This document shows, piece by piece, positions 1 to 60,472 of a stretch of 60,472 nucleotides of DNA (position 1 is the first letter of the stretch; each line of letters starts with the position of its first letter). The stretch covers positions 1 to 60,472 of the forward strand of contig JAFQFI010000008.1 in assembly GCA_017398655.1 (NCBI GenBank). The letters run 5' to 3'. The notes under the pieces are model-generated. The model was not told the origin of the DNA. It made no database searches and was given only the letters and a program-made list of their open reading frames with translations. A program made the translations under genes and the position numbers. The DNA comes from Clostridia bacterium. GTDB taxonomy: Bacteria; Bacillota; Clostridia; Christensenellales; UBA1242.

Positions 1-60
1 CGTTTTGTTAAGTTTTTTTATATTTAAATTCTACTTTTTTTTAAATAATTAAAGTAAAAG

Positions 61-1323
61 TTAAACCAATCTTATTTTGTGTGCTTCAAGATAATATCTT
101 TTTTCTCTTGCCTCACCTATAGAAAAAGATTTTCTTGGTAATGCACCATATTTAATAATAAATTCAAATAACTGATTTTTATCAATTGTAGGCATAGTAA
201 TGCCAACAGAATTTAATTTTCTATCACATACTGCTTTAAGGTCTTCTTCTCCATGAATATAATCTACAGAAACCTCAAATTTTTTACTTACAACTTTATC
301 TATGTAATCTTGAACCATTTTTATTGCAAGTGGTGAATTATTTGGTAAGAAAAATTCAATTTCTTCATTATTAAAAAACATTTTATGTTTTGAATAAGTG
401 CTTGGATCAGCTTTTTTAGGGTTTACCTTAAATAATTTTTTAATACCTTTTACAAACTTTTTACCTGCATTAAAAACTACTCTATGAATTGGTTCAAACT
501 CAATGCCTTCATCATGAATATTTATTGCTTCAACCAATGCAAATCTTGCTGGGTGAGCAGATTGTTCATCTTCTGTTAAACCTGCTTTAATTCTGTTCCA
601 ATGTTCTTTTGCTGTTGCCAAACTATGGTTACCATCACCTACAGCAAATAAAAGTGGTTTGTTTGTATTAAAAGTTTTTTGTAAATATTCAGGGTCTAAA
701 AGTTCATCAAACTTTTTCATAACAGGTGCAACATCTTTAATTTTATAACCTGTTATCTGCCCACCTTCCATATTTAAATAAAAGTTATAAACTTGTTCAA
801 GTTGGTCTTTATTTTCAAATAAAGTTTCTGCAATTTTTAACTCTCTATCATCATACAAAAGCATAATGTGAGGAAGTTCAAAAATAGCATCTTTTCTTAT
901 TTCTACTCTTGGTGGAATTCTATCTATAATAGTTCCTTCTGTAGCTTTTATTAAAGCTGGTTCATCTGCCTTAAAAGTATATTCTTCTAAATCTACACAC
1001 ATAACAATACCAAGGCGTTGTTTATGTTGTTTTGTAGACCTATTAACCAAAATCATACAAGGGCCTTCGTCTACCATCAAATTGCTTTGATAATATGCCA
1101 CCATATTTTGATTAATTTCTTTAATTTTTTCTTCGTTATTTTTACTTAAATAAATTTCAGGAAAAATTAAACTAAGTGCTGTTGGGCTACCACTTGTATA
1201 ATTTTTTACAGTTTCCCAATACTCTTCATCACTTGTAAATTGGTCGCAAGCAATAACAGCCCATTTTGAATAATCAAGATTTCTGTTTGGCAAATAAATG
1301 TGTTGATTTTTAATAACTGACAT
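61..1323 (-). CDS. DUF1015-family protein (uncharacterised conserved)
   Basis: 420-aa ORF, ATG with AAGGA SD upstream. The GDGNHS motif and overall size resemble the DUF1015 family. Recognised from memory only. Confidence 0.5.
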   Translation of the reverse strand: MSVIKNQHIYLPNRNLDYSKWAVIACDQFTSDEEYWETVKNYTSGSPTALSLIFPEIYLSKNNEEKIKEINQNMVAYYQSNLMVDEGPCMILVNRSTKQHKQRLGIVMCVDLEEYTFKADEPALIKATEGTIIDRIPPRVEIRKDAIFELPHIMLLYDDRELKIAETLFENKDQLEQVYNFYLNMEGGQITGYKIKDVAPVMKKFDELLDPEYLQKTFNTNKPLLFAVGDGNHSLATAKEHWNRIKAGLTEDEQSAHPARFALVEAINIHDEGIEFEPIHRVVFNAGKKFVKGIKKLFKVNPKKADPSTYSKHKMFFNNEEIEFFLPNNSPLAIKMVQDYIDKVVSKKFEVSVDYIHGEEDLKAVCDRKLNSVGITMPTIDKNQLFEFIIKYGALPRKSFSIGEAREKRYYLEAHKIRLV

Positions 1324-1351
1324 AATAATTTTTCCTTTATTTTATTTAACC

Positions 1352-2689
1352 TTACTCACTAATAATTGTAAGTTCAACTTCTCTTATTCTGCGTTTTTCT
1401 ACGCGAGTAAGTTTAAAGTTCATTGTAATTTTCTTTTCTATAAATTTACTATCTTCATCAATAACTTCGTCTACCGTTTTATAAGAAATTATACTTTCTT
1501 GTTGTGGTATTTTTTTACTTATTTCACATAAGAAAGATGCAATACTTGCATACATATTTTCTGGCATTCTTTCAATTTCTAAATAATCAAACAATTCTTC
1601 AACACTAAGTTCTGCATTTACTAAATATTTATTTTCTTCAATTTTAGAAATTGTTGTTACAATACCATCGTCATGTTCGTCATAAACTTCACCAAAAACT
1701 TCTTCAAAGCAATCTTCCATTGTAACAACACCACTTGTACCACCGTACTCATCACTAACAATAACCATATGCTTTTTTTCTTTTTGCATAAGACGCATTA
1801 CACTATTAACTTTTGTACCTTTTGTTACAAAAAGTGCTGGTGTTATCATTGTTTTAATATCAATTTTTTCTTTGCCAATTATAGCAGAGAAAAAATCTTT
1901 TTGATTTAAAATACCAATAATATTATCTTTGCTTTTTTCATAAACTGGCAACCTTGAAAATTGATTTTTTAAGAAAACTTCTTTAATTTCGTCAACAGTA
2001 CTATTTACATTAACACATACAACATCTACACGAGGTGTCATAATATCTTTAACAGAAACATCATTAAATTTTAAGGCACCAAAAATAATATCGGCGTTTT
2101 GTTCGTCGATAACACCTTCATCTTCCATTGTTTCTACAATAGTTTCAAGTTCATCTTCTGTAATAGTTGGTTTTTGACTTTGCTCTGTTTTGCTTTTTAA
2201 TGATTTTTGAATTAAATTAAATGGCACACATACTATGTATAAAACTTTCATAACAACATACAATGTTGGAGCCAATTTTAAAGCAGTTTTTTCTGGGTCT
2301 ATTTTTGTTATTGCTTTTGGCAAGATTTCGCCAAAAATTAAAATAACAATTGTCATAATAACTGTGTTTACAATGTTGTAAAGTACAGGGTTAAAAATAA
2401 CCTTTGCAAATAAATAGCCACAAAGGGTTGTGCTTAAAATATTAACAAAATTATTGCCAACTAAAATGGTTGATAGAGCTTTATCAAAATGTTCTTGTAT
2501 ATATAAAGCTTTTCTTGCACCTTTGGTATTTTCTTCTGCAAAATTTCTAATACGAATATTACTTGAAGATGAAAATGCAATCTCACTTGCTGAGAAGAAA
2601 GCTGAAAATATTAAAAGTAATAAAATTCCTACAATAGTTAAAATGTTTGATACAGTAAAAAATTGAGCCGACAATAAAAGTGAATTCAT
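1352..2689 (-). CDS. CNNM/DUF21-CBS-CorC_HlyC family membrane protein (hemolysin/Mg-Co efflux-like)
   Basis: 445 aa. N-terminal multi-TM region, a central CBS-pair-like region (DIMTPR...), and a C-terminal CorC/HlyC-like domain. Confidence 0.8.
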   Translation of the reverse strand: MNSLLLSAQFFTVSNILTIVGILLLLIFSAFFSASEIAFSSSSNIRIRNFAEENTKGARKALYIQEHFDKALSTILVGNNFVNILSTTLCGYLFAKVIFNPVLYNIVNTVIMTIVILIFGEILPKAITKIDPEKTALKLAPTLYVVMKVLYIVCVPFNLIQKSLKSKTEQSQKPTITEDELETIVETMEDEGVIDEQNADIIFGALKFNDVSVKDIMTPRVDVVCVNVNSTVDEIKEVFLKNQFSRLPVYEKSKDNIIGILNQKDFFSAIIGKEKIDIKTMITPALFVTKGTKVNSVMRLMQKEKKHMVIVSDEYGGTSGVVTMEDCFEEVFGEVYDEHDDGIVTTISKIEENKYLVNAELSVEELFDYLEIERMPENMYASIASFLCEISKKIPQQESIISYKTVDEVIDEDSKFIEKKITMNFKLTRVEKRRIREVELTIISE

Positions 2690-2876
2690 AATAAAATATA
2701 ATTTCTCCTTATATATTTATATCATAACAAAAAAAAATTGTTAAACGATTGACTTATATTTCTTGCAATTAAAAAAACAAATAATTTTTAATTAAAATAA
2801 AAACTACTTTTTACTTTGAAAAAAAAGTTTAATTTGATATGATTTATTCAGTGTAAAAAAAAAGGGATTTACATAT

Positions 2877-3731
2877 ATGGAAAATAATAAAGAAAATAAT
2901 CAATATAAAATTTCTGTTGTAATGAGTGTATATAAAAATGACTTAGCAAAAAACTTTAAAATTGCAGTTGATAGCATTTTACAGCAAACCTATAAACCAA
3001 GTGAAATTGTTTTAATTATTGATGGTCCTGTACCAGAAGATACAGAAAAGCTTTTAAGCGTTTATGAAAAAGATAAAATGTTTAATGTAATAAGATTTGA
3101 ACAAAACAAAGGTTTAGGCACTGCCCTTCAAGTTGGTGTTGAAAATGCAAAATATCCAATTATTGCAAGAATGGATAGTGACGACATCTCTTACCCAGAA
3201 AGATTTGAAAAGCAAATAAATTATTTAAAAGAGCACCCAGAAATAGATGCTGTTGGAACCTATGGTATTGAATTTTTGGACGAACCTGAAAACACCTTTG
3301 CTATAAAAGAAGTTCCTGTTACAGACCAAGAAATAAAACAATATATGAAAAAACGCAATCCATTTAACCACATGACAATGACAATGAAAAAAGATAAAGT
3401 TATGCAAAGTGGAAACTATCAAGATTGGTATTATGCTGAAGATTATTATATGTGGTTAAGATTATATCTAAACGGAGCAAATTTTTATAACATACCAGAA
3501 GTTTTAGCAAAAATAAGAATTAACGAAGATACCTTTGGTAGAAGGCATGGTATGAAATATTTTAAAAGCATAAAAAATCTTTTTAAATTTATGCGTAAAA
3601 ACAAAATTATTGGCTTTTTTAGCTATGTTAAAAATATTTTTATTAGATTTGCAGGTCATGTTTTAATACCAAGAAAAATGAAGAAAAAAATGTATTCTAA
3701 ATTTTTAAGAAATAAGGTAAAAGAAAAATAA
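2877..3731 (+). CDS. family 2 glycosyltransferase
   Basis: 284 aa. The N-terminus (ISVVMSVYKND...) and the ARMDSDDIS (DxD) motif are typical of GT2. Confidence 0.8.
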   Translation: MENNKENNQYKISVVMSVYKNDLAKNFKIAVDSILQQTYKPSEIVLIIDGPVPEDTEKLLSVYEKDKMFNVIRFEQNKGLGTALQVGVENAKYPIIARMDSDDISYPERFEKQINYLKEHPEIDAVGTYGIEFLDEPENTFAIKEVPVTDQEIKQYMKKRNPFNHMTMTMKKDKVMQSGNYQDWYYAEDYYMWLRLYLNGANFYNIPEVLAKIRINEDTFGRRHGMKYFKSIKNLFKFMRKNKIIGFFSYVKNIFIRFAGHVLIPRKMKKKMYSKFLRNKVKEK

Positions 3732-3761
3732 TATATTTATTTAAAATAAAGAAATATAAGC

Positions 3762-3792
3762 AAAAAAGCACTGAGTTATCAGTGCTTTTTTA
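3762..3792. terminator. bidirectional rho-independent terminator
   Basis: Hairpin AGCACTGA-GTTA-TCAGTGCT, flanked by an A-run on one side and a T-run on the other, between convergent genes. Confidence 0.7.
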
Positions 3793-3840
3793 TTTGTTTT
3801 TTTATTTAATTTTTATTTAAAAAAATAATTTTTATAAAAT

Positions 3841-4959
3841 TTATTTTAACAAATTAACATAAATATTTTCTAAATTTTTTATTTGTTTTTTAATATCGTA
3901 TTTTTCTGTATTTAATTGTATTTTTTTAGGGTATTCTGCATTTAAAATTTCATTTGCCCAATATTCAGCTGTTTTGCTAAGAGGTAAATAAGTAATTAAG
4001 TTTGAAATATTACTTTCTTCTGGGCAAACACTTGAAGCAAAGCATAAAGTTTTTGATGTTTGTGCTTCAATTAAAACAATACCTAAACCTTCTTCAATTG
4101 AAGGGAAAATAAGGGCATGAGAAATATTAAGCAACACATCAACATCTTCTCTTGAACCCAAAAATCTTACTTTTTGAGTGAGCCCCAAACTATCTATTTT
4201 TCTTTGCAAAGTTAAAATGCTTTCTTCCGAACCACCACCTATAAATAATAAAATTGAGTTTGGTTCTTTTTTAACAATTTCATTAAAAATATCAATAACA
4301 AAAGGTTGATTTTTTTGTTTGCAAATTCTACCTATATGACAATAAACTTTTTCGTTGGTTAAACCTAAATTTTCTCTAAGTTTATCTGTTTTTTCATTTT
4401 CTTGTTTTTTATACTTTTCAAGATTAATAGCATTGTATAAAATTTCACCTGACTTTATAAAATGTTTACCAAAAAATTTTTTACCTGCCATTTTTGAACA
4501 TGCCAAAAGTTTATCTACACCTTTATTAACACCACAAAGCATAAAGCGTGTTCTTACACTTTTAATAAGATAGTGAGATAATTTTGAGCTATGTGAACTT
4601 AAAACCAACTTTATGTTTCTGTTTTGTTCTTTTTCTACTTTAGCAATTGCCTTTTTAACAAAGAAATGCAAAATAGGCATATGCAAATGTATAATTTGAC
4701 AATTTGATTTAATTATAATTTGTTTTAGTTGTTCAATAACTTTTTTTGCATTTGTTAGTTTTAATTTATCAAACTTATATAAATCAACTTTTTTTGATGT
4801 AAAATATTCAGACAAATTAAACTTAACATCTAAAAAATAAGCAATATCAAATGCAAATTTATCTGTGTTTAATTCTTCTAAATAATTTTTTACAACTGCA
4901 GTAATGCCACCAGAAGAGTTTAAACTTGATACTATATGTAGTACTTTAATTTTTTCCAT
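3841..4959 (-). CDS. family 1/4 glycosyltransferase
   Basis: 372 aa. The C-terminal EEGLGIVLIEAQ motif is typical of the GT1/GT4 fold. Confidence 0.8.
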   Translation of the reverse strand: MEKIKVLHIVSSLNSSGGITAVVKNYLEELNTDKFAFDIAYFLDVKFNLSEYFTSKKVDLYKFDKLKLTNAKKVIEQLKQIIIKSNCQIIHLHMPILHFFVKKAIAKVEKEQNRNIKLVLSSHSSKLSHYLIKSVRTRFMLCGVNKGVDKLLACSKMAGKKFFGKHFIKSGEILYNAINLEKYKKQENEKTDKLRENLGLTNEKVYCHIGRICKQKNQPFVIDIFNEIVKKEPNSILLFIGGGSEESILTLQRKIDSLGLTQKVRFLGSREDVDVLLNISHALIFPSIEEGLGIVLIEAQTSKTLCFASSVCPEESNISNLITYLPLSKTAEYWANEILNAEYPKKIQLNTEKYDIKKQIKNLENIYVNLLK

Positions 4960-4973
4960 AAATAAAACCTTTT

Positions 4974-5414
4974 TTACTTATTAATACCTGTAGACCCAAA
5001 ACCACCATCACCCCTGTTTGTTTGTGACATTTCACACACAACTTGTGTTTTAAGGTGTTCTACTTTATTTATTACCATCTGAGCAATTTTTTGATATTTT
5101 TCAACTTTGTAATCAACATCTGAAACATTCATTAAAATAACGCCCACTTCTCCACGATAATTTTCGTCAATTGTTCCCGGACTATTTAAAACAATTAAAC
5201 CACTTTTTAATGTTAAACCACTTTTACTTCTTACTTGTGCTTCATAGTTGTGTGGTAATTCCATACTAAAACCCGTTTTTACAAGTGCCCATGTTTTTGC
5301 TGGAATTATCTTTTCTTCATTACTAAAAATATCCATACCGGCATCTTCTGGGTGAGCGTAACTTGGAAGCATAGCAGATTCATCTTCTTTTTTAAACTTT
5401 AAAACAAGTTCCAT
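4974..5414 (-). CDS. dut: dUTP diphosphatase
   Basis: 146 aa. Motifs AGMDI, NSPGTIDENYRGE and C-terminal GGFGSTG match trimeric dUTPase. Confidence 0.9.
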   Translation of the reverse strand: MELVLKFKKEDESAMLPSYAHPEDAGMDIFSNEEKIIPAKTWALVKTGFSMELPHNYEAQVRSKSGLTLKSGLIVLNSPGTIDENYRGEVGVILMNVSDVDYKVEKYQKIAQMVINKVEHLKTQVVCEMSQTNRGDGGFGSTGINK

Positions 5415-5445
5415 TTTTGTTATCCTTTGTTTTTACTTTTATAAC

Positions 5446-6837
5446 TTAAATATTTTCTACAATATCAATTGTTTCTTTTAACAATTTTTCGAGGTCTTTT
5501 TGTGAATTTTCTTCTATAACAAGACGGATTAAATTTTCTGTGCCACTAAACCTTATTAAAAGCCAAGTGCCGTCTTCAAAAATATATTTAAAGCCATCAA
5601 GAGTGCCTTTGTTTACTACTTTTTTAGTAAATTTTGGTGTATTTTTTTGTAAATAATTTATAATACCCTCTTTATTATCTATTTTGAAAGAGTATTCTAT
5701 GTATGCCATATCATAATTAGCAAATTTTTTAACATCATCAAAAATTTGACTAAGTGGTTTTTTATAAAACTCAATAATTTCAAGAAGCAAAGCAAAAACA
5801 ACTAAGCCATCTTTAACATAAACATGACCTTTTACTTCACTACCACTATTTTCTGCACCAATTAAAGCATCATTTTCTATTAAAGCTTCTGTTACATATT
5901 TAAAGCCAACTTTTGTTTCTACAACATTTGTGCCAAACTTATCTGCAATTTTATCTACTATTGTAGAAAAGGAATAATTTTTAACAAAAGCCCCATTTAA
6001 ACCTTTTTCTTTTAGCATAAAGTAATAAATAAGAGCGTTTAGTTCGTTTCCATTATAAAATTTACCATTTTCATCAAAAACAGCAATTCTATCACCATCG
6101 CCATCTGTTGCAAAAGCAAATTCATATTTGTTTTTTAATGCATATTCTTTGTATTCTTGCAAATTTTCTTCTGTAGGTATTGGACCACCAAGATTAAACA
6201 ATGCATCACGATTTGTGTTAACAATATCTAAATTTTTTAAATTGAGTTGTTTTTTAAGTTCCATTACTGCATTTAATGAAGAACCATTCATTACATTATA
6301 GATTGCTTTAGCTTCAAAGTTGTCTTTAAATTTAAGAAGAGAAATAATATTATCTACAAAGTTTTTAGTATATTCAACTTTTTCAACCATATTTTTTTCT
6401 ATTGCTTCTTTAAAATTAACAGTTTTAATTTCCTTTATTGTTTCCGGTTCAGAATTAAAAATATCTTCCATACGCTTATCAACTTCTCTACCAAGTTTAG
6501 AAAATATTTTTAAACCATTATAAAAATATGGGTTGTGGCTTGCTGTTATCATAATGCCAAAATCTAAATTTAATTTTTTTGTCATAAAACTAACAAGTGG
6601 TGTTGGAACAGAAGTGTTAGTTAATTGAACTTTTACATTATTGCCTACTAAAACTTCTGCAATCCACTCTGCATAAACCTCAGACATAAATCTGTTATCA
6701 TAGCCAATTAAAACTTCTCTTTTTAAGTTTTCTCTATCAATAATGTTACACATACATTGAATAATTTTTGTAACACTCTCTTTTGTAAATTCGTCACCAA
6801 TTATACCTCTAAAACCAGCTGTTCCAATTTTCATCAT
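5446..6837 (-). CDS. phosphoglucomutase/phosphomannomutase family protein
   Basis: 463 aa. Active-site TASHNP and the metal loop DGDGDR are present. Confidence 0.85.
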   Translation of the reverse strand: MMKIGTAGFRGIIGDEFTKESVTKIIQCMCNIIDRENLKREVLIGYDNRFMSEVYAEWIAEVLVGNNVKVQLTNTSVPTPLVSFMTKKLNLDFGIMITASHNPYFYNGLKIFSKLGREVDKRMEDIFNSEPETIKEIKTVNFKEAIEKNMVEKVEYTKNFVDNIISLLKFKDNFEAKAIYNVMNGSSLNAVMELKKQLNLKNLDIVNTNRDALFNLGGPIPTEENLQEYKEYALKNKYEFAFATDGDGDRIAVFDENGKFYNGNELNALIYYFMLKEKGLNGAFVKNYSFSTIVDKIADKFGTNVVETKVGFKYVTEALIENDALIGAENSGSEVKGHVYVKDGLVVFALLLEIIEFYKKPLSQIFDDVKKFANYDMAYIEYSFKIDNKEGIINYLQKNTPKFTKKVVNKGTLDGFKYIFEDGTWLLIRFSGTENLIRLVIEENSQKDLEKLLKETIDIVENI

Positions 6838-7026
6838 AATTTTAAAATCCTTTTTAAAAAATTTAAGTTTGCTTTATTATACTTTTTTTGTTTAATAAGA
6901 GCAAAAGTTTTTAAGTATTTTTACTTACAACAATTTAAAAATATTGTAAAATGCCTTATTTTTATTGATTAATAAAAAAATTTTTTATATACTAATATCA
7001 AGAATTTTTAAAAAGGAAGGGTAAAA

Positions 7027-7455
7027 ATGGATTTATATCAAATTTTTTGTTTAATTTTACTTGGTGTAGTAGTTTTAATGGGTATTGTTTTCTTTTTTGT
7101 TAACAGAAAATACACAAAACTTCTTAAAGCTATGAGCGAAAGAGAAGTTGATGATGTAAACATCAAAAAAGGTGTTAGATACACCGTTGACCAAACTGTT
7201 GTTGATGAAAATGGAGAAATGAATGTTTCTTTCTCACAAGGAGATGTTGTTTTACAACAAAATCAAACAGAAGTTGTAGGTGTTAAAAACAAAGTTAAAC
7301 CGGGTAAATATACAATGCTTTCTGCAAAAGATGAAGATGAAACTTTTAATCTTAGAGTTGGTGCTTATGTAAAAGAATATAAACACAACCAAAAAATTGT
7401 TTTAGCAGAAGGTCAAGAAATTACTGCCGTAAACTGCACAGTAATTCTTAGATAG
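7027..7455 (+). CDS. hypothetical membrane-anchored protein
   Basis: 142 aa with strong SD (AAGGAAGGG). One N-terminal TM helix followed by a soluble domain. First gene of the SPFH cluster. Confidence 0.6.
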   Translation: MDLYQIFCLILLGVVVLMGIVFFFVNRKYTKLLKAMSEREVDDVNIKKGVRYTVDQTVVDENGEMNVSFSQGDVVLQQNQTEVVGVKNKVKPGKYTMLSAKDEDETFNLRVGAYVKEYKHNQKIVLAEGQEITAVNCTVILR

Positions 7456-7494
7456 TATTAAAAATATCATATTAACAAGAGGTAAAAATAAATT

Positions 7495-8547
7495 ATGGGA
7501 CTTTTTAAATTTTTAAAATCACAATTACTTAAAAGTATTGATTGGACTGATGCTTCTTCCAACACAATGGTTTACAAATACCCTATGGACGGCAGAGAAA
7601 TTATGATTGGCTCTAAACTTACTGTTAGAGAAAGTCAAGTTGCTGTATTTATGGTTAAAGGTAAAATTGCAGATGTTTTCCAACCGGGTATTCATACATT
7701 GGTTGTAAACAACATTCCAATTCTTTCATCACTTTTATCAATTGGCAGAGATAAAAAAGCTTTTACAGCTGATGTATTTTTTGTAAATACAAAACAATTT
7801 ACAAATCAAAAATGGGGTACTACTAACCCAATTACAATGAGAGATAAAGATTTTGGTTCTATCAGAATTAGAGGTTATGGTAGTTTTGCTTTTAAGGTTG
7901 GCGATGCTGCTGTTTTCCTAAAAGAAGTTTTTGGTACAAACCAAACTTATACAAGTGAAAGTGTTGCAAATTATTTAAAATCAATTTTAGTTTCAGGCAT
8001 TTCTGATACTATTGCAGAATCAAAAATTGGTGCACTTGACCTTGCAAGCAACTTAATGGAATTTAGTAAAGTTGTTAAGGAGCAAGTTGGCGAACAATTT
8101 ACCAACCTTGGTTTAACTTTATCTAACTTGGTTATTGAAAATATTTCTTTCCCAGAACAAGTTGAAAAAGCAATTGATACTCAATCTTCAATGGGCGTAC
8201 TTAAAAATAGTATGGATACATACACAAAATTCAAAGCTGCAGAAGCTATTGGTGACGCTGCTAAAAATCCGGGTATGGCTGGTTTAGGTAGCCAAATTGG
8301 TACAGGTATGGCTCTTGGCGAAATTGTTAAAGAATCAATTAAAGGTACAACAAAAACAGAAGATGCAAGCAAACCTGCTGCTGCAGAAAGATTCTGCCCA
8401 GAATGTGGTGCTAAAAACTCTGCAAAAGCAAAATTCTGCTGCGAATGTGGCAAAAAATTTAATGCAGGCAATGTTTGCCCAGAATGTGGAGAAAAAGTTA
8501 ATCCAAATTCAAAATTCTGTGCTAACTGTGGACACAAATTAAAATAA
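7495..8547 (+). CDS. SPFH/band-7 domain protein with C-terminal double zinc ribbon (YdjI/COG4260-like)
   Basis: 350 aa. The tail carries three CPECG/CCECG/CANCG CxxC pairs, and the body resembles the YdjI-type SPFH family. Confidence 0.7.
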   Translation: MGLFKFLKSQLLKSIDWTDASSNTMVYKYPMDGREIMIGSKLTVRESQVAVFMVKGKIADVFQPGIHTLVVNNIPILSSLLSIGRDKKAFTADVFFVNTKQFTNQKWGTTNPITMRDKDFGSIRIRGYGSFAFKVGDAAVFLKEVFGTNQTYTSESVANYLKSILVSGISDTIAESKIGALDLASNLMEFSKVVKEQVGEQFTNLGLTLSNLVIENISFPEQVEKAIDTQSSMGVLKNSMDTYTKFKAAEAIGDAAKNPGMAGLGSQIGTGMALGEIVKESIKGTTKTEDASKPAAAERFCPECGAKNSAKAKFCCECGKKFNAGNVCPECGEKVNPNSKFCANCGHKLK

Positions 8548-8562
8548 TAAAAATTAAAAAAT

Positions 8563-8597
8563 AAAAAAGAGATTGATTTTTTCAATCTCTTTTTTTT
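8563..8597 (+). terminator. rho-independent terminator
   Basis: Hairpin AGAGATTGA-N5-TCAATCTCT followed by a T-run. Confidence 0.7.
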
Positions 8598-8707
8598 AAC
8601 AATAAAAAGTTTTTAAAATGAAATTTAATAAAAAATACAAAAAACGATAGTCAATTTTATGTTTTTTTTGTTATTATTAAATATAGTAAAATTATTTGAG
8701 GTTAAAA

Positions 8708-9736
8708 ATGGATATTGTAAAAAACAAATGTAAAAATTGTGGTGGCGAATTAATTTATGATGCAGAAAGCCAAGAATTAAAATGTATACAATGTGATAGT
8801 ATTGTAGATATTCCAGAACAAAATACAACTATACAAAAAAAACAATACCATAAAGATAGTACAATTCAACTTAGTGAAACAGAATATACACAATATACTT
8901 GTGGTACTTGTGGAAGAAGACATATTGCACCTAAAAATCAAGATATTGTTAACTGCCCAACTTGTGGAGATAGTAATTTAGAAAAAAACATAACTGTTGA
9001 GTATCTTCCTGACGGAATTATTCCTTTTAAATTAAATCAAGAAAAAGCCCTATTGTGTTTTAAAGATTGGCTTAAGAAAAGAAAATTTGCACCAAACAAC
9101 CTTAAAAAACTTGCAAAAACTCAATCTTTAAAAGGTATTTACTTACCTATTTATGATTATGATTTTGATACATCTACAACTTATTCTGGCGTAGGTATTA
9201 ACGAATATAAAGATAGTGACGGAAAAAGACACACTTCAAGACACCCTTTTAGAGGCAATAGAAATGATTTCTTTGAAGATTATGTAGAATCTGCAAATAC
9301 AGAAATCAATTCTCCAGATTTAAGAGATATGGCAAACTATAATTACAAAAATATTTATGTTTATAGACCAGAATTTTTATATGGTTGGATTGGCTCTAAT
9401 ATAAACATTTCACTTCACGATAGTTGTGTACGAGCAAGAAACGCAGTTGCAAATAAAATTTCAAGCGATATTAAAAATAGTATGCATTATGATAGAATTG
9501 AAAACTTTGTTTGCAACACTACTTTCAATGCTATTAAATACAGTTATTTATACATACCTGTTTGGATTAATCACTATAAATATAAAGATAAAAATTATAA
9601 CTGCTATATAAATGGTATAACAGGTAAAGTAAGTGGCAAAGCACCAAAATCTTTCTGGAAAATATTCTTTACTACAATTGCAGTTATCGCTGTTATTGGT
9701 GCCATTGTATTTCTTGCTTATAAATACTCTGCTTAA
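8708..9736 (+). CDS. zinc-ribbon protein with C-terminal TM anchor (YdjG-like), paralogue 1
   Basis: ATG at 8708 with GAGG SD; the ORF-track start at 8696 is a TTG. Has CKNCGG...CIQCD and CGTCG...CPTCG ribbons and a C-terminal TM helix. Collinear with the next gene. Confidence 0.65.
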   Translation: MDIVKNKCKNCGGELIYDAESQELKCIQCDSIVDIPEQNTTIQKKQYHKDSTIQLSETEYTQYTCGTCGRRHIAPKNQDIVNCPTCGDSNLEKNITVEYLPDGIIPFKLNQEKALLCFKDWLKKRKFAPNNLKKLAKTQSLKGIYLPIYDYDFDTSTTYSGVGINEYKDSDGKRHTSRHPFRGNRNDFFEDYVESANTEINSPDLRDMANYNYKNIYVYRPEFLYGWIGSNINISLHDSCVRARNAVANKISSDIKNSMHYDRIENFVCNTTFNAIKYSYLYIPVWINHYKYKDKNYNCYINGITGKVSGKAPKSFWKIFFTTIAVIAVIGAIVFLAYKYSA

Positions 9737-9843
9737 AACAAAATAATAAAAGAGAAAATTTATATTGATTTCTCTTTTTTATTAGGATATTTCTTTGTTT
9801 TAATGTAAAATTTAATTGAATAAATTATTTTATGGAGTTTTAT

Positions 9844-10857
9844 ATGACTATTGATAATAAATGTAAAAACTGTGGCGGAGAATTAATTTATGATGTATCT
9901 TCTGGAGAATTAAAATGTATGCAATGTGATAGCATTGTAGATATTCCGGAACAAAATGCTAATGCAACTAAAGTTGATTACACAGAAACATCTACTTTAA
10001 AAACCAGCACCGAAGAATATACACAATATTCTTGTTCTACCTGTGGTAGAAAACACATAACACCTGTACATCAAGAACTTGTAAATTGCCCAAGCTGTGG
10101 CGATTGTAATTTAGAAAAAAATGTAAGCGTAAGTTATATCCCTGATGGAATTATTCCTTTTAAGTTAGATAAAGAAAAAGCAATGCAAAGTTTTTCACAA
10201 TGGTTAAGAAAAAGATTTTGGGCACCAAGCAACTTAAAAAAACTTGCCAAAACCGAATCTTTAAAAGGTACATACTTTCCTATTTACAATTATGATTTTA
10301 ATTGTTTTTCAAAATACTCTGGTGTTGGGGTTAAAAGTCGTAGAGGTTTAGACGGAAAAACTTATACTACACGACATAAATTTAAAGGCGACAGAAATGA
10401 TAACTTTATTAACTATGTAGATAGTGCAAATACTACAATTCCTTCTGGTCTATTAAGAGAAATGTCAAACTTTGATTACACCCAATGTTATATCTACAGA
10501 ACAGAATTTTTATATGGTTGGATTGGACTTGATAATAATATAGATATCCATAATAGTTTTGTAAAAGTAAAACAATCTTCTAAACAAGAAATTGAAAAGA
10601 GAATTAAGCAAGAATCTAAATATGATAGTGTTGAAAATTTGATATGTGATACCGAATATACAAATATAAAATACAATTACTTATATGTTCCTGTTTGGGT
10701 TAACTATTATAACTATAAAGGCAAAACTTTCAATTGCTTTATAAATGGTATAACCGGCAAAGTAAGTGGAGATGCTCCAAAATCATTTTGGAAAAGATTT
10801 TTTGCAATTCTTGGTATTATTGCTGTTGGTGTATTATTATATTTCCTTACAAAATAA
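9844..10857 (+). CDS. zinc-ribbon protein with C-terminal TM anchor (YdjG-like), paralogue 2
   Basis: ATG at 9844 preceded by GGAG. Same Cys pattern and same C-terminal block (FNC(Y/F)INGITGKVSG.APKSFWK) as 8708-9736. Confidence 0.65.
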   Translation: MTIDNKCKNCGGELIYDVSSGELKCMQCDSIVDIPEQNANATKVDYTETSTLKTSTEEYTQYSCSTCGRKHITPVHQELVNCPSCGDCNLEKNVSVSYIPDGIIPFKLDKEKAMQSFSQWLRKRFWAPSNLKKLAKTESLKGTYFPIYNYDFNCFSKYSGVGVKSRRGLDGKTYTTRHKFKGDRNDNFINYVDSANTTIPSGLLREMSNFDYTQCYIYRTEFLYGWIGLDNNIDIHNSFVKVKQSSKQEIEKRIKQESKYDSVENLICDTEYTNIKYNYLYVPVWVNYYNYKGKTFNCFINGITGKVSGDAPKSFWKRFFAILGIIAVGVLLYFLTK

Positions 10858-10867
10858 TATTAAAATA

Positions 10868-10906
10868 ATAAAAGAGTTAGGTTTTAAAACTTAACTCTTT
10901 TTTTTA
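10868..10906. terminator. bidirectional terminator
   Basis: Hairpin AAGAGTTAG...TTAACTCTT with flanking A- and T-runs, between convergent genes. Confidence 0.7.
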
Positions 10907-10909
10907 TTT

Positions 10910-11476
10910 TTACTTATCTTTTTTCTTATTTTCTTTTTTATTTTTATATTCTTCTATTACTGTTTTTATTTGTTTGTATGTTTCGTATGGGTTAACAATA
11001 TGAGCAAATCTATATGCGCTACCACCCTTTTCTGCCACCATTGGGCTTGCCATACTTCCATATGTTAATGTTCCTGTATTTTTTCTTACAATTTTATCAA
11101 TTAAACTAACATTTACATTAACAGCGCCAATCATATCCATATCTAAGCATTTATAGTCAACACCAAAGATACCACTTCTAATTACAATTCTTCTATCTGT
11201 ATAAGCATAAAAAACATTTTTGTAATATAAACATAAAAATAATATAGCCAACCCAAGTAAAACCAAATAAATACCAATTGGAATAAATAAGTAAAATAAA
11301 CTTATTTGTACGCCCTCTTCAGGAAAAACAATTGCAAATACACTTATTGTTAGAAACAATAAAAAGAATAAAGCAAAACCTAAAATATTTGTTGTAAAAA
11401 ATTTTGTTCTATTTGGTTTAAAAACCTTTAAAAGTTCTTCGTCATCATCTAAAACATGGTCAAACATACTTTCCAT
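10910..11476 (-). CDS. membrane protein with bacterial PH (bPH_2/YdbS-like) domain
   Basis: 188 aa. Two TM helices are followed by a YAYTDRRIVIRSG...-type PH-like segment. Confidence 0.55.
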   Translation of the reverse strand: MESMFDHVLDDDEELLKVFKPNRTKFFTTNILGFALFFLLFLTISVFAIVFPEEGVQISLFYLFIPIGIYLVLLGLAILFLCLYYKNVFYAYTDRRIVIRSGIFGVDYKCLDMDMIGAVNVNVSLIDKIVRKNTGTLTYGSMASPMVAEKGGSAYRFAHIVNPYETYKQIKTVIEEYKNKKENKKKDK

Positions 11477-11499
11477 TTTTATATCCTCACTTACAAAAA

Positions 11500-13602
11500 T
11501 TAATCGTTATTTAAAAACAATATGTCATCATAATTTGGAAAAGGTTTGTTGCTTTCTGGCAAAATCAACTCTATTTGGTCATAAATATTTCTTAATTCCA
11601 ACATTTTATTGCAGATTTCTTTTTGACAAAACTCTGCTTTATCTTCAATAACAACTTTACCTTTAATTTTTTCTATTAAAACATTTAAATCTTCTACCTT
11701 ATTAGATAACTTAATATTTTGTTCAATTAAATTTTTGGTAGAGTGTATTGCTTCTTTGTTTTTAACACCAAACTTTTCCAATTTGTTATTTGTATCAATA
11801 AGATTATTAATAAAATTTTCTATACTTGGCATAACTTGTTTTTTGCACATATCTACCAAAGTTTTTGCTTCTATTAAACAATCACTAACATATGTTTCCA
11901 TAAAAGTATCATATCTAACTTTTACTTCTGTATTAGATAAAACTCCACTCTCTTCAAAAAGTTTTATGTTGTTTTCGTCTAATAATCTTTTATAACACTC
12001 TACACTATTTTTATAATCAATAAGTCCTCTACTTTGTGCTTCTTTTGCCCAATTGTCATCATAACTATTTCCGTTAAAAATAATGCGAGAGTGATTTGTT
12101 ATATTATCAATAATTATTTTAACAACTTCTTGTTCTACAGATTTTGATTTTTGCAATCTTTCGTTTATTTGTTTAAACTCATCTGCCACAATTGTAGCAA
12201 GAACTGTATTACTAAAAGCAATACTTTGTGAAGAACCCACCATTCTAAATTCAAACTTATTGCCTGTATAAGCAAAAGGGGTTGTTCTATTTCTATCACA
12301 ATTATCCTTATATGCCTTTGCAACAGAAGAGGTTTTCATATCAAGAAGTGAACCTTTTTTCTTTTTAACTTTATTAAGTTTAACAAAGTCAGACATCATT
12401 TCACTCATATCATCTCCAACAAAAACAGAGATAATTGATGGTGGGGCTTCACTTCCCCCTAAACGAAGGTCGTTACCCAAAGAAGATGTTGACATTTTAA
12501 GCAAATCATAATGTTTATCAATGGCAGAAATAACAGAAGTAAATGCAAGCATAAATACAAGTTCGTTTGCTTTGTTACAATCTAATAAATTAATTCCGGT
12601 ATTTGTAGAAATAGACCAGTTATTATGCTTACCACTACCATTAACACCTTTATAAGGTTTTTCGTGAAATAAAACTTTAAAACCATGTTTATCTGCAACT
12701 TTATTCATAACTTCCATAAGAAGAGAGTTTTGGTCTGCAACAATATTGGCTTGAGAATAAACTGCAACAATTTCGTGCTGAGTAGGAGCAACTTCATTAT
12801 GTTGAATTTTTGCCATAATGCCAAGTTCCCACAACTCCTTGTTTAAGTCGTGCATAAAGGCACTAACTTTTGGTTTAATTTGACCTAAATAGTGATGAGA
12901 AGTTTCTTGACTTTTAATTGCCTCTGCCCCCAAAAGAGTTCTACCAGTTAAAACAAGGTCTTTTCTTTTATTAAACAAATTTTTGTCAATTAAAAAATAT
13001 TCTTGCTCACAACCAACATGACAAATTACACTTGTCACATCACTATATCCAATTGTATTTAAAAGTTTTGTTGCTTGCTTGTTTAAAAATTCTGTTGCCC
13101 TTAAAAGAGGTGTTTTTTCATCAACAGCAACACCCATATATGTACAAAAAGCAGTTGGAATGTACAAAACTTTATTATCTTTATCGTCTTTTTTAATAAA
13201 AACAGGACTGGAGTAATCCCAAACAGTATAGCCACGAGCTTCAAAAGTTAATCTTTCTCCACCACTTGGAAAACTTGAGGCGTCTGTTTCGCCTTTAATT
13301 AATGCTTTGCCATTAAACTTTTTAATAAAGTCACCTTTAGAATTATACTCTAAAAAACTAATATGCTTTTCTGCATACTTACCTGTAAGAGGGAAAAACC
13401 AATGAGTGTAATGAGTTGCACCCATAGATATTGCCCACTTTTTTATTGCACTTGCAATTTTATCTGCAAGAGCAAAATCCATTTGACCATTAAAAGTTTT
13501 GAGTTTTATATATTCGTTATAATCTTTTCTTTTCATAAAATGTTTTAACTTATTATCTGTTAAAACATAACTTGAAAATTTATAAAGCAAATCTTTTTCC
13601 AT
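11500..13602 (-). CDS. glnN: type III glutamine synthetase
   Basis: 700 aa. Length and the N-terminal MGATHYTHWFFPLTG segment are typical of GSIII. Confidence 0.8.
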   Translation of the reverse strand: MEKDLLYKFSSYVLTDNKLKHFMKRKDYNEYIKLKTFNGQMDFALADKIASAIKKWAISMGATHYTHWFFPLTGKYAEKHISFLEYNSKGDFIKKFNGKALIKGETDASSFPSGGERLTFEARGYTVWDYSSPVFIKKDDKDNKVLYIPTAFCTYMGVAVDEKTPLLRATEFLNKQATKLLNTIGYSDVTSVICHVGCEQEYFLIDKNLFNKRKDLVLTGRTLLGAEAIKSQETSHHYLGQIKPKVSAFMHDLNKELWELGIMAKIQHNEVAPTQHEIVAVYSQANIVADQNSLLMEVMNKVADKHGFKVLFHEKPYKGVNGSGKHNNWSISTNTGINLLDCNKANELVFMLAFTSVISAIDKHYDLLKMSTSSLGNDLRLGGSEAPPSIISVFVGDDMSEMMSDFVKLNKVKKKKGSLLDMKTSSVAKAYKDNCDRNRTTPFAYTGNKFEFRMVGSSQSIAFSNTVLATIVADEFKQINERLQKSKSVEQEVVKIIIDNITNHSRIIFNGNSYDDNWAKEAQSRGLIDYKNSVECYKRLLDENNIKLFEESGVLSNTEVKVRYDTFMETYVSDCLIEAKTLVDMCKKQVMPSIENFINNLIDTNNKLEKFGVKNKEAIHSTKNLIEQNIKLSNKVEDLNVLIEKIKGKVVIEDKAEFCQKEICNKMLELRNIYDQIELILPESNKPFPNYDDILFLNND

Positions 13603-13716
13603 AATCGTTAAAATCCTAAAAATAAAATCAAATTGATTATAACACTTAAATAGTTATTTTGTCATTAAAAAAATAAAAAAGAACCCTGTATAGAGTTCTT
13701 TTTATATATTTTTATC

Positions 13717-14250
13717 CTAAGCCCAACTATCACCATTAATAAATTTTGTTAATGCCATAACAAAGGCAACCTCAGTTAAATCTATTCTTGAAACTTCTCC
13801 GTGGGTTAAAAGTTGAACTCCTCCACCATAATTATGCCTATTGTCATCAGGAGTAAAAACTTTATTTATTACTTTACTTAAATCTGTTAATTTTATTTCT
13901 TCCACATATTTATCTGGCACCGGAAAAGATGGACTTGTAGAACAACTACTATTGCCTTTATCATCTTCGATAACTGCAATATTTGTTATCATATATTCTC
14001 CAAACAAATTTTGAATACCACTTTCAATAGATAAAAACATATCTGTTTTTATATTATTCTTTTTTGCATATTCTTTTAAGTTTTTAACTCTATTTTTTGC
14101 CCCTAAAAAAATTTCATTATTTACAGGTTGTTCAGGTACATTTGAATTAACTGAAACACCTTCAATTTCAACATCTTTAAAAAATTTATCTAAAGCTTTT
14201 TTAGCCCCTTCTATCTTACCATAATTTTTTGTTGCAATTAAAACTTTCAT
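13717..14250 (-). CDS. inosine/xanthosine triphosphatase (YjjX/DUF84-like)
   Basis: 177 aa. NVPEQP...GAKNRV aligns with the YjjX signature. Confidence 0.7.
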   Translation of the reverse strand: MKVLIATKNYGKIEGAKKALDKFFKDVEIEGVSVNSNVPEQPVNNEIFLGAKNRVKNLKEYAKKNNIKTDMFLSIESGIQNLFGEYMITNIAVIEDDKGNSSCSTSPSFPVPDKYVEEIKLTDLSKVINKVFTPDDNRHNYGGGVQLLTHGEVSRIDLTEVAFVMALTKFINGDSWA

Positions 14251-14295
14251 TTTTATTTCCTTTTTTAATATAAAAAATAAATTGTTTTTTGTTAT

Positions 14296-15198
14296 TTATT
14301 CAAAACTACAGCCCTGAAAAATGTTTCTTTTTTCAAGTTCTCTATTTATTGAATTTAATATAATTTTTTTATGACTGTTCCACTCGGGCGCTACCAAAAT
14401 ATCTTTTGGGGCATCACCTGTTATTCTACAAATTATTATATCTTTTTTTAAATAAGATAAAATATCGCAAACTTTATCAACATAAGTTTCTAATTCTAAC
14501 GGAACATATTTTCCTTTATTAAACAATTTTTCAAGTTGAGTATTTTTTATAATATAAGTTGAGTGAATTTTTACCCCTAAGATATTTAATGAATTTATAA
14601 AACTAACTGTTTTTAAAACATCTTCATTTTCTTCAAAGGGAAGCCCTACCATAATATGGGTTATAACATCAATGTTTGCTTTGTTTAACAGTTCCACTGC
14701 ATTAACAAAATCTTGATTTGTGTACCCCCTATTAAACTTTTTTGCAACTTCTTCGTTTGCTGTCTGAAAGCCAAGTTCTACATAAACATAATATTTTTTT
14801 TGATATTCTTTTAATAAATTTACAACATCTTCATTTATGCAATCAGGTCGTGTTGCAATTGCAAGGGCAACAATCCTATTATCAACTAAAGCACTATCAT
14901 ATTTTTTCTTTAAATTTTCAACGCTATCATAAGTATTAGTAAAATTTTGAAAGTAGGCAATAAACTTATTTGCCCTTTTACCCCTATAACTATCTAAGTG
15001 ATTTTTAACTTGACTACCTATATCAATTTTTTTTGTATTTTCGCCAGAACCCCTTTCTCCACAAAAAGAGCAACCCCCAACCCCACACTTACCATCACGG
15101 TTTGGGCAAGTAAAACCACCATCAATGCAAACCTTTAAAGTTCTCTCTCCAAATTTTTCTTTTAAAAAATCATTAAACTGATTATATCTTTTTACCAT
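14296..15198 (-). CDS. TIGR01212-family radical SAM protein
   Basis: 300 aa. CPNRDGKCGVGGCSFCGERGSG near the N-terminus. Confidence 0.8.
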   Translation of the reverse strand: MVKRYNQFNDFLKEKFGERTLKVCIDGGFTCPNRDGKCGVGGCSFCGERGSGENTKKIDIGSQVKNHLDSYRGKRANKFIAYFQNFTNTYDSVENLKKKYDSALVDNRIVALAIATRPDCINEDVVNLLKEYQKKYYVYVELGFQTANEEVAKKFNRGYTNQDFVNAVELLNKANIDVITHIMVGLPFEENEDVLKTVSFINSLNILGVKIHSTYIIKNTQLEKLFNKGKYVPLELETYVDKVCDILSYLKKDIIICRITGDAPKDILVAPEWNSHKKIILNSINRELEKRNIFQGCSFE

Positions 15199-15317
15199 AC
15201 ATTAATAATATTATAAAAAACTTTTAAATTCAACAATATATATAAAAAGTAATTGTTTTCACCATATAAAAGATTTAATAAACATAATCCACATTTAATT
15301 TAGATTAATAAATTTTT

Positions 15318-15367
15318 ATAAAAAAAATCTAAGCCAAACACTTTTTCTATGTGTTCAACTTAGATTT
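15318..15367 (-). terminator. rho-independent terminator after the Mrr-cat gene
   Basis: Imperfect hairpin AAATCTAAG..AAACAC / GTGTT..CTTAGATTT, followed by a T-run on the minus strand. Confidence 0.55.
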
Positions 15368-15405
15368 GTCTTGGTGGAGTTCAACTAAGCTAAGTTAAAC
15401 TCCAT

Positions 15406-16755
15406 TTATAGTTCTAAATCTTCTATTTTTTCAATCAAAACATCTCTATTCCACAGTTCGACTTTATTAACTTTAGCCAATTTTATTGCTGACGGAGTAA
15501 AATAATTATTTGTAACAACCATACACTTGTCAGCTTTATAGTATTTCATACCAGCAACAGCTTCCATTATTGCATGATTTCCAACTTTGTTATTATAACA
15601 TTTTGCTTGAATTGCGATTTTCAAATCATTTTTCTCAGCTATCACATCTATTCCTTGGTCATTACTTGCTTTGGTAATTTTCGTTTGATAACCCATATTT
15701 TTAAATAAATCAGATACGCAACTTTCAAACTCTTTACCAGACATTACATCTATATCAACAATAGAAACTGAATCTTTCTCTTTTTCTTCTTTTAACAAAT
15801 CGTTTAAATATTTTTCTGCATGTATTTGATTTTCGATTAAATCTAATTTTTCTTTATAAATTTCACTTGCTATATCCATATTTTCATTTTTATAAATTTC
15901 TTTAGAAAATAAAATAAAAGTAATTTCTTCAATTAACAAATTTTCTCTTCTTAATTTTTTTATTATATTTTTTTCATTTTCTTCATTTATTAAAAATTCA
16001 TATTTTTTACAAAAATTGTTTATATAATTATTTTTAATTTCATTATAAAATCTTTCATTTAAAAGTAAGAAAAAGGCATCTTCTGTATTTTTATCTCCTT
16101 CAATAACACCTTGTGTTACTAAGGCATCATAAAATTGACGCAATTCCCTACATTCAAATCCACCCTTATCAAATTGATTAGCACTAAAATGTTGTTTTTT
16201 TAAAATAAATCGAGACTTAATATCAAAAGATAAATTTATATCTTTTTCTGCTATAGTTACTATTTCCCAATATTCTAAAAATCGATTAAAAGTTTGTAAT
16301 GGAGGAATTTGAATATCTTCCTCTTCATTATTTTCATGTTTAGTTAATTCCTTAAATTTCTCTAACTCTTCTTTTAAAATCAATGGCTTGTAGTTATTTC
16401 CAAAATTATTAATCTTAACACTTGGCATTGCTATACTATCAACATTCTTGTATAAAAAAATATCTAAATTTTCTCTTTTAGAAAAAAATTTTGCTAAATA
16501 TTGATTTAATTTATCATTTTCACACAAATTAACATACTCTTCTAAAATATCCTTGAATGTGGATATATTTTTAATTAATTCTTCATTTTCAATCTTTAAT
16601 CCTTCTTTATTTAATTCTGGAGAATTAAATTTATCTATATCTTTTTTTTTCTTCTCATTTTTTAATCCCACTACAACATATATAATAGCGATTATAACCA
16701 AAGACACCAAAAAGATTACTGACCCAATTCCTGAAGCTCCCAATAAATTAACCAT
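15406..16755 (-). CDS. membrane-anchored protein with C-terminal Mrr-cat (PD-(D/E)xK) restriction-endonuclease domain
   Basis: 449 aa. N-terminal TM helix, a long K/E/N-rich middle region, and a C-terminal GKEFE...GIDVIAEK...IAIQAKCY block typical of the Mrr_cat fold. Confidence 0.7.
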   Translation of the reverse strand: MVNLLGASGIGSVIFLVSLVIIAIIYVVVGLKNEKKKKDIDKFNSPELNKEGLKIENEELIKNISTFKDILEEYVNLCENDKLNQYLAKFFSKRENLDIFLYKNVDSIAMPSVKINNFGNNYKPLILKEELEKFKELTKHENNEEEDIQIPPLQTFNRFLEYWEIVTIAEKDINLSFDIKSRFILKKQHFSANQFDKGGFECRELRQFYDALVTQGVIEGDKNTEDAFFLLLNERFYNEIKNNYINNFCKKYEFLINEENEKNIIKKLRRENLLIEEITFILFSKEIYKNENMDIASEIYKEKLDLIENQIHAEKYLNDLLKEEKEKDSVSIVDIDVMSGKEFESCVSDLFKNMGYQTKITKASNDQGIDVIAEKNDLKIAIQAKCYNNKVGNHAIMEAVAGMKYYKADKCMVVTNNYFTPSAIKLAKVNKVELWNRDVLIEKIEDLEL

Positions 16756-16890
16756 AAAAGTAAAACCTCTTTAATAAAAAGATAACATAGAATTAGATTT
16801 TTGTCATTTGATAGAATACTATTTTACTTTTGTAAATCAAAATATTGAAAAAATAGTTTCTATAAAACAATAAATAATTATACAAATAAT

Positions 16891-17964
16891 TTATTTTTTC
16901 TCTAAACCTTCTAATATTCTATGACACCTATCAAGTTGTTCTTTTACATATTTTGTTATTAAATTCGTAAACTTTTTTATTTTTGCAAAATAATTAGGAT
17001 ATGCTTTTTGCAAAGAAGCTATTGACTTTGCAGACACAAGAACAACATCTGTATTAATATCTTTATTTAATTCCAATTTTGCATAAGTTTTTATGGCTTT
17101 TTTTGTTGACTTTTCATCTTCATCAAAATATTTAATTTCCAAAGAAGGATTCATAGTTTTTAATTGAAGTAAATAGTACCCCGATTTATTATAATTTTTT
17201 TTACTATCAAATATTATTTTAACAGTAGCAAAAGTATATAATTTCTTAGTTAAACCATATTTTTTGTTTAAATTGAAAAACTCTCCAATTGTTTCTAAAT
17301 GTTTTTTTATGTCATCTATGGTCTTTATTTTTTTACACTCTTCTTCTTCAAATATCAATGAAGATAATCTAAAAAAATCAAGCCAAATTTTTTCACCTTG
17401 ATTAAATTTCAATCCGTTATTTGTGAACATACCTACAGATTCAACAGCTGTAGCCCATAAATGCTGCAGTCTTGTTCTTAGTTGAAGTTCTACAGAGATT
17501 TTGTCGTAGTTATTGTCTTTTATAAAATCATATATAAGGTGAATTCCTCTATATCCAGTGTCTTTATTCGGATTTTTTATATAATCTTTTTCTTTATTCA
17601 ATAAAAAATCTTCACTAATATTTAATATTGAGTCTCTAAAAGAATAAACTTCTTCTAAATTTGAAAAGATTACTCTACATCCTCCAAGATCTTGCATACT
17701 GCTTAATCTCATATTTGGATAACGCACCAGTTTATTTACTATGGTGTCTAACCTTTTTAATCTTTGTGCAAAAACAACTCCTTTACGAGTCCCTATAGCT
17801 CTTTTCAATTCTTTTGCCAATTTAATCATTGGATGAGCATGAACAGCTCTCCAGCGTTCCACAATTTTTAAATGTTCGTTGTTTTTTCTATCTAAAGAAT
17901 TCTTTGCTATTTCTTTTCCAATAATATCTATTTGATTTTTACTGTAAATAATATTTCTATCCAT
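16891..17964 (-). CDS. RelA/SpoT-domain nucleotide pyrophosphokinase, long single-gene form (toxSAS/CapRel-like)
   Basis: 357 aa. Synthetase motifs GGCRVIF, YRGIHLIY and ELQLRTRLQHLWA, no HD hydrolase domain, and a ~170-aa C-terminal extension of unknown fold. Confidence 0.7.
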   Translation of the reverse strand: MDRNIIYSKNQIDIIGKEIAKNSLDRKNNEHLKIVERWRAVHAHPMIKLAKELKRAIGTRKGVVFAQRLKRLDTIVNKLVRYPNMRLSSMQDLGGCRVIFSNLEEVYSFRDSILNISEDFLLNKEKDYIKNPNKDTGYRGIHLIYDFIKDNNYDKISVELQLRTRLQHLWATAVESVGMFTNNGLKFNQGEKIWLDFFRLSSLIFEEEECKKIKTIDDIKKHLETIGEFFNLNKKYGLTKKLYTFATVKIIFDSKKNYNKSGYYLLQLKTMNPSLEIKYFDEDEKSTKKAIKTYAKLELNKDINTDVVLVSAKSIASLQKAYPNYFAKIKKFTNLITKYVKEQLDRCHRILEGLEKK

Positions 17965-17992
17965 TATTCTTCCTTTGTCTTTAAATCAAAAT

Positions 17993-18022
17993 AAAAAAGC
18001 TTAAACCTTATTTGGTTTAAGC
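17993..18022 (-). terminator. terminator downstream of the displaced tRNA-Lys 3' end
   Basis: 9-bp hairpin GCTTAAACC-N6-GGTTTAAGC followed by a T-run on the minus strand. It sits where the native tRNA terminator would be expected. Confidence 0.6.
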
Positions 18023-18028
18023 AACTTG

Positions 18029-18077
18029 TGGTGGGCCACCGGGGACTCGAACCCCGGACCCACTGATTAAGAGTCAG
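18029..18077 (-). repeat. attL: displaced 3' portion of tRNA-Lys (49-bp direct repeat)
   Basis: Base-for-base identical to 32489-32537 (tggtgggccaccggggactcgaaccccggacccactgattaagagtcag). Confidence 0.9.
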
Positions 18078-18112
18078 AGAATAGTCCTTTATTTAAGCCA
18101 CTTATAGCGTTT

Positions 18113-18134
18113 AGTACCCAAATAAGTACCCAAA
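18113..18134 (+). repeat. tandem AGTACCCAAA arm-type sites (left arm)
   Basis: AGTACCCAAA occurs twice at a 12-bp period. The same pair occurs at 32384-32405. Confidence 0.6.
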
Positions 18135-18148
18135 AAAAGTCTTGCAGT

Positions 18149-18931
18149 TTATTTAAAAACCACAAGACCATTTTGTTGTACATGATATTGATTCTTCGAA
18201 TATATAGCTTTAATAAAGTCTTTTATATCAATACCTTTAAGGTGCCCTTCTTTATTTATTGTCACATTACAATTCTTTACATGAGCTCTCGACCAAGCCT
18301 TGCCTAAATTTATTGCATTTTCTTCAGAAATAATATCTTTTAGTAAATAAAAAACAGAATAACAATCATAAGACTTAACATTGTTCGGCATATTTAAAAT
18401 ATATTGCCTCGCGGATGAATCATGTGAAAGTAACGCAAAAATATCAGCGTCACCAATTCTATTTGCAATTGATATATTTAAAATTGTCATGATTTCCCCC
18501 ATGTTGTTTCCACTAGGTATATTTCTAACAATTTTATTCAACTGTATAATAAACATTTTTAACTTTGTTTCGTTCATACAAAGATTTTCTAATTGGCTAA
18601 AATAATTTTTATAAAAAGTATCACTTTTAGAAATTTCAATTGATATTTTACGAATCTCATCCAAAATAATATGTTTAATAGTTATATCATCAAAAAAATG
18701 CTTTAGGCCTTTTACAATTTCAAAATTGTCAACTATGCTTATTTTTTCTTCTTGATGATATTTATAAATTATTTTTAAAATATTAGGATTCTTTATTTCA
18801 TCAAGAACCTTTGAAACCATAATAAATTTATACGGAAGTTTTATAATTTCATCGAAAAATGTGGAAGAATTATTTTTTGCTTTTATTGTTTTATTTATAA
18901 AATCCGTATCTAAATATGCAACTTTACTCAA
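18149..18931 (-). CDS. PIN-like domain protein (putative nuclease effector)
   Basis: 260 aa with a TTG start overlapping the upstream stop by 8 nt. YLDTDFI, VLDEI and SHDSSA are spaced like PIN acidic residues. Tentative call. Confidence 0.4.
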   Translation of the reverse strand: MSKVAYLDTDFINKTIKAKNNSSTFFDEIIKLPYKFIMVSKVLDEIKNPNILKIIYKYHQEEKISIVDNFEIVKGLKHFFDDITIKHIILDEIRKISIEISKSDTFYKNYFSQLENLCMNETKLKMFIIQLNKIVRNIPSGNNMGEIMTILNISIANRIGDADIFALLSHDSSARQYILNMPNNVKSYDCYSVFYLLKDIISEENAINLGKAWSRAHVKNCNVTINKEGHLKGIDIKDFIKAIYSKNQYHVQQNGLVVFK

Positions 18932-19757
18932 CTGAATCTTTTTTAGTAATTTTTTTTAAAATTTCTTCCACTTTTAATTTTGTACTATTTGCTTTACTAT
19001 TACTGATAAACTGAAATTCCTCATTCTCACTTATGAGATAATCTAGATCATCCAAATCATAATAATTACTGCACTTTTGTTCCCATCTTTCAAAACGAAG
19101 TTTTATTATTACTTCATCTAATAATTTTATTGTCTCTTTGCCTATTCCTAAAAAAATTTTCAATTCTTTTTCACTGATTTTTTCTAATTCATATGCTCTT
19201 ATAACTGCAGTTTTATAAGGAACCATAAATGAATCCATTAATTTTTCAATATAAAAAACTTTTTCTTTTGATGTTTTTGGTTCTCTTTTACAAACAAGTT
19301 CAACCCTCTCTTTAGGCATTAGAAAACAAGAACTAAAAGCATTTGCCTTTTTATCGTTTATATTGCACTCAACTTCATTTGGATTATCCTTAAGTACATC
19401 TATTAAATTGTCATCCGTAGAATCTTCATGATTTTCTAGGAAATCAATAAAATGATAGAACTCATGAGCTAATGCTACATTTTGTTTGTTCATTGGAAAT
19501 TCTGAATTTATAACAATGAAAAATATTCCAGATATTTTATAAAACATACCCCATACTTGATCATCGTTAAAAGGAAGATATAATATTTTTAAACAAACAT
19601 TCTTTCTTTCTGCATATTCCTTTATAAATAATTTAAGATTATAAGCAATAGGTGTTAATTCTGAAATATTATAAAGAATCATGTTAGCTTTTTTTTCAAT
19701 ATCTCTAAATAAACTTTTATCAGAATAAAACAAACAATCTTTGATTTTAATAGACAT
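18924..19757 (-). CDS. ImmA/IrrE-family (M78, COG2856) zinc metallopeptidase
   Basis: 277 aa with the HExxH motif ALAHEFYHF. Its ATG directly abuts the stop of the upstream XRE gene, and the SD AAGGAGG lies inside that gene. Confidence 0.7.
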   Translation of the reverse strand: MSIKIKDCLFYSDKSLFRDIEKKANMILYNISELTPIAYNLKLFIKEYAERKNVCLKILYLPFNDDQVWGMFYKISGIFFIVINSEFPMNKQNVALAHEFYHFIDFLENHEDSTDDNLIDVLKDNPNEVECNINDKKANAFSSCFLMPKERVELVCKREPKTSKEKVFYIEKLMDSFMVPYKTAVIRAYELEKISEKELKIFLGIGKETIKLLDEVIIKLRFERWEQKCSNYYDLDDLDYLISENEEFQFISNSKANSTKLKVEEILKKITKKDSVE

Positions 19758-20108
19758 TTATGCCTCCTTATTATCATTTAAGTATTGTTGTTCAACAATA
19801 ATATCTGATAACTCAAAAATCAATTCAAAAGTTTTATTTGTCTCTTTTTTTGTAATCTCTCCCATAAGTTGAGCAGAAACTTTTTCTTTTAAAACTTTTC
19901 TTTGTCTTGTCAAATCTTCTATTTTACATGAAAAAAAATTAGCAATCTTTGCAAATTCGCTTGCTAATAAATTTCTCTTTCCTGCTAAAATTTTATTTAC
20001 TGTTTGTCTTGGCAAATCTAAAAACCTTCCTAGATCTGATTGTTTCTTCTTTTGTTTATTAAGTAAATCTAAAATATTTTGAGCAACCATTAAATCAAAA
20101 TTTTCCAT
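19758..20108 (-). CDS. XRE-family helix-turn-helix regulator
   Basis: 116 aa. QSDLGRFLDLPRQTVNKILAGKR is an HTH_3-type motif. Strong SD (AAAGGAGGG). Confidence 0.8.
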   Translation of the reverse strand: MENFDLMVAQNILDLLNKQKKKQSDLGRFLDLPRQTVNKILAGKRNLLASEFAKIANFFSCKIEDLTRQRKVLKEKVSAQLMGEITKKETNKTFELIFELSDIIVEQQYLNDNKEA

Positions 20109-20131
20109 AATTACTCACCCTCCTTTGGTAT

Positions 20132-20159
20132 TTTATATTAATTATTATGTCCTTGTCAA
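20132..20159 (-). promoter_or_regulatory. putative promoter of the XRE-ImmA-PIN operon
   Basis: TTGACA, 16-nt spacer, TATAAA on the minus strand just upstream of the SD. Confidence 0.4.
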
Positions 20160-20281
20160 TATTAAATATGCAAAATGTAACTAAATTAGTGACAAATGTA
20201 CATAAAAATTTCTTATTTAGAAGACATTTTTTAGTAAAAAAATTTTAATATAATCTAATAATTACTTCAATCTTTAGTGAC

Positions 20282-20320
20282 AAAAAAAATAAATCCAAAG
20301 ATTTTTTGGATTTATTTTTA
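20282..20320. terminator. bidirectional terminator downstream of the kinase gene
   Basis: Hairpin AATAAATCCAAA-N6-TTTGGATTTATT with A- and T-runs on either side. Confidence 0.65.
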
Positions 20321-20476
20321 AATATTTTCTTTGATTAAATCTCTATTTAATCTAAATATTAGATAACAAAATCAATTATAAAATTACATCAATTATAGAA
20401 AGAATTAAAAATCAGATAAAGTCTCTTATTAAGTCACTTATAAAGTTCAGTACAAAAATTTTAAAATTGTGTTTCA

Positions 20477-21610
20477 TTAAAAAGGCAAATCTTCATCTAT
20501 TTTAACTTTTACTTTAGACAATTTTGCTTTTATACTTTTTATTACAATTTCTTGAAAATGCCTATCTTTTCTTTCAAACCAATTTAAAAAATCTTTAACC
20601 AATGCTGTTTCTATTCTTATGCCATTTGAATATGCATAATTATTTTTCACAAAAATCGATATTAGACTGGAGTTTTCTATTAAAACATTCTCCAAACAAT
20701 TTTCTTCTAATAAATTCTCTAAACCGTTTATTATTTCATCAACATTATCGTTAATCTTTTGTTCTGAAGAATGGTGATCTAAAGCCAAAATCATGCTAGA
20801 TGAAAAATTTAAATAAATTTCTTTGTCTTTTTCTGTTATATCTAATCTTGTTAACTCTTTATGGTTTATTTTATTTAAAATATCTTCAAAAGAAGCAAAC
20901 CTTTTACTAGGATCAGTTTCCAACATCTTATTTAAAATTGTTTTATACTCAAAATTGTTTAAACTATTTTTTTTCAAAAGTCTACTAAACAATTCTGCAA
21001 GACAAAACATATCTGTTTTTGACGTGTATTTCCCTACATTTATTTCAGACGGTATTTTTTCCATTCCTCTTCTATCTATAACTTTATTTAAGCTATCTTT
21101 AGACATTGATGATTCAGAGAAATCTTTTCCCAAACCAAAATCTATTATTTTTACAACGCCATTTTTGTCAATCATAATATTATTTGGTCTAATATCTCTA
21201 TGAATTATGTTGTTTTTTTCTAAACAATTAAAGGCGTTAATTAATTGTATAAAAATTGAATTCGCATCAATTTCAATATCTTTTTTTGATAGATACTTGT
21301 CAATAGTTTCTCCGTCAATGTATTCCATTAATATAAACCCAGCATTGTATTCATCATATAAATAATAATTATAAATTCTCACTATGTTTGGATTATTAAG
21401 TTTGTACATTATTTTTATTTCTTTTTTAAACATATCATAAAAATATTTTATATTTACACCTTCTTGAGGAAGATATTTTTTACATACAAAAAGTTCTTCT
21501 AGAGAATTATCCCTTAGTAAAACTGTTTGCCCACAAGAACCTTTACCTAATTTTGCATTAACCATTGTATAACTTTTTGTCTTTATAAAATTAATTATTT
21601 CGTTTTCCAT
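20477..21610 (-). CDS. Hanks-type Ser/Thr protein kinase with unknown C-terminal domain
   Basis: 377 aa. Has LGKGSCGQ (G-loop), VCKKY, HRDIRPNN and IIDFGLGK motifs, followed by ~125 aa of unknown function ending in DEDLPF. Confidence 0.8.
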   Translation of the reverse strand: MENEIINFIKTKSYTMVNAKLGKGSCGQTVLLRDNSLEELFVCKKYLPQEGVNIKYFYDMFKKEIKIMYKLNNPNIVRIYNYYLYDEYNAGFILMEYIDGETIDKYLSKKDIEIDANSIFIQLINAFNCLEKNNIIHRDIRPNNIMIDKNGVVKIIDFGLGKDFSESSMSKDSLNKVIDRRGMEKIPSEINVGKYTSKTDMFCLAELFSRLLKKNSLNNFEYKTILNKMLETDPSKRFASFEDILNKINHKELTRLDITEKDKEIYLNFSSSMILALDHHSSEQKINDNVDEIINGLENLLEENCLENVLIENSSLISIFVKNNYAYSNGIRIETALVKDFLNWFERKDRHFQEIVIKSIKAKLSKVKVKIDEDLPF

Positions 21611-21640
21611 AACTTCTCCTTAATTTCACCATATCACAAT

Positions 21641-21680
21641 AAAAAAAGAGACTCAAGTATTTTTTTAAGTCTCTTTTTTT
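21641..21680. terminator. bidirectional terminator between the replication-like gene and the kinase gene
   Basis: Hairpin AAGAGACT...AGTCTCTT flanked by A- and T-runs. Confidence 0.6.
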
Positions 21681-22512
21681 ACAAATCTATTTCATCTAAA
21701 TTATCAAAAAGCGATTCTAACTCTTCAGTTGTATAGTTCCTGGAGATAAAAGCTTTGCGTTCTTCTTTTTGGTTTGGTTGTTTATAATCATCATAGTATC
21801 CAGTTATAATTTTATGGTAGTTGTCCATTAAGAAATCAAAATCAATTCTTGGATTGTTCTGAAGAAATAAACTTTTATCCAAAGCTGCAAGAAGAGAATC
21901 ACATTTAAAACCTACAGGAAGTAGTGTTAATCTATCCACTTTAAATCTTGGATATTTTTCGAATAAAGGAACAAGTCTCTCATCTATACTACAATTTATA
22001 TTACTACTATAATTATTATCTTTTTGAGTGTCTATTTCTATATTATATATACTACTAATATTATTATTTTTAGTATTTATATTATAATATGTTAACCAAC
22101 TTGGACATTTTTGACCAAGTTCACTTGCCAACTTGGACATTTTTGACCAAGTTAGAAGTAAAAAATATTTTTTCACTCCAACTGTTTCACTTTGCTTTTT
22201 AGATAGAACGTGGAGAGATTTTTTTGTAAGACAGATATTTATACCTGCAAAAAGATTTTGTTTCTTAAGATAACCGGCATTTACAAGCTTTGAAATTAAA
22301 CGTTTTAATTGTTTAACTTCAATGTTTAAAATTGGAAGTGCTTCAAGAACTTCTCTATAATTAAACGTTTTAAAAAGAGAAACTTCTTGGCCAGAAACAA
22401 ACTCTTCAGATATTATTGACTTGGAGAAATAAAAAAGCAGCAATAGTTCGTTTGCTGACAATTTATCTTTTAAAATTATTCTTTGTTGATAATCAAAAAC
22501 GTAATCCCACAT
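21679..22512 (-). CDS. winged-helix replication-initiator/replisome-organiser-like protein
   Basis: 277 aa. N-terminal wHTH-like segment, N/S/I-rich linker, acidic C-terminus, and internal DNA iterons. The functional call is an inference. Confidence 0.35.
   Translation of the reverse strand: MWDYVFDYQQRIILKDKLSANELLLLFYFSKSIISEEFVSGQEVSLFKTFNYREVLEALPILNIEVKQLKRLISKLVNAGYLKKQNLFAGINICLTKKSLHVLSKKQSETVGVKKYFLLLTWSKMSKLASELGQKCPSWLTYYNINTKNNNISSIYNIEIDTQKDNNYSSNINCSIDERLVPLFEKYPRFKVDRLTLLPVGFKCDSLLAALDKSLFLQNNPRIDFDFLMDNYHKIITGYYDDYKQPNQKEERKAFISRNYTTEELESLFDNLDEIDL
22096..22153. repeat. two identical 26-bp iterons, each with an internal dyad (candidate origin)
   Basis: ccaacttggacatttttgaccaagtt occurs at 22096-22121 and 22128-22153. 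Each copy contains the dyad AACTTGG-N10-CCAAGTT. The 32-bp period is not a multiple of 3. Confidence 0.7.
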
Positions 22513-22571
22513 AAAAAACCCTCTAATTTTTCGCGTAGTTAAATTAGGGTATTGATTTTAATACCCTTTTT

Positions 22572-22789
22572 TTATAAAAAAGTCGATTTTAAAGCATTTT
22601 CGAGTGCTACGCACACAAGAGCTGAACAGCGTTTTTCTAATCGGATTTTCGATAATATATTTGCTCGTCCATACTCTTGCATACATATCGCACTACAGCA
22701 ACAGGTAGCCCCATTTTGACCCACAGGGGCTAAAGCCGATCCTGTGGGTAAATAAATCAAAATGGGGCATTAACAAAGTTGCTGTAGTG
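22572..22789 (-). other. GC-rich structured non-coding block (candidate ncRNA, packaging signal or single-strand origin)
   Basis: Nested perfect stems of 12, 12 and 8 bp span 22691-22789. More small hairpins lie at 22572-22690. The composition is clearly more GC-rich than the surroundings. Confidence 0.55.
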
Positions 22790-22946
22790 TATCCCTCGTT
22801 ACCAGTTTTTCTAATTCTGTTATCTTTCCCAAGGTTGCTTTCAATATTACCTGTTTGTTGATTTTGTCAGATTTGTAAATTCCTACTTTTACCAATCTGT
22901 CAACTTCTTTCCTGCAGACCTTTCTTTCTTGAGATATTTCAGCCAT
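22770..22946 (-). CDS. small hypothetical protein (58 aa)
   Basis: ATG with AGGAGA SD. Translates to MAEISQERKVCRKEVDRLVKVG... It is below the ORF-track length cutoff, and its 3' end runs into the 5' arm of the hairpin. Confidence 0.45.
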   Translation of the reverse strand: MAEISQERKVCRKEVDRLVKVGIYKSDKINKQVILKATLGKITELEKLVTRDTLQQLC

Positions 22947-22958
22947 ATTTTTCTCCTT

Positions 22959-23261
22959 TTATTTTAAAATTAAAGTGAAAATAATAAAAATAGCAGTTAT
23001 TGCTAAATATAAAAAAATAATGAGTTTTTGTAACATTACTAATAATATATTTTTAGTTCTTTTTGCTTTAGTTAACATAATAAGAGAAGTAATAAAGCCA
23101 ACTACTAAAGTAAATAAAGCGTATGGCAGTAAAAATATTGACCCTAAAACGTCACCAGTTTTAAATGGTAAAATATTAGTAATTGGCAAAATAATTCTGA
23201 CTGAAAACGCCAAGCAAACAACTTCTATTAAAAAACCAATTAAAGATAATATTTTTCTCAT
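22959..23261 (-). CDS. small multi-pass membrane protein
   Basis: 100 aa from the ATG at 23261, with an AAGGAGA SD. About 3-4 hydrophobic helices. Confidence 0.6.
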   Translation of the reverse strand: MRKILSLIGFLIEVVCLAFSVRIILPITNILPFKTGDVLGSIFLLPYALFTLVVGFITSLIMLTKAKRTKNILLVMLQKLIIFLYLAITAIFIIFTLILK

Positions 23262-23293
23262 CAATTCTCCTTAAATAATTTTATTTACAAATT

Positions 23294-24754
23294 TTAAGCC
23301 AATTTTTTGACCTTGTAAGCCCTGTTTATAATTTCTTGGTTAAATAGTTGTTTTATTTCATCTTCGCTTAAAACGGGTGTTTTAAAGGTCTCTACGCTGG
23401 CAGATTGATATTGACAAGCATATAAATTTCTAAAAGTTCGGTCATCATAAAAACAATTTAAGTTTGGTGGTAAAACAAAAGATTTTACACGAGAGCCAAT
23501 TTGACCTTTATTTCCAACTTCAAGGTTTCCATAATCTTCATACTTGAATTTTCTAAAACCAACTGAATTAACATAAGTTCTTAAATCGGATATAATTTTT
23601 ACTTTAGTGTCTGTAGGTTCATAATTTTGAATAAACTCTTCAAGCCAAGAAACAATCCAATCTAATAGATAAGGTTTTAAAACGTGTTTTTGTTCTATCA
23701 TTTTTTTATTTTCTGCTGTAACACGTCTTGCAGAAATTAAAGTAGCATTTCCGTCTTGTTCTGTAGAAACTAATCTAAAATCCTTATACTGTCTTGTAAA
23801 TCTAAACATGTGGTCTATCAATTGGATTTTATTATTAGAAAGTTCTGGTGGAAGCATTGAACCAATTTCGTCCAAGAAAGCAACGCCTTTATATAAAAGT
23901 TTACTTTTTTGTAGTAGGTGATCTGCTGTAAATTTACAAGCAGGTTTTCCGTCTTTAAAAATTGGAATGTTACTCCAGAAACAAGGAATGCAATCGTTTT
24001 CGCTATAAAACTCATAAGCTTCAACAACTTCTATTACATGTTTTATTTTGACTTCATCTCCGGTGTACTTCCTTTGATATTCGACAATTGGAAAACCTTT
24101 TTTATCAAGGCCGATAACTTTATGTTCCAAATGAGTTCCAGAATAAATCCTTATTATTTTATTTTCCAACTTCCAATATTCAAATTGAAGATTTTTCCAT
24201 AATTTATCTGCAATTTCAATTGAGTCGTATATACCTGAAGACGACTTTCCTGCTCCAGGTTCTCCCATTCTTAAAACAACGTATTTTGACATACTTAAGT
24301 TTTCAGAATGTGATATTACAGATAGTTCATAAAATTCGTTAGAAACAAAATATATAAGGGTGAAAAAAGTCGCAACTGCTAAAGGAATAAAAAGTATTAG
24401 TTTTTTAGCTGTAAATCCAAAAGATGAAACATAAAGAATATCTAAAAGCAAAACTATAATAAATTCAATCAAATAATGAAAACGTGCTAATTTTTGAAGA
24501 AAAGATTTTTTTACTTTAAAAACCAAAACTTTATCTATTAAGTTTTCATCGTCTTCCGGTTCTGGTTCATAAAATTTTGTTTGAGCTTCTTCTTTCTTTT
24601 TAAAATACTTTGCATAATCTCTCCAGTGCTGGAGGGCAAATAAATCTTCTTTTAAATGTTTATCTGCCAACTTCCAACGCTGTTTTGTTTTTTGATTACC
24701 TTTGTATTTTGAATATGTTAATAATTTAGGTTCTGAATAAGTTAATAACTCCAC
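23294..24754 (-). CDS. membrane-anchored P-loop NTPase, Zot-like
   Basis: Probable GTG start at 24754 after GAGG. Two TM helices are followed by Walker A GEPGAGKSS, Walker B AFLDEIG and FRFTRQYKDFRLVSTEQD, resembling the Zot/pI family pattern. Confidence 0.55.
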   Translation of the reverse strand: MELLTYSEPKLLTYSKYKGNQKTKQRWKLADKHLKEDLFALQHWRDYAKYFKKKEEAQTKFYEPEPEDDENLIDKVLVFKVKKSFLQKLARFHYLIEFIIVLLLDILYVSSFGFTAKKLILFIPLAVATFFTLIYFVSNEFYELSVISHSENLSMSKYVVLRMGEPGAGKSSSGIYDSIEIADKLWKNLQFEYWKLENKIIRIYSGTHLEHKVIGLDKKGFPIVEYQRKYTGDEVKIKHVIEVVEAYEFYSENDCIPCFWSNIPIFKDGKPACKFTADHLLQKSKLLYKGVAFLDEIGSMLPPELSNNKIQLIDHMFRFTRQYKDFRLVSTEQDGNATLISARRVTAENKKMIEQKHVLKPYLLDWIVSWLEEFIQNYEPTDTKVKIISDLRTYVNSVGFRKFKYEDYGNLEVGNKGQIGSRVKSFVLPPNLNCFYDDRTFRNLYACQYQSASVETFKTPVLSEDEIKQLFNQEIINRAYKVKKLA

Positions 24755-24755
24755 A

Positions 24756-27062
24756 TTAAACCTCAAATTCAATAGAATCAATTGTTAATGATGTCACTTT
24801 TCCATCAGTAAAACCTACAGGATTTTCTTCACCAGAAGCGTAAACTTTATTTATTTTTTCATACGATTTTACATAGATTTCTAAAGAATTAGTATCTAAA
24901 TCAATTTTTGCAGAAAAATATAGTGGGAAATAATAATAAGTAGAATCATTATACTGTTCGTTAAAAACTCCCATATAAGCAAAACTTTTAGCTAATAAAG
25001 GAACTGTAACTAATTCATCTAATTTATAAAGACCACTTTCTTCATCAAAAGTTAAATTTAAATCATAATCAACTGATTTATTTACACTATAACTATTTAT
25101 TTTTGTATAAGAAGAACCAAAAGTTTTCACATAATTTACCGTTTCAAGATAATAAGAACTAATATTTATAGCAATATTTTTAAAATCAGTTATAGGTTGC
25201 TCCAAAGAAGATAAATCAACTGTGAAAGTTGTATATGTGGAATAATTACCAGTTCCACTAAAAGCAGTTCCATATGTTAAAGTTTTTGATGCAATTTTAT
25301 AAATTGGATAAAAATCAGTATCTGAAGTTATTGCTATTGTTGAAATATCTATTACTGTTTCTTGATCTGTTGACCAACCAACAAAAACATATCCTGTTCT
25401 ATCACTTAAGATAGGTGTAACAGAGTATTTGTCTGTTTCAATAAGTTGAGTTTCTAAAATTACTAATTCTTCATTTTCATCATAGCCATAGAAATTAACA
25501 ACGTTTAATCTTTCAAATTCAGCAATATATGTTGTATGGCTTGTAATTGCTTCAGATAACACGTCTGTTAATATTCCATTCTTTAACCAGCCATTAAATT
25601 TATATCCGTCCTTTATTGGCTCTGCAGGAAGTTCTGGATAATGATTTAATTCAATTATTTGAGAATTATGTATATCTTCACTATCCTCATCAAGTTTGAA
25701 TATAACGTCAAAACTATAAGTTATATTTGCAACTAAAACAGTATCTGCAACAATTGGTGTTGTTGTTATATCAAATACAACATCATTTGAGTACCAACCA
25801 TTAAATTTCCTGTAAACACTACTTTCAACTTCAATTTCTGAAGCGTACTCATTATTTCTTACAATTTGAGTGTCTTGAGTAGTATCTTCATAAATAAAAG
25901 TTACTGTGTGAAGTTTTGTAAATACAGCTACAAAAATTGTATCTTGTGTTATTTGAATTTCTGTAGGATTTACTTTATCAACACCATTCAAAGACCAATA
26001 GTCAAACTCATATCCGTCTTTTACTGGCTCTGCAGGAAGTTCCGGATAATAATTAAGTTCTATAATTTGAGAACTATGTAAATCTTCATCTACTTTAAAC
26101 TTAACATCATATCTGGTTGTTATATCAGCATAAAATGTTGTATTTGCAGAAAGTGGATAAGAACTTAATTCAACTTCTTGTTTTTCTCCGTCAACTTCAA
26201 CGTACCAATAATTGAAAGTTACATATTCAGTTGATTCTGGATTAACAAGTGCAGGTGTAGTTCCTTTATTAATTACTTGAATGTTATAAACGCTATTATT
26301 AAAATAGAACGTTGCAACAACTTGATTTTCGTTTTCTAAATTTTTGATATATTGTTCATAATATTCAATTGATTTTTTTAAGCTTTCAACTTCGTTTTTA
26401 AGTGAAGTTAAAGCTGCAGAATTATTTTCTGAAGCAGTTGTCATTTCAGAAATTTGTTTATTTAAAGTTTCAATTTGTAAATTCATATTTACAATTGTTT
26501 GAGTGTTTAAATCATTGGTTGATTGTAAAGAAGCATTTACTGTTTGAAGATTTGAAATTTGTTTCTGAAGTAGCTCTATTTCTTCAGATTTATCTTCATC
26601 ACTTGCTTTAAGTTTTGTAACTTCATTTTTTAAATTTGAAATAGTTACTTTGTTTTCTGCAATTATTTTTTCATTTTCAGCATTAATTGTTTCTAAAGAA
26701 AGTACTCTATTTTGATAAGTATTTCTTTCACTTGTTAACGTTGAAATTTTAGTTTGATATTCCCAATTATTGTCTGTTAATACTTTAATTTGAGATTGAG
26801 AATCTGCTATTTCTTTTTCATAAGTTGCTACAAGTTTTTTATAGTAACTTTCATTATTCTTGGCGTCAGAATAACCGTCATTGTAAGCATCAGAAGTTAT
26901 TTCATCTACTTGTGTTTGAGTATAAATAGAACTTCCTTTTATAAGAGCAAATAACCCCTCTTTATTATTAAAAGTCCACCAAACACCAAAAACTAACGCT
27001 CCCACAATCAGTACACAAACCAAGGAAAAAGCTATGCTTCTTGCGTTCTTATTTTTTTCCAT
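24756..27062 (-). CDS. N-terminally anchored surface protein: coiled coil plus repeated P.P.K.GY.F.GW (Listeria-Bacteroides-repeat-like) domains
   Basis: ATG at 27062 after GAGGAGG. TM helix, ~200 aa of heptad-like sequence, then repeats such as YPELPAEPVKDGYEFDYW and YPELPAEPIKDGYKFNGW. Confidence 0.6.
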   Translation of the reverse strand: MEKNKNARSIAFSLVCVLIVGALVFGVWWTFNNKEGLFALIKGSSIYTQTQVDEITSDAYNDGYSDAKNNESYYKKLVATYEKEIADSQSQIKVLTDNNWEYQTKISTLTSERNTYQNRVLSLETINAENEKIIAENKVTISNLKNEVTKLKASDEDKSEEIELLQKQISNLQTVNASLQSTNDLNTQTIVNMNLQIETLNKQISEMTTASENNSAALTSLKNEVESLKKSIEYYEQYIKNLENENQVVATFYFNNSVYNIQVINKGTTPALVNPESTEYVTFNYWYVEVDGEKQEVELSSYPLSANTTFYADITTRYDVKFKVDEDLHSSQIIELNYYPELPAEPVKDGYEFDYWSLNGVDKVNPTEIQITQDTIFVAVFTKLHTVTFIYEDTTQDTQIVRNNEYASEIEVESSVYRKFNGWYSNDVVFDITTTPIVADTVLVANITYSFDVIFKLDEDSEDIHNSQIIELNHYPELPAEPIKDGYKFNGWLKNGILTDVLSEAITSHTTYIAEFERLNVVNFYGYDENEELVILETQLIETDKYSVTPILSDRTGYVFVGWSTDQETVIDISTIAITSDTDFYPIYKIASKTLTYGTAFSGTGNYSTYTTFTVDLSSLEQPITDFKNIAINISSYYLETVNYVKTFGSSYTKINSYSVNKSVDYDLNLTFDEESGLYKLDELVTVPLLAKSFAYMGVFNEQYNDSTYYYFPLYFSAKIDLDTNSLEIYVKSYEKINKVYASGEENPVGFTDGKVTSLTIDSIEFEV

Positions 27063-29037
27063 AAACGTTCCTCCTCTTGTTACCTTTTTTGTAAAAACCA
27101 AATATCCAAAGAAGAAGTTGAATTGGTAAAGAAACAATCCAAACTACGCCTTTAAATAAAAGCTTTAAAATTGGTTTTAAAAATGGAATTGCTAATAAGC
27201 AAATAAGAATTACTATTGCAATAAGTATCCATGTGAAAGTATTTAAACTTTTATCTTCAAGAGTTACATCTACATCAGAGATAATATCAAAAGGACTTGA
27301 AACAACAGGAATTGTATAAAACATAGCGTCATTTGTGAGAGTTAATTGAATAATATCAAAATCTAAAAAAACATTCTCTTGTGCAGAACTCATTGCATAA
27401 TCAGTTGCCGGAAAGTAAAAATCTCCTAAACGTTTTTCATAAGAAACTTGCAAATTTGAATAAGAAAGATAATCTGTTTCTGCAAATCTAAATAAGAAAA
27501 CTGTTTCTTCATTTTCAGTTGCATTATTAAAATATTCTCTAAAATCATCTACATCATTTTTTGCAATAAGTAAATTTTCAGAAACTTTTGAATCACTTCC
27601 GATAACTTCATCTGAAGTAACGCTTTTGATTGGAGCAATTGTTTTATCTTCAATAGTATTAACAGTAAAGAATGTTTCCCACCATGAAGCACTTTCATTT
27701 AATTTTGTAATCTCGATATTATCTTCCACTGTAATATCAATTTTGTTATATCCCATTTTTCTATCTGAAGTTGCTGTAGATGTATTGTAGTATTTAGCAT
27801 TGAACTCTTCTTCTGATAAAAATAAATCTGCAGATATTTCTCTACCATTACAGTCAATAATTCCATTTTTAAAAATGCTATAGTTATAAATATAATTACT
27901 TAAATCTTCACTCTTTAACGTGTAATCGCCAACTATATCTTCAGCTAAAAAAAGATAATTTATTTCATTTAAAGTGTTAAGAGCATAATCAGAATCTGCA
28001 TTGTAAATAAATGAATCCTCTAACCATTCTTTATATGGCGTATAAAGAGGTGATCCAACGGTAGTCCAAAAACCTCCCGGTCTTAAAACAGCACAATCTG
28101 GAACGTCTCCGGAGTTGTGAGCAATATTTACTCCAATATAATCTTTTAAACTATTATAAACTTTGCTTGATGATGTTATAAAAATATCTTTTGTTGCATA
28201 TTCCCAAAATTCTGCCTTAACAGAATAAATACTTCCATATTTTTCAATAATTGAATTTGGCACACTAAAGTAAACACTGTTTATTTGAGAACCTTTAAAA
28301 CGTTCTTCCATTCCGTCAGAGTCAAATCTGTAATAAGAGTGCTTAACGTCTAACGTTAGAGTTTCAATTGCATTAGCTTCACATTTTAAAGTAGATTCTT
28401 CACTATCTCCACCAAAACCTTTAGCATATCCAGTAAAAGAATATGAAGTTGAAACGTTATACTCTGTAGCATTTTCTCTATCAGCAACGTTTAATTCAAT
28501 ACCAGAGATATGATAAGTTCTTTTTAAAGAATTAAGTTTTGTTAAAAAGATTGAAGTATCAGATATTTTGAATTTATAAAAAAGTTCAGCATAATCTCCT
28601 TGAGAACGGTCGCAATATTCCAGGTTAAATTTTTCATAATTTATTGGATTATTTTCTTCATCAAACTCTACAGCAATTTGAACTTTATTTGTTTTTATAG
28701 TATCAATTTCAATACCTTGAGGATTGTATATGTAAAGATATAAATTGTAATTATCTTGCATATCCAGTTTGTATGAATAGCAATATTCAACAAAGTTAAT
28801 TACCACCATTTTATCTTCAGATTGGTCAAACGGATATTTTAAAATATCAAAGTTTTCACAAGACAATAAATCTTCCATTACTCTTGTTTGGTCTAAATTT
28901 TTAACTTCATCTGAAGAAGTTGAAGCATAAACGTTTACAGAACTTATTGTTGGTATTAAAAAAGAAATGGCAAAAATAATTGCCATTAACAATAAAAAAA
29001 TTTTATTCTTCTTTTCTTTCTTTTTCATCATAAGCAT
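27049..29037 (-). CDS. large secreted protein with signal peptide and C-terminal TM anchor (spike/adsorption-like)
   Basis: 662 aa. N-terminal signal-like segment ending ...VYAS, and a C-terminal hydrophobic region with a basic tail. Confidence 0.55.
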   Translation of the reverse strand: MLMMKKKEKKNKIFLLLMAIIFAISFLIPTISSVNVYASTSSDEVKNLDQTRVMEDLLSCENFDILKYPFDQSEDKMVVINFVEYCYSYKLDMQDNYNLYLYIYNPQGIEIDTIKTNKVQIAVEFDEENNPINYEKFNLEYCDRSQGDYAELFYKFKISDTSIFLTKLNSLKRTYHISGIELNVADRENATEYNVSTSYSFTGYAKGFGGDSEESTLKCEANAIETLTLDVKHSYYRFDSDGMEERFKGSQINSVYFSVPNSIIEKYGSIYSVKAEFWEYATKDIFITSSSKVYNSLKDYIGVNIAHNSGDVPDCAVLRPGGFWTTVGSPLYTPYKEWLEDSFIYNADSDYALNTLNEINYLFLAEDIVGDYTLKSEDLSNYIYNYSIFKNGIIDCNGREISADLFLSEEEFNAKYYNTSTATSDRKMGYNKIDITVEDNIEITKLNESASWWETFFTVNTIEDKTIAPIKSVTSDEVIGSDSKVSENLLIAKNDVDDFREYFNNATENEETVFLFRFAETDYLSYSNLQVSYEKRLGDFYFPATDYAMSSAQENVFLDFDIIQLTLTNDAMFYTIPVVSSPFDIISDVDVTLEDKSLNTFTWILIAIVILICLLAIPFLKPILKLLFKGVVWIVSLPIQLLLWIFGFYKKGNKRRNVYGKK

Positions 29038-29131
29038 TTGCTCCTAATAAAATGAATCTTGCTAATTCATTTGAATTTGGCAATCTACCATATTTTTTAT
29101 AAAATTCATTTCTAAAATCTTGCTTTGACAT
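29003..29131 (-). CDS. possible 42-aa protein
   Basis: ATG 8 nt after GGAG (ggagaaaacaaa atg). Translates to MSKQDFRNEFYKKYGRLPNSNELARF... Overlaps the start of the 662-aa gene. Confidence 0.3.
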   Translation of the reverse strand: MSKQDFRNEFYKKYGRLPNSNELARFILLGANAYDEKERKEE

Positions 29132-29145
29132 TTTGTTTTCTCCTT

Positions 29146-29466
29146 TTAAAAATTAAAAATATTTCCTACTTTGGTAATAGTAAATTTTTGAAAAATACCT
29201 TTTATTTCATGTAAGGTATAGAAGATTTTTGCTTGGTCTTCTGTTTGAAAACCATAAGCTAATTTATCCTGGTTAAAAACAACTCTAAATTGTTTTGAAA
29301 TAATATCATTTTCGATTATTACTAAATCATTTGTAAAAAGCTCTTGTCCGTTGTAATCATACAGGTTTATAAACTCTGACAACGTTTCAGAAGTGTTTTC
29401 AAACAACTTGATTAAAATCCACTTTTTCTCTTGTTTAGAATAATCTTTTATTTTAATTTCCCTCAT
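29146..29466 (-). CDS. hypothetical protein (106 aa)
   Basis: Internal ATG at 29466 preceded by GGAG. Overlaps the upstream gene by 14 nt. Confidence 0.5.
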   Translation of the reverse strand: MREIKIKDYSKQEKKWILIKLFENTSETLSEFINLYDYNGQELFTNDLVIIENDIISKQFRVVFNQDKLAYGFQTEDQAKIFYTLHEIKGIFQKFTITKVGNIFNF

Positions 29467-29776
29467 AAACTTTCTCCAATTCTTCAGAGTTAGATGAAGT
29501 TGTTTTTTTATTTTCATCTATGTTTTGAGTAAGAATTGTTAAATAAACAACCATTCCGTTTTTCTCAAAATCTTTTTTAAGATGTAAAGCTTTTTCTAAC
29601 GTTAACCCTTTATACTCAATTTTTATTTCATCATCTAAATTATTAAAAACGTTAACGGAAATTTTATCTTTCTTGTTTATTTTTCTAATATCTAAAAATG
29701 TTGGAAAAGTTAATTCAAAATAAATTGTTAAAAATAAAACAAAGAAAGCTAATAAAAATGTTAAAAATACTTGCAT
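29453..29776 (-). CDS. hypothetical protein with N-terminal TM helix
   Basis: 107 aa with a hydrophobic N-terminus (MQVFLTFLLAFFVLFL). Confidence 0.5.
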   Translation of the reverse strand: MQVFLTFLLAFFVLFLTIYFELTFPTFLDIRKINKKDKISVNVFNNLDDEIKIEYKGLTLEKALHLKKDFEKNGMVVYLTILTQNIDENKKTTSSNSEELEKVYEGN

Positions 29777-29790
29777 TATTAACCTACCCC

Positions 29791-30078
29791 TTATTCAAAC
29801 ATGTAAATAATTTTGATTAGTAAAGTTACATAAACCAGAATTAAAGCACAGTTTAATAAAGTCATGATTGTTGATTTTGCCTTGACCGATTCTATTAAAC
29901 TTTTTAAAGCTGAAATAAAACCAATAACTTTTAAAACGATAAGTAAAATAATATTTAAAACTTTTAAGAAAACATCAGAATTGTTTATTTCTCCACCAAC
30001 CAAGAAAGCAAAAATAAGACAGATAAATGAAACAAAAATCAATATTTCTTTAGTTCCTGACTTTTGATAATTAGCCAT
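29791..30078 (-). CDS. small three-TM membrane protein
   Basis: 95 aa, strong SD (AAGGAGG), three hydrophobic helices. Confidence 0.55.
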   Translation of the reverse strand: MANYQKSGTKEILIFVSFICLIFAFLVGGEINNSDVFLKVLNIILLIVLKVIGFISALKSLIESVKAKSTIMTLLNCALILVYVTLLIKIIYMFE

Positions 30079-30109
30079 AAATTAACCTCCTTTTTCATAA
30101 GTTTCAAAT

Positions 30110-30361
30110 TTATACAAATTTTTTGCCAACACCATTTTTATCCAGGACAATAAATTTTCCTAAAGGACATTTTGGAGAGCAGAAATGATAATCAATCATC
30201 TCGCAGGACTTATCACAAAACCTATTTGGAAAATCAGAATCATCATCTAAAAATTTGCATTTAGAACAAATTGCAATAACCTTTTTAAATTCAGAATCTA
30301 ACTTGTTAAAGTTAAAACTTCCTGTTGGTGAATTGTTTGCATTTCCATAAATTATCTCCAT
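30110..30361 (-). CDS. small Cys-rich (putative zinc-binding) protein
   Basis: 83 aa from the ATG at 30361 after GGAGGAA. Cysteines are arranged as CxxC...CxxxC...CxxxC. Confidence 0.5.
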   Translation of the reverse strand: MEIIYGNANNSPTGSFNFNKLDSEFKKVIAICSKCKFLDDDSDFPNRFCDKSCEMIDYHFCSPKCPLGKFIVLDKNGVGKKFV

Positions 30362-30386
30362 AACTTCCTCCAAATTTTTTTTATTT

Positions 30387-30545
30387 ATCCAGAGAAAACG
30401 GTAAAGAGAGCAAAGTTCTCTCTGGATATATTTACGAGTTTTTCGTAAATATTACTTTAATATTTACAATATTTTCGTAAATAGTCAAGTGTTTTTACGA
30501 AAATGTTGAAATTATTTTAATTTTTTTTACAATATTCTCGAATAA
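30387..30545. promoter_or_regulatory. divergent switch region: dyad hairpin plus four phased operator-like repeats
   Basis: TTTAC(G/A)A half-sites start at 30431, 30463, 30494 and 30526. O1 is a perfect 8-bp-arm palindrome (ATTTACGA-N5-TCGTAAAT). A 9+3-bp dyad lies at 30387-30427. Confidence 0.6.
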
Positions 30546-30557
30546 GGGGGCAATACA

Positions 30558-30905
30558 ATGAATTTAAAAGAAATAAGAGAAAGAAAAAAAATAAAACAAG
30601 TAGAAGTTGCAAAAGCACTAAACTTACCAAATTCAACATATAACGGGTATGAAAAAGAAACGAGTCAACCTAATATCGAAACTATTATTAAATTAGCCAA
30701 ATATTTTAATGTTTCCACAGATGAACTTCTTGGAGTTTCAAAAACAAAAAATATCAATCTAACTGAAAAAAATGCTTTATTAGATGTTATAGATTCTCTT
30801 ACTGAAATTGAATGTCATAAACTTAAAATTTTTGCTGAAGGTTTAATTTCTAATAGAATTGAAAAAACACCAGCATTCAAAGTTTTAAAAGATGATAGAG
30901 AGTAA
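30558..30905 (+). CDS. XRE-family HTH regulator (repressor candidate 1)
   Basis: 115 aa. HTH_3 motif QVEVAKALNLPNSTYNGYEKE. Confidence 0.8.
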   Translation: MNLKEIRERKKIKQVEVAKALNLPNSTYNGYEKETSQPNIETIIKLAKYFNVSTDELLGVSKTKNINLTEKNALLDVIDSLTEIECHKLKIFAEGLISNRIEKTPAFKVLKDDRE

Positions 30906-30908
30906 AAT

Positions 30909-31220
30909 ATGAAATTAAAAGAAATAAGATTAAAACAAGGTTTAAAACAATATCAAGTTGCAGATTTCCTTAATACAACTCAACATACAATATCAAATTA
31001 TGAAAAAGGAACCAGTCAACCTAATATCGAAACTATTATCAAATTAGCTAAATATTTTAACGTTTCCACAGATGAACTTCTTGGACTTTCCCAAGCAGAA
31101 ACAAATGAAACAGTTTTAACAAACAAAATCAAACTTTTAAACGAAGAAGAACTTTTCAAGTTGAACGTATTTGCAGACGCACTACTTTCTCTTCGTGAAC
31201 ATGAGGAAAAAAATAAATGA
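30909..31220 (+). CDS. XRE-family HTH regulator (repressor candidate 2)
   Basis: 103 aa. HTH_3 motif. Shares the block SQPNIETIIKLAKYFNVSTDELLG with the upstream gene. Confidence 0.8.
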   Translation: MKLKEIRLKQGLKQYQVADFLNTTQHTISNYEKGTSQPNIETIIKLAKYFNVSTDELLGLSQAETNETVLTNKIKLLNEEELFKLNVFADALLSLREHEEKNK

Positions 31221-31415
31221 ATCAACAAACAACAGAATATATAAAAACAAGTTGCCTTAATTAAGCAACTTGCTGAAGATTTAGAAATATATATACTCGG
31301 TGCTGAAGAAAGCACCAAACCTGTACTAATTACTAACAATGTTGTACCTTTTAAAAAACTGAACACTGTAAGTGGCGTTTCAAACTCTGACTCATTAAAA
31401 GGAGTTGAAGAAGAA

Positions 31416-32375
31416 ATGCCAAATTATAGAAAAAGAAAAAACGGAATATGGGAAGGAAGACAATACATAAATGGGAAAAGTTTTTCTGCATATTCCAAAA
31501 ACCTTAAAACATGTAAACAAAAATTAAAAGAAAAAATTTCAAATATAACATCAAATTCATTAAATAAAAATCTGCTTGTAAGTGAATGGTTTTTAACCTG
31601 GGCTGAAGTTTACAAACAAAAAAATCTTAAGATAAAAACATTCAACTCTCTTTTAGGTTTAATTAAAAATCACATAAATAAACTATTCAGGAACATATCT
31701 TTACAAAATTTAACCGGGGATATAATTCAAAAAAAATTAACAGAACTAAAACCAAGCAGAACCACCAACCTAATTTGCACGTATTTAAACGCCGGGTTAG
31801 AAAAAGCTTTACAACTTGGTTATATAAAAAGAAACCCTTACAAATCAACTGAAATAAAAAAACATAAAGTTGGCAAAGGTAAAGCTTTTACATACCAAGA
31901 GCAAGTAAAGATAGTAAACGAAGTTATTGGTTCTGATATTAAAGATTTGTTTTTTATTTATGTTTTAACCGGGATAAGAAAAAACGAAATTTACAACATA
32001 ATCAGTTTTGATTATGAAAAAGAACAAATAAAAGTTATTAGAGAAAAGAGTGATAATAAAATAAAAACAATCTTTGTTAAAAAAGAAGTTATTTCAATAA
32101 TTGAAAATTTGCAGCTAACAAAAACTTCAAGTGATGTTTTTTATAAAAAATTCAAAAAGATTTTAAAACGTTTAAACGTTACCGGAACAGTCCATTCCTT
32201 AAGACACACTTACGCAACAAATAATTATTATCTTGGAACTCCAATAAAACATCTGCAACAGTTTATGGGGCACGAAGATATAGCATTAACTTACAATATT
32301 TATACTGATTTTGATGAAGAATTAACAAAAGAAAAAATTGTTAAATTATATAATAATTTATATTACACTTTTTAG
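31416..32375 (+). CDS. int: tyrosine recombinase (phage-type integrase)
   Basis: 319 aa. C-terminal HSLRHTYAT...GHEDIALTYNIYT fits the R..H-x-x-R..H..Y catalytic pattern. Adjacent to the att site. Confidence 0.85.
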   Translation: MPNYRKRKNGIWEGRQYINGKSFSAYSKNLKTCKQKLKEKISNITSNSLNKNLLVSEWFLTWAEVYKQKNLKIKTFNSLLGLIKNHINKLFRNISLQNLTGDIIQKKLTELKPSRTTNLICTYLNAGLEKALQLGYIKRNPYKSTEIKKHKVGKGKAFTYQEQVKIVNEVIGSDIKDLFFIYVLTGIRKNEIYNIISFDYEKEQIKVIREKSDNKIKTIFVKKEVISIIENLQLTKTSSDVFYKKFKKILKRLNVTGTVHSLRHTYATNNYYLGTPIKHLQQFMGHEDIALTYNIYTDFDEELTKEKIVKLYNNLYYTF

Positions 32376-32383
32376 CGTTTTTT

Positions 32384-32405
32384 AGTACCCAAATTAGTAC
32401 CCAAA
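32384..32405 (+). repeat. tandem AGTACCCAAA arm-type sites (right arm)
   Basis: AGTACCCAAA occurs twice at a 12-bp period, the same arrangement as 18113-18134. Confidence 0.6.
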
Positions 32406-32488
32406 TTTTTAACCTGGAGCAATAAAAAAACGACTTTCAGGTATTAACCTAAAAATCGCTGCTTTCCTTTATTTTAAAGGAGTTTATT

Positions 32489-32564
32489 TGGTGGGCCACC
32501 GGGGACTCGAACCCCGGACCCACTGATTAAGAGTCAGTTGCTCTACCAACTGAGCTAGTGGCCC
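32489..32564 (-). tRNA. tRNA-Lys (anticodon CTT); its 3' 49 nt form attR
   Basis: Reverse complement is GGGCCACTAGCTCAGTTGGTAGAGCAACTGACTCTTAATCAGTGGGTCCGGGGTTCGAGTCCCCGGTGGCCCACCA. It folds as a cloverleaf with CTT in the anticodon loop. Confidence 0.9.
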
Positions 32565-32759
32565 AAATAAAATATTAAGTTTTATCTCACACAAAAATTA
32601 ATAAAAAACATTAACTTTTATGCGAGATAAATTTTAATATGATTTTATTAAAAAGTCAACACTTATTTGTTTGTTTTACCTTGTAAGTTTTTAAAACACT
32701 ACTGCCCAACTTTTAAGTTGGTTAAAATTAAAATTTAAAAAACAACGCAAATAAAAATT

Positions 32760-33281
32760 TTATTGTGGTCTAATTGTTCTTGTTGTGTTAAGTGCAAAAA
32801 TAAAATCAATAAGTTCTTTTCTGTATGGAATAAACTTTTTAGTATCAAGCAACTCAAAAATTTGTTCTTTTGTTGCCCACTCAACTTTTTCTACTTCTGT
32901 TTCTTGAAGTTTAAGTTTTGAGATATCCACATCTTCGCTTAAAATGTAGATATCGTTAAAGCCCTCTGTAAAGTTAAAAGTAAATGCTGGTCTTTCATTA
33001 CTAAAATCGTATTTATAGCCAAGTTCTTCAAACACTTCTCTTTCTACTGCTTGGCAACTTGTTTCGCCAGAAATTGAAGAGCCACCACAAGAAAAATCCC
33101 ATAAACCCGGAAAAGGTCTTTTTTCTTCTAACCTTTTTTGAATAAGCATTTTGTCTTTTGCTTTATTTAAAATTATGCAGTGGACAACCATTCTGTAGCA
33201 ATTTTCAGGAACTTTTGTTCCCCTTACCATTGTTCTATCAAGTGGCAATCTGTTTTTATCAAATAAATCAAAAATTTCCAT
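32760..33281 (-). CDS. NUDIX hydrolase
   Basis: 173 aa. Nudix box GGSSISGETSCQAVEREVFEELG. Confidence 0.8.
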   Translation of the reverse strand: MEIFDLFDKNRLPLDRTMVRGTKVPENCYRMVVHCIILNKAKDKMLIQKRLEEKRPFPGLWDFSCGGSSISGETSCQAVEREVFEELGYKYDFSNERPAFTFNFTEGFNDIYILSEDVDISKLKLQETEVEKVEWATKEQIFELLDTKKFIPYRKELIDFIFALNTTRTIRPQ

Positions 33282-33391
33282 TTTATATCACCCCTTAGGG
33301 CAATATAATAACACACCTTTTGGGTTTTATTAAGCATTTTTTTGTTTTTTCTATTTACTTATTATTAATTTTATTTTATTATATATACATT

Positions 33392-33928
33392 ATGAGAATT
33401 ATCGCAGGAAAATATAGGGGTACAAATATTCCTTCACCAAAAGAAGAAATTGTAAAACCTACCCTTGATAGAGTTAAAGAAAATATTTTCAATATTCTTC
33501 AATTTCAGGTACAAGATAGTGTTTGTCTTGACCTTTTTTGTGGTAGTGGTGCATTAGGCCTTGAGTGCTTAAGCAGAAATGCAAAAGAAGTTTATTTTGT
33601 AGATAACAACAAAAAAAATATAACAGCCCTTAAAAATTTGCTAACAAAACTAAATGCAACTGACTACATATTATCTTCCAGCGATTATTACGAAGCATTA
33701 AAACAATTTAGTGGAGAGAAAAAACAATTTGACATAATTTTTTTAGACCCTCCATATGATACCGACTTAGCAGAAGTTGCTTTGCAAAAGATTTTCAAAT
33801 TTAATTTACTTTCTCCAACCGGAGTGGTGGTGTGGGAGCATCCCACAGATTATGAAAACTTAAAGTTTAAGTCAAAAGTAAAAAACACAAAAGTTTATGG
33901 TAAAGTTCAAATAGATTTTTTGGCTTAA
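33392..33928 (+). CDS. rsmD: 16S rRNA (guanine966-N2)-methyltransferase
   Basis: Starts MRIIAGKYRG; contains LDLFCGSGALGLE and DPPY. The ORF-track TTG start at 33320 adds an implausible hydrophobic extension. Confidence 0.85.
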   Translation: MRIIAGKYRGTNIPSPKEEIVKPTLDRVKENIFNILQFQVQDSVCLDLFCGSGALGLECLSRNAKEVYFVDNNKKNITALKNLLTKLNATDYILSSSDYYEALKQFSGEKKQFDIIFLDPPYDTDLAEVALQKIFKFNLLSPTGVVVWEHPTDYENLKFKSKVKNTKVYGKVQIDFLA

Positions 33929-33975
33929 ACCGACATACTAAATTGCAAATAAAAAATTAAAGGATAAAAAGAAAA

Positions 33976-36402
33976 ATGTTAGATAAAAAATATGATTTTA
34001 AAACTGCCGAAAAGAAATGGCAAGAATATTGGCAACAAAACGGCACTTACAAATTTGATAAAGATAGTAAAAAACCAATTTATTCAATTGATACTCCACC
34101 ACCAACTGTTAATGGTAAAATTCACATTGGCCACATTTTTAGTTATAGCCAAGCAGAATTTATTGCAAGATACAAAAGAATGATGGGTTACAATGTTTTC
34201 TACCCATTTGGATTTGACGATAATGGCTTACCTACTGAGTTATTAGTAGAAAAAGAAAGGGGCTTAAAAGCATATACAGTTTCTCGTGAAGAATTTTCAA
34301 AAATGTGTATGGAAACTGTTGATAAATATGAAAAGAGCTTTAAAGATTTATTTATCTCTGTTGGTAACAGTGCAGATTGGTCACTTGCTTACCACACAGT
34401 TAGCCCAGATTGTCAAAAATCAAGCCAAATGTCTTTCTTAGACCTATACAAAAAAGGTAAAGTTTATTATGCAGAAGCACCAGCACTTTGGTGTACAAAA
34501 TGTGCAACAGCAATTGCTCAAAGTGAATTAGAAAGCGAAGAAAAAGAAAGTACTTTTAACTATTTAAAATTCTACATTGAAGGTAGCGATGATTATGTTG
34601 AAATTGCAACAACTCGTCCAGAACTTCTTTGTGCTTGTGATTGCATTTTTATCAATCCTAAAGACGAAAAGAATGCTCATTTGTTAGGCAAAAAAGTAAG
34701 AGTTCCATTATACAACTTTTATGTACCAGTAATGAGTGACGATAAAGTTGACCTTGACAAAGGTACTGGCGTTGTTATGTGCTGTACTTTTGGTGATCAA
34801 ACAGATACTCAATGGTTTAAAAAATACAACCTTGAACTTAAAGTTGCTATTGATGACTTAGGTCGTATGACAGCAATTGCTGGTAAATACGAAGGTATGA
34901 AAACAAAAGAAGCTCGTGCTGCAATTATTGAAGACCTTAAAGCAGAAGATTTACTTATTAAACAAGACCCTATTTCCCACCAAGTTTCTGTTCACGAAAG
35001 ATGTGGAACTGAAATGGAAATAAAACTTAAAAAACAATGGTTTATTAAAACTTTAGAAAATAAAGAAGAATGGATTAAAAAAGGCAACGAAGTTGAATGG
35101 CACCCAAGTTTTATGAAAGCCCGTTATATGGACTGGGTTGAAAACTTGATGATGGATTGGTGTATTTCTCGTCAAAAATACTTTGGCGTACCATTCCCAG
35201 TTTGGTATTGTAAAGATTGTGGTGAAATTATAGTAGCTGGCGAAGATGAACTTCCTGTTAACCCACTTACAACAAATCCAAAACATGCATGCCCAAAATG
35301 TGGTAGCAAAAATTACATTCCAGAAAGTGATATTATGGATACTTGGGCAACAAGTAGTATTACCCCACAAATCAACACAAAATGGAATGTTGATGACGAG
35401 TTTTACAAAAAGATGATGCCTATGACATTAAGACCTAATGCTCACGACATTATTAGAACTTGGGATTTTTACACAATTGTAAAATCTTTCTATCACTCAA
35501 ACTGCTTACCTTGGAAAAATGTTATGATTAGTGGCTTTATTATGGCAAGCCAAGGTCAAAAAATTTCAAAGAGTAAATCAAACTCAAAAAGCGATCCAAT
35601 TGATTTAATTAACACCCACTCTGCTGATGTTGTTAGATATTGGACAGCAACTGGTAGTTTAGGTAGAGATATTATCTTTAACGAAGATAAATTTAAAATT
35701 GGCGCAAGATTAACAAACAAAATCTTTAACGCAAGTAAATTTGTTTGGTTGTTCTTAGAAAATTATAAACCAAAGAAAAATACAAAATTAAAACCAATGG
35801 ATAAATGGATTCTTTCCAAATTCAATGAAATGAGAGAAAGATTTATCAGTTATTTTGAAAAATATGAAGTTGGTCTTGCAATGCAAGAACTTGAAAACTA
35901 TTTCTGGAACTTCTGCGATAACTACATTGAACTTGTAAAAGTAAGATTATATAATCCAGATATTTATGGCGAAGATGCAAAAGAAAGTGGACAATATGCT
36001 TGCTACCATGTATTACTTGAAATGCTTAAAATGTTTGGTATTTACCTTCCTCACATTACAGAAGAAGTTTATCAAAACACATTTAAAGATACAGTGGGTG
36101 CTCCTTCAATTCATAATATAGAATTAACTGCACTTCCTGTTGAAATTGACAAAGATTTAATTAAAAAAGGCGATGAAGTTTGTGATATAGTTTCTCAAAT
36201 AAGGGGCTATAAAACAGATAACAAACTTTCACAAAAAACAAAATTAACAAAAGCAACAATCACATCAAATAATACAGAGTTCTTTAAATCTGTAGAAGAT
36301 GATGTTAAAGCAGTTTCTTCTGCACAAGATATTGAATACCTTGAAGGCAACACTGCTGTTGAAATTGCAGGTTTTATTGTAGAAGAAAAAGAATCAAAAT
36401 AA
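33976..36402 (+). CDS. valS: valine--tRNA ligase
   Basis: 808 aa. HIGH-type GKIHIGH, editing-domain ATTRPE, and KISKS (KMSKS-type). Confidence 0.75.
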   Translation: MLDKKYDFKTAEKKWQEYWQQNGTYKFDKDSKKPIYSIDTPPPTVNGKIHIGHIFSYSQAEFIARYKRMMGYNVFYPFGFDDNGLPTELLVEKERGLKAYTVSREEFSKMCMETVDKYEKSFKDLFISVGNSADWSLAYHTVSPDCQKSSQMSFLDLYKKGKVYYAEAPALWCTKCATAIAQSELESEEKESTFNYLKFYIEGSDDYVEIATTRPELLCACDCIFINPKDEKNAHLLGKKVRVPLYNFYVPVMSDDKVDLDKGTGVVMCCTFGDQTDTQWFKKYNLELKVAIDDLGRMTAIAGKYEGMKTKEARAAIIEDLKAEDLLIKQDPISHQVSVHERCGTEMEIKLKKQWFIKTLENKEEWIKKGNEVEWHPSFMKARYMDWVENLMMDWCISRQKYFGVPFPVWYCKDCGEIIVAGEDELPVNPLTTNPKHACPKCGSKNYIPESDIMDTWATSSITPQINTKWNVDDEFYKKMMPMTLRPNAHDIIRTWDFYTIVKSFYHSNCLPWKNVMISGFIMASQGQKISKSKSNSKSDPIDLINTHSADVVRYWTATGSLGRDIIFNEDKFKIGARLTNKIFNASKFVWLFLENYKPKKNTKLKPMDKWILSKFNEMRERFISYFEKYEVGLAMQELENYFWNFCDNYIELVKVRLYNPDIYGEDAKESGQYACYHVLLEMLKMFGIYLPHITEEVYQNTFKDTVGAPSIHNIELTALPVEIDKDLIKKGDEVCDIVSQIRGYKTDNKLSQKTKLTKATITSNNTEFFKSVEDDVKAVSSAQDIEYLEGNTAVEIAGFIVEEKESK

Positions 36403-36512
36403 TTTATTAAAACAAAAAGAGTAAGTACAAAACTTACTCTTTTTTATATTAAATTGACATAATTATACATATATCTTAAAATGATTATGAAAAACATAAG
36501 GAGATAAAAATT

Positions 36513-37160
36513 ATGAAAACTTTTTTTTCTAACATTGCAAAAACAAAAAAAGGTAAAGTTCAGCTTTTAACAATGGCACTTTCTACCCTACTTGCTGTTA
36601 TTTTTACAATTATTTTAATTGTTTTTGGCGCACAACAATGCAAATATGGTTCTGCATATAAATTTGAAATGAATACTATGGGATATTCCGTGTCAGAAGA
36701 AATAACACTAAATGAAAATGGGACTGCTACATCTGTTGGTGTTACTGGAACAGATGTTATGACTGCTACAGCACAATATTTTATTTCTGATGGTAAACTA
36801 TTTATAAAGGGCCAAGGATCAACAGAATATAAATTATTTGGTAAAATTTCATACTACGAAATTAAAGTGACTGTTGATGGTTATACTATGTCTTTACAAT
36901 GTGAAGATACTATTACTGCAAAAAATGTTTGTATAACATTTTTAGTACTTTCACTTGTAGCAATTGCAAGTATGATTGCTTGGATTTTAATTGAAAAATA
37001 TTTAAAAAACAGAAAACCTGCTACTCAAAATGTAGTATCAACACCTACTGACAATAACGAAAAAGAAACAGCACAAACTGAAACTAAAGAAGAAACAGTG
37101 GAAGAACCTAAGGAAGTAGAAAAAGAAACTACAAGTACTGATACTTCTGCAAAAGAATAA
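36513..37160 (+). CDS. hypothetical membrane protein
   Basis: 215 aa. N-terminal and near-C-terminal TM helices, and an acidic T/E-rich tail. Confidence 0.5.
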   Translation: MKTFFSNIAKTKKGKVQLLTMALSTLLAVIFTIILIVFGAQQCKYGSAYKFEMNTMGYSVSEEITLNENGTATSVGVTGTDVMTATAQYFISDGKLFIKGQGSTEYKLFGKISYYEIKVTVDGYTMSLQCEDTITAKNVCITFLVLSLVAIASMIAWILIEKYLKNRKPATQNVVSTPTDNNEKETAQTETKEETVEEPKEVEKETTSTDTSAKE

Positions 37161-37200
37161 TAAAAAAATAAAAGAGTAAGTTTAAAATCTTACTCTTTTT

Positions 37201-38361
37201 TTATAAAATATTTTTTATTATTGGTATTTTTTTTATTAAATAACTTAACCCAAAACAAATTAAAATTATTGCAAATGAGTATATTACTGCAAACCAAAAA
37301 CTACATAATATTGGTACTTGTTTAATAAAACCTTTTGTTAAATCAATTAAAATTAAATGTATAAAATAAATCCCTAAAGTATTGCCGGAAATATTTTTAA
37401 TTGTGTTATTTAAAAATTTAAATTTCCCTTTATAATTAATACATAATATAAAAATAGCTATAACATTTATTAAACTAAAAATGGTATCATATCCTTCCCA
37501 TACAATATCATACATAGAACCTTGATTAAAAGAAGTAAATACTCCAAACAAAAATAATAAGGTACAAGAAATTACTATACTAATTACAGCAACTATATTT
37601 CTCTTTTTTACACTTATTTTCATTATTTTTGGTAACCATAAATATAAAAGTCCACCTAAACAAAAATAAACAAACGAATAAGCATAAGGACCAAATACAC
37701 TAAAATATGAAAACAAATTGAAGTTTAAATTTATTTGATAATTAAAAATTAAATTGCTAAAAACACTTACAAGCATATTAAAAAAACGACTGCCAAAACT
37801 AAAAATAAAACAGATAATTATAAAATAAATGAAAATTTTATTATACTTATCAAAAGCTATTTTTAACAATGGAAAAATTAAATAAATACAAATTAATGCT
37901 CTTAAAAACCAAAGGTGATTAGTCCATGTTTGCTTTAATGTAAAACTATATTCAAGTATTTGGTTAAAAGATAAACTTTCTCCTCTAATCAACATTAAAA
38001 AAAGCGTTGTTATTAGTCCCCATATAACCATTAATATTAAAAATTTTAATATCTTAAACAAATGCTTTTTCAAATTAAATTCTTTTTGAAAAAGTAAAAA
38101 GCCATTAGCAACAAAAAACAGTGGACAACAGGTAGAAAGAAGCGCTCTTAAAAAGTATCTTAAGTAATATAAAAAACTACTTTCTTGTAAAAAATTTAAA
38201 GCGTAAATAGTAGAGTGATATAAAACAACAAAAAATATAGCAATAAACTCTAATAAATCTATAAAGTTATATCTTTCTTTTTTTATTGCAGTATTTATAC
38301 TGTTACTTTTATCTATGTTTTCATTTTTTACAACAACTTCACTCATATTGTAACAATACAT
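37201..38361 (-). CDS. acyltransferase family 3 (integral membrane)
   Basis: ~386 aa with about 10 TM helices, typical of the acyltransferase_3/OatA-like family. The start codon is uncertain (38361 or 38346). Confidence 0.65.
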   Translation of the reverse strand: MYCYNMSEVVVKNENIDKSNSINTAIKKERYNFIDLLEFIAIFFVVLYHSTIYALNFLQESSFLYYLRYFLRALLSTCCPLFFVANGFLLFQKEFNLKKHLFKILKFLILMVIWGLITTLFLMLIRGESLSFNQILEYSFTLKQTWTNHLWFLRALICIYLIFPLLKIAFDKYNKIFIYFIIICFIFSFGSRFFNMLVSVFSNLIFNYQINLNFNLFSYFSVFGPYAYSFVYFCLGGLLYLWLPKIMKISVKKRNIVAVISIVISCTLLFLFGVFTSFNQGSMYDIVWEGYDTIFSLINVIAIFILCINYKGKFKFLNNTIKNISGNTLGIYFIHLILIDLTKGFIKQVPILCSFWFAVIYSFAIILICFGLSYLIKKIPIIKNIL

Positions 38362-38437
38362 CACTTTGTGATGTAGGTCAATTATTTTACATCATTTTGT
38401 GGTGTATTAAAAGAATAATACATCACTTTGTGATATA
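38357..38437. promoter_or_regulatory. three phased palindromic operators
   Basis: TACATCAC-TTT-GTGATGTA at 38357, with near-copies at 38388 and 38419 (31-bp spacing). The last copy overlaps a TATAAT 6 nt from the HTH gene's ATG. Confidence 0.55.
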
Positions 38438-38446
38438 TAATAAAAT

Positions 38447-38659
38447 ATGAATTTATCTCAAAAAGTCGGCAAAAATATAAGTGAAGCAAGAAAATCAAAG
38501 GGGTTAACTCAAACACAGTTAGCCCAATATTTACATATGACCCAACAACAATATAGCCGATTTGAAACCGGCAAATTTGAACTTAATTATCAACAAATTT
38601 ATGATATTTGTAAATTATTAGATACAACCCCAAACGAATTGTTTGAAATAGATTTTTAA
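38447..38659 (+). CDS. XRE-family HTH regulator
   Basis: 70 aa. Motif QTQLAQYLHMTQQQYSRFETG. Confidence 0.8.
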   Translation: MNLSQKVGKNISEARKSKGLTQTQLAQYLHMTQQQYSRFETGKFELNYQQIYDICKLLDTTPNELFEIDF

Positions 38660-38730
38660 AAAACAAAAAAAGAGTAAGTACAAAAACTTACTCTTTTTAT
38701 TATTAACCTTAAAATTTTTATATTTATTTT

Positions 38731-39327
38731 TTACTTATTTTCTTCTCTTAATTTTTTAATATACTCTTGGTTGGTATAAAAAACATCGTCCCAAGGCATA
38801 TATTCTTCTGGGTTTGCTTGAAGAATAAAGGCAGGTTCTGTAATTAATGCTTCTTTAAACATTTTATAAATTTTTGATATTTCTGTTTCAAAATTATTTT
38901 GTTTAATAAATTCTTCATATAAAGGCAAACTTTCTTCTTCTGTTAAATCTTGTACTATTTCTTCATATTTTTGAGCAAATATAAGCAAATTATCAAAAGT
39001 TCCTTTATTAAAATAATAACTTAATGTTTTACATACTGCCATTAAATTAAAAAATTCTTTTACATTTTTTGCAATAATACCACAGCCACCTTCACTTGAA
39101 ATGTAGCCAACATACTCATCATCTAATAAGCAAAATACCCCACCCATAGAATCTTTGCCAAATGGATAAATTTGGTAATTACTTTCTTCCCCACAAATTA
39201 AAATATCTTCTTTTACATTTAAATCATCTCTAAAATTAAAATCACATTCATTTCTAAAAGTAGTTTCTAATTTTTCGTTACTTTCAATTTGTTTTCTATA
39301 TTCATTTAAAAGTTCTTTATTATCCAT
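38731..39327 (-). CDS. hypothetical protein (possibly SUKH/SMI1-KNR4-like)
   Basis: 198 aa. FGKDSMGGVFCLLDD...GIIAKNVKEFF weakly resembles SUKH-type immunity domains. Confidence 0.3.
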   Translation of the reverse strand: MDNKELLNEYRKQIESNEKLETTFRNECDFNFRDDLNVKEDILICGEESNYQIYPFGKDSMGGVFCLLDDEYVGYISSEGGCGIIAKNVKEFFNLMAVCKTLSYYFNKGTFDNLLIFAQKYEEIVQDLTEEESLPLYEEFIKQNNFETEISKIYKMFKEALITEPAFILQANPEEYMPWDDVFYTNQEYIKKLREENK

Positions 39328-39442
39328 ACTCTTTTCCTTTTTTTTATTTAATAAAATTGTAACAAAATAAAAAAATATAACAAAATAATTTTATATAAAT
39401 TAGCATAAAAAAAGCAAGTTATAATCACTTGCCTTTTATTGT

Positions 39443-40150
39443 TTAACTAAAGTTTTTTAAATTTTCTTTATCTTTCATTTTTCTTGCAATATACACTGCC
39501 GGGGTGTCGAGTAATGAAGTAAAAATGTATATAACATAACTTGAAATCATTATATTTATTAATGTATTAATATCATACCAACCAGCAAATGAAATTGTAG
39601 TAAAAATTATTGTGTTTAAAAGTTGAGAAATTAATGTAGAACCATTATTTCTAAGCCACAAAAATTTTCTTTTATTTCCTGTTTTATTTTCTGTAAATTT
39701 CCACCAAGAGTGATAAAGCCAAACATCAAATAATTGAGATACAATATAACCAGCAATGCTACCTAATATAAGTCGTGGAGTTGTTGCAAAAATTGTATTT
39801 ATATACACTTTTGCCCAATCACTTTCGGCTGGAATATAAAGTCGCATATACTGAGTAAAAACAAGCATAACAATTGAAGTAAAAACACCAATCCAAACAG
39901 CTTTAGATGCCGACTTTTTACCTTCGTTTTCACTTAAAATATCTGTAATTAAATAAGTAGAAGCAAACATAACATTACCTAAAGTTTGCTCTAAACCAAA
40001 AGCATTTACTAAAATTAAAACTTCTATGTTTGCTATGATTGTAGAAATAACCATCATAACATAAAGCCCTGTTTTACTAAATAACTTATATGACAATAAA
40101 ACAAGACCATAAATAATTATAACAGAACCTATGAGCAAAAGTTCATTCAT
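39443..40150 (-). CDS. yhhQ: VUT/YhhQ-family queuosine-precursor transporter
   Basis: Start MNELLL at 40150 after AAGGAGA. Multi-TM, with ITDILSENEGKK similar to the YhhQ signature. Confidence 0.65.
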   Translation of the reverse strand: MNELLLIGSVIIIYGLVLLSYKLFSKTGLYVMMVISTIIANIEVLILVNAFGLEQTLGNVMFASTYLITDILSENEGKKSASKAVWIGVFTSIVMLVFTQYMRLYIPAESDWAKVYINTIFATTPRLILGSIAGYIVSQLFDVWLYHSWWKFTENKTGNKRKFLWLRNNGSTLISQLLNTIIFTTISFAGWYDINTLINIMISSYVIYIFTSLLDTPAVYIARKMKDKENLKNFS

Positions 40151-40307
40151 AATTTTCTCCTTATTTACAACTAAAATAAATAATATATTTTTGTAAAACA
40201 AAAAACAACTAAAAATAAAAAAAGGAATTTCAGATAAAATAGAAGATAATTCTATAAATTAACAATAAATAGTCAATTAAGATACTTTTTATATTTTTAA
40301 GTACATG

Positions 40308-40336
40308 TTGATTTTTTATTAATTTTATATTATAAT
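40308..40336 (+). promoter_or_regulatory. sigma-A-type promoter of a small transcript
   Basis: TTGATT, 17-nt spacer, TATAAT. Confidence 0.55.
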
Positions 40337-40395
40337 AAAAATGCTTAAAATTTAGGTGTTAAAAATTTTAAGTATTGTGCAAAGGTGGTGATGAT

Positions 40396-40470
40396 ATGTT
40401 AATAGAAGGTTTGATATATTATTCCGGCTCCCAAATAACACCGTGGGACACCACCTTATTCAAAAATTAA
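40396..40470 (+). CDS. possible 24-aa peptide (MLIEGLIYYSGSQITPWDTTLFKN)
   Basis: SD AAAGGTGGTGA lies 5 nt upstream and a terminator follows directly. The SD can pair with CACCACCTT inside the ORF. Confidence 0.3.
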   Translation: MLIEGLIYYSGSQITPWDTTLFKN

Positions 40471-40500
40471 AGAGTCCATAATTTTATGGATTCTTTTTTT
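40471..40500 (+). terminator. rho-independent terminator
   Basis: Hairpin GAGTCCATA-N-TATGGATTC followed by a T-run. Confidence 0.6.
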
Positions 40501-40632
40501 ATATATTTCCATATTTCTTACATTAGATATTACAGAAAAAAACAGATAAACAATTAGTTTCACACAAACGGAAGTGCCTTTAATAGTAAAAAAAATAAAG
40601 TGTGAACTTAATCACACCTTATTTTTTTAAAT

Positions 40633-40708
<76 letters not shown>

Positions 40709-40928
40709 ATATAAAAACAATGGTATTATATCAAAGCAATACTTTGCTGTCAAGTACATTTTTTGTAAGATTTTGTTTTTTAATTTTAACTATAATCTAT
40801 TATATTATTATTTTTTTTATATTATTACATTTATTATAAATTTTATTTTTTTTTAGTTTATTTAGTTTTTTTATTTGGTTAAATCCTTATATAAAAAAGC
40901 CCACAAATTGTGAACTTTTTTATTACCT

Positions 40929-41492
40929 TTAACCTAACACTGGTTGTATTTGATTTTTATTTATTGCTTCTTTTAAAGTTTCTTTAATTTTATCCCAACA
41001 AACCATTAATGATTTTGGTTTATTTGTTGGGTCATCTTGTTTAAATGGTACAAAATACACATTTTTACTATTCATAAGTGTTGCAATATTTTTTAAATTT
41101 AAACCTAAGCCATCGTTTGAAGCAATGCCAATTACAATAGGTCTATTATTTCTCATTAAAGATTTTGCAGTCATAGTAACAGCATTATCTGTTATTGCAT
41201 TTGCCAGTTTTGCAAGAGTGTTACCTGTACATGGGGCTACAACTAAAACATCAATCATATTTTTAGGACCAAGAGGTTCTGCATCAACTATACTTGCAAC
41301 AATTTCATTTTTTGTTATTTGTTTTAATTCTTTTAAAAATTTTTCTGAAGAACCAAAGCGTGTATTTGTTTTACCAACTACATCAGTGATTATTGGAATA
41401 ACATTATATCCGTCATCAACAAGTTGTTTAACAGCAACCAAAGCTTTATCGTGCGTGCAAAACGAACCTGTAATGCCAAATCCTATATTCAT
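40929..41492 (-). CDS. dpaB: dipicolinate synthase subunit B
   Basis: 187 aa. Collinear with B. subtilis SpoVFB (GFG.TGS.CT..., AEPLGPK, NNRP.V.GI.SND.LG). Confidence 0.85.
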   Translation of the reverse strand: MNIGFGITGSFCTHDKALVAVKQLVDDGYNVIPIITDVVGKTNTRFGSSEKFLKELKQITKNEIVASIVDAEPLGPKNMIDVLVVAPCTGNTLAKLANAITDNAVTMTAKSLMRNNRPIVIGIASNDGLGLNLKNIATLMNSKNVYFVPFKQDDPTNKPKSLMVCWDKIKETLKEAINKNQIQPVLG

Positions 41493-41509
41493 TAATTTTC
41501 TCCTTTTTG

Positions 41510-42265
41510 TTATAGATAAAGATTTAATATTTCAATCATTAAATCTGCAGCCGTTTTAGGCGTGTATTTAGAAGGTAATGCTGGACACAACACATAATTG
41601 AAGTTTTGTGTAGATACGCCTTCTAAGCATTGTTTTGAGGCCAATTCAAATACATAACAATCTTTTTTAAACTTATTTGCGTCGTTTTTATTAAATATAA
41701 CTGCAGGGATTGTGTTTATAACAACATCATAATTTTTTAATGCATTTTTATAACTATCGCCTAAAATACATTTTCTTGCAAAAAGTTTTGCATGGTTATA
41801 CTCTTTTTCGTTTCTCATTGCAAAATCAAAAGTTAAACCAAGTTTGTAAAATAAGTATCCTACTGCTTTTGCCACTCTGCCACTACCAAGAATTAAAATT
41901 TGTTGATTATACATACTTGACTTTGTATTTAAAATTAAATCACCTAAAAAACCTTCTGCTGTTAATGTTGCATTTTTTAAAACAAAATCTTCGTGTGCCA
42001 TAAAATTAATGTATTTTATGTTTTTGTTATTTATTTCTTTTAAAAATTCTTCGGAAATATTGCCTGCAAAAATAGTTATGTTACTTGGCAAATCATTAAC
42101 CAAAGTTTCACTCCACTTAAAAGCAGGAGAAACAATAATAACATCTTCTGAGTTTATGTTAGATACATCTTCTTTATTAAAGTTTTCAACTTGTTTTTTT
42201 TGTTGTTGCAAATACTCTTTTACAAAAGGTAAACGCTTGTCAGTTAAATCTAAAAAAAATTTCAT
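41510..42265 (-). CDS. dpaA: dipicolinate synthase subunit A
   Basis: 251 aa. Rossmann motif ILGSGRVAKAVG, and position immediately upstream of dpaB. Confidence 0.7.
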   Translation of the reverse strand: MKFFLDLTDKRLPFVKEYLQQQKKQVENFNKEDVSNINSEDVIIVSPAFKWSETLVNDLPSNITIFAGNISEEFLKEINNKNIKYINFMAHEDFVLKNATLTAEGFLGDLILNTKSSMYNQQILILGSGRVAKAVGYLFYKLGLTFDFAMRNEKEYNHAKLFARKCILGDSYKNALKNYDVVINTIPAVIFNKNDANKFKKDCYVFELASKQCLEGVSTQNFNYVLCPALPSKYTPKTAADLMIEILNLYL

Positions 42266-42441
42266 ATATTAAATTTCCTTTTCAAATCACTTTATGTTTA
42301 TAATTAAAAATTTGATACTAATAAAAATATCAATTTAAAAAACAATTTATGATTATTTTTTTGTAAATACTTTTAAAAATAAAAAATGAAAAACTTTTTT
42401 ATGCGTTAACATTAATTAAAATAAAAAAATACAATGGTAAT

Positions 42442-43404
42442 ATGAACAAACATTTTTTAGCATCAGCAAATACCTGTCAAGGTTTTAAAAATAAATTTAA
42501 TAATATAAACACATCAAATAATGGTTTTACTTTTATATTAAAAGGTGGACCGGGCACAGGCAAAAGCACAATAATGAAACGCTTTGGCAAAAGATATGAA
42601 GACAAGGGTTATAATGTAGAATACTTTTATTGTTCTTCTGACCCAGAAAGTTTAGACGGAGTTTTTGTGCCTAAGAAAAAAATTTCTATTGTAGATGGCA
42701 CTGCACCACATATAACCGAAGCAACTATGGTAGGCATAAAAGAAAAAATTATAAATGTAGGAGAATTTATTAAACCAAGCATTAAAAAATATAAAAAGAT
42801 AATTGAAGAAAATTTACAAAAAAAGAGTATGTGTTTTAAACTTGCCTATAGTTATTTAAGTGCAGTATCTTCTCTTATTAAATGTGAAGAAATAGAAAAC
42901 GAAAAACAAAAAAGAACTCCACCTTTTAATTTTAAAGAAATAGTTTCGCTATTACCTCAAAACAATAAAGGCAAAAAAAGAGAGTTGTTTTGTAGTTATG
43001 TTTCAAGTAAAGGATTAAAATACTTATATCATAAAAACAGATATAAAGAAGTTATACCACTAAAAGGAAACTATTTTGAAAACACAAAAATCTTAAGCGA
43101 TATTGAAAAAAGTTTAGAAGAAAATAACTATAACTTTATTTGCTTTAAATCCATTTTAAATCCAGATTTAAACGAAGCAATTTTTGTAGAAAACACCCAA
43201 ACTCTCGTTTTAAGTTTTAACCCTAAAAACGATTATTTTGAAAATTTTAAAAATAAAAATACTATTAAAAAACTTTTATGCATTGCTGGCAAAAATATAG
43301 AAAAAGCAAAATATTATCATAAAAAAGTTGAAAAATATTATATAGAAAATATGGATTTTAACGCTTTATCAAATTATACAAAAAGCGTTGAAAAATATCT
43401 TTGA
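42442..43404 (+). CDS. P-loop ATPase (PRK06851-like)
   Basis: 320 aa. N-terminal HFLASANTCQGF and Walker A GGPGTGKST. Confidence 0.45.
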   Translation: MNKHFLASANTCQGFKNKFNNINTSNNGFTFILKGGPGTGKSTIMKRFGKRYEDKGYNVEYFYCSSDPESLDGVFVPKKKISIVDGTAPHITEATMVGIKEKIINVGEFIKPSIKKYKKIIEENLQKKSMCFKLAYSYLSAVSSLIKCEEIENEKQKRTPPFNFKEIVSLLPQNNKGKKRELFCSYVSSKGLKYLYHKNRYKEVIPLKGNYFENTKILSDIEKSLEENNYNFICFKSILNPDLNEAIFVENTQTLVLSFNPKNDYFENFKNKNTIKKLLCIAGKNIEKAKYYHKKVEKYYIENMDFNALSNYTKSVEKYL

Positions 43405-43738
43405 TTTTTAGTTTAATTTTAACTTAATTTTAACAAGGTTCTACAATTAATTTAAATAAAAAAAACAACTTTCAAATATTAAATACAAGTTGTTTTTTAT
43501 TTTTATTAAATATTACTTTATATTTTTTTAGATTTTTATTTTACATCTTTATTTGATATTTTTTATTATTTAATTTATTATTTATTTCTTAATTAATTTA
43601 TTTTTATTTCTTAATTAATTTATATTTATTTTTAAATTAATTAAATTTATATTTATTTTTGTTATATTTAATTTAAAAAACTATTTATTCTCCTTTATTT
43701 ATGCGTATTTTATTAATAAAAGAATAATTAATTTTTAA

Positions 43739-44188
43739 TTAATATTTAAAAAACTCAATGGTCGGTTTTTTATTTTTTTGTAAAGACAAAATACCATAAT
43801 CATTATTTTTAAAACTACCCGGATTAATTAAATAAATATTATCAATTTCTTCGCATAATTGTTTATGAGTGTGACCATAACAAACAATATTACAATAATT
43901 TTCTTTTGCTTTTTTTAACATTAAAAGTGTGGTTAATTTTGCCTTATATTCGTGACCATGAGTAATCATAATTTTAAAGCCCTCAATTTCTAAAAATTGA
44001 GTGATTGCTTCAAAATTAAAAAGGTCACAATTTCCACTTACCTTTTTTAAATTATCTTCATCTATATTTTCAAAATCTCTAAGCCCATCGCCCATAAAAA
44101 ATATATAATCAAAGTTATTAGAAAATATTAAATCTTCTATTTTACTTCTACTACCGTGACTATCGCTTAGCAAACAAATTCTTTTCAA
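43739..44188 (-). CDS. YfcE/MJ0936-family metallophosphoesterase
   Basis: 149 aa. Motifs LSDSHG, GDG, GNCD, HGH and GHTH. Confidence 0.8.
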   Translation of the reverse strand: MKRICLLSDSHGSRSKIEDLIFSNNFDYIFFMGDGLRDFENIDEDNLKKVSGNCDLFNFEAITQFLEIEGFKIMITHGHEYKAKLTTLLMLKKAKENYCNIVCYGHTHKQLCEEIDNIYLINPGSFKNNDYGILSLQKNKKPTIEFFKY

Positions 44189-44336
44189 AATTTTATTTCC
44201 TTTTTTTTATTTGTTAAAATTTAGTTTAATATAGTTATAAAAAATTTTCAAATTTTTTAATGTAAAAATGCAAAACAAAATTTTGTTTGGTTGATAAAAT
44301 TATTTATGCTAAAATGCATTTAGAGAGATAAATATT

Positions 44337-44927
44337 ATGGAAGAAAATTTAAAACAAATTATTGCAAACAATTTAACATATTTACGCAAAAAAAATAATT
44401 ATACTCAACTTGAACTTGCAGAGAAATTAGAATATTCTGACAAGTCAATTTCTAAATGGGAACACGCTGAAACTTTACCTGATATTGAAGTTTTACACAA
44501 ACTTGCAAATTTATACAATGTTACGCTTGATTATTTAGTAAGTAATAAACCAAACGAAGAAAGAGAAAAATTGTTTACTAAGAAAAACCAAAACAAACAA
44601 AATAAAATTATTATTACCCTTCTTGCTATTTCTTTTGTATGGTTACTTGCAACAATAATTTTTGTATACTCAAGCATAATGGACGAAAGTAAATTTTGGC
44701 AAATTTATTTATGGGCAGTTCCTGTTTCTTGTTTTGTACTTATGTACTTTAACAAAATCTGGGGCAAACGCATTTTTAGTTTTTATATTATAAGTGTTTT
44801 AACTTGGTCATTACTTACCTGTTTTTATATACAATTTATAAAACTAAATATGTTTCCATTATTTTTAATTGGAATACCAATTCAAATTGCAATTATACTT
44901 TGGTCACAGTTAAAATATAAACAATAA
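44337..44927 (+). CDS. XRE-family HTH regulator fused to a membrane domain
   Basis: 196 aa. N-terminal HTH_3 followed by about 4 TM helices. Confidence 0.7.
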   Translation: MEENLKQIIANNLTYLRKKNNYTQLELAEKLEYSDKSISKWEHAETLPDIEVLHKLANLYNVTLDYLVSNKPNEEREKLFTKKNQNKQNKIIITLLAISFVWLLATIIFVYSSIMDESKFWQIYLWAVPVSCFVLMYFNKIWGKRIFSFYIISVLTWSLLTCFYIQFIKLNMFPLFLIGIPIQIAIILWSQLKYKQ

Positions 44928-44993
44928 TTTTTTATTGTAAAAAAACACTTGAAAATTTCAAGTGTTTTTATTTTTAAATTAAATAATTTTATA

Positions 44994-45881
44994 TTAACCT
45001 AAAATTCTTGAAGGGTCTATTTTTTTTAAAAGATTATCTATTAAATTTGTAGGAATATCTGTTTGTCCAAAGTTGGCTTTTGCAAAACTTTGACCCGGGT
45101 AGTTATGATAATCACTACCACCAGTAGAAATTAAATTATGTTTTTTACATAAGTTTAACAAATACTCAGTTTGCTCTGGCAAAATGTTTGCGTGATAACA
45201 CTCTAACCCATCAAGTCTGTTTTTAGCCAACAATTCGTCTAAAACTTTTTTAGGGTCATCAACCTTATAAACACCAAATGGGTGTGCCAATACTGCAACT
45301 CCACCACAAGAATGAATAAGGTCTACAGCATCTTCAAAACTAAGCGAATAATTTGTAGGGTCAAAATACATAGGACTTGATGAAGAAGCAACCATTTTTC
45401 TAAAGAAATCCCCCGAGTGTTTTACGCCAAAACGCTCTAATATAGGAAGATTTTCTGGGTAAGACAAAACTTCTTTATAAAATATTTTTTCTGACTTTTC
45501 ATCTGGGTCGTACTCAAGCATATTATATTTAAAACCAGCATCTTTGCCTTTTGTTAAGCAATTTTCAAGCAATGCTTTTTTTATTGCGTGATAACTTTCT
45601 TTATTAACCCAATAGTTATCTTTAATCTTGTTAAGGTCATAACCATAACCCAAAACTTCCATTTGCATATTATTATATACAAATCTTAACTCACAACCCG
45701 GTATTATTTTGCCAGAAAAATATTTTTTGTAGTCAAAAGTTTGAAGTTCTTTAAAAGCACCAACTTGGTCGTGATCTGTTATAGAAATATAGTCAAGGCG
45801 TTTTTCTTCTGCTAAACTCAAAATTTCCTTTACGGTTGGAAGTCCATCAGAGTGTGTGGTATGAATATGTAAATCTATCAT
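44994..45881 (-). CDS. PHP-domain phosphoesterase
   Basis: 295 aa. MIDLHIHTTHSDG start, plus downstream HP and GGSDYH motifs. Confidence 0.8.
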   Translation of the reverse strand: MIDLHIHTTHSDGLPTVKEILSLAEEKRLDYISITDHDQVGAFKELQTFDYKKYFSGKIIPGCELRFVYNNMQMEVLGYGYDLNKIKDNYWVNKESYHAIKKALLENCLTKGKDAGFKYNMLEYDPDEKSEKIFYKEVLSYPENLPILERFGVKHSGDFFRKMVASSSSPMYFDPTNYSLSFEDAVDLIHSCGGVAVLAHPFGVYKVDDPKKVLDELLAKNRLDGLECYHANILPEQTEYLLNLCKKHNLISTGGSDYHNYPGQSFAKANFGQTDIPTNLIDNLLKKIDPSRILG

Positions 45882-46001
45882 ATAACTTTCCTTTTAAGTT
45901 TCGCCAAAAACATAAGGGCGACAAAGTTTTTATATATTTTATATTAACAAAAACAAAAATAAAAAGCCAATCATTTTGTTTGATTGACTTTTGTTTTTTA
46001 A

Positions 46002-47417
46002 TTATTCATCGCCTTGACCAACATCTGTTGTAGTTGTAAGTTTTGATATATCAAAGCCATATGGATTTTGTGCAAAATTTGGGTCATATGGTACAATTTG
46101 ACTTTGGCTTTCTGCCTTTTGCATTGCATAATGCTTCATAGCTATAACATCTGCAGCAACTTCAAAACTTGTTGATTGAATTGATGCACCACTTCCGTCA
46201 AGTTTTGTAATTAAACAACCTTCTTCTGTTTGAGTTAAGTATACAAAGTTTTCTGGTGCAACATTCCATTGTTCAATTAACTCGTCACATTGTTCAAGTT
46301 CATCAACCTTAGCATTTGCATATGCGCCACCACTTCTTACAAGCAAAGTGTCTACCAATCTATCTTGCAAAGCAACAATAACAGGAATATCTTCTGGTTT
46401 TACACTTGGATAAGCAACTTCTTCATTAATATCATCATGAATAATTGTTATTACTCCACTTTTATTTAATTTTGTTATAGCACTTGCAATTTCTTGATTT
46501 GCATAAGCATTACCATTTTCGTCTACTCTAATAATATCGCTTGCTCTTAAAACAGCTGCTGTTTGAGAATATTTATTTGGGTTTCTAAAAGCAGGTACTC
46601 CACACTCTAATTCTGATACACCTTCGTGAAATCTACTTACAGTGCCAATATCTTTAATATAACAAGGAGTGTTCCAACCTGCAACTTCATATCTACCGTC
46701 GTAGATAAGTTTTGTTAAAACATTTTCTTCCATATCTAAATAAGTTGGCAAATCTGGTAAGATATCAAAGAAAGAATCGTTTAATATCATAAAACTATTT
46801 TTTGGGGTATTTGGAAACAAACTTCCTCTTGGACCATCACCTTTACCTTGCTTTGGTATTAAATCTATAATTTCTTTACTATCTTTAGCAAAAACACAAA
46901 GAGGTCTATCGTCTGGCTCTGAACAAGGTGAAACTAAAACTGCAGCATCTACATTTTGTTCTTTATAAAATTGATACATTTGTTGAATATTTACATCAAA
47001 CAACACATCTGAATATGTAAACAAGAAACTTTGTCTACCTATTAATTGTTGTAAATCTTTAGAGCAGAATGCACCTGCAGTGCCTAATGGGGCTATTTCT
47101 TCATAAAAAGTAACTGTTATATCGTCGCAACCCAAATTTGCATTTATTTGTTCGCTTGTAAATGCACTTTCAATAAATTCTTTTTTGTTGCCTACAATTA
47201 AAATAAAGTTTTTAATTCCGTTTTCATGCAACATACGCATTTGATGTTCCAAAATTGTATCTTTTGCAGTTCCGTGGTTTTCGTGGTCTGTCCTTTTAAT
47301 GTTTACCATTGCTTTTGGAAGTTCGCCAGTTATCGAAGCAAGTCGTGTTCCTGCCCCACCAGCCATAATAATTGCTGTTTCCAGTTTTTCGTCATCTCTA
47401 AACTTTCTTTTACCCAT
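46002..47417 (-). CDS. sugar-phosphate nucleotidyltransferase fused to an uncharacterised C-terminal domain
   Basis: 471 aa. N-terminal IIMAGGAGTRL...LPKAMV, and about 200 aa of unassigned sequence at the C-terminus. Confidence 0.6.
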   Translation of the reverse strand: MGKRKFRDDEKLETAIIMAGGAGTRLASITGELPKAMVNIKRTDHENHGTAKDTILEHQMRMLHENGIKNFILIVGNKKEFIESAFTSEQINANLGCDDITVTFYEEIAPLGTAGAFCSKDLQQLIGRQSFLFTYSDVLFDVNIQQMYQFYKEQNVDAAVLVSPCSEPDDRPLCVFAKDSKEIIDLIPKQGKGDGPRGSLFPNTPKNSFMILNDSFFDILPDLPTYLDMEENVLTKLIYDGRYEVAGWNTPCYIKDIGTVSRFHEGVSELECGVPAFRNPNKYSQTAAVLRASDIIRVDENGNAYANQEIASAITKLNKSGVITIIHDDINEEVAYPSVKPEDIPVIVALQDRLVDTLLVRSGGAYANAKVDELEQCDELIEQWNVAPENFVYLTQTEEGCLITKLDGSGASIQSTSFEVAADVIAMKHYAMQKAESQSQIVPYDPNFAQNPYGFDISKLTTTTDVGQGDE

Positions 47418-47609
47418 AAAATATTACCCCATCTTAAATATTTTTTGATTATTATGCAAATATTTTACTACTTTGGGCTAATTTTTCAAGGGGTAAAAAG
47501 TTTTTTATGCACTTTAAATAAACTTGCAAATATTGCTTTTTTTAGTGTTGACTTTGAATATTTTTTTATTTATAATATGAAAGGTTAGGGTGAAATTTTG
47601 GCTAATCAA

Positions 47610-47686
47610 GCAATCATAGCTCAATTGGATAGAGCGTTGCGCTACGGACGCAAAGGTTTGGGGTTCGAGTCCCTATGGTTGCACCA
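47610..47686 (+). tRNA. tRNA-Arg (ACG)
   Basis: GCAATCATAGCTCAATTGGATAGAGCGTTGCGCTACGGACGCAAAGGTTTGGGGTTCGAGTCCCTATGGTTGCACCA folds as a cloverleaf with anticodon ACG. Confidence 0.9.
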
Positions 47687-47832
47687 AAATAAGGGTAAAT
47701 CTTTTTAAGGTTTATCCTTTTTTTATTTGCTAATTAATTTGAAAGTAACTATATTTATATTTGTTGTTTTATTATATATAATATTTACATATATAAACAA
47801 AACAAAAAACTGCTTATAAGGAAGACAAAGAA

Positions 47833-48657
47833 ATGAAGATTATGTTTGCTGGTATTGGGCTTATTGGTGGCTCAATGGCAAAAAGTTTAAATAGAGCCAA
47901 TATTAAAGTTGACGGATTTGATAGAGATAATGTTATAGAATATGCTTTAAAAAACAAAATTATAGAAAATAAAGCCATTGATTTTAGTTTGTATGATTTA
48001 GTTTTTATAGCACTACCACCCGATGCCACTATGAATTTTATTGAAAATAACACTTTTAAAAACAATGCCATTGTATGTGATATTTGTGGTGTAAAAGGTG
48101 TTGTTGAAAAACTTGTTTATAGTAAACCACGCAATTTTAAATATGTTGGTTGTCACCCAATGGCAGGCAAAGAAGTTTCTGGTATAGAAAACTCTACTGA
48201 AAAACTTTTTGATAATGCTAATATGATTATTATAGAAAACGAAAACACTAATGCCGAAGCCGTACAAACCCTAACCGAACTTTTTACAAAAATGGGTTTT
48301 AAATTAATTAAACACTGCTCTGCTGACCATCACGATAGAAAAATTGCATACACATCTCAACTTGCACACATTGTAAGCAACGCTTATGTTAAAAGTCCTG
48401 CTGGCAAAAACTATGTTGGTTTTACAGGTGGAAGTTTTCAGGATATGACTCGTATTGCAGGTGTTGATGAAGAAGTTTGGACACGACTATATATGTTAAA
48501 CCGTGAAAAAGTTGAAGAAGAATTGTCAATTCTTATTTCAAACCTACAAAAATATTTGGAAGCTTTTAAAAACAATGATGAGCCAACTTTAAAGCAATTA
48601 CTTAAAGAAGGCAGAAACGAAAAAGCAAGATTAGATGCCGAAAAACCTATTATTTAA
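47833..48657 (+). CDS. tyrA: prephenate dehydrogenase
   Basis: 274 aa. N-terminal FAGIGLIGGS dinucleotide fold and a GCHPMAG motif. Confidence 0.8.
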   Translation: MKIMFAGIGLIGGSMAKSLNRANIKVDGFDRDNVIEYALKNKIIENKAIDFSLYDLVFIALPPDATMNFIENNTFKNNAIVCDICGVKGVVEKLVYSKPRNFKYVGCHPMAGKEVSGIENSTEKLFDNANMIIIENENTNAEAVQTLTELFTKMGFKLIKHCSADHHDRKIAYTSQLAHIVSNAYVKSPAGKNYVGFTGGSFQDMTRIAGVDEEVWTRLYMLNREKVEEELSILISNLQKYLEAFKNNDEPTLKQLLKEGRNEKARLDAEKPII

Positions 48658-48754
48658 AAATTATAAAATAAAAAGCCAGATTTTTTGTTTGGCTTTTTTT
48701 ATTTAAAAAGATAAAATTAAATTAATGTAAATATAATATAAAAGAGGGATTATT

Positions 48755-49669
48755 ATGGACAAATTAAAAGAACTTAGAATTGTAGATAATTTTTATCAAA
48801 CATCAGCTTTTTATCCAATGCCAACCGTTTTGATTAGCACTGTAAGTGAAAATGGTCAAACAAATTTAGGGGCTTATTCTCTATGCTTTCCTTACTACAT
48901 TGCTGGTAAAGATTATTATTCTATGCTTTTAGAGTGCAGAAATAGTTCTAACACAGCACAAAATATTTTAAGAACAAAAAAAGCAACAATAAATTTTATT
49001 CCAGACGATAAAAAATATTTTAAAGAAGCAGTTCGTCTTGGTTTCCCCGGTGATACAACCGAACAAAAAATGAAAGATTGTTTATTTACTTTGGTAGATA
49101 GCGAACTTGGTAAAGATAGACCTCAAATTGTTGAAGAAAGTTTTCAAGTTTTTGAATGTACTTGGGACGATAGTTTGGAAAATGCTTCAAAAGACAAACC
49201 GGGTTGTTTGGAAGGATACGAACCACCTTACAGAAATTTCAATGGTATAACAAGTAAATTTGGTGCACACTTTATTTTAAAAATTGACAAGATTTTAATG
49301 AAAGAAAAATATCATAACGCTATTGTAAATGGCGTTAAGAAAAACAACTTTCCTAAAGTTCCTGTTGACTATGGTTATAGAGATAGTACAAACTTTTGGT
49401 ACACTCAATTTAAGTCAAAACCTATTCCAGAAAAAATTCCTGCAAAAGATAATGGCGATGTAAAATCTGTTATGTATGCAGCAGAAAGAATTGACTCAGA
49501 AGTAAAGTTTACCGAAGAAGCTTGTGCAAAATTAACTAAGATACCAAGAATTTTCTTAAAAGCAGCTCTTACCCAAATGGTAAATATTGCAAAAGAAGAA
49601 GGTTTTAAAACAATTGGTCCAAATGAACTTGATGTAATTAACGATAAGCGCAGAAAAGAAAAAAAATAA
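48755..49669 (+). CDS. flavin-reductase-like domain protein with PCP_red-like C-terminal domain
   Basis: 304 aa. Split-barrel-like N-terminal region; the C-terminal FTEEACAKLTKIPRIFLK resembles the PCP_red domain. Confidence 0.45.
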   Translation: MDKLKELRIVDNFYQTSAFYPMPTVLISTVSENGQTNLGAYSLCFPYYIAGKDYYSMLLECRNSSNTAQNILRTKKATINFIPDDKKYFKEAVRLGFPGDTTEQKMKDCLFTLVDSELGKDRPQIVEESFQVFECTWDDSLENASKDKPGCLEGYEPPYRNFNGITSKFGAHFILKIDKILMKEKYHNAIVNGVKKNNFPKVPVDYGYRDSTNFWYTQFKSKPIPEKIPAKDNGDVKSVMYAAERIDSEVKFTEEACAKLTKIPRIFLKAALTQMVNIAKEEGFKTIGPNELDVINDKRRKEKK

Positions 49670-49833
49670 AAGATTTAAAATTATAAAAAATATTAATAAA
49701 ATAATCCACAAAACTTTAAAATTTGTGGATTATTTTTTATTTGTTAAAAATCATACTTTTCTTTATTTTAGCGACATATACAAATTTTTTATATGTTTAT
49801 TTTTTTAATTATTTTTTTATTATCTATTTTTAA

Positions 49834-50556
49834 TTAAAAATTATATTTTTTGCCACTATAAGTTGTTTCTATATCATACTCTTTTGCTTTTAAAATAAAT
49901 TCATCTGTACTATGAGTTGCAATTAATCTTTTGTTAGGAAAACATTGTTGCAAATATTTAAATTTGTCTGCACCCATATGACTTGGGGTTGTTTTTTCAC
50001 TACAACAATCTAAAAATGCAACTTTAGTATTTGCAACAAATTCTTTTACATTTTCATCATAAGTGCAGTCACCAGAAAAGCCAACAGCTGAAGAAAAATC
50101 TTCAAACACATAACCTATATTTGTAAGTCCACCATGGTTTAAAATAAATGGTTTAATCTTAAAATTTTCAACTTCTATAATTTGCTCTTTTGAAGATATT
50201 TCTACAACATTAATATAATCTTCCACTTTTTTATTTATAGTAGGACATGCAAAATTCTGGGCTAAAATATTTAATGCTTTTTTAATGCCTTTTGGACCAT
50301 AAATAGATAATCTATATTTTTTGCTTTCATCTTCATATACTAAAACTTGACTTATATAAGCCCCAAGCCCAGCAAAATGATCGGTATGCAAATGTGTTAT
50401 AAAAATGTTATTTACATCTAAAAAATTTACATTATTTTGTTTGTAATATTTTAGTGTACCTTCACCACTATCAACAATAATTTTATTATTTATACAATAA
50501 CAACTAACCGGTTTATCTGTCCAAGTTGTACTACAACCAATTACTTTAACTTCCAT
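49834..50556 (-). CDS. MBL-fold metallo-hydrolase
   Basis: 240 aa with the HLHTDH motif. Confidence 0.75.
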   Translation of the reverse strand: MEVKVIGCSTTWTDKPVSCYCINNKIIVDSGEGTLKYYKQNNVNFLDVNNIFITHLHTDHFAGLGAYISQVLVYEDESKKYRLSIYGPKGIKKALNILAQNFACPTINKKVEDYINVVEISSKEQIIEVENFKIKPFILNHGGLTNIGYVFEDFSSAVGFSGDCTYDENVKEFVANTKVAFLDCCSEKTTPSHMGADKFKYLQQCFPNKRLIATHSTDEFILKAKEYDIETTYSGKKYNF

Positions 50557-50655
50557 TGTTTATTTCCTTTTTATTAAAATATCACTTAAAATAAAACACT
50601 GTCAATTTATATTAAAAAAAAGAAAGAGTTTCTACTCTTTCCTTTTATATTCTTT

Positions 50656-51204
50656 TTATTTAAAAAAGCCATAATAATCGCCATCCGGGTCATAAGTTTT
50701 AATTTTTATTCCACATTGTTTTTTTGTTAAAGTTCCTACCAAATTGCTTGGAGAATATTCTTTTAGTGGAATAACTGTTTCTTGCTTTTGAGTAGTAGCC
50801 AAACTATTTGCATATCTGTATGTACCTGTTGCCAAACCTTTTTGAACTACAGATTGTGGAAATTTACATTGAATTACTGCGCAATCTACACCTTCTGCTT
50901 CTTCATAATCACTCCAATAAGAACCAGCGTCGTTTTTATCTAAAAAGAAGTGTAATAATCTTTCTTCTGGTGGAAATTGTGTGTAATCTAAATTACTTCC
51001 AGTATTACCATAAAAGGTTTTGGCTTCTGCACAAGCAATTTTATCTGGTTCACTTTCATAATTTTGAAGTTCATCTACTCTAACAACCCTAAAAACATCA
51101 GTCATTTCTTCAGTTGTTTCATTAGCAGGAATTTCTGCAGAAGATGCCATAGGAGTTTTAAAATGATTTACAATATCTTGTCCTGTTAAAGTTATATCAT
51201 CCAT
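50656..51204 (-). CDS. hypothetical protein
   Basis: 182 aa from the ATG at 51204 after GAGGGGGA. No recognisable motif. Confidence 0.5.
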   Translation of the reverse strand: MDDITLTGQDIVNHFKTPMASSAEIPANETTEEMTDVFRVVRVDELQNYESEPDKIACAEAKTFYGNTGSNLDYTQFPPEERLLHFFLDKNDAGSYWSDYEEAEGVDCAVIQCKFPQSVVQKGLATGTYRYANSLATTQKQETVIPLKEYSPSNLVGTLTKKQCGIKIKTYDPDGDYYGFFK

Positions 51205-51398
51205 TGTTTTATCCCCCTCTAAAAAATAAACCAATTTTCTATTATAATTAGTTTATCATACATTAAAAAATTTTTCAATACATAGCAGTTTTAATTTCTT
51301 TTATTTAATTATTAATTTTTTTCAAAAAATATTTATTTTTTGGATTGCTACCTAAAAAATGATGTGCTATAATCCGTATTATAGGAGAGTATTTTTAT

Positions 51399-52934
51399 AT
51401 GGCAGAAAAAGAAACAATTGTTGTTGTTGATTTTGGCTCACAAACAAGCCAACTTATTGCAAGGCGTGTAAGAGATATTAATGTTTATTCAGAACTTGTA
51501 CCTTACACATCATCAGCAGAAAAAATTAAAAGTTATAATCCAATTGGTATTATTTTAACAGGTGGACCATTAAGCACTTTTGAAAATGGTTCTTACAAAA
51601 TTGACCCAGAAGTTTATAATTTGGGAGTTCCTGTATTAGGCATTTGCTATGGTATGCAACTTACAGCACAAACTTTAGGTGGCGAAGTAAGCACAGGTAA
51701 AAATGCAGAATATGGTAAAGTGGAAATTGAATACGCTGATCACCCACTTTTTGATGGTGTTAAAAAGAATAATTCTGTTTGGATGAATCACCACGACCAA
51801 GTAACAAAACTTGGTAAAGATTTTAAAGGCATTGGCAAAACTAAAAACACAAAATATTCTGCCATAGCTAATGACAAAAAGAAAATTTATGGTGTACAAT
51901 TCCACCCAGAAGTTGCACATACAGAACAAGGTATTGATATTTTAAAGAACTTTGTTTATAAAATTTGTGGAGCAACTGGTAGTTGGACAATGAACAGTTT
52001 TGTTAAAGACCAAGTTGAATTACTAAGAAAAAAATTAACAGGTAAAAAAGTATTACTTGCCTTATCTGGTGGTGTTGATAGTTCTGTTTGTGCAGCACTT
52101 ATCCAAAAAGCTTGTCCAGAAAGTTTAATTTGCGTATTTGTAGACCATGGTTTGCTTAGAAAATATGAAAGAGAACAAGTTGAAGAAGTTTTTAAAGAAC
52201 AATTTAAAATTAATCTTATTACAGCAGATGCTTCAGAAAGATTTTTAAAGAAACTTAAAAACAAAACCGATCCAGAAGCAAAAAGAAAAATTATTGGTAA
52301 ACAATTTATTAAAGTTTTTGAAAAAGAAGCAAAGAAAATTGGTAAAGTTGATTTCTTAGCACAAGGAACTATCTACCCTGATGTTGTAGAAAGTGGCGTT
52401 GCAGGTTCTGCAGTTATCAAAAGTCACCACAATGTAGGTGGTCTTCCAAGCGTTGTCGATTTTGAAGAAATTATTGAACCACTTCGTGACCTTTACAAAG
52501 ATGAAGTTAGAAAAGTTGGTTTTGAACTTGGTCTTCCAGAAAAAATTGTTATGCGTCAACCATTCCCGGGTCCGGGTCTTGGCATAAGAGTAATTGGCAA
52601 AATAACAAAAGAAAAATTAGAAATTTTAAGAGATGCTGATTTCATTTTTAGAGATGAAATTGAAAAAGCAGGACTTTCTGATAAAATTTGGCAATACTTT
52701 GCAGTTATTACAAATATGCGCTCTGTAGGTGTTATGGGCGACCATAGAACATATGATTACACTGTTGCACTTAGAGGCGTAAATAGTATTGATGCTATGA
52801 CTGCTGATTGGTATAAAATACCTTATGAAGTATTAGATAAATGTAGTAACAGAATTGTAAACGAAGTTAAACATGTTAACAGAGTTGTTTACGATATTAC
52901 TTCAAAACCACCAGCAACAATTGAGTGGGAATAA
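51399..52934 (+). CDS. guaA: GMP synthase (glutamine-hydrolysing)
   Basis: 511 aa. GATase GICYGMQ, PP-loop SGGVDSS, and a C-terminal ...ATIEWE. Confidence 0.95.
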
Positions 52935-52994
52935 AATTTATAAACAAAAAAAGAGGCAAAAACGCCTCTTTTTATTTTAAAGGAAAAAACAAAA

Positions 52995-53543
52995 ATGATT
53001 TTACTAAACCAAATAAATACAAAAGAAACTTTTAAAAAAGCAAAGAAATTATATAAAAGAGCTTTTCCTAAAGAAGAGCAAAAACCTTTTAAGTTTTTAA
53101 TTAAAAATCAACAAAAAGGCACATATGATTTATTCTCCGTTGAAGATGACGAATCTATCTTTTATGGACTTGCCTTTTTAGTAAAAAAAGATAATTTAGT
53201 TTTACTTGATTTTTTAGCTATAAGTGATGAATTTAGAAATCAAGGTATAGGGAGCAAAGTTTTAAAACTTTTACAAGAAAAATATGGTGATAAAAAACTA
53301 TTTTTAGAAATTGAAAACACAACTTCAAATAATGCACCAAACATCTTACAAAGAATTAAACGCAAAGAGTTTTATTTAAAAAACAATATGACTGCTCAAC
53401 CATACAAAGTTTTACTTTTTGGTTGCGATATGGAAATTTTATCTTTTGAAAAACCCGTTAGTTTTGAAGAGTACTTTTCTATTTTTGTTAAACTTTATGG
53501 CAATAAAAAAGCAGAGAAAAAAATTAAATTATTTCAAGAGTAA
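52995..53543 (+). CDS. GNAT-family N-acetyltransferase
   Basis: 182 aa. RNQGIGSKVL motif A. Confidence 0.7.
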   Translation: MILLNQINTKETFKKAKKLYKRAFPKEEQKPFKFLIKNQQKGTYDLFSVEDDESIFYGLAFLVKKDNLVLLDFLAISDEFRNQGIGSKVLKLLQEKYGDKKLFLEIENTTSNNAPNILQRIKRKEFYLKNNMTAQPYKVLLFGCDMEILSFEKPVSFEEYFSIFVKLYGNKKAEKKIKLFQE

Positions 53544-53609
53544 TTAACAAACAATTATCTACAAAAAGCCCAAAAATAATACAATATTCCTGCTTTTAAA
53601 ATTTTAAAA

Positions 53610-53638
53610 TTGACAATACTACAAAGATGGAATATAAT
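53610..53638 (+). promoter_or_regulatory. consensus sigma-A promoter
   Basis: TTGACA, exactly 17 nt, TATAAT. Confidence 0.7.
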
Positions 53639-53684
53639 GTAGTTACTATGAAAATACAAACAACTAAATTCGTTATAAATATTA

Positions 53685-53727
53685 GGGAAATTTAAACTTG
53701 CAAGCAAGTTTTATTTCCCTTTTTTTT
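53685..53727 (+). terminator. intrinsic terminator/attenuator inside the leader of the zeta-toxin operon
   Basis: Long hairpin GGGAAAT..AAACTTGC-AA-GCAAGTTT..ATTTCCC followed by T8. Confidence 0.65.
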
Positions 53728-53760
53728 AAGGTTTTATAGTTGTTAAGGAGGTCATAAAAA

Positions 53761-53955
53761 ATGGATAGTAATACTAAACTTGAAATTGCAAAAGAAGTTA
53801 TTGCAGGTTTAATAGGTAATGCTATTACAAACTTAAATTTATCTACAAAAGATAAAGCTTTAGTTGATTTATTAAATTTAAAAGAAAGAATTGATAGTTG
53901 CGATATGGAAGCTATCGATCATGTTTTAAAAGTTGCTAAGGAAAGGGGGGTCTAG
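53761..53955 (+). CDS. small protein upstream of the zeta-like toxin (candidate antitoxin)
   Basis: 64 aa, SD AAGGAGG. Predicted helical. The call rests on its position. Confidence 0.45.
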   Translation: MDSNTKLEIAKEVIAGLIGNAITNLNLSTKDKALVDLLNLKERIDSCDMEAIDHVLKVAKERGV

Positions 53956-53959
53956 TTCT

Positions 53960-54913
53960 ATGTACGATGAAGAAATTGTTAAACAACATACAATATCGCA
54001 AGAGCAAATTGAAACAATTACAGAACAAGTAATTGAAACAAAAACTTTTGGAAAAGAACCTGTTAAAAACCCTGTATGTGTTATTGTTATGGGCCAAACT
54101 GGTTCAGGAAAAAGTGGCTTAATTGCACACTCAAAAAAGATGTTCCCTGACGGAAATGTTGTTGTTATTGAAGATGACGATATAAGAAAGTTCTTCCCTA
54201 ACGAAAAACAAATTGCAAAAGATCACCCTGAAGAACATGTTCCTATTACAAACCAACTTAGCAGACCAGCAACACAAAAATTATTTGCTGCACTTATGGA
54301 AGCTGGTTATAATATTGTTTTTCACCAAACAGGTGGAAACAAAATGATTGCTGACGATGGTATGATGAAATTGGTTGAAAACGGATATTCTATTGTTGTT
54401 AATGCATTAGCTGTTAGTGGAGAAAAAAGTTTGGCATCTATGATTGGCAGGGGTTTAGGCCAAATTGAATATGAAGGATATTATAGACCTGTTACAATTG
54501 CTGACCACGATAGAACTTTAAATGGTATGCCTAACACTATTAAATATATTGAAGAAATTGGTAGATTTGATGTTGTTCAAGTTTTCCAAAGAGGCCCACA
54601 ACCAGATCAACCTGTTATGGTTTATTCAAAAATAAATCCAGACAGACCAGAACATGTAGCAAATATTGCTTCTCACCCAGCCGTTAGTGCTGAAGACCAA
54701 TTTGGAGAATTTTCATCTGCTCACGAAGCATTAATTGCAACAAGAGAGGCAGATAGAGTTGCTTTTATAGAACAATACCCAGAAATAAGAGAAGGTTTGG
54801 TTACAAGTCCTTTCATTACTCCAGAACTTGCAGAACAAACTGTAGTTCTTGACCAAAGAGTTGGCTTTAGCCCAGCACCAGTAACTGGACCTATTGATTC
54901 TTTCACAGAATAA
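53960..54913 (+). CDS. zeta-toxin-family P-loop kinase with C-terminal extension
   Basis: Start MYDEE at 53960 after AAGGAAAGGGGGG. Walker A GQTGSGKSG and a downstream IEDDDIR. Confidence 0.65.
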   Translation: MYDEEIVKQHTISQEQIETITEQVIETKTFGKEPVKNPVCVIVMGQTGSGKSGLIAHSKKMFPDGNVVVIEDDDIRKFFPNEKQIAKDHPEEHVPITNQLSRPATQKLFAALMEAGYNIVFHQTGGNKMIADDGMMKLVENGYSIVVNALAVSGEKSLASMIGRGLGQIEYEGYYRPVTIADHDRTLNGMPNTIKYIEEIGRFDVVQVFQRGPQPDQPVMVYSKINPDRPEHVANIASHPAVSAEDQFGEFSSAHEALIATREADRVAFIEQYPEIREGLVTSPFITPELAEQTVVLDQRVGFSPAPVTGPIDSFTE

Positions 54914-54944
54914 TACTTATAAAAAATAATAAAAAAAAGGAAAT

Positions 54945-55784
54945 CTATTTTAAGATTTCCTTTTTTTCTTTTATCATTTTTTCAATTACATCTACTCTTT
55001 TTTTTGCTTCTTTTAGATATTCTTCTAAAGTAAGCATTTTATATTTATCTGGATTGCCCAATGTTTTTTTGTTAACTTCAAGCATTATAACATTATTATA
55101 ACTTGATTGTGCAATATTTGAAGTAATATTTTCATAATTCAATTTGCCGTCAAATGGAAGTAAGTGTCTATCTTTTGTATAATCGTCATACTTTTTATAA
55201 TCCATATAATTATCGTGCAAATGTATAGCAATTACCCTATTGCTATATTTTTTTAATATATCAATTTTTGGATAATATAAGTTGTGATGACCAGTATCAT
55301 AGCAATAACCTAATTTTTCTTGCGGAATATTTTCTAAAATATAGTCAAGATATTTTAAACTTTCTTTATCCACATTTTCTATTGCCAAATGTACATTTTT
55401 ACTTATTGCATAATTTACAACTTCCAAAACAGATTCTAAACCCTTTTTATTAACTCCAACTGGCTTTGTATTTGGGTTTCCTGCTATTGGGTGAATAATT
55501 GCAATTGGTATATTATATTTGCTACAAATATCAATTTCATTTTTTAATTTGTTTATGTATTTTACATTAACTGGACTATTTACCCAAAAAGCATTTGCTT
55601 CTCTACAAGACAAATGAACATAAGGTATATTAAGACCTAATCTTTTTGCTTCTAAAATAGATTCTTCAATTTCTGCTTCTTTAAATGCAATCATAACATT
55701 GTTAAATCCAGCATTTTTGATTTCTGCATATAAAGATTTCATATCTAAGCCATATTCAATATTTGTATTAATTCCAACACTCAT
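54945..55784 (-). CDS. xylose-isomerase-like TIM-barrel protein (sugar phosphate isomerase/epimerase or AP-endonuclease-2 family)
   Basis: 279 aa. The spacing of IHP...E...HLHD residues is typical of this fold. Confidence 0.6.
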   Translation of the reverse strand: MSVGINTNIEYGLDMKSLYAEIKNAGFNNVMIAFKEAEIEESILEAKRLGLNIPYVHLSCREANAFWVNSPVNVKYINKLKNEIDICSKYNIPIAIIHPIAGNPNTKPVGVNKKGLESVLEVVNYAISKNVHLAIENVDKESLKYLDYILENIPQEKLGYCYDTGHHNLYYPKIDILKKYSNRVIAIHLHDNYMDYKKYDDYTKDRHLLPFDGKLNYENITSNIAQSSYNNVIMLEVNKKTLGNPDKYKMLTLEEYLKEAKKRVDVIEKMIKEKKEILK

Positions 55785-55887
55785 TAAACTAACCTACTTA
55801 TTATATTTTACAAAAACAATTATTACACAACTATTATATTTTCTCAACCTTTAAACAATAATTATTTAAAAAGAAATTTTTTTAATT

Positions 55888-56883
55888 TTAGTTTAACCCT
55901 AAAACTTTTGAAACTTCTTTTATTTTTTTATTAGCTACTCTTCTTGCTTTTTGCGCACCTTTTTGAAGTATATTTTTTAAAAAATTTTCATTATTATATT
56001 TTTTATATTTTTCTTGAATATCCTTAAGCAAATCACCTACTGCTTCTGCTACTTCTTTTTTAAAATCTCCGTATCCCTTATTTTTAAATCTATTTTCAAT
56101 GCTCTCAAAACTTTCGCCCGTTATTTTTGATAATATGCTCATTAAGTTTGATATTCCCGGTTGATTTTCTTCGTCAAATTTTACTTGATTTAAACTATCA
56201 GTTTTTGCACTCATTATTTTCTTTTTGGCAACTTCTATATCGTCTAATAAAAATATTGTTCCTTTATTATCTCCATTATCTGACTTATTCATTTTTTCTT
56301 CTGGATTCTGCAAGTTTAAAATTTTATTGCCAATGGGTGCTATAAAAACATCTGGCATGTTAAAAACATCACCATACTTTTTGTTAAATCTTTCTGCTAA
56401 ATCTCTTGTTAATTCAACATGTTGTTGTTGGTCTTTTCCAACTGGAACAATAGCCGTATCATATAGTAAAATATCAGACACCATTAAAGTTGGATAAACA
56501 AACAGTCCCGTATCAACCCCAAATTTGCCCACATTTTGAGATTTATACTTAAACTGAGTCATTCTTTGCAATTCTCCCATTTTTGTCTGAAAGGTCATAA
56601 TAAAACCCAAAAAACCATGTTCTAATACATCGCTTTGCTTAAAAATTGTTGTTTTTTCAAAATCTACCCCACAAGATAAGTACATTGCAATAGAATTTCT
56701 TATAGATTCTTTTAATTTTTTTGGCTCAACATAACTGGTTAAAGCGTGTAAATCTGCAATAAAAATATAACTTTTAAAATCATTTTGTTTTTCAACAAAA
56801 TTTTTAATAGCACCAAGATAATTACCCAATGTTAAATTTCCACTTGGTCTAACACCTGTTAACATTACCTTTTTATTTTTCAT
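55888..56883 (-). CDS. trpS: tryptophan--tRNA ligase
   Basis: 331 aa. GVRPSGNLTLGNYLG (HIGH-like) and KMNKS. Overlaps the trpB stop by 11 nt. Confidence 0.9.
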   Translation of the reverse strand: MKNKKVMLTGVRPSGNLTLGNYLGAIKNFVEKQNDFKSYIFIADLHALTSYVEPKKLKESIRNSIAMYLSCGVDFEKTTIFKQSDVLEHGFLGFIMTFQTKMGELQRMTQFKYKSQNVGKFGVDTGLFVYPTLMVSDILLYDTAIVPVGKDQQQHVELTRDLAERFNKKYGDVFNMPDVFIAPIGNKILNLQNPEEKMNKSDNGDNKGTIFLLDDIEVAKKKIMSAKTDSLNQVKFDEENQPGISNLMSILSKITGESFESIENRFKNKGYGDFKKEVAEAVGDLLKDIQEKYKKYNNENFLKNILQKGAQKARRVANKKIKEVSKVLGLN

Positions 56884-58060
56884 TTTTGTTTTCTCCTTTT
56901 AAAGACAAAATAAAATCAATATCTTTATCTCCTCTACCAGAAAGATTTACTACAATGCTTTTTTCCTTATCTAAAGTTTTTGCAATTTTTATTGCGTATG
57001 CTAAAGCATGCGAAGATTCAAGTGCCGGAATAATACCTTCTTCTTTTGTAAGCATATAAAAAGCGTTTAAAACTTCTGCGTCGCCTACGGCCTCATACTT
57101 CACTCTTTTAATTTCATCTAAATATGCATGTTCTGGTCCTACTCCGGGATAATCAAGCCCACTGGCAATAGAATATGCATCAGAAATATTTCCATTTTTA
57201 TCCTTTAAAACTTTTGATTTAAACCCTTGATAAACCCCAACTTCACCAAATTTAATTGTACAAGAATTATCTCCTATATTTTCTCCTCTGCCCAAAGCTT
57301 CAACACCAATTAATTTAACTTCTTTTTCTTTAATAAATGGATAAAAAATTCCAATTGCATTAGACCCCCCTCCAACACAAGCAACAATATAATCTGGATT
57401 TTTGTTTTCTGCTTTCTTAAATTGTTTTTTAGTTTCTTTCCCTATCACACTTTGAAAATCTCTAACCATAGTTGGAAATGGATGTGGACCTACTACAGAG
57501 CCAATACAATAAAGTGAAGTTTTGTATTGTTTATAATAAGACAATAGTGCACTATCTACTGCATCTTTTAAAGTTCCGTCTCCTTGAGAACACTCTATTA
57601 TTTTTGCCCCCAACATTTTCATTTTTTCTACATTTGCTCTTTGTTTTTCTATATCAACAACTCCCATATGAATTTCACATTTTAGCCCCAACATAGTACA
57701 AGCAGTTGCAATAGATACTCCATGTTGCCCTGCGCCTGTTTCTGCAATAATTTTTGTTTTACCCAATCTCTTTGCAAGCAAACACTCGCCTATTGCGTGG
57801 TTTATTTTGTGAGCACCAGTATGATTTAAATCTTCTCTTTTTAAATATATTTTTGCACCTCCAATTTTTTCGGTTAGGTTTTTACAAAAATATAATGGAG
57901 TTGGCCTTCCTTGAAAATCTCTTCTTAAATTATTTAATTCTTTTATAAAATCTTTGTCTTTTTTTATTTTTAAATATTCTTTTTCTACTATATCTAATTC
58001 TTGTTGAATTTCACTTGAAACAAAACTGCCTCCGTAAATTCCAAAATATCCTTTTTTCAT
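56873..58060 (-). CDS. trpB: tryptophan synthase beta chain
   Basis: 395 aa. HTGAHKINH (PLP lysine), GGGSNAIG and related motifs. Confidence 0.95.
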   Translation of the reverse strand: MKKGYFGIYGGSFVSSEIQQELDIVEKEYLKIKKDKDFIKELNNLRRDFQGRPTPLYFCKNLTEKIGGAKIYLKREDLNHTGAHKINHAIGECLLAKRLGKTKIIAETGAGQHGVSIATACTMLGLKCEIHMGVVDIEKQRANVEKMKMLGAKIIECSQGDGTLKDAVDSALLSYYKQYKTSLYCIGSVVGPHPFPTMVRDFQSVIGKETKKQFKKAENKNPDYIVACVGGGSNAIGIFYPFIKEKEVKLIGVEALGRGENIGDNSCTIKFGEVGVYQGFKSKVLKDKNGNISDAYSIASGLDYPGVGPEHAYLDEIKRVKYEAVGDAEVLNAFYMLTKEEGIIPALESSHALAYAIKIAKTLDKEKSIVVNLSGRGDKDIDFILSLKGENKNEK

Positions 58061-58090
58061 AAATAAAATCTCCTTTTTAAAAAAAACATA

Positions 58091-58137
58091 AAAAATACCC
58101 GTTGATAAGTTTTAACTAACAAAACATACCAACGGGC
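58091..58137 (-). terminator. attenuator terminator in the trpB leader
   Basis: On the minus strand, CCCGTTG...CAACGGG followed by a T-rich run, just before the trpB SD. Confidence 0.55.
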
Positions 58138-58239
58138 ACTCAGATTTTATTTATATATAAAAATATCCAATCCATTTATATGCTTTGTGACGACATAAAA
58201 AAGCCCTCACAAAACATACCATTTTGCGAACGCTTTACC

Positions 58240-58272
58240 TTACCAACGCCACCAAATAAATGAATTAAACAT
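58240..58272 (-). CDS. Trp-rich leader peptide MFNSFIWWRW
   Basis: 10 codons, 3 of them TGG. SD AAGGAGA lies 8 nt upstream, between the promoter and the attenuator of trpB-trpS. Confidence 0.6.
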   Translation of the reverse strand: MFNSFIWWRW

Positions 58273-58306
58273 TATATTTTTCTCCTTAAATTTAATTTAC
58301 ATAAAA

Positions 58307-58335
58307 AGTATATGGCATAAATTAACTATTGTCAA
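58307..58335 (-). promoter_or_regulatory. promoter of the trp leader-trpB-trpS unit
   Basis: TTGACA, 17 nt, TATACT on the minus strand. Confidence 0.6.
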
Positions 58336-58431
58336 TATTATTATATGGCAATTAATCATAGTTTTTTAATAAAAATATCAAAAAAAGAAAAGGATTCATA
58401 TATATATTTAAAAATATTAAGGAGATTTTTT

Positions 58432-59748
58432 ATGAATCCATTTAAAGAAAAACCTATAAATTTAATAAATTGCTTTCAAAACTGGAAACAACTATATCCA
58501 AAGCCATATGATAAATTTAAAGTAGACCCTTATACAAAAGCAAGAATAATTCTTATGAACGGTACAGAGTTTGAAGCAAATTGGTTTTCACATAACTTTG
58601 CTCGTCACACAACAAACAATGACCTTCGCAGAGAACTTGCCTTAACTCGATCAATAGAAAAACAACAACAAATAAAATTATCATTGCTTAAACCAGCCAA
58701 CGAAAGTATTTTAGAACATACCATTAGTTATGAACAACTTGCTGTTGACTTAACTGCAGAATTAGCAAAAAGAGAAACCGATTGTTATGTTAAAAAAGCA
58801 CTTGATTTTGCTTTATTAGAAGATTTTGACCATCTTTATCGCTTTTCAAATTTATTAGAAATAGAACAAGGCATAAAAGCCGAAAAGTTGGTGGGAAGAT
58901 ACACAGAAATAATGCCGGGAAGACCAACAATTGCTCATCATAGATTTAATGTAGATAATGTAAAAAGAGCAATAGATTCAAAAAAATTAGATAAGCAATC
59001 TGTGTTAAACACTATGATTATTACAGCTGCAGAGCAACAAACTATGAACTACTACATGAATGTAACAAACTTGGTAAAAGGTGACCTTGCAAGAAAACTT
59101 TACCAAGAAATATCCCAAGTAGAAGAAGAACATGTAACCCAATACGAATCTCTTATGGATTCTGGTACAACTTGGCTTGAAATGTTGTTGTGGCACGAAT
59201 ATACAGAATGTTATTTGTACTGGTCTTGTTTTTTAACCGAAACAGATTCTTATGTTAAATCTATTTGGGAAGAAAATTTAAAAATGGAAATAGCTCACCT
59301 TCATAAAGCATGCGAATTGTTAGAAAAATATGAAAATAAAAATTGGCAAGATATTATACCAGACGGAGAGTTTCCTGAGCCAATTTCTTTACACGAAAAC
59401 ATAGAGTATGTTAGAAATATTTTAAATAATACAGTTCAATTTACTGGTAATTTTGAAGAATATATAAATATCAATCAATTACCAAACGATTCCAACTTTT
59501 TTAAATATCAAAATATCATTAATCCAAGTTCAGAAATTGTACCATCCCATATTGTTATCAATTCTCATATCAAAGCATACGGTCAAGATTATAGATTTGA
59601 AGTCGCTCCAAATCCAGTAGAACAATTGCGTAATAGGCAAAAAGATAATACTAATGTTGGTAGAGTTCCTAACGAAGCTTATAGTTCCGATTTCTTTTGC
59701 AACACCCTCAATTTAAACTCTAATCCCCCACCCTTTTACGATTGTTAA
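58432..59748 (+). CDS. ferritin-like (di-iron four-helix-bundle-like) domain protein
   Basis: 438 aa from the ATG at 58432 after AAGGAGA. Contains ExxH motifs EEEH and EIAH. The ORF-track start at 58345 lacks an SD. Confidence 0.4.
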   Translation: MNPFKEKPINLINCFQNWKQLYPKPYDKFKVDPYTKARIILMNGTEFEANWFSHNFARHTTNNDLRRELALTRSIEKQQQIKLSLLKPANESILEHTISYEQLAVDLTAELAKRETDCYVKKALDFALLEDFDHLYRFSNLLEIEQGIKAEKLVGRYTEIMPGRPTIAHHRFNVDNVKRAIDSKKLDKQSVLNTMIITAAEQQTMNYYMNVTNLVKGDLARKLYQEISQVEEEHVTQYESLMDSGTTWLEMLLWHEYTECYLYWSCFLTETDSYVKSIWEENLKMEIAHLHKACELLEKYENKNWQDIIPDGEFPEPISLHENIEYVRNILNNTVQFTGNFEEYININQLPNDSNFFKYQNIINPSSEIVPSHIVINSHIKAYGQDYRFEVAPNPVEQLRNRQKDNTNVGRVPNEAYSSDFFCNTLNLNSNPPPFYDC

Positions 59749-60139
59749 AAACAATAACACAACCATTTTTTTATATACCATAAATTTAAATTATAAATTG
59801 CTAATAAATTATTAAGTTAAATACCTTAAGGTTTATTAAGTTAAACACTAAATATATTTAATAACCCAATAATAAAAAGTCCTGAAAATAATCAGGACTT
59901 TTTATTTTCAATTCTAAATAACTATTTTACTTTTATATCAAATGATAATAATATATTAAAGTTCATTTAATTTATTTAATTTTTAAAATTAATAAAAATT
60001 AGTATTTTTATTGCTAACAAAGTTTAATTTTTAAAATTTTATTATTAAGTAAAATAAAATTAAAAAAAAATAGTTGAAAAAATAAATAAAATGTGTATAA
60101 TATAATTCTGTTGATTAAATCAACAAATTAAATATCTAT

Positions 60140-60227
60140 GGAGAGTTGGCTGAGCGGTCGAAAGCGGCGGTCTTGAAAACCGTTTAGGTGAAAGCCTACT
60201 GGGGTTCGAATCCCTAACTCTCCGCCA
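60140..60227 (+). tRNA. tRNA-Ser (TGA)
   Basis: GGAGAGTTGGCTGAGCGG...CTTGAAAACCG...long variable arm...GGGGTTCGAATCCCTAACTCTCCGCCA. Confidence 0.9.
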
Positions 60228-60231
60228 ACAT

Positions 60232-60280
60232 AGTGTTCAAAAATGTCTCTTTTATAGAGTTCAGCTTGAACACTTTTTTT
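60232..60280 (+). terminator. terminator after tRNA-Ser
   Basis: AGTGTTCAA...TTGAACACT followed by T7. Confidence 0.6.
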
Positions 60281-60472
60281 ATTCCCTAAACCCCAGTAAT
60301 ATAGGCATATTTAAGGATTTGGGGATTTTTTTATTTTATATAAAACTATAAAAACAAATGTCTCTCCACAAAATTAACATTACAAGACACACACTCTTGC
60401 CACCACTTTGTTGTAAAAATATCTAGGAGGGATTTGAACTAAATTTCAAAAAATTACTTAAAAATATAATAA

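Follow-up and report, generated by a model that had tools for sequence, protein, structure and literature searches.

The DNA analysed here (hereafter the window, 60,472 nucleotides in full) belongs to a low-GC bacterium using the standard genetic code; its ValRS shares 81% identity with the enzyme from MAGs of uncultured gut Clostridia. The window carries an integrated element of 14.46 kb, bounded on both sides by a direct repeat, 49 nt long, that matches the 3' part of a tRNA-Lys gene. The left copy of the repeat, attL, lies at 18029–18077 and the right copy, attR, at 32489–32537, within the tRNA-Lys gene itself (32489–32564, minus strand), which is adjoined by a tyrosine integrase gene at 31416–32375 on the plus strand. 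The genes of the element occupy the minus strand, except for the integrase and two adjoining HTH repressor genes, and the late genes, from the switch region down to the gap considered below, share one strand. They run from small membrane proteins through a 662-aa protein with a signal peptide and an anchor at its C-terminus, a 793-aa coiled-coil/Flg_new protein, a 495-aa membrane P-loop ATPase (23294–24781, minus strand; Walker A motif GEPGAGKS) and a 101-aa membrane protein to a 58-aa basic helical protein (22770–22946, minus strand), the last gene before a gap of 257 nt. The first gene beyond the gap encodes a 277-aa protein with an N-terminal winged-helix domain (21679–22512, minus strand). 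The gap is the only sizeable non-coding one in the element, at the end of which a Ser/Thr kinase and an HTH + M78 pair are carried as cargo. An initial sequence-only reading had placed the gap between a morphogenesis and a replication module; it does lie between late secreted and membrane genes on one side and the conserved winged-helix gene on the other.

The gap contains a long nested hairpin at 22691–22789 (minus strand). It consists of an outer stem of 12 bp (22691–22702/22778–22789), a middle stem of 12 bp (22708–22719/22757–22768) and an inner stem of 8 bp (22720–22727/22741–22748), topped by an apical stem of 3 bp (22728–30/22735–37) that closes a 4-nt TAAA loop, and it is interrupted on one side by an AT-rich bulge of 8 nt (22749–22756) that reads TTTATTTA on the gene-sense strand. 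The three nested stems lie exactly where they had first been read, and their pairing is 100% Watson–Crick. The 111-nt stretch containing the hairpin has an RNA minimum free energy of −56.9 kcal/mol (z −9.9) on the plus strand and −55.5 kcal/mol (z −8.4) on the minus strand, and its z-score as DNA is −9.5, at about −33 kcal/mol; 200 dinucleotide shuffles produced nothing as stable. When 4,025 windows of 110 nt were scanned along the 60 kb, no other fold on either strand proved as stable, the four tRNAs included, and the remaining inverted repeats are ordinary terminator-type hairpins. The structure is thus real and far beyond chance. It is set apart by the perfect pairing of its three helices, an AT-rich bulge on one side only, a stop codon lying within it and 5' arms rich in C and A.

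Two further properties first noted at the locus needed qualification. The GC enrichment ascribed to the block is genuine but modest in extent, the hairpin having a GC fraction of 0.45 and the 257-nt gap one of 0.38, compared to about 0.27 in the window. The 58-codon reading frame had been described as ending inside the 5' arm of the hairpin; its last codons indeed form the arm at 22778–22789, an arm that counts as 5' when the coding strand is read and as 3' in plus-strand coordinates, but the stop codon itself (22770–22772) sits in the internal loop that separates the outer stem from the middle one.

To place the hairpin in an evolutionary context, we compared the window with the contigs that encode homologues of the ATPase at 48–97% identity, here called the large family (the window together with loci L001, L002, L004, L005, L007, L009, L010 and L092). 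Gene order is kept among these contigs: where a large-family contig is long enough, the ATPase, 101-aa and 58-aa genes, the hairpin, a CTCTTG motif and the 277-aa gene follow one another. Every locus that reaches far enough (eight beyond the window) has a hairpin of the same layout in the same gap; homologues of the 58-aa protein are encoded beside the hairpin in L001, L002, L005 and L007. The common layout comprises an outer stem of 8–13 bp, a small internal loop, a middle stem of 9–12 bp, the bulge and an apical stem of 8–14 bp, where the bulge is AT-rich, 8–9 nt long and confined to the 5' side, with sequences such as TTTATTTA, ATTTATAT, TATATTTTA and similar; the L005 hairpin is built without it. 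The DNA-fold z-scores of the nine large-family hairpins range from −6.6 to −10.4. A second family of compact elements of ~7–8.5 kb (L097–L102), with a short, weakly Zot-like ATPase, has a shorter hairpin of the same layout, seen in L097 and L100 with RNA minimum free energies of −27.2 and −31.0.

The shape is retained while the sequence is not. Stem sequences differ from those of the window in seven of the eight further large-family loci, and when the helices are anchored on the bulge each stem position is occupied by two to four distinct Watson–Crick pair types. A tally of these bulge-anchored helices by a custom script gave 349 Watson–Crick and 17 G–T pairs among 366 predicted pairs over all loci. 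Alignment with MAFFT followed by RNAalifold recovered the middle stem alone, a limitation that we trace to helix lengths varying between loci. The stop codon of the upstream small reading frame falls inside the hairpin structure in eight loci, and in the outer stem, where the 5' arm is coding, the non-coding 3' arm tracks its changes. Both conservation and covariation among homologues, raised at the outset as the critical comparison, are thus present in the form of a kept shape with compensatory pair changes. The initial view of the block as non-coding, which translation in homologues would have overturned, likewise agrees with gene calls that leave the gap empty in all loci, the coding 5' arm of the outer stem apart; a coding-sequence reading was rejected on the same grounds, together with the lack of conservation of the ORFs over the block. 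Judged from this comparison of loci, the hairpin is under selection for shape with turnover of its sequence, and the freedom of the stems to change while their pairing is kept suggests that it is the folded strand, and not a recognition sequence, on which selection acts.

Approximately 70 nt downstream of the long hairpin, across an AT-rich spacer (22631–22690, minus strand) that in several loci contains ATTGAAA(A) repeats, the gap contains a second conserved feature resembling a replication origin (22597–22630, minus strand). Reading along the gene-sense strand, it consists of a 5' mini-hairpin, GCTG-TT-CAGC (22630–22621), the hexanucleotide CTCTTG (22621–22616), invariant in eight loci, and a 3' mini-hairpin, GTGC-GTA-GCAC (22614–22604), followed by TCGAAAA. 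Closer to the 277-aa gene, directly upstream of it, a terminator-like hairpin at 22546–22567 is accompanied by T/A runs (22546–22575), and terminator-like hairpins precede the gene for the 277-aa homologue in L005, L010, L092, L097 and L100 as well. The several short hairpins initially suspected at 22572–22690 can accordingly be itemized as the two mini-hairpins around CTCTTG, to which the terminator-like structure at 22546–22567 is added.

Across eight loci the consensus of the motif is a 3–4-bp mini-hairpin, CTCTTG, one to three nucleotides of any kind, a 4–5-bp mini-hairpin and (T/C)CGAA, placed ~70–110 nt downstream of the long hairpin on the gene-sense strand. Both mini-hairpins covary, the stem of the first appearing as GCC/GGC, GGC/GCC or GCTG/CAGC and that of the second as GTGC, CGCC, GTGCC or GCGC, and the usual loop, closed by a C–G pair, is GTA, GAA or GTAA. 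A GNA-type key hairpin of this kind beside the motif (stem of 4–5 bp; loop GTA, GAA or GTAA) was found in 9 of 11 loci. In the small family a bulged long hairpin is followed by a mini-hairpin, TTCTTTAGGT, the mini-hairpin CGCC-GAA-GGCG and TCGG, and the motif reads TTCTTTAG where the large family has CTCTTG. Long hairpin and CTCTTG twin-hairpin core together form a cis-module of ~200 nt, and its presence in small-family loci means that it accompanies the winged-helix protein in both families of elements.

Searches with the nucleic acid features themselves returned only background. An exact-pattern scan of IMG/VR for the CTCTTG twin-hairpin core gave 118 matches, approximately the chance level, none of which had both the full motif and a hairpin upstream of it in a small, AT-rich genome, and one candidate from that database, L144, was rejected as unrelated. 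A conserved 18-mer of the hairpin had two chance matches in IMG/VR, both lacking a hairpin, and DNA similarity searches against 50,697 phage records yielded nothing for the window region and short chance matches only for the L010 region.

Among the proteins, the ATPase offers the clearest link to known phages. The window protein itself has no match in Pfam or PHROG, and in a collection of 5.8 billion proteins it is resembled by just 14 clusters at 90% identity. Nevertheless, tblastn gives weak matches to genes annotated as 'Zonula occludens toxin' in classified Inoviridae, and comparison of the ATPase family profile with the Zot proteins of bajarodino viruses, likewise classified Inoviridae, by hhalign gives probabilities of 94.9% and 91.2% over an alignment that spans the Walker A and Walker B regions. 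A full profile search with the family retrieved 238 further, more distant cluster representatives, and among ten of these that we sampled P0037 passes the Pfam Zot cut-off and P0062 matches PHROG 197 (Zot-like). The membrane helices of the ATPase precede the P-loop, unlike those of pI, giving the protein an N-terminal membrane extension. Its AF2 model is of low confidence and a Foldseek search with it found nothing, the model being too poor for fold comparison to be usable. By these four lines of evidence, the 495-aa protein is a remote relative of the Zot/pI assembly ATPases.

The 277-aa protein has nine homologues, some of them in the small family L097–L102, with a strongly conserved N-terminus (MWEYIFDYQQR...LLFYFSK). 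The family has no conserved histidine, and therefore no HUH motif, and no nuclease motif was found in it. An AF2 model of low confidence (pLDDT 59) resolves the N-terminal winged-helix domain alone, for which the best Foldseek matches are MarR/ArsR-type DNA-binding domains at E values of at least 0.013. A weak match at rank 25, 4pql, is deposited as 'N-terminal domain of DNA binding protein' and is a domain that we take to be RepA_N. The 277-aa protein is the best candidate for an origin-binding or initiator protein of the element. Sequence searches of the PDB with the family profiles of the ATPase and the 277-aa protein returned nothing, and NCBIfam gave nothing useful.

Relatives of the element are scarce. 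IMG/VR contained no relative of the ATPase, whether the protein itself or its family profile served as query, and none of the 277-aa protein, queried as a single protein; a protein-guided search of GTDB representative genomes for the two proteins found no relatives, and a metagenome scan added one short contig. Searches of both element families, covering every ORF of the element and of the circular L005 contig, turned up no HUH, Rep_trans or gpII-type nuclease, and no major coat, minor coat or single-strand-binding protein could be identified among the element genes, which include several small membrane proteins and the anchored 662-aa protein. We treat the element as inovirus-like, that is, filamentous-phage-like, and as a member of a rare lineage in gut Clostridia. 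Prophages of inoviruses that encode integrases and have their attachment sites in tRNA genes have been described (Roux et al. 2019, PMC6813254). Like them, the present element combines an integrase and an att repeat in a tRNA gene with a pI-like ATPase and a genome of small size; it differs in its rare ATPase family with the N-terminal membrane extension.

Several characterized systems bear on the function of the gap. The Ff phages and Ike have as packaging signal a long hairpin of 22–24 bp, intergenic and placed where the assembly genes have ended and the origin is still to come (bioRxiv 10.1101/2023.12.30.573655). The hairpin described here resembles those of Ff (f1/M13/fd) and Ike in being a long intergenic structure that directly follows the last assembly gene and precedes an origin, here a putative one, presumably on the gene-sense strand, in an element that encodes a Zot/pI-type ATPase. 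It differs in having no sequence similarity to them, three perfect helices, a conserved one-sided AT-rich bulge, a stop codon inside and a Gram-positive host. In bajarodino virus 71, a classified inovirus, the gap behind the zot operon likewise contains the most stable computed folds of the genome.

The neighbouring motif finds its closest counterpart in Xanthomonas phages. In phiLf-UK, CTTG, the recognition and nick sequence of a superfamily-I Rep, lies in one stem-loop and is followed by a GCGNAGC stem-loop with a GNA triloop, and the packaging signal is a separate hairpin (bioRxiv 10.1101/2023.12.30.573655). According to the stability work cited there, DNA hairpins whose GNA triloop is closed by C–G have exceptional stability (Yoshizawa et al. 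1997, in bioRxiv 10.1101/2023.12.30.573655). The present motif is similar to the plus-strand origins of the phiLf/Cf type in having a CTTG-containing conserved sequence followed directly by a mini-hairpin with a GNA loop. Those origins are cut by a superfamily-I HUH Rep, whereas none was found here, and the present motif has an extra mini-hairpin on its 5' side. The same tetranucleotide also occurs at the nick sites of phiX174 and pC194, which read CTTG/ATA.

Taken together, the comparisons best support a reading of the long hairpin as a cis-acting signal of a single-stranded form of the element, which would place it with the intergenic signals of filamentous phages. The likeness to packaging-signal and single-strand-origin hairpins that had been noted from shape and position is strengthened by the intergenic location, the Zot/pI-type ATPase, the conserved shape and the adjoining CTCTTG/GNA motif, and is weakened in that no rolling-circle Rep or major coat protein was found. 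We therefore propose, tentatively and as the foremost of several readings, that the block could be the region between genes from which an inovirus-like prophage is controlled, and that its long hairpin could be the packaging signal. The excised element would replicate through a single-stranded intermediate of gene sense, in which the 99-nt three-helix hairpin would fold as the morphogenetic signal and mark the DNA end entering a membrane assembly machine built around the Zot/pI-like ATPase. CTCTTG with its two mini-hairpins, ~70 nt downstream, would act as the core of the replication origin, nicked at or near CTTG, with the GNA-loop hairpin as a binding element and the adjacent winged-helix protein as the origin-binding factor.

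The principal competitor keeps this single-stranded setting and assigns the long hairpin a different task. Single-strand origins (sso) of plasmids are folds of ~160 nt that lie near the double-strand origin, depend on orientation, are active only in single-stranded DNA and support priming by RNA polymerase (PMC5703833). Given that these too are large orientation-dependent folds, the long hairpin could instead be a minus-strand (lagging-strand) origin similar to an sso or to Ff hairpins B/C, on which host RNA polymerase or primase makes the primer, with the packaging signal located elsewhere or overlapping it. The context evidence cited for a packaging signal applies equally here, the likeness to ssoA/ssoU and to Ff hairpins B/C extends to their being large orientation-dependent folds of the displaced strand near the double-strand origin (PMC5703833), and the AT-rich bulge together with the conserved apical GCYTTWRGC could mimic a melted promoter or a priming site. 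Known sso folds, however, are longer and far more irregular than the present hairpin and contain RS_B and CS-6, neither of which occurs here, and the stem has no promoter-like hexamers; no convincing −35/−10 pair was found in the hairpin, and the promoter scan places promoters elsewhere. The CS-6-type loop motif of ssoA is TAGCGT. The window hairpin, with the apical sequence GGCTTTAGCC, does not contain it, and among the compared loci only L009 comes near, with TAGCGC. We consider a minus-strand origin doubtful, the packaging signal being the reading that we prefer, yet ahead of the explanations that follow.

A role in RNA has to be weighed, as the fold is equally strong in RNA and lies on the transcribed strand, in the 3' UTR of the late operon. 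The hairpin would then be an operon-end structure, blocking exonucleases, offering an RNase III site or controlling read-through or translation at the stop of the 58-aa gene, or else a small structured RNA. The upstream stop codon inside the structure in eight loci fits this reading, as do the transcripts expected across it: the only terminator-like sites in the scan around the gap are at 22546–22567 and 22438–22457, and since the first of them is downstream of the long hairpin, late transcripts probably include it. The G–U-compatible pairs also favour the sense strand. The gene-sense strand folds better as RNA in six of eight large-family loci and better as DNA by 3–7 kcal/mol in L002, L007 and L010, its greater stability arising where its G–T pairs become A–C mismatches on the other strand; in both small-family loci the antisense strand is the more stable. 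The bias of the large family would also suit a packaging signal on the gene-sense strand, and the reversal in the small family counts against it. The hairpin is not an intrinsic terminator, as no T-run (U-run in RNA) follows position 22691 on the minus strand.

Other observations tilt the balance towards DNA. At the gathering score the only Rfam matches over the window are the four tRNAs, and a permissive search of 22400–23100 gave only sub-threshold matches (E values of at least 0.19), leaving the hairpin with no family. G–T pairs make up only 4.6% of the total, rare for RNA helices so diverged, and this scarcity combines with the C-GNA-G loops of the linked mini-hairpins, typical of stable DNA hairpins, to favour a role in DNA. 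The empty Rfam search, the DNA-type GNA loops and a position matching a phage origin region together make a structured non-coding RNA, at first rated an equal alternative, less likely than it had seemed, and we now regard any RNA role as improbable.

A still less probable explanation is that the hairpin works as duplex DNA, as a palindromic or cruciform site for the 277-aa or 58-aa protein in theta-type initiation, partition or regulation, in an element that may not be a single-stranded DNA phage. This would suit the finding of no rolling-circle nuclease, a sole conserved neighbour that is a winged-helix DNA-binding protein, as in theta-type initiators, the weak match of its modelled domain to 4pql, and the common use of inverted repeats as protein-binding sites; but a duplex site gives no reason for arms separated by as much as 75 nt, for a conserved bulge on one side only, for asymmetric loops or for G–T pairs, and the stem sequences change freely while pairing is kept. 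The remaining candidates were rejected outright: an attP or folded single-strand recombination site of the CTXphi or integron attC type, as integration occurs at the tRNA-Lys repeats ~4.6 and 9.7 kb from the hairpin; a repeat element or MITE, as the hairpin sequence occurs once in the window; a protelomerase site, as the palindrome is imperfect; a retron, as there is no reverse transcriptase; and a conjugative oriT, as no relaxase, T4CP or T4SS families were found.

Returning to the filamentous-phage packaging signal as the preferred reading, a bolder extension of it can be formulated, which we hold to be unlikely as a whole. The elements may represent an undescribed filamentous-like phage lineage of Gram-positive gut Clostridia that replicates independently of a classical HUH Rep, through a winged-helix protein acting on a twin-GNA-hairpin origin, and the long hairpin may be a new type of single-stranded DNA signal joining packaging with primer synthesis, possibly read by the 58-aa protein. 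Packaging signals and origins have been mapped for few filamentous phages, all of Gram-negative bacteria; to our knowledge neither has been defined for a filamentous phage of a Gram-positive host, and our literature search found no such definition. The hairpin and CTCTTG module would provide a handle on whether these rare elements of gut Clostridia make single-stranded DNA and virions, and would allow more of them to be found by structure, a useful route given that protein searches barely detect them. It could furthermore serve in phagemid-type vectors for bacteria that are hard to manipulate, and the comparison flags the conserved winged-helix protein as a candidate unconventional initiator.

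As for the present state of the element, in the one metagenome run that fully contains it the sequencing depth over the element equals that of its flanks, so that the prophage is quiescent there, and its relative L005 was recovered as a circular contig of 11.19 kb.

In the long hairpin (22691-22789) and its homologues, the two arms differ in base composition on the gene-sense strand, with C+A accounting for 72% of the 5' arm and G+T for 76% of the 3' arm; a skew of this kind recurs in all loci. A GCYTTWRGC-like sequence is retained in the apical loop region. The AT-rich spacer that links the long hairpin to the origin-like CTCTTG motif (22597-22630) carries recurring ATTGAAA(A) or ATTGAGAAA repeats, both in the window (22631-22690) and in the related loci L002, L009, L010, L097 and L100. 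These repeats may represent binding sites for the winged-helix protein encoded after the gap (21679-22512, minus strand).

The same intergenic layout and a winged-helix protein of 277/340 aa are common to the large family and to a second family whose members are far smaller, at about 7-8.5 kb (L097-L102). The ATPase of the latter is short (287 aa) and weakly Zot-like, with an N-terminal Walker A motif. In L098 an integrase and an HTH gene separate the 337-aa gene from the LRR gene; the corresponding interval of L101 contains no integrase. Within the large family, the ends of the L005 contig, an 11,246-nt locus encoding integrase, repressor and LRR_5 proteins, share a 55-nt direct overlap, from which we infer that L005 is a related element captured as a circular 11.19-kb copy, in episomal or replicative form.

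In the window element, the interval that separates the first late genes from the divergent pair of HTH repressor genes holds a 47-nt imperfect inverted repeat (30435-30540; 72% complementary), probably the operator or genetic switch of the element. Cargo occupies the element's far end (18149-21610), comprising an HTH_3 and Peptidase_M78 (ImmA/IrrE-like) pair (18924-20108), a eukaryote-type Ser/Thr protein kinase (20477-21610) and a 260-aa protein; in this part the window and its 97%-identical relative L001 are not alike.

Immediately outside attL, two genes within 15406-17964 may form a small defence islet by the tRNA-Lys integration hot spot: one encodes a RelA_SpoT-domain protein (small alarmone synthetase-like), the other a protein with an Mrr-type restriction endonuclease domain. 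Beyond the element, the host encodes an archaeal-type valyl-tRNA synthetase (33976-36402; NCBIfam PRK13208), and the nearest relatives of this enzyme outside gut Clostridia belong to DPANN archaea (44-49% identity), a sequence relationship that suggests acquisition by old horizontal transfer. Two terminator hairpins, at 36414-36444 and 38667-38698, share an identical 13-nt stem sequence (AAAAAGAGTAAGT/ACTTACTCTTTTT).

Follow-up and report, generated by a model that had tools for sequence, protein, structure and literature searches.

A probable inovirus-like morphogenesis operon with a distant pI/Zot-type ATPase in an integrated, capsid-less element of a Clostridia bacterium

Inoviruses have been predicted in monoderm hosts (Roux et al. 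2019, PMC6813254), and those of Enterocloster and Hungatella are secreted, with genomes of 6.5-8.5 kb and, in one case, 16 kb (PMC10061712). A preliminary description of the locus reported here had considered such elements barely described in spore-forming Firmicutes, a statement which these two studies render outdated; as Firmicute inoviruses have already been described, the novelty of the present element is moderate. Hardly any work exists on chronic, non-lytic phages of gut Firmicutes, although these can be secreted continuously and carry cargo. It is also known that the inovirus ATPase, pI, belongs to the FtsK-HerA superfamily, and that the replication modules of inoviruses are exchangeable (PMC6813254).

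The window, i.e. the whole stretch of DNA that was analysed, is a metagenomic contig of 60,472 nucleotides. It contains an element of 14,460 bp, flanked by 49-bp direct repeats of the 3' end of a tRNA-Lys gene (Table 1). The att repeats, the integrase and the repressors bear out the earlier proposal that the module lies within an integrated, capsid-less mobile element, the boundaries and lysogeny module of which are well defined. The TTTAGTACCCAAATAAGTACCCAAA pair, judging by sequence, represents putative integrase arm sites. In an Rfam search of the element, the tRNA alone was above the gathering score, and a promoter scan of this AT-rich DNA was uninformative (88 sites versus 87 expected). 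Cargo accounts for about 3.5 kb of the 14.46 kb. Its XRE/M78 cassette resembles the candidate defence system PDC-M69 or could be an ImmR/ImmA-type induction switch, and the kinase locus is occupied by other genes in L001, a 97%-identical copy of the element. A defence island neighbours the element. Sampling of the flanking genes gave ordinary bacterial housekeeping functions, among them cell-envelope sugar and glycosyltransferase ones, and no match to sporulation proteins.

Table 1. Positions, in the window, of the features of the element and of its integration site.
Feature	Coordinates	Strand	Remarks
attL	18029..18077	.	49-bp direct repeat, exact, equal to the 3' part of tRNA-Lys; 0 chance matches expected
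Arm-type repeat TTTAGTACCCAAATAAGTACCCAAA	18110..18134	.	Partner at 32381-32405 adjoins the integrase; repeat family D13, 96% identity
Cargo: XRE (19758-20108), M78/ImmA-like peptidase (18924-19757), 260-aa protein without known family (18149-18931)	18149..20108	-	
Cargo: Ser/Thr protein kinase	20477..21610	-	Like anti-phage defence PD-T4-6
Putative replication initiator, 277 aa	21679..22512	-	N-terminal winged-helix-like domain conserved; in all relatives
Structured intergenic region	22513..22769	-	Long bulged hairpin and further hairpins; DNA fold z = -5.4
Basic soluble protein, 58 aa	22770..22946	-	Kept in relatives
Membrane protein, 101 aa	22959..23264	-	Three TM
pI/Zot-like ATPase, 486 aa, membrane-anchored	23294..24754	-	GTG start at 24754; 495-aa ORF is 23294-24781
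N-anchored surface protein, 768 aa	24756..27062	-	Coiled coil and Flg_new repeats
662-aa protein	27049..29037	-	Signal peptide and C-terminal helical hairpin anchor
Soluble ORF, 42 aa	29003..29131	-	Gene call in L001 too
Soluble protein, 106 aa	29146..29466	-	123 aa if 29146-29517; weak YopX match; kept in relatives
107-aa protein	29453..29776	-	N-terminal TM anchor
95-aa protein	29791..30078	-	Three hydrophobic segments; best conserved of the small proteins, 47-66% identity
Cys-rich FCxxxC-type protein, 83 aa	30110..30361	-	Six Cys; first gene of the operon; ATG at 30361, 87 aa from TTG at 30373
Two palindromic operator-like repeats ATATTTACGA..TTTCGTAAATA	30428..30483	.	Divergent control region; repeat families D20, I21
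Two tandem XRE/CI-type repressors, 115 and 103 aa	30558..31220	+	
Tyrosine integrase	31416..32375	+	
tRNA-Lys(CTT)	32489..32564	-	Its 3' 49 nt (32489-32537) are attR

All the genes of the preliminary description were found, compactly arranged and co-directional on the minus strand, and, as they either overlap or are separated by 12-31 nt, they form one operon. The module had been placed at 22959-30361; its genes were confirmed, but this end is too early, since the conserved module reaches 21679 and takes in the 58-aa gene, the structured intergenic region and the 277-aa gene. According to a Kyte-Doolittle scan, from which the transmembrane (TM) assignments of the module derive, the small membrane proteins present are of 95 aa (three TM), 107 aa (one TM) and 101 aa (three TM), the 95-aa protein being a candidate major particle or membrane protein. 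A classic major coat protein (30-90 aa, single TM, basic C-terminus) was not found among the element's proteins. A holin function of the three-TM small proteins was rejected, given their uncharged C-terminus and the absence of an endolysin.

Searches of the module ORFs against Pfam, PHROGs and NCBIfam gave no capsid, portal, terminase, tail, relaxase, VirB4 or lysis protein, as had been claimed earlier for all but the last of these, and neither VirB6 nor a cell-wall hydrolase nor an FtsK_SpoIIIE family was found in the element's ORFs (Pfam, NCBIfam); the only conjugation-family matches, to TraP and IcmG/DotF, concern coiled coils and are far below cut-off. With regard to the hallmarks of known groups, we found (i) no HK97 or jelly-roll capsid, portal or terminase, as in tailed and icosahedral phages, (ii) no VirB4-type ATPase, relaxase or VirD4/FtsK-type coupling protein, as in conjugative elements, (iii) no homology to L2 proteins, including the envelope proteins ORF13 and ORF14, as in Plasmaviridae, (iv) no HMM matches to the VP3, VP4 and VP8 NTPase cluster of Pleolipoviridae, and (v) from the set that marks inovirus-like viruses (Roux et al. 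2019), a pI/Zot-like ATPase recognised via its family profile and a small genome with short uncharacterised genes, most of them without a family, but no HUH initiator. HMMs of all nine core families gave nothing below E 0.2 against the six-frame L2 ORFs, those of the core proteins other than the ATPase gave nothing against M13, five gut inoviruses, L2 and HRPV-1, and no relatives of the ATPase or of the 662-aa protein were found in IMG/VR with the alignment-derived patterns used.

The ATPase has TM segments at residues 104-122 and 128-146, followed by Walker A (GEPGAGKSS, 173-181), Walker B (FLDEIG, within AFLDEIG) and a STEQD..RR segment. As a single sequence it matches nothing in Pfam, PHROGs, NCBIfam, PADLOC or the PDB sequences. 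A profile search yielded a family of 297 representatives, and Pfam Zot (PF05707) was matched by 8 of 68 family members. The family HMM recognised the Zot of five gut Inoviridae genomes (72, 42, 28, 26 and 25 bits), the 72-bit match being the Zot of bajarodino virus 71, which itself scores 26 bits on PF05707 (cut-off, 20.3 bits); the match continues past the P-loop, spanning the PCLxSNIP, Walker B, RHF and TEQD..RR segments. Profile comparison by hhalign with three gut inovirus Zots gave 98.9% (bajarodino virus 71; E 2.4e-17), 97.3% and 95.2%. The AF2 model is moderate (pLDDT 64); Foldseek linked it to Inoviridae Zot proteins in BFVD with probabilities of 0.99-1.0, and to generic RecA/DnaB folds only (TM-score about 0.2) in the PDB, against the sequences of which the family profile likewise gave P-loop matches only. 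The closest relatives of the ATPase are in faecal circular Inoviridae genomes of 4.7-8.5 kb. We therefore uphold the earlier assignment: this membrane-anchored protein is a distant pI/Zot homologue, the link being transitive, through the family profile and not the single sequence, but solid. The position of its TM segments on the N-terminal side had been taken as a departure from Zot; an N-terminal TM is in fact the rule, being common to the gut inovirus Zots tested and to 120 of the 125 family representatives. The profile matches M13 pI only weakly (hhalign 46.8%), and with L2 ORF3 and HRPV-1 VP8 it aligned at the P-loop only (12.7% and 9.3%). Hence, of the particle types put forward earlier, the inovirus-like one is retained and the plasmavirus- and pleolipovirus-like ones are not, as no module protein resembles one of L2 or HRPV-1 beyond that P-loop.

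The two large surface proteins differ in their architecture. The 662-aa protein has hydrophobic segments at residues 13-31 and 602-620, a second C-terminal helix and a beta-rich ectodomain; its model is confident (pLDDT 80.7), and Foldseek against the PDB gave no HK97, jelly-roll or other meaningful match (best E 0.09). Its family is widespread, with at least 508 homologues, none of them annotated and some from NCBI assemblies of Clostridia, which so far are MAGs, and is also found in elements of ~8.4 kb together with an ATPase carrying an N-terminal Walker A, the Zot match of which is sub-threshold. Further members adjoin an HUH Rep of inovirus/plectrovirus type (PF23343, REP_ORF2-G2P), and ArdA and PcfJ genes adjoin distant ones. 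The protein is putatively a pIII-like terminal or adsorption protein. The 768-aa protein consists of an N-terminal TM segment, a coiled coil (about 95-275) and four Flg_new/List_Bact repeats (2.5e-21), LRR_5 also occurring among the repeats of its family. Its C-terminal ~115 aa (24809-25152) are exchanged with respect to L001, and it is a putative host-recognition protein. No match to the 662-aa or the 277-aa protein was found in 50,697 phage records (tblastn).

The 277-aa protein has neither an HUH motif nor a Pfam family and only 9 homologues, does not align with G2P-type or bajarodino Reps, and is unrelated to inovirus Reps; no ORF of the element matches a rolling-circle Rep family. Within its gene lie two perfect 26-nt palindromic repeats (22096-22121 and 22128-22153), and the Rep gene of the relative L006 has the same repeat motif at the same 32-nt spacing. 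The hairpin of the adjoining intergenic region is conserved in 5 relatives, with compensatory changes in 11 of 21 pairs, which makes the region a candidate for a packaging signal, an origin or a regulatory leader. The motif CTCTTG(ATA) was rejected as a pC194-type nick site, its full form occurring in one relative only and an HUH Rep being absent. L006 is an excised circle, an 11.2-kb contig with a 55-nt terminal overlap and without host DNA, in which the integrase and an attP with a tRNA 3' fragment are internal; other relatives are integrated at tRNA-Val, tRNA-Ala and tRNA-Arg genes. L001 was rejected as a circle, as its ends carry 29-30 nt of the att repeat; this is about k-1 (k = 31 assumed), and the ends therefore fit a de Bruijn graph break at the repeat.

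Overall, we regard the module as probably the morphogenesis operon of a temperate, non-lytic, inovirus-like (Tubulavirales-type) element at the 3' end of tRNA-Lys. The only classifiable protein is a distant pI/Zot relative, and the element is therefore most likely an unusual filamentous-type prophage and not a wholly new system. A gene order parallel to that of Ff phages and the occurrence of the 662-aa family beside an inovirus-type HUH Rep suggest the same. Its size and its two very large surface proteins are unusual for an inovirus, as is the want of an HUH Rep, which would provide for ssDNA production, and of a classic coat protein, both of which count against this reading; so do the score of the window ATPase below Pfam and PHROG thresholds, the weak link to M13 pI and the negative IMG/VR search.

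On the inovirus-like reading, the XRE repressors would hold the operon silent from the palindromic operators and, upon induction, the integrase would excise the circle, replication of which would be initiated by the 277-aa winged-helix protein at the palindromic repeats of its own gene. The pI-like ATPase, together with the 95-, 101- and 107-aa membrane proteins, would assemble at the cytoplasmic membrane a particle that contains the DNA, lacks a capsid and is extruded without lysis. The conserved hairpin region, which separates the morphogenesis genes from the Rep gene, may be the packaging signal or the origin. The type-I-anchored 662-aa protein and the 768-aa repeat protein would be the exposed terminal and adsorption proteins, the exchangeable tip of the latter determining host range, while the kinase and the XRE/M78 cassette would be defence cargo of benefit to the lysogen.

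A different picture, which we consider unlikely, is that of a dsDNA virus with a pI-like ATPase that buds from the membrane as a pleomorphic or filamentous particle, as proposed for IME1 of Dehalococcoides (bioRxiv 10.64898/2026.09.15.751708) and functionally resembling plasmavirus L2; the 95- and 101-aa proteins would then be, though we doubt it, particle membrane proteins and the 662- and 768-aa proteins spikes. Apart from the IME1 precedent, this picture draws on the non-HUH winged-helix replication protein with palindromic repeats inside its gene, which are typical of dsDNA replicons, on a size (11.2-14.5 kb) that reaches or exceeds the range usual for inoviruses, on the multi-TM small proteins and type-I-anchored large protein, which amount to an envelope-protein set, and on the assembly of the L006 circle from an ordinary metagenome library. 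[quoted passage not shown] To our knowledge, there is no precedent for budding through the cell wall in Firmicutes.

The N-terminal TM and P-loop of the ATPase resemble FtsK-type coupling proteins, and pI itself is in the FtsK-HerA superfamily (PMC6813254), so that a non-viral integrative element transferred by cell contact had also to be considered, with the ATPase as a DNA translocase like TraB of actinomycete AICEs or TcpA of clostridial plasmids and the large proteins as adhesins. The adhesin-type repeats Flg_new and LRR_5 in the 768-aa family and the ArdA and PcfJ genes beside distant family members point in this direction, but the alignment of the ATPase with inovirus Zots past the P-loop, the failure to find a relaxase, VirB4, VirB6, cell-wall hydrolase or FtsK_SpoIIIE, and the absence of ATPase homologues from 72,556 plasmids (tblastn) make it decidedly improbable. 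We give still less weight to an island that is defective or depends on a helper (satellite), or to a cell-surface and defence island no longer forming particles, as might be proposed from the lack of a recognisable major coat protein and from the defence cargo and neighbouring defence island: no module ORF is disrupted, and identity to the ORFs of a second sample is 96-98% despite exchange of cargo and tip domains, the core is conserved over at least five lineages down to 45-60% identity, and a circular relative exists.

For the inovirus-like element favoured here, the PD-T4-6-like defence kinase and the exchangeable adhesin tip are of interest as cargo and for host range, and the 662-aa family offers a second marker, beside pI, for elements that standard viral catalogues seem to miss. 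As it has neither an HUH Rep nor a classic coat protein, the lineage is a good test case, which could show whether pI-type extrusion handles genomes besides small ssDNA circles. A bolder proposition, to which we attach a low probability, is that this lineage and the much larger, unannotated family of gut Clostridia marked by the 662-aa protein are pI-ATPase-driven viruses with non-rolling-circle dsDNA replication, carrying dsDNA in membrane-derived filamentous or pleomorphic particles; if true, Firmicutes would have their own equivalent of the viruses proposed for IME1, one that current virus-detection pipelines do not see.

Among described systems, Pleolipoviridae (HRPV-1) share with the element a functional triad of small membrane protein, type-I spike and NTPase, but VP8 aligns at the P-loop only, VP3 and VP4 bear no relation to its proteins, and these viruses infect archaea. 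Plasmavirus L2, of about 12 kb, is likewise circular, integrating and non-lytic, lacks capsid genes and has large envelope proteins with signal peptides, but no protein has detectable similarity and L2 has no Zot-like ATPase detectable by the family profile. IME1, likened here by description and not by sequence, is integrated or episomal, encodes small TM proteins along with a pI-like ATPase, lacks the hallmarks of tailed phages, exceeds the classical inovirus size and is a proposed non-lytic virus; it measures 21-28 kb and is reported in Chloroflexota only (bioRxiv 10.64898/2026.09.15.751708). With the Ff phages (M13/fd) the element shares an order of functions, namely small membrane proteins, an adsorption protein with signal peptide and C-terminal anchor, pI, a hairpin-rich intergenic region and a replication gene. 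In contrast to Ff, to the pI of which the link is marginal, it integrates by a tyrosine recombinase, has the TM N-terminal and not C-terminal to the ATPase, and lacks the pIV secretin, as expected for a monoderm host. Compared with the gut Inoviridae (bajarodino viruses, Inovirus sp. MT135295), these elements are two to three times larger (11-14.5 kb versus 4.7-8.5 kb), and the window element has an extra 768-aa repeat protein, lacks the HUH Rep and a classic single-TM coat protein, and shares no protein at detectable similarity beyond the ATPase, which itself carries an N-terminal extension of ~165 aa and an insert of ~50 aa relative to their Zots. What it has in common with these viruses and with the inoviruses of monoderm hosts is a homologous pI/Zot-type ATPase with N-terminal TM, a large protein that is encoded upstream of pI and has a signal peptide and a C-terminal TM, a temperate lifestyle marked by att repeats, a recombinase and a repressor, many short genes without known function in the absence of capsid and terminase, and a low-GC gut setting.

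The module lies within an insertion of 14,460 bp, defined by an exact second copy of the 49 nt at the 3' end of a tRNA-Lys gene. All of its genes that the preliminary description listed were present, overlapping or lying 12-31 nt apart, and a hydropathy scan bore out the topologies claimed. Likewise, no capsid, portal, terminase, tail, lysis, relaxase or VirB4 family was found with Pfam, PHROGs or NCBIfam. In Pfam, the 768-aa protein showed Flg_new (Listeria-Bacteroides) repeats (2.5e-21) and a coiled coil, and the sole match of the 106/123-aa protein was a weak one to YopX; the remaining module proteins had no match in the three databases. The module thus stands as listed but not in its extent, as comparison with relatives recovered via the ATPase defined a conserved core consisting of the 95-, 107-, 106-, 662-, 768- and 101-aa proteins and the ATPase, and running further to take in a 58-aa and a 277-aa protein.

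Features of the element, its flanks and equivalent regions in relatives (window coordinates unless a locus is named; topologies from the hydropathy scan)
Feature	Position	Strand	Remark
Phosphoglucosamine mutase region	5446-6837		host
Mrr-type nuclease gene	15406-16755		just outside attL
RelA/SpoT-domain gene	16891-17964		outside attL
Second copy of 49-nt repeat	18029-18077		
Cargo	18149-21610		left arm of element
277-aa protein	21679-22512	-	conserved core
Palindromic repeats	22096-22153		within 277-aa gene
Palindromic repeats, L006	6974-7027		within homologous gene
Structured spacer	22513-22769	-	257 nt
Spacer equivalent, L002	11673-12002		
Spacer equivalent, L004	12349-12634		
Spacer equivalent, L006	6340-6607		
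Spacer equivalent, L008	7250-7454		
58-aa basic protein	22770-22946	-	conserved core
Module	30373 to 22959	-	
101-aa protein			three TM
ATPase	23294-24754	-	TM 104-122 and 128-146, before Walker A 173-181
768-aa protein			N-terminally anchored
768-aa protein, C-terminal ~115 aa	24809-25152		
662-aa protein			N-terminal signal-like segment 13-31, C-terminal TM 602-620
107-aa protein			anchor at N-terminus
95-aa protein			three hydrophobic segments
Operator-like palindromes	30428-30483		divergent control region
Two tandem XRE repressors	30558-31220		inside element
Tyrosine integrase	31416-32375		inside element
Integrase arm-type repeats	near both element ends		
tRNA-Lys(CTT)	32489-32564		
ValRS region	33976-36402		host

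Searched as a single sequence, the ATPase gave two weak tblastn matches and no others, both to 'Zonula occludens toxin' genes in Inoviridae from rodent faeces; its 14 close homologues are all metagenomic. A profile built from these retrieved 297 representative proteins (E <= 1e-3), and Pfam Zot (PF05707), whose cut-off is exceeded by the best-matching gut Zot and by M13 pI, was matched by 8 of 68 sampled family members (best E 8.3e-6). Against the Zots encoded in five gut inovirus genomes, the broad profile reached 72, 42, 28, 26 and 25 bits, in an alignment spanning the PCLxSNIP segment, Walker B, RHF and TEQD..RR; hhalign gave 98.9%, 97.3% and 95.2% with three of these and 46.8% with M13 pI. 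With L2 ORF3 (12.7%) and HRPV-1 VP8 (9.3%) the alignment covered the P-loop only, and the plasmavirus and pleolipovirus memberships initially considered were not supported. Foldseek of the moderate AF2 model (pLDDT 64) against BFVD returned Inoviridae Zot models (probability 0.99-1.0) and an unnamed viral protein (E 9.5e-8); against PDB, only generic RecA-like folds appeared. The Zot/pI likeness first suggested is thus upheld by the family profile, hhalign and the Pfam matches. The N-terminal TM segments had been taken as a departure from Zot, but gut inovirus Zots are anchored N-terminally too, as are 120 of the 125 family representatives with an N-terminal extension; given this common anchor, the sequences place the ATPase far out within the pI/Zot group, its clade being typical of gut elements and probably of those in monoderm hosts.

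The 662-aa protein belongs to an unannotated family of at least 508 homologues (E <= 1e-3; 35-50% identical over full length), many in Clostridia MAGs; no member was recovered from IMG/VR by the patterns applied. Among the matches listed, 115 of 120 homologues retain the N-terminal signal-like segment and C-terminal TM. Its confident model (pLDDT 80.7, pTM 0.78) has an ectodomain rich in beta structure and, at the C-terminus, a helical hairpin. A PDB search with this model gave nothing meaningfully similar (best E 0.09), HK97 and jelly-roll capsids included, and as modelled the protein corresponds to no known capsid, portal or fusion fold. Members of the 768-aa family range in length between 602 and 1205 aa and carry Flg_new or LRR_5 repeats. 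Against L001, a 96-98% identical copy of the element, the C-terminal part of the 768-aa protein has no nucleotide similarity, whereas identity in its flanks is 96-97%; a tip cassette seems to have been swapped, and a difference of this sort usually marks a receptor-binding tip.

L001 has the core in common with the window but differs from it in cargo and regulators. The two repressors form a tandem paralogous pair, with 90% identity over a 103-nt stretch, and their region is the least conserved against L001 (79-85%), pointing to another type of immunity. The cargo consists of a Ser/Thr kinase similar to the defence kinase PD-T4-6 and of an XRE and M78-peptidase pair similar to candidate system PDC-M69, after which comes a 260-aa protein of no assigned family; in the 97%-identical L001 a pair of different genes (180 and 57 aa) takes the place of the kinase. 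The flanking RelA/SpoT-domain gene matches candidate defence system PDC-S33 (338 bits), and the tRNA-Lys site, its flank genes and the cargo together look like a defence island. The element's host, an uncultured bacterium of low GC (about 27%), has a short ValRS (808 aa) and a phosphoglucosamine mutase scoring best against the archaeal-type GlmM model, under that model's cut-off. As to mobility, the relative L006 is a contig of 11,246 nt whose ends overlap by 55 nt; it has no host DNA, and contains an internal integrase and attP with a tRNA 3' fragment, features which together identify it, on its assembled sequence, as an excised circle. L001 was rejected as a circle, its ends lying within the att repeat, as a graph break would give. 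Further relatives adjoin tRNA-Val, tRNA-Ala and tRNA-Arg genes, and one has a serine recombinase and a LexA-like S24 repressor.

The 277-aa protein has nine homologues only, a strongly conserved N-terminal ~125 aa with weak winged-helix matches, and no family in Pfam or homologue searches. Its gene contains two perfect palindromic 26-nt repeats, 32 nt apart; the L006 gene, whose protein is merely 52% identical, has the same motif (22-26 nt) at the same spacing. The repeats, conserved at the DNA level between the two, are probably origin or initiator-binding sites, and we infer that the gene encodes a replication initiator with an internal origin. The spacer upstream folds far better than shuffled sequences (z = -5.4) and matches no Rfam family; five lineages retain its long bulged hairpin, 11 of whose 21 pairs show compensatory change, and a conserved CTCTTG stands before a second small hairpin. 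Like the Ff intergenic region, which on the M13 map holds the packaging signal and origins, it lies between assembly and replication genes, and by position is its candidate counterpart, at the DNA or RNA level.

In the wider family, L024 (1-8462), L023 and L025 are elements on contigs no longer than about 8.5 kb that also encode the 277-aa Rep and the 58-aa protein, along with a 453-aa protein homologous to the 662-aa one. Their ATPase differs (287 aa, Walker A at the N-terminus, no TM, weak Zot match), which suggests that the assembly ATPase can be exchanged among members of the group. After more distant homologues of the 662-aa protein comes an N-anchored protein of 706 aa, whose alignment to the ATPase profile is weak (hhalign 42%), and then an HUH Rep of the inovirus/plectrovirus type (PF23343, REP_ORF2-G2P). 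Distant homologues of this kind lie in larger, unannotated loci (L029 4833-21950, L030, L026 and L028), with a sigma-70 region-4 regulator, three secreted 190-360-aa proteins, the 706-aa protein with a degenerate P-loop, the HUH Rep and, on the other strand, ArdA, PcfJ and MutS_I-domain genes; for these, virus and conjugative element are both conceivable.

We consider it reasonably probable that the element is temperate, non-lytic and inovirus-like, with the pI-like ATPase assembling its particle at the membrane. Compared with a textbook inovirus, however, it is large, carries two very large surface proteins, and lacks an HUH Rep and a classic single-TM basic coat protein. These departures would also be compatible with a dsDNA virus, budding or filamentous, akin to IME1, the Dehalococcoides elements proposed as non-lytic viruses (bioRxiv 10.64898/2026.09.15.751708), although we regard a dsDNA virus as unlikely here; they leave room as well for a contact-dependent transfer element, a distinctly improbable reading, and for a defective or helper-dependent island, which we find more improbable still. 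The inovirus-like affiliation is supported by the synteny of a large signal-peptide/C-TM protein, a membrane ATPase and a Rep, since it spans elements of classical inovirus size and replication; judged by gene content, the window's lineage has had its rolling-circle Rep replaced.

Such elements had been held to be almost undescribed in endospore-forming Firmicutes, which is contradicted by the large-scale prediction of inoviruses of monoderm bacteria in 2019 (PMC6813254) and by the inovirus secretion shown in 2023 for gut spore-forming Enterocloster and Hungatella (PMC10061712), so that the general idea was already known. Beside these systems, what is new is (i) the lineage itself, with just 14 close ATPase homologues, (ii) a non-rolling-circle replication module with a putative in-gene origin, (iii) the covarying hairpin region, and (iv) the large 662-aa hallmark family, structurally novel as predicted by its model.
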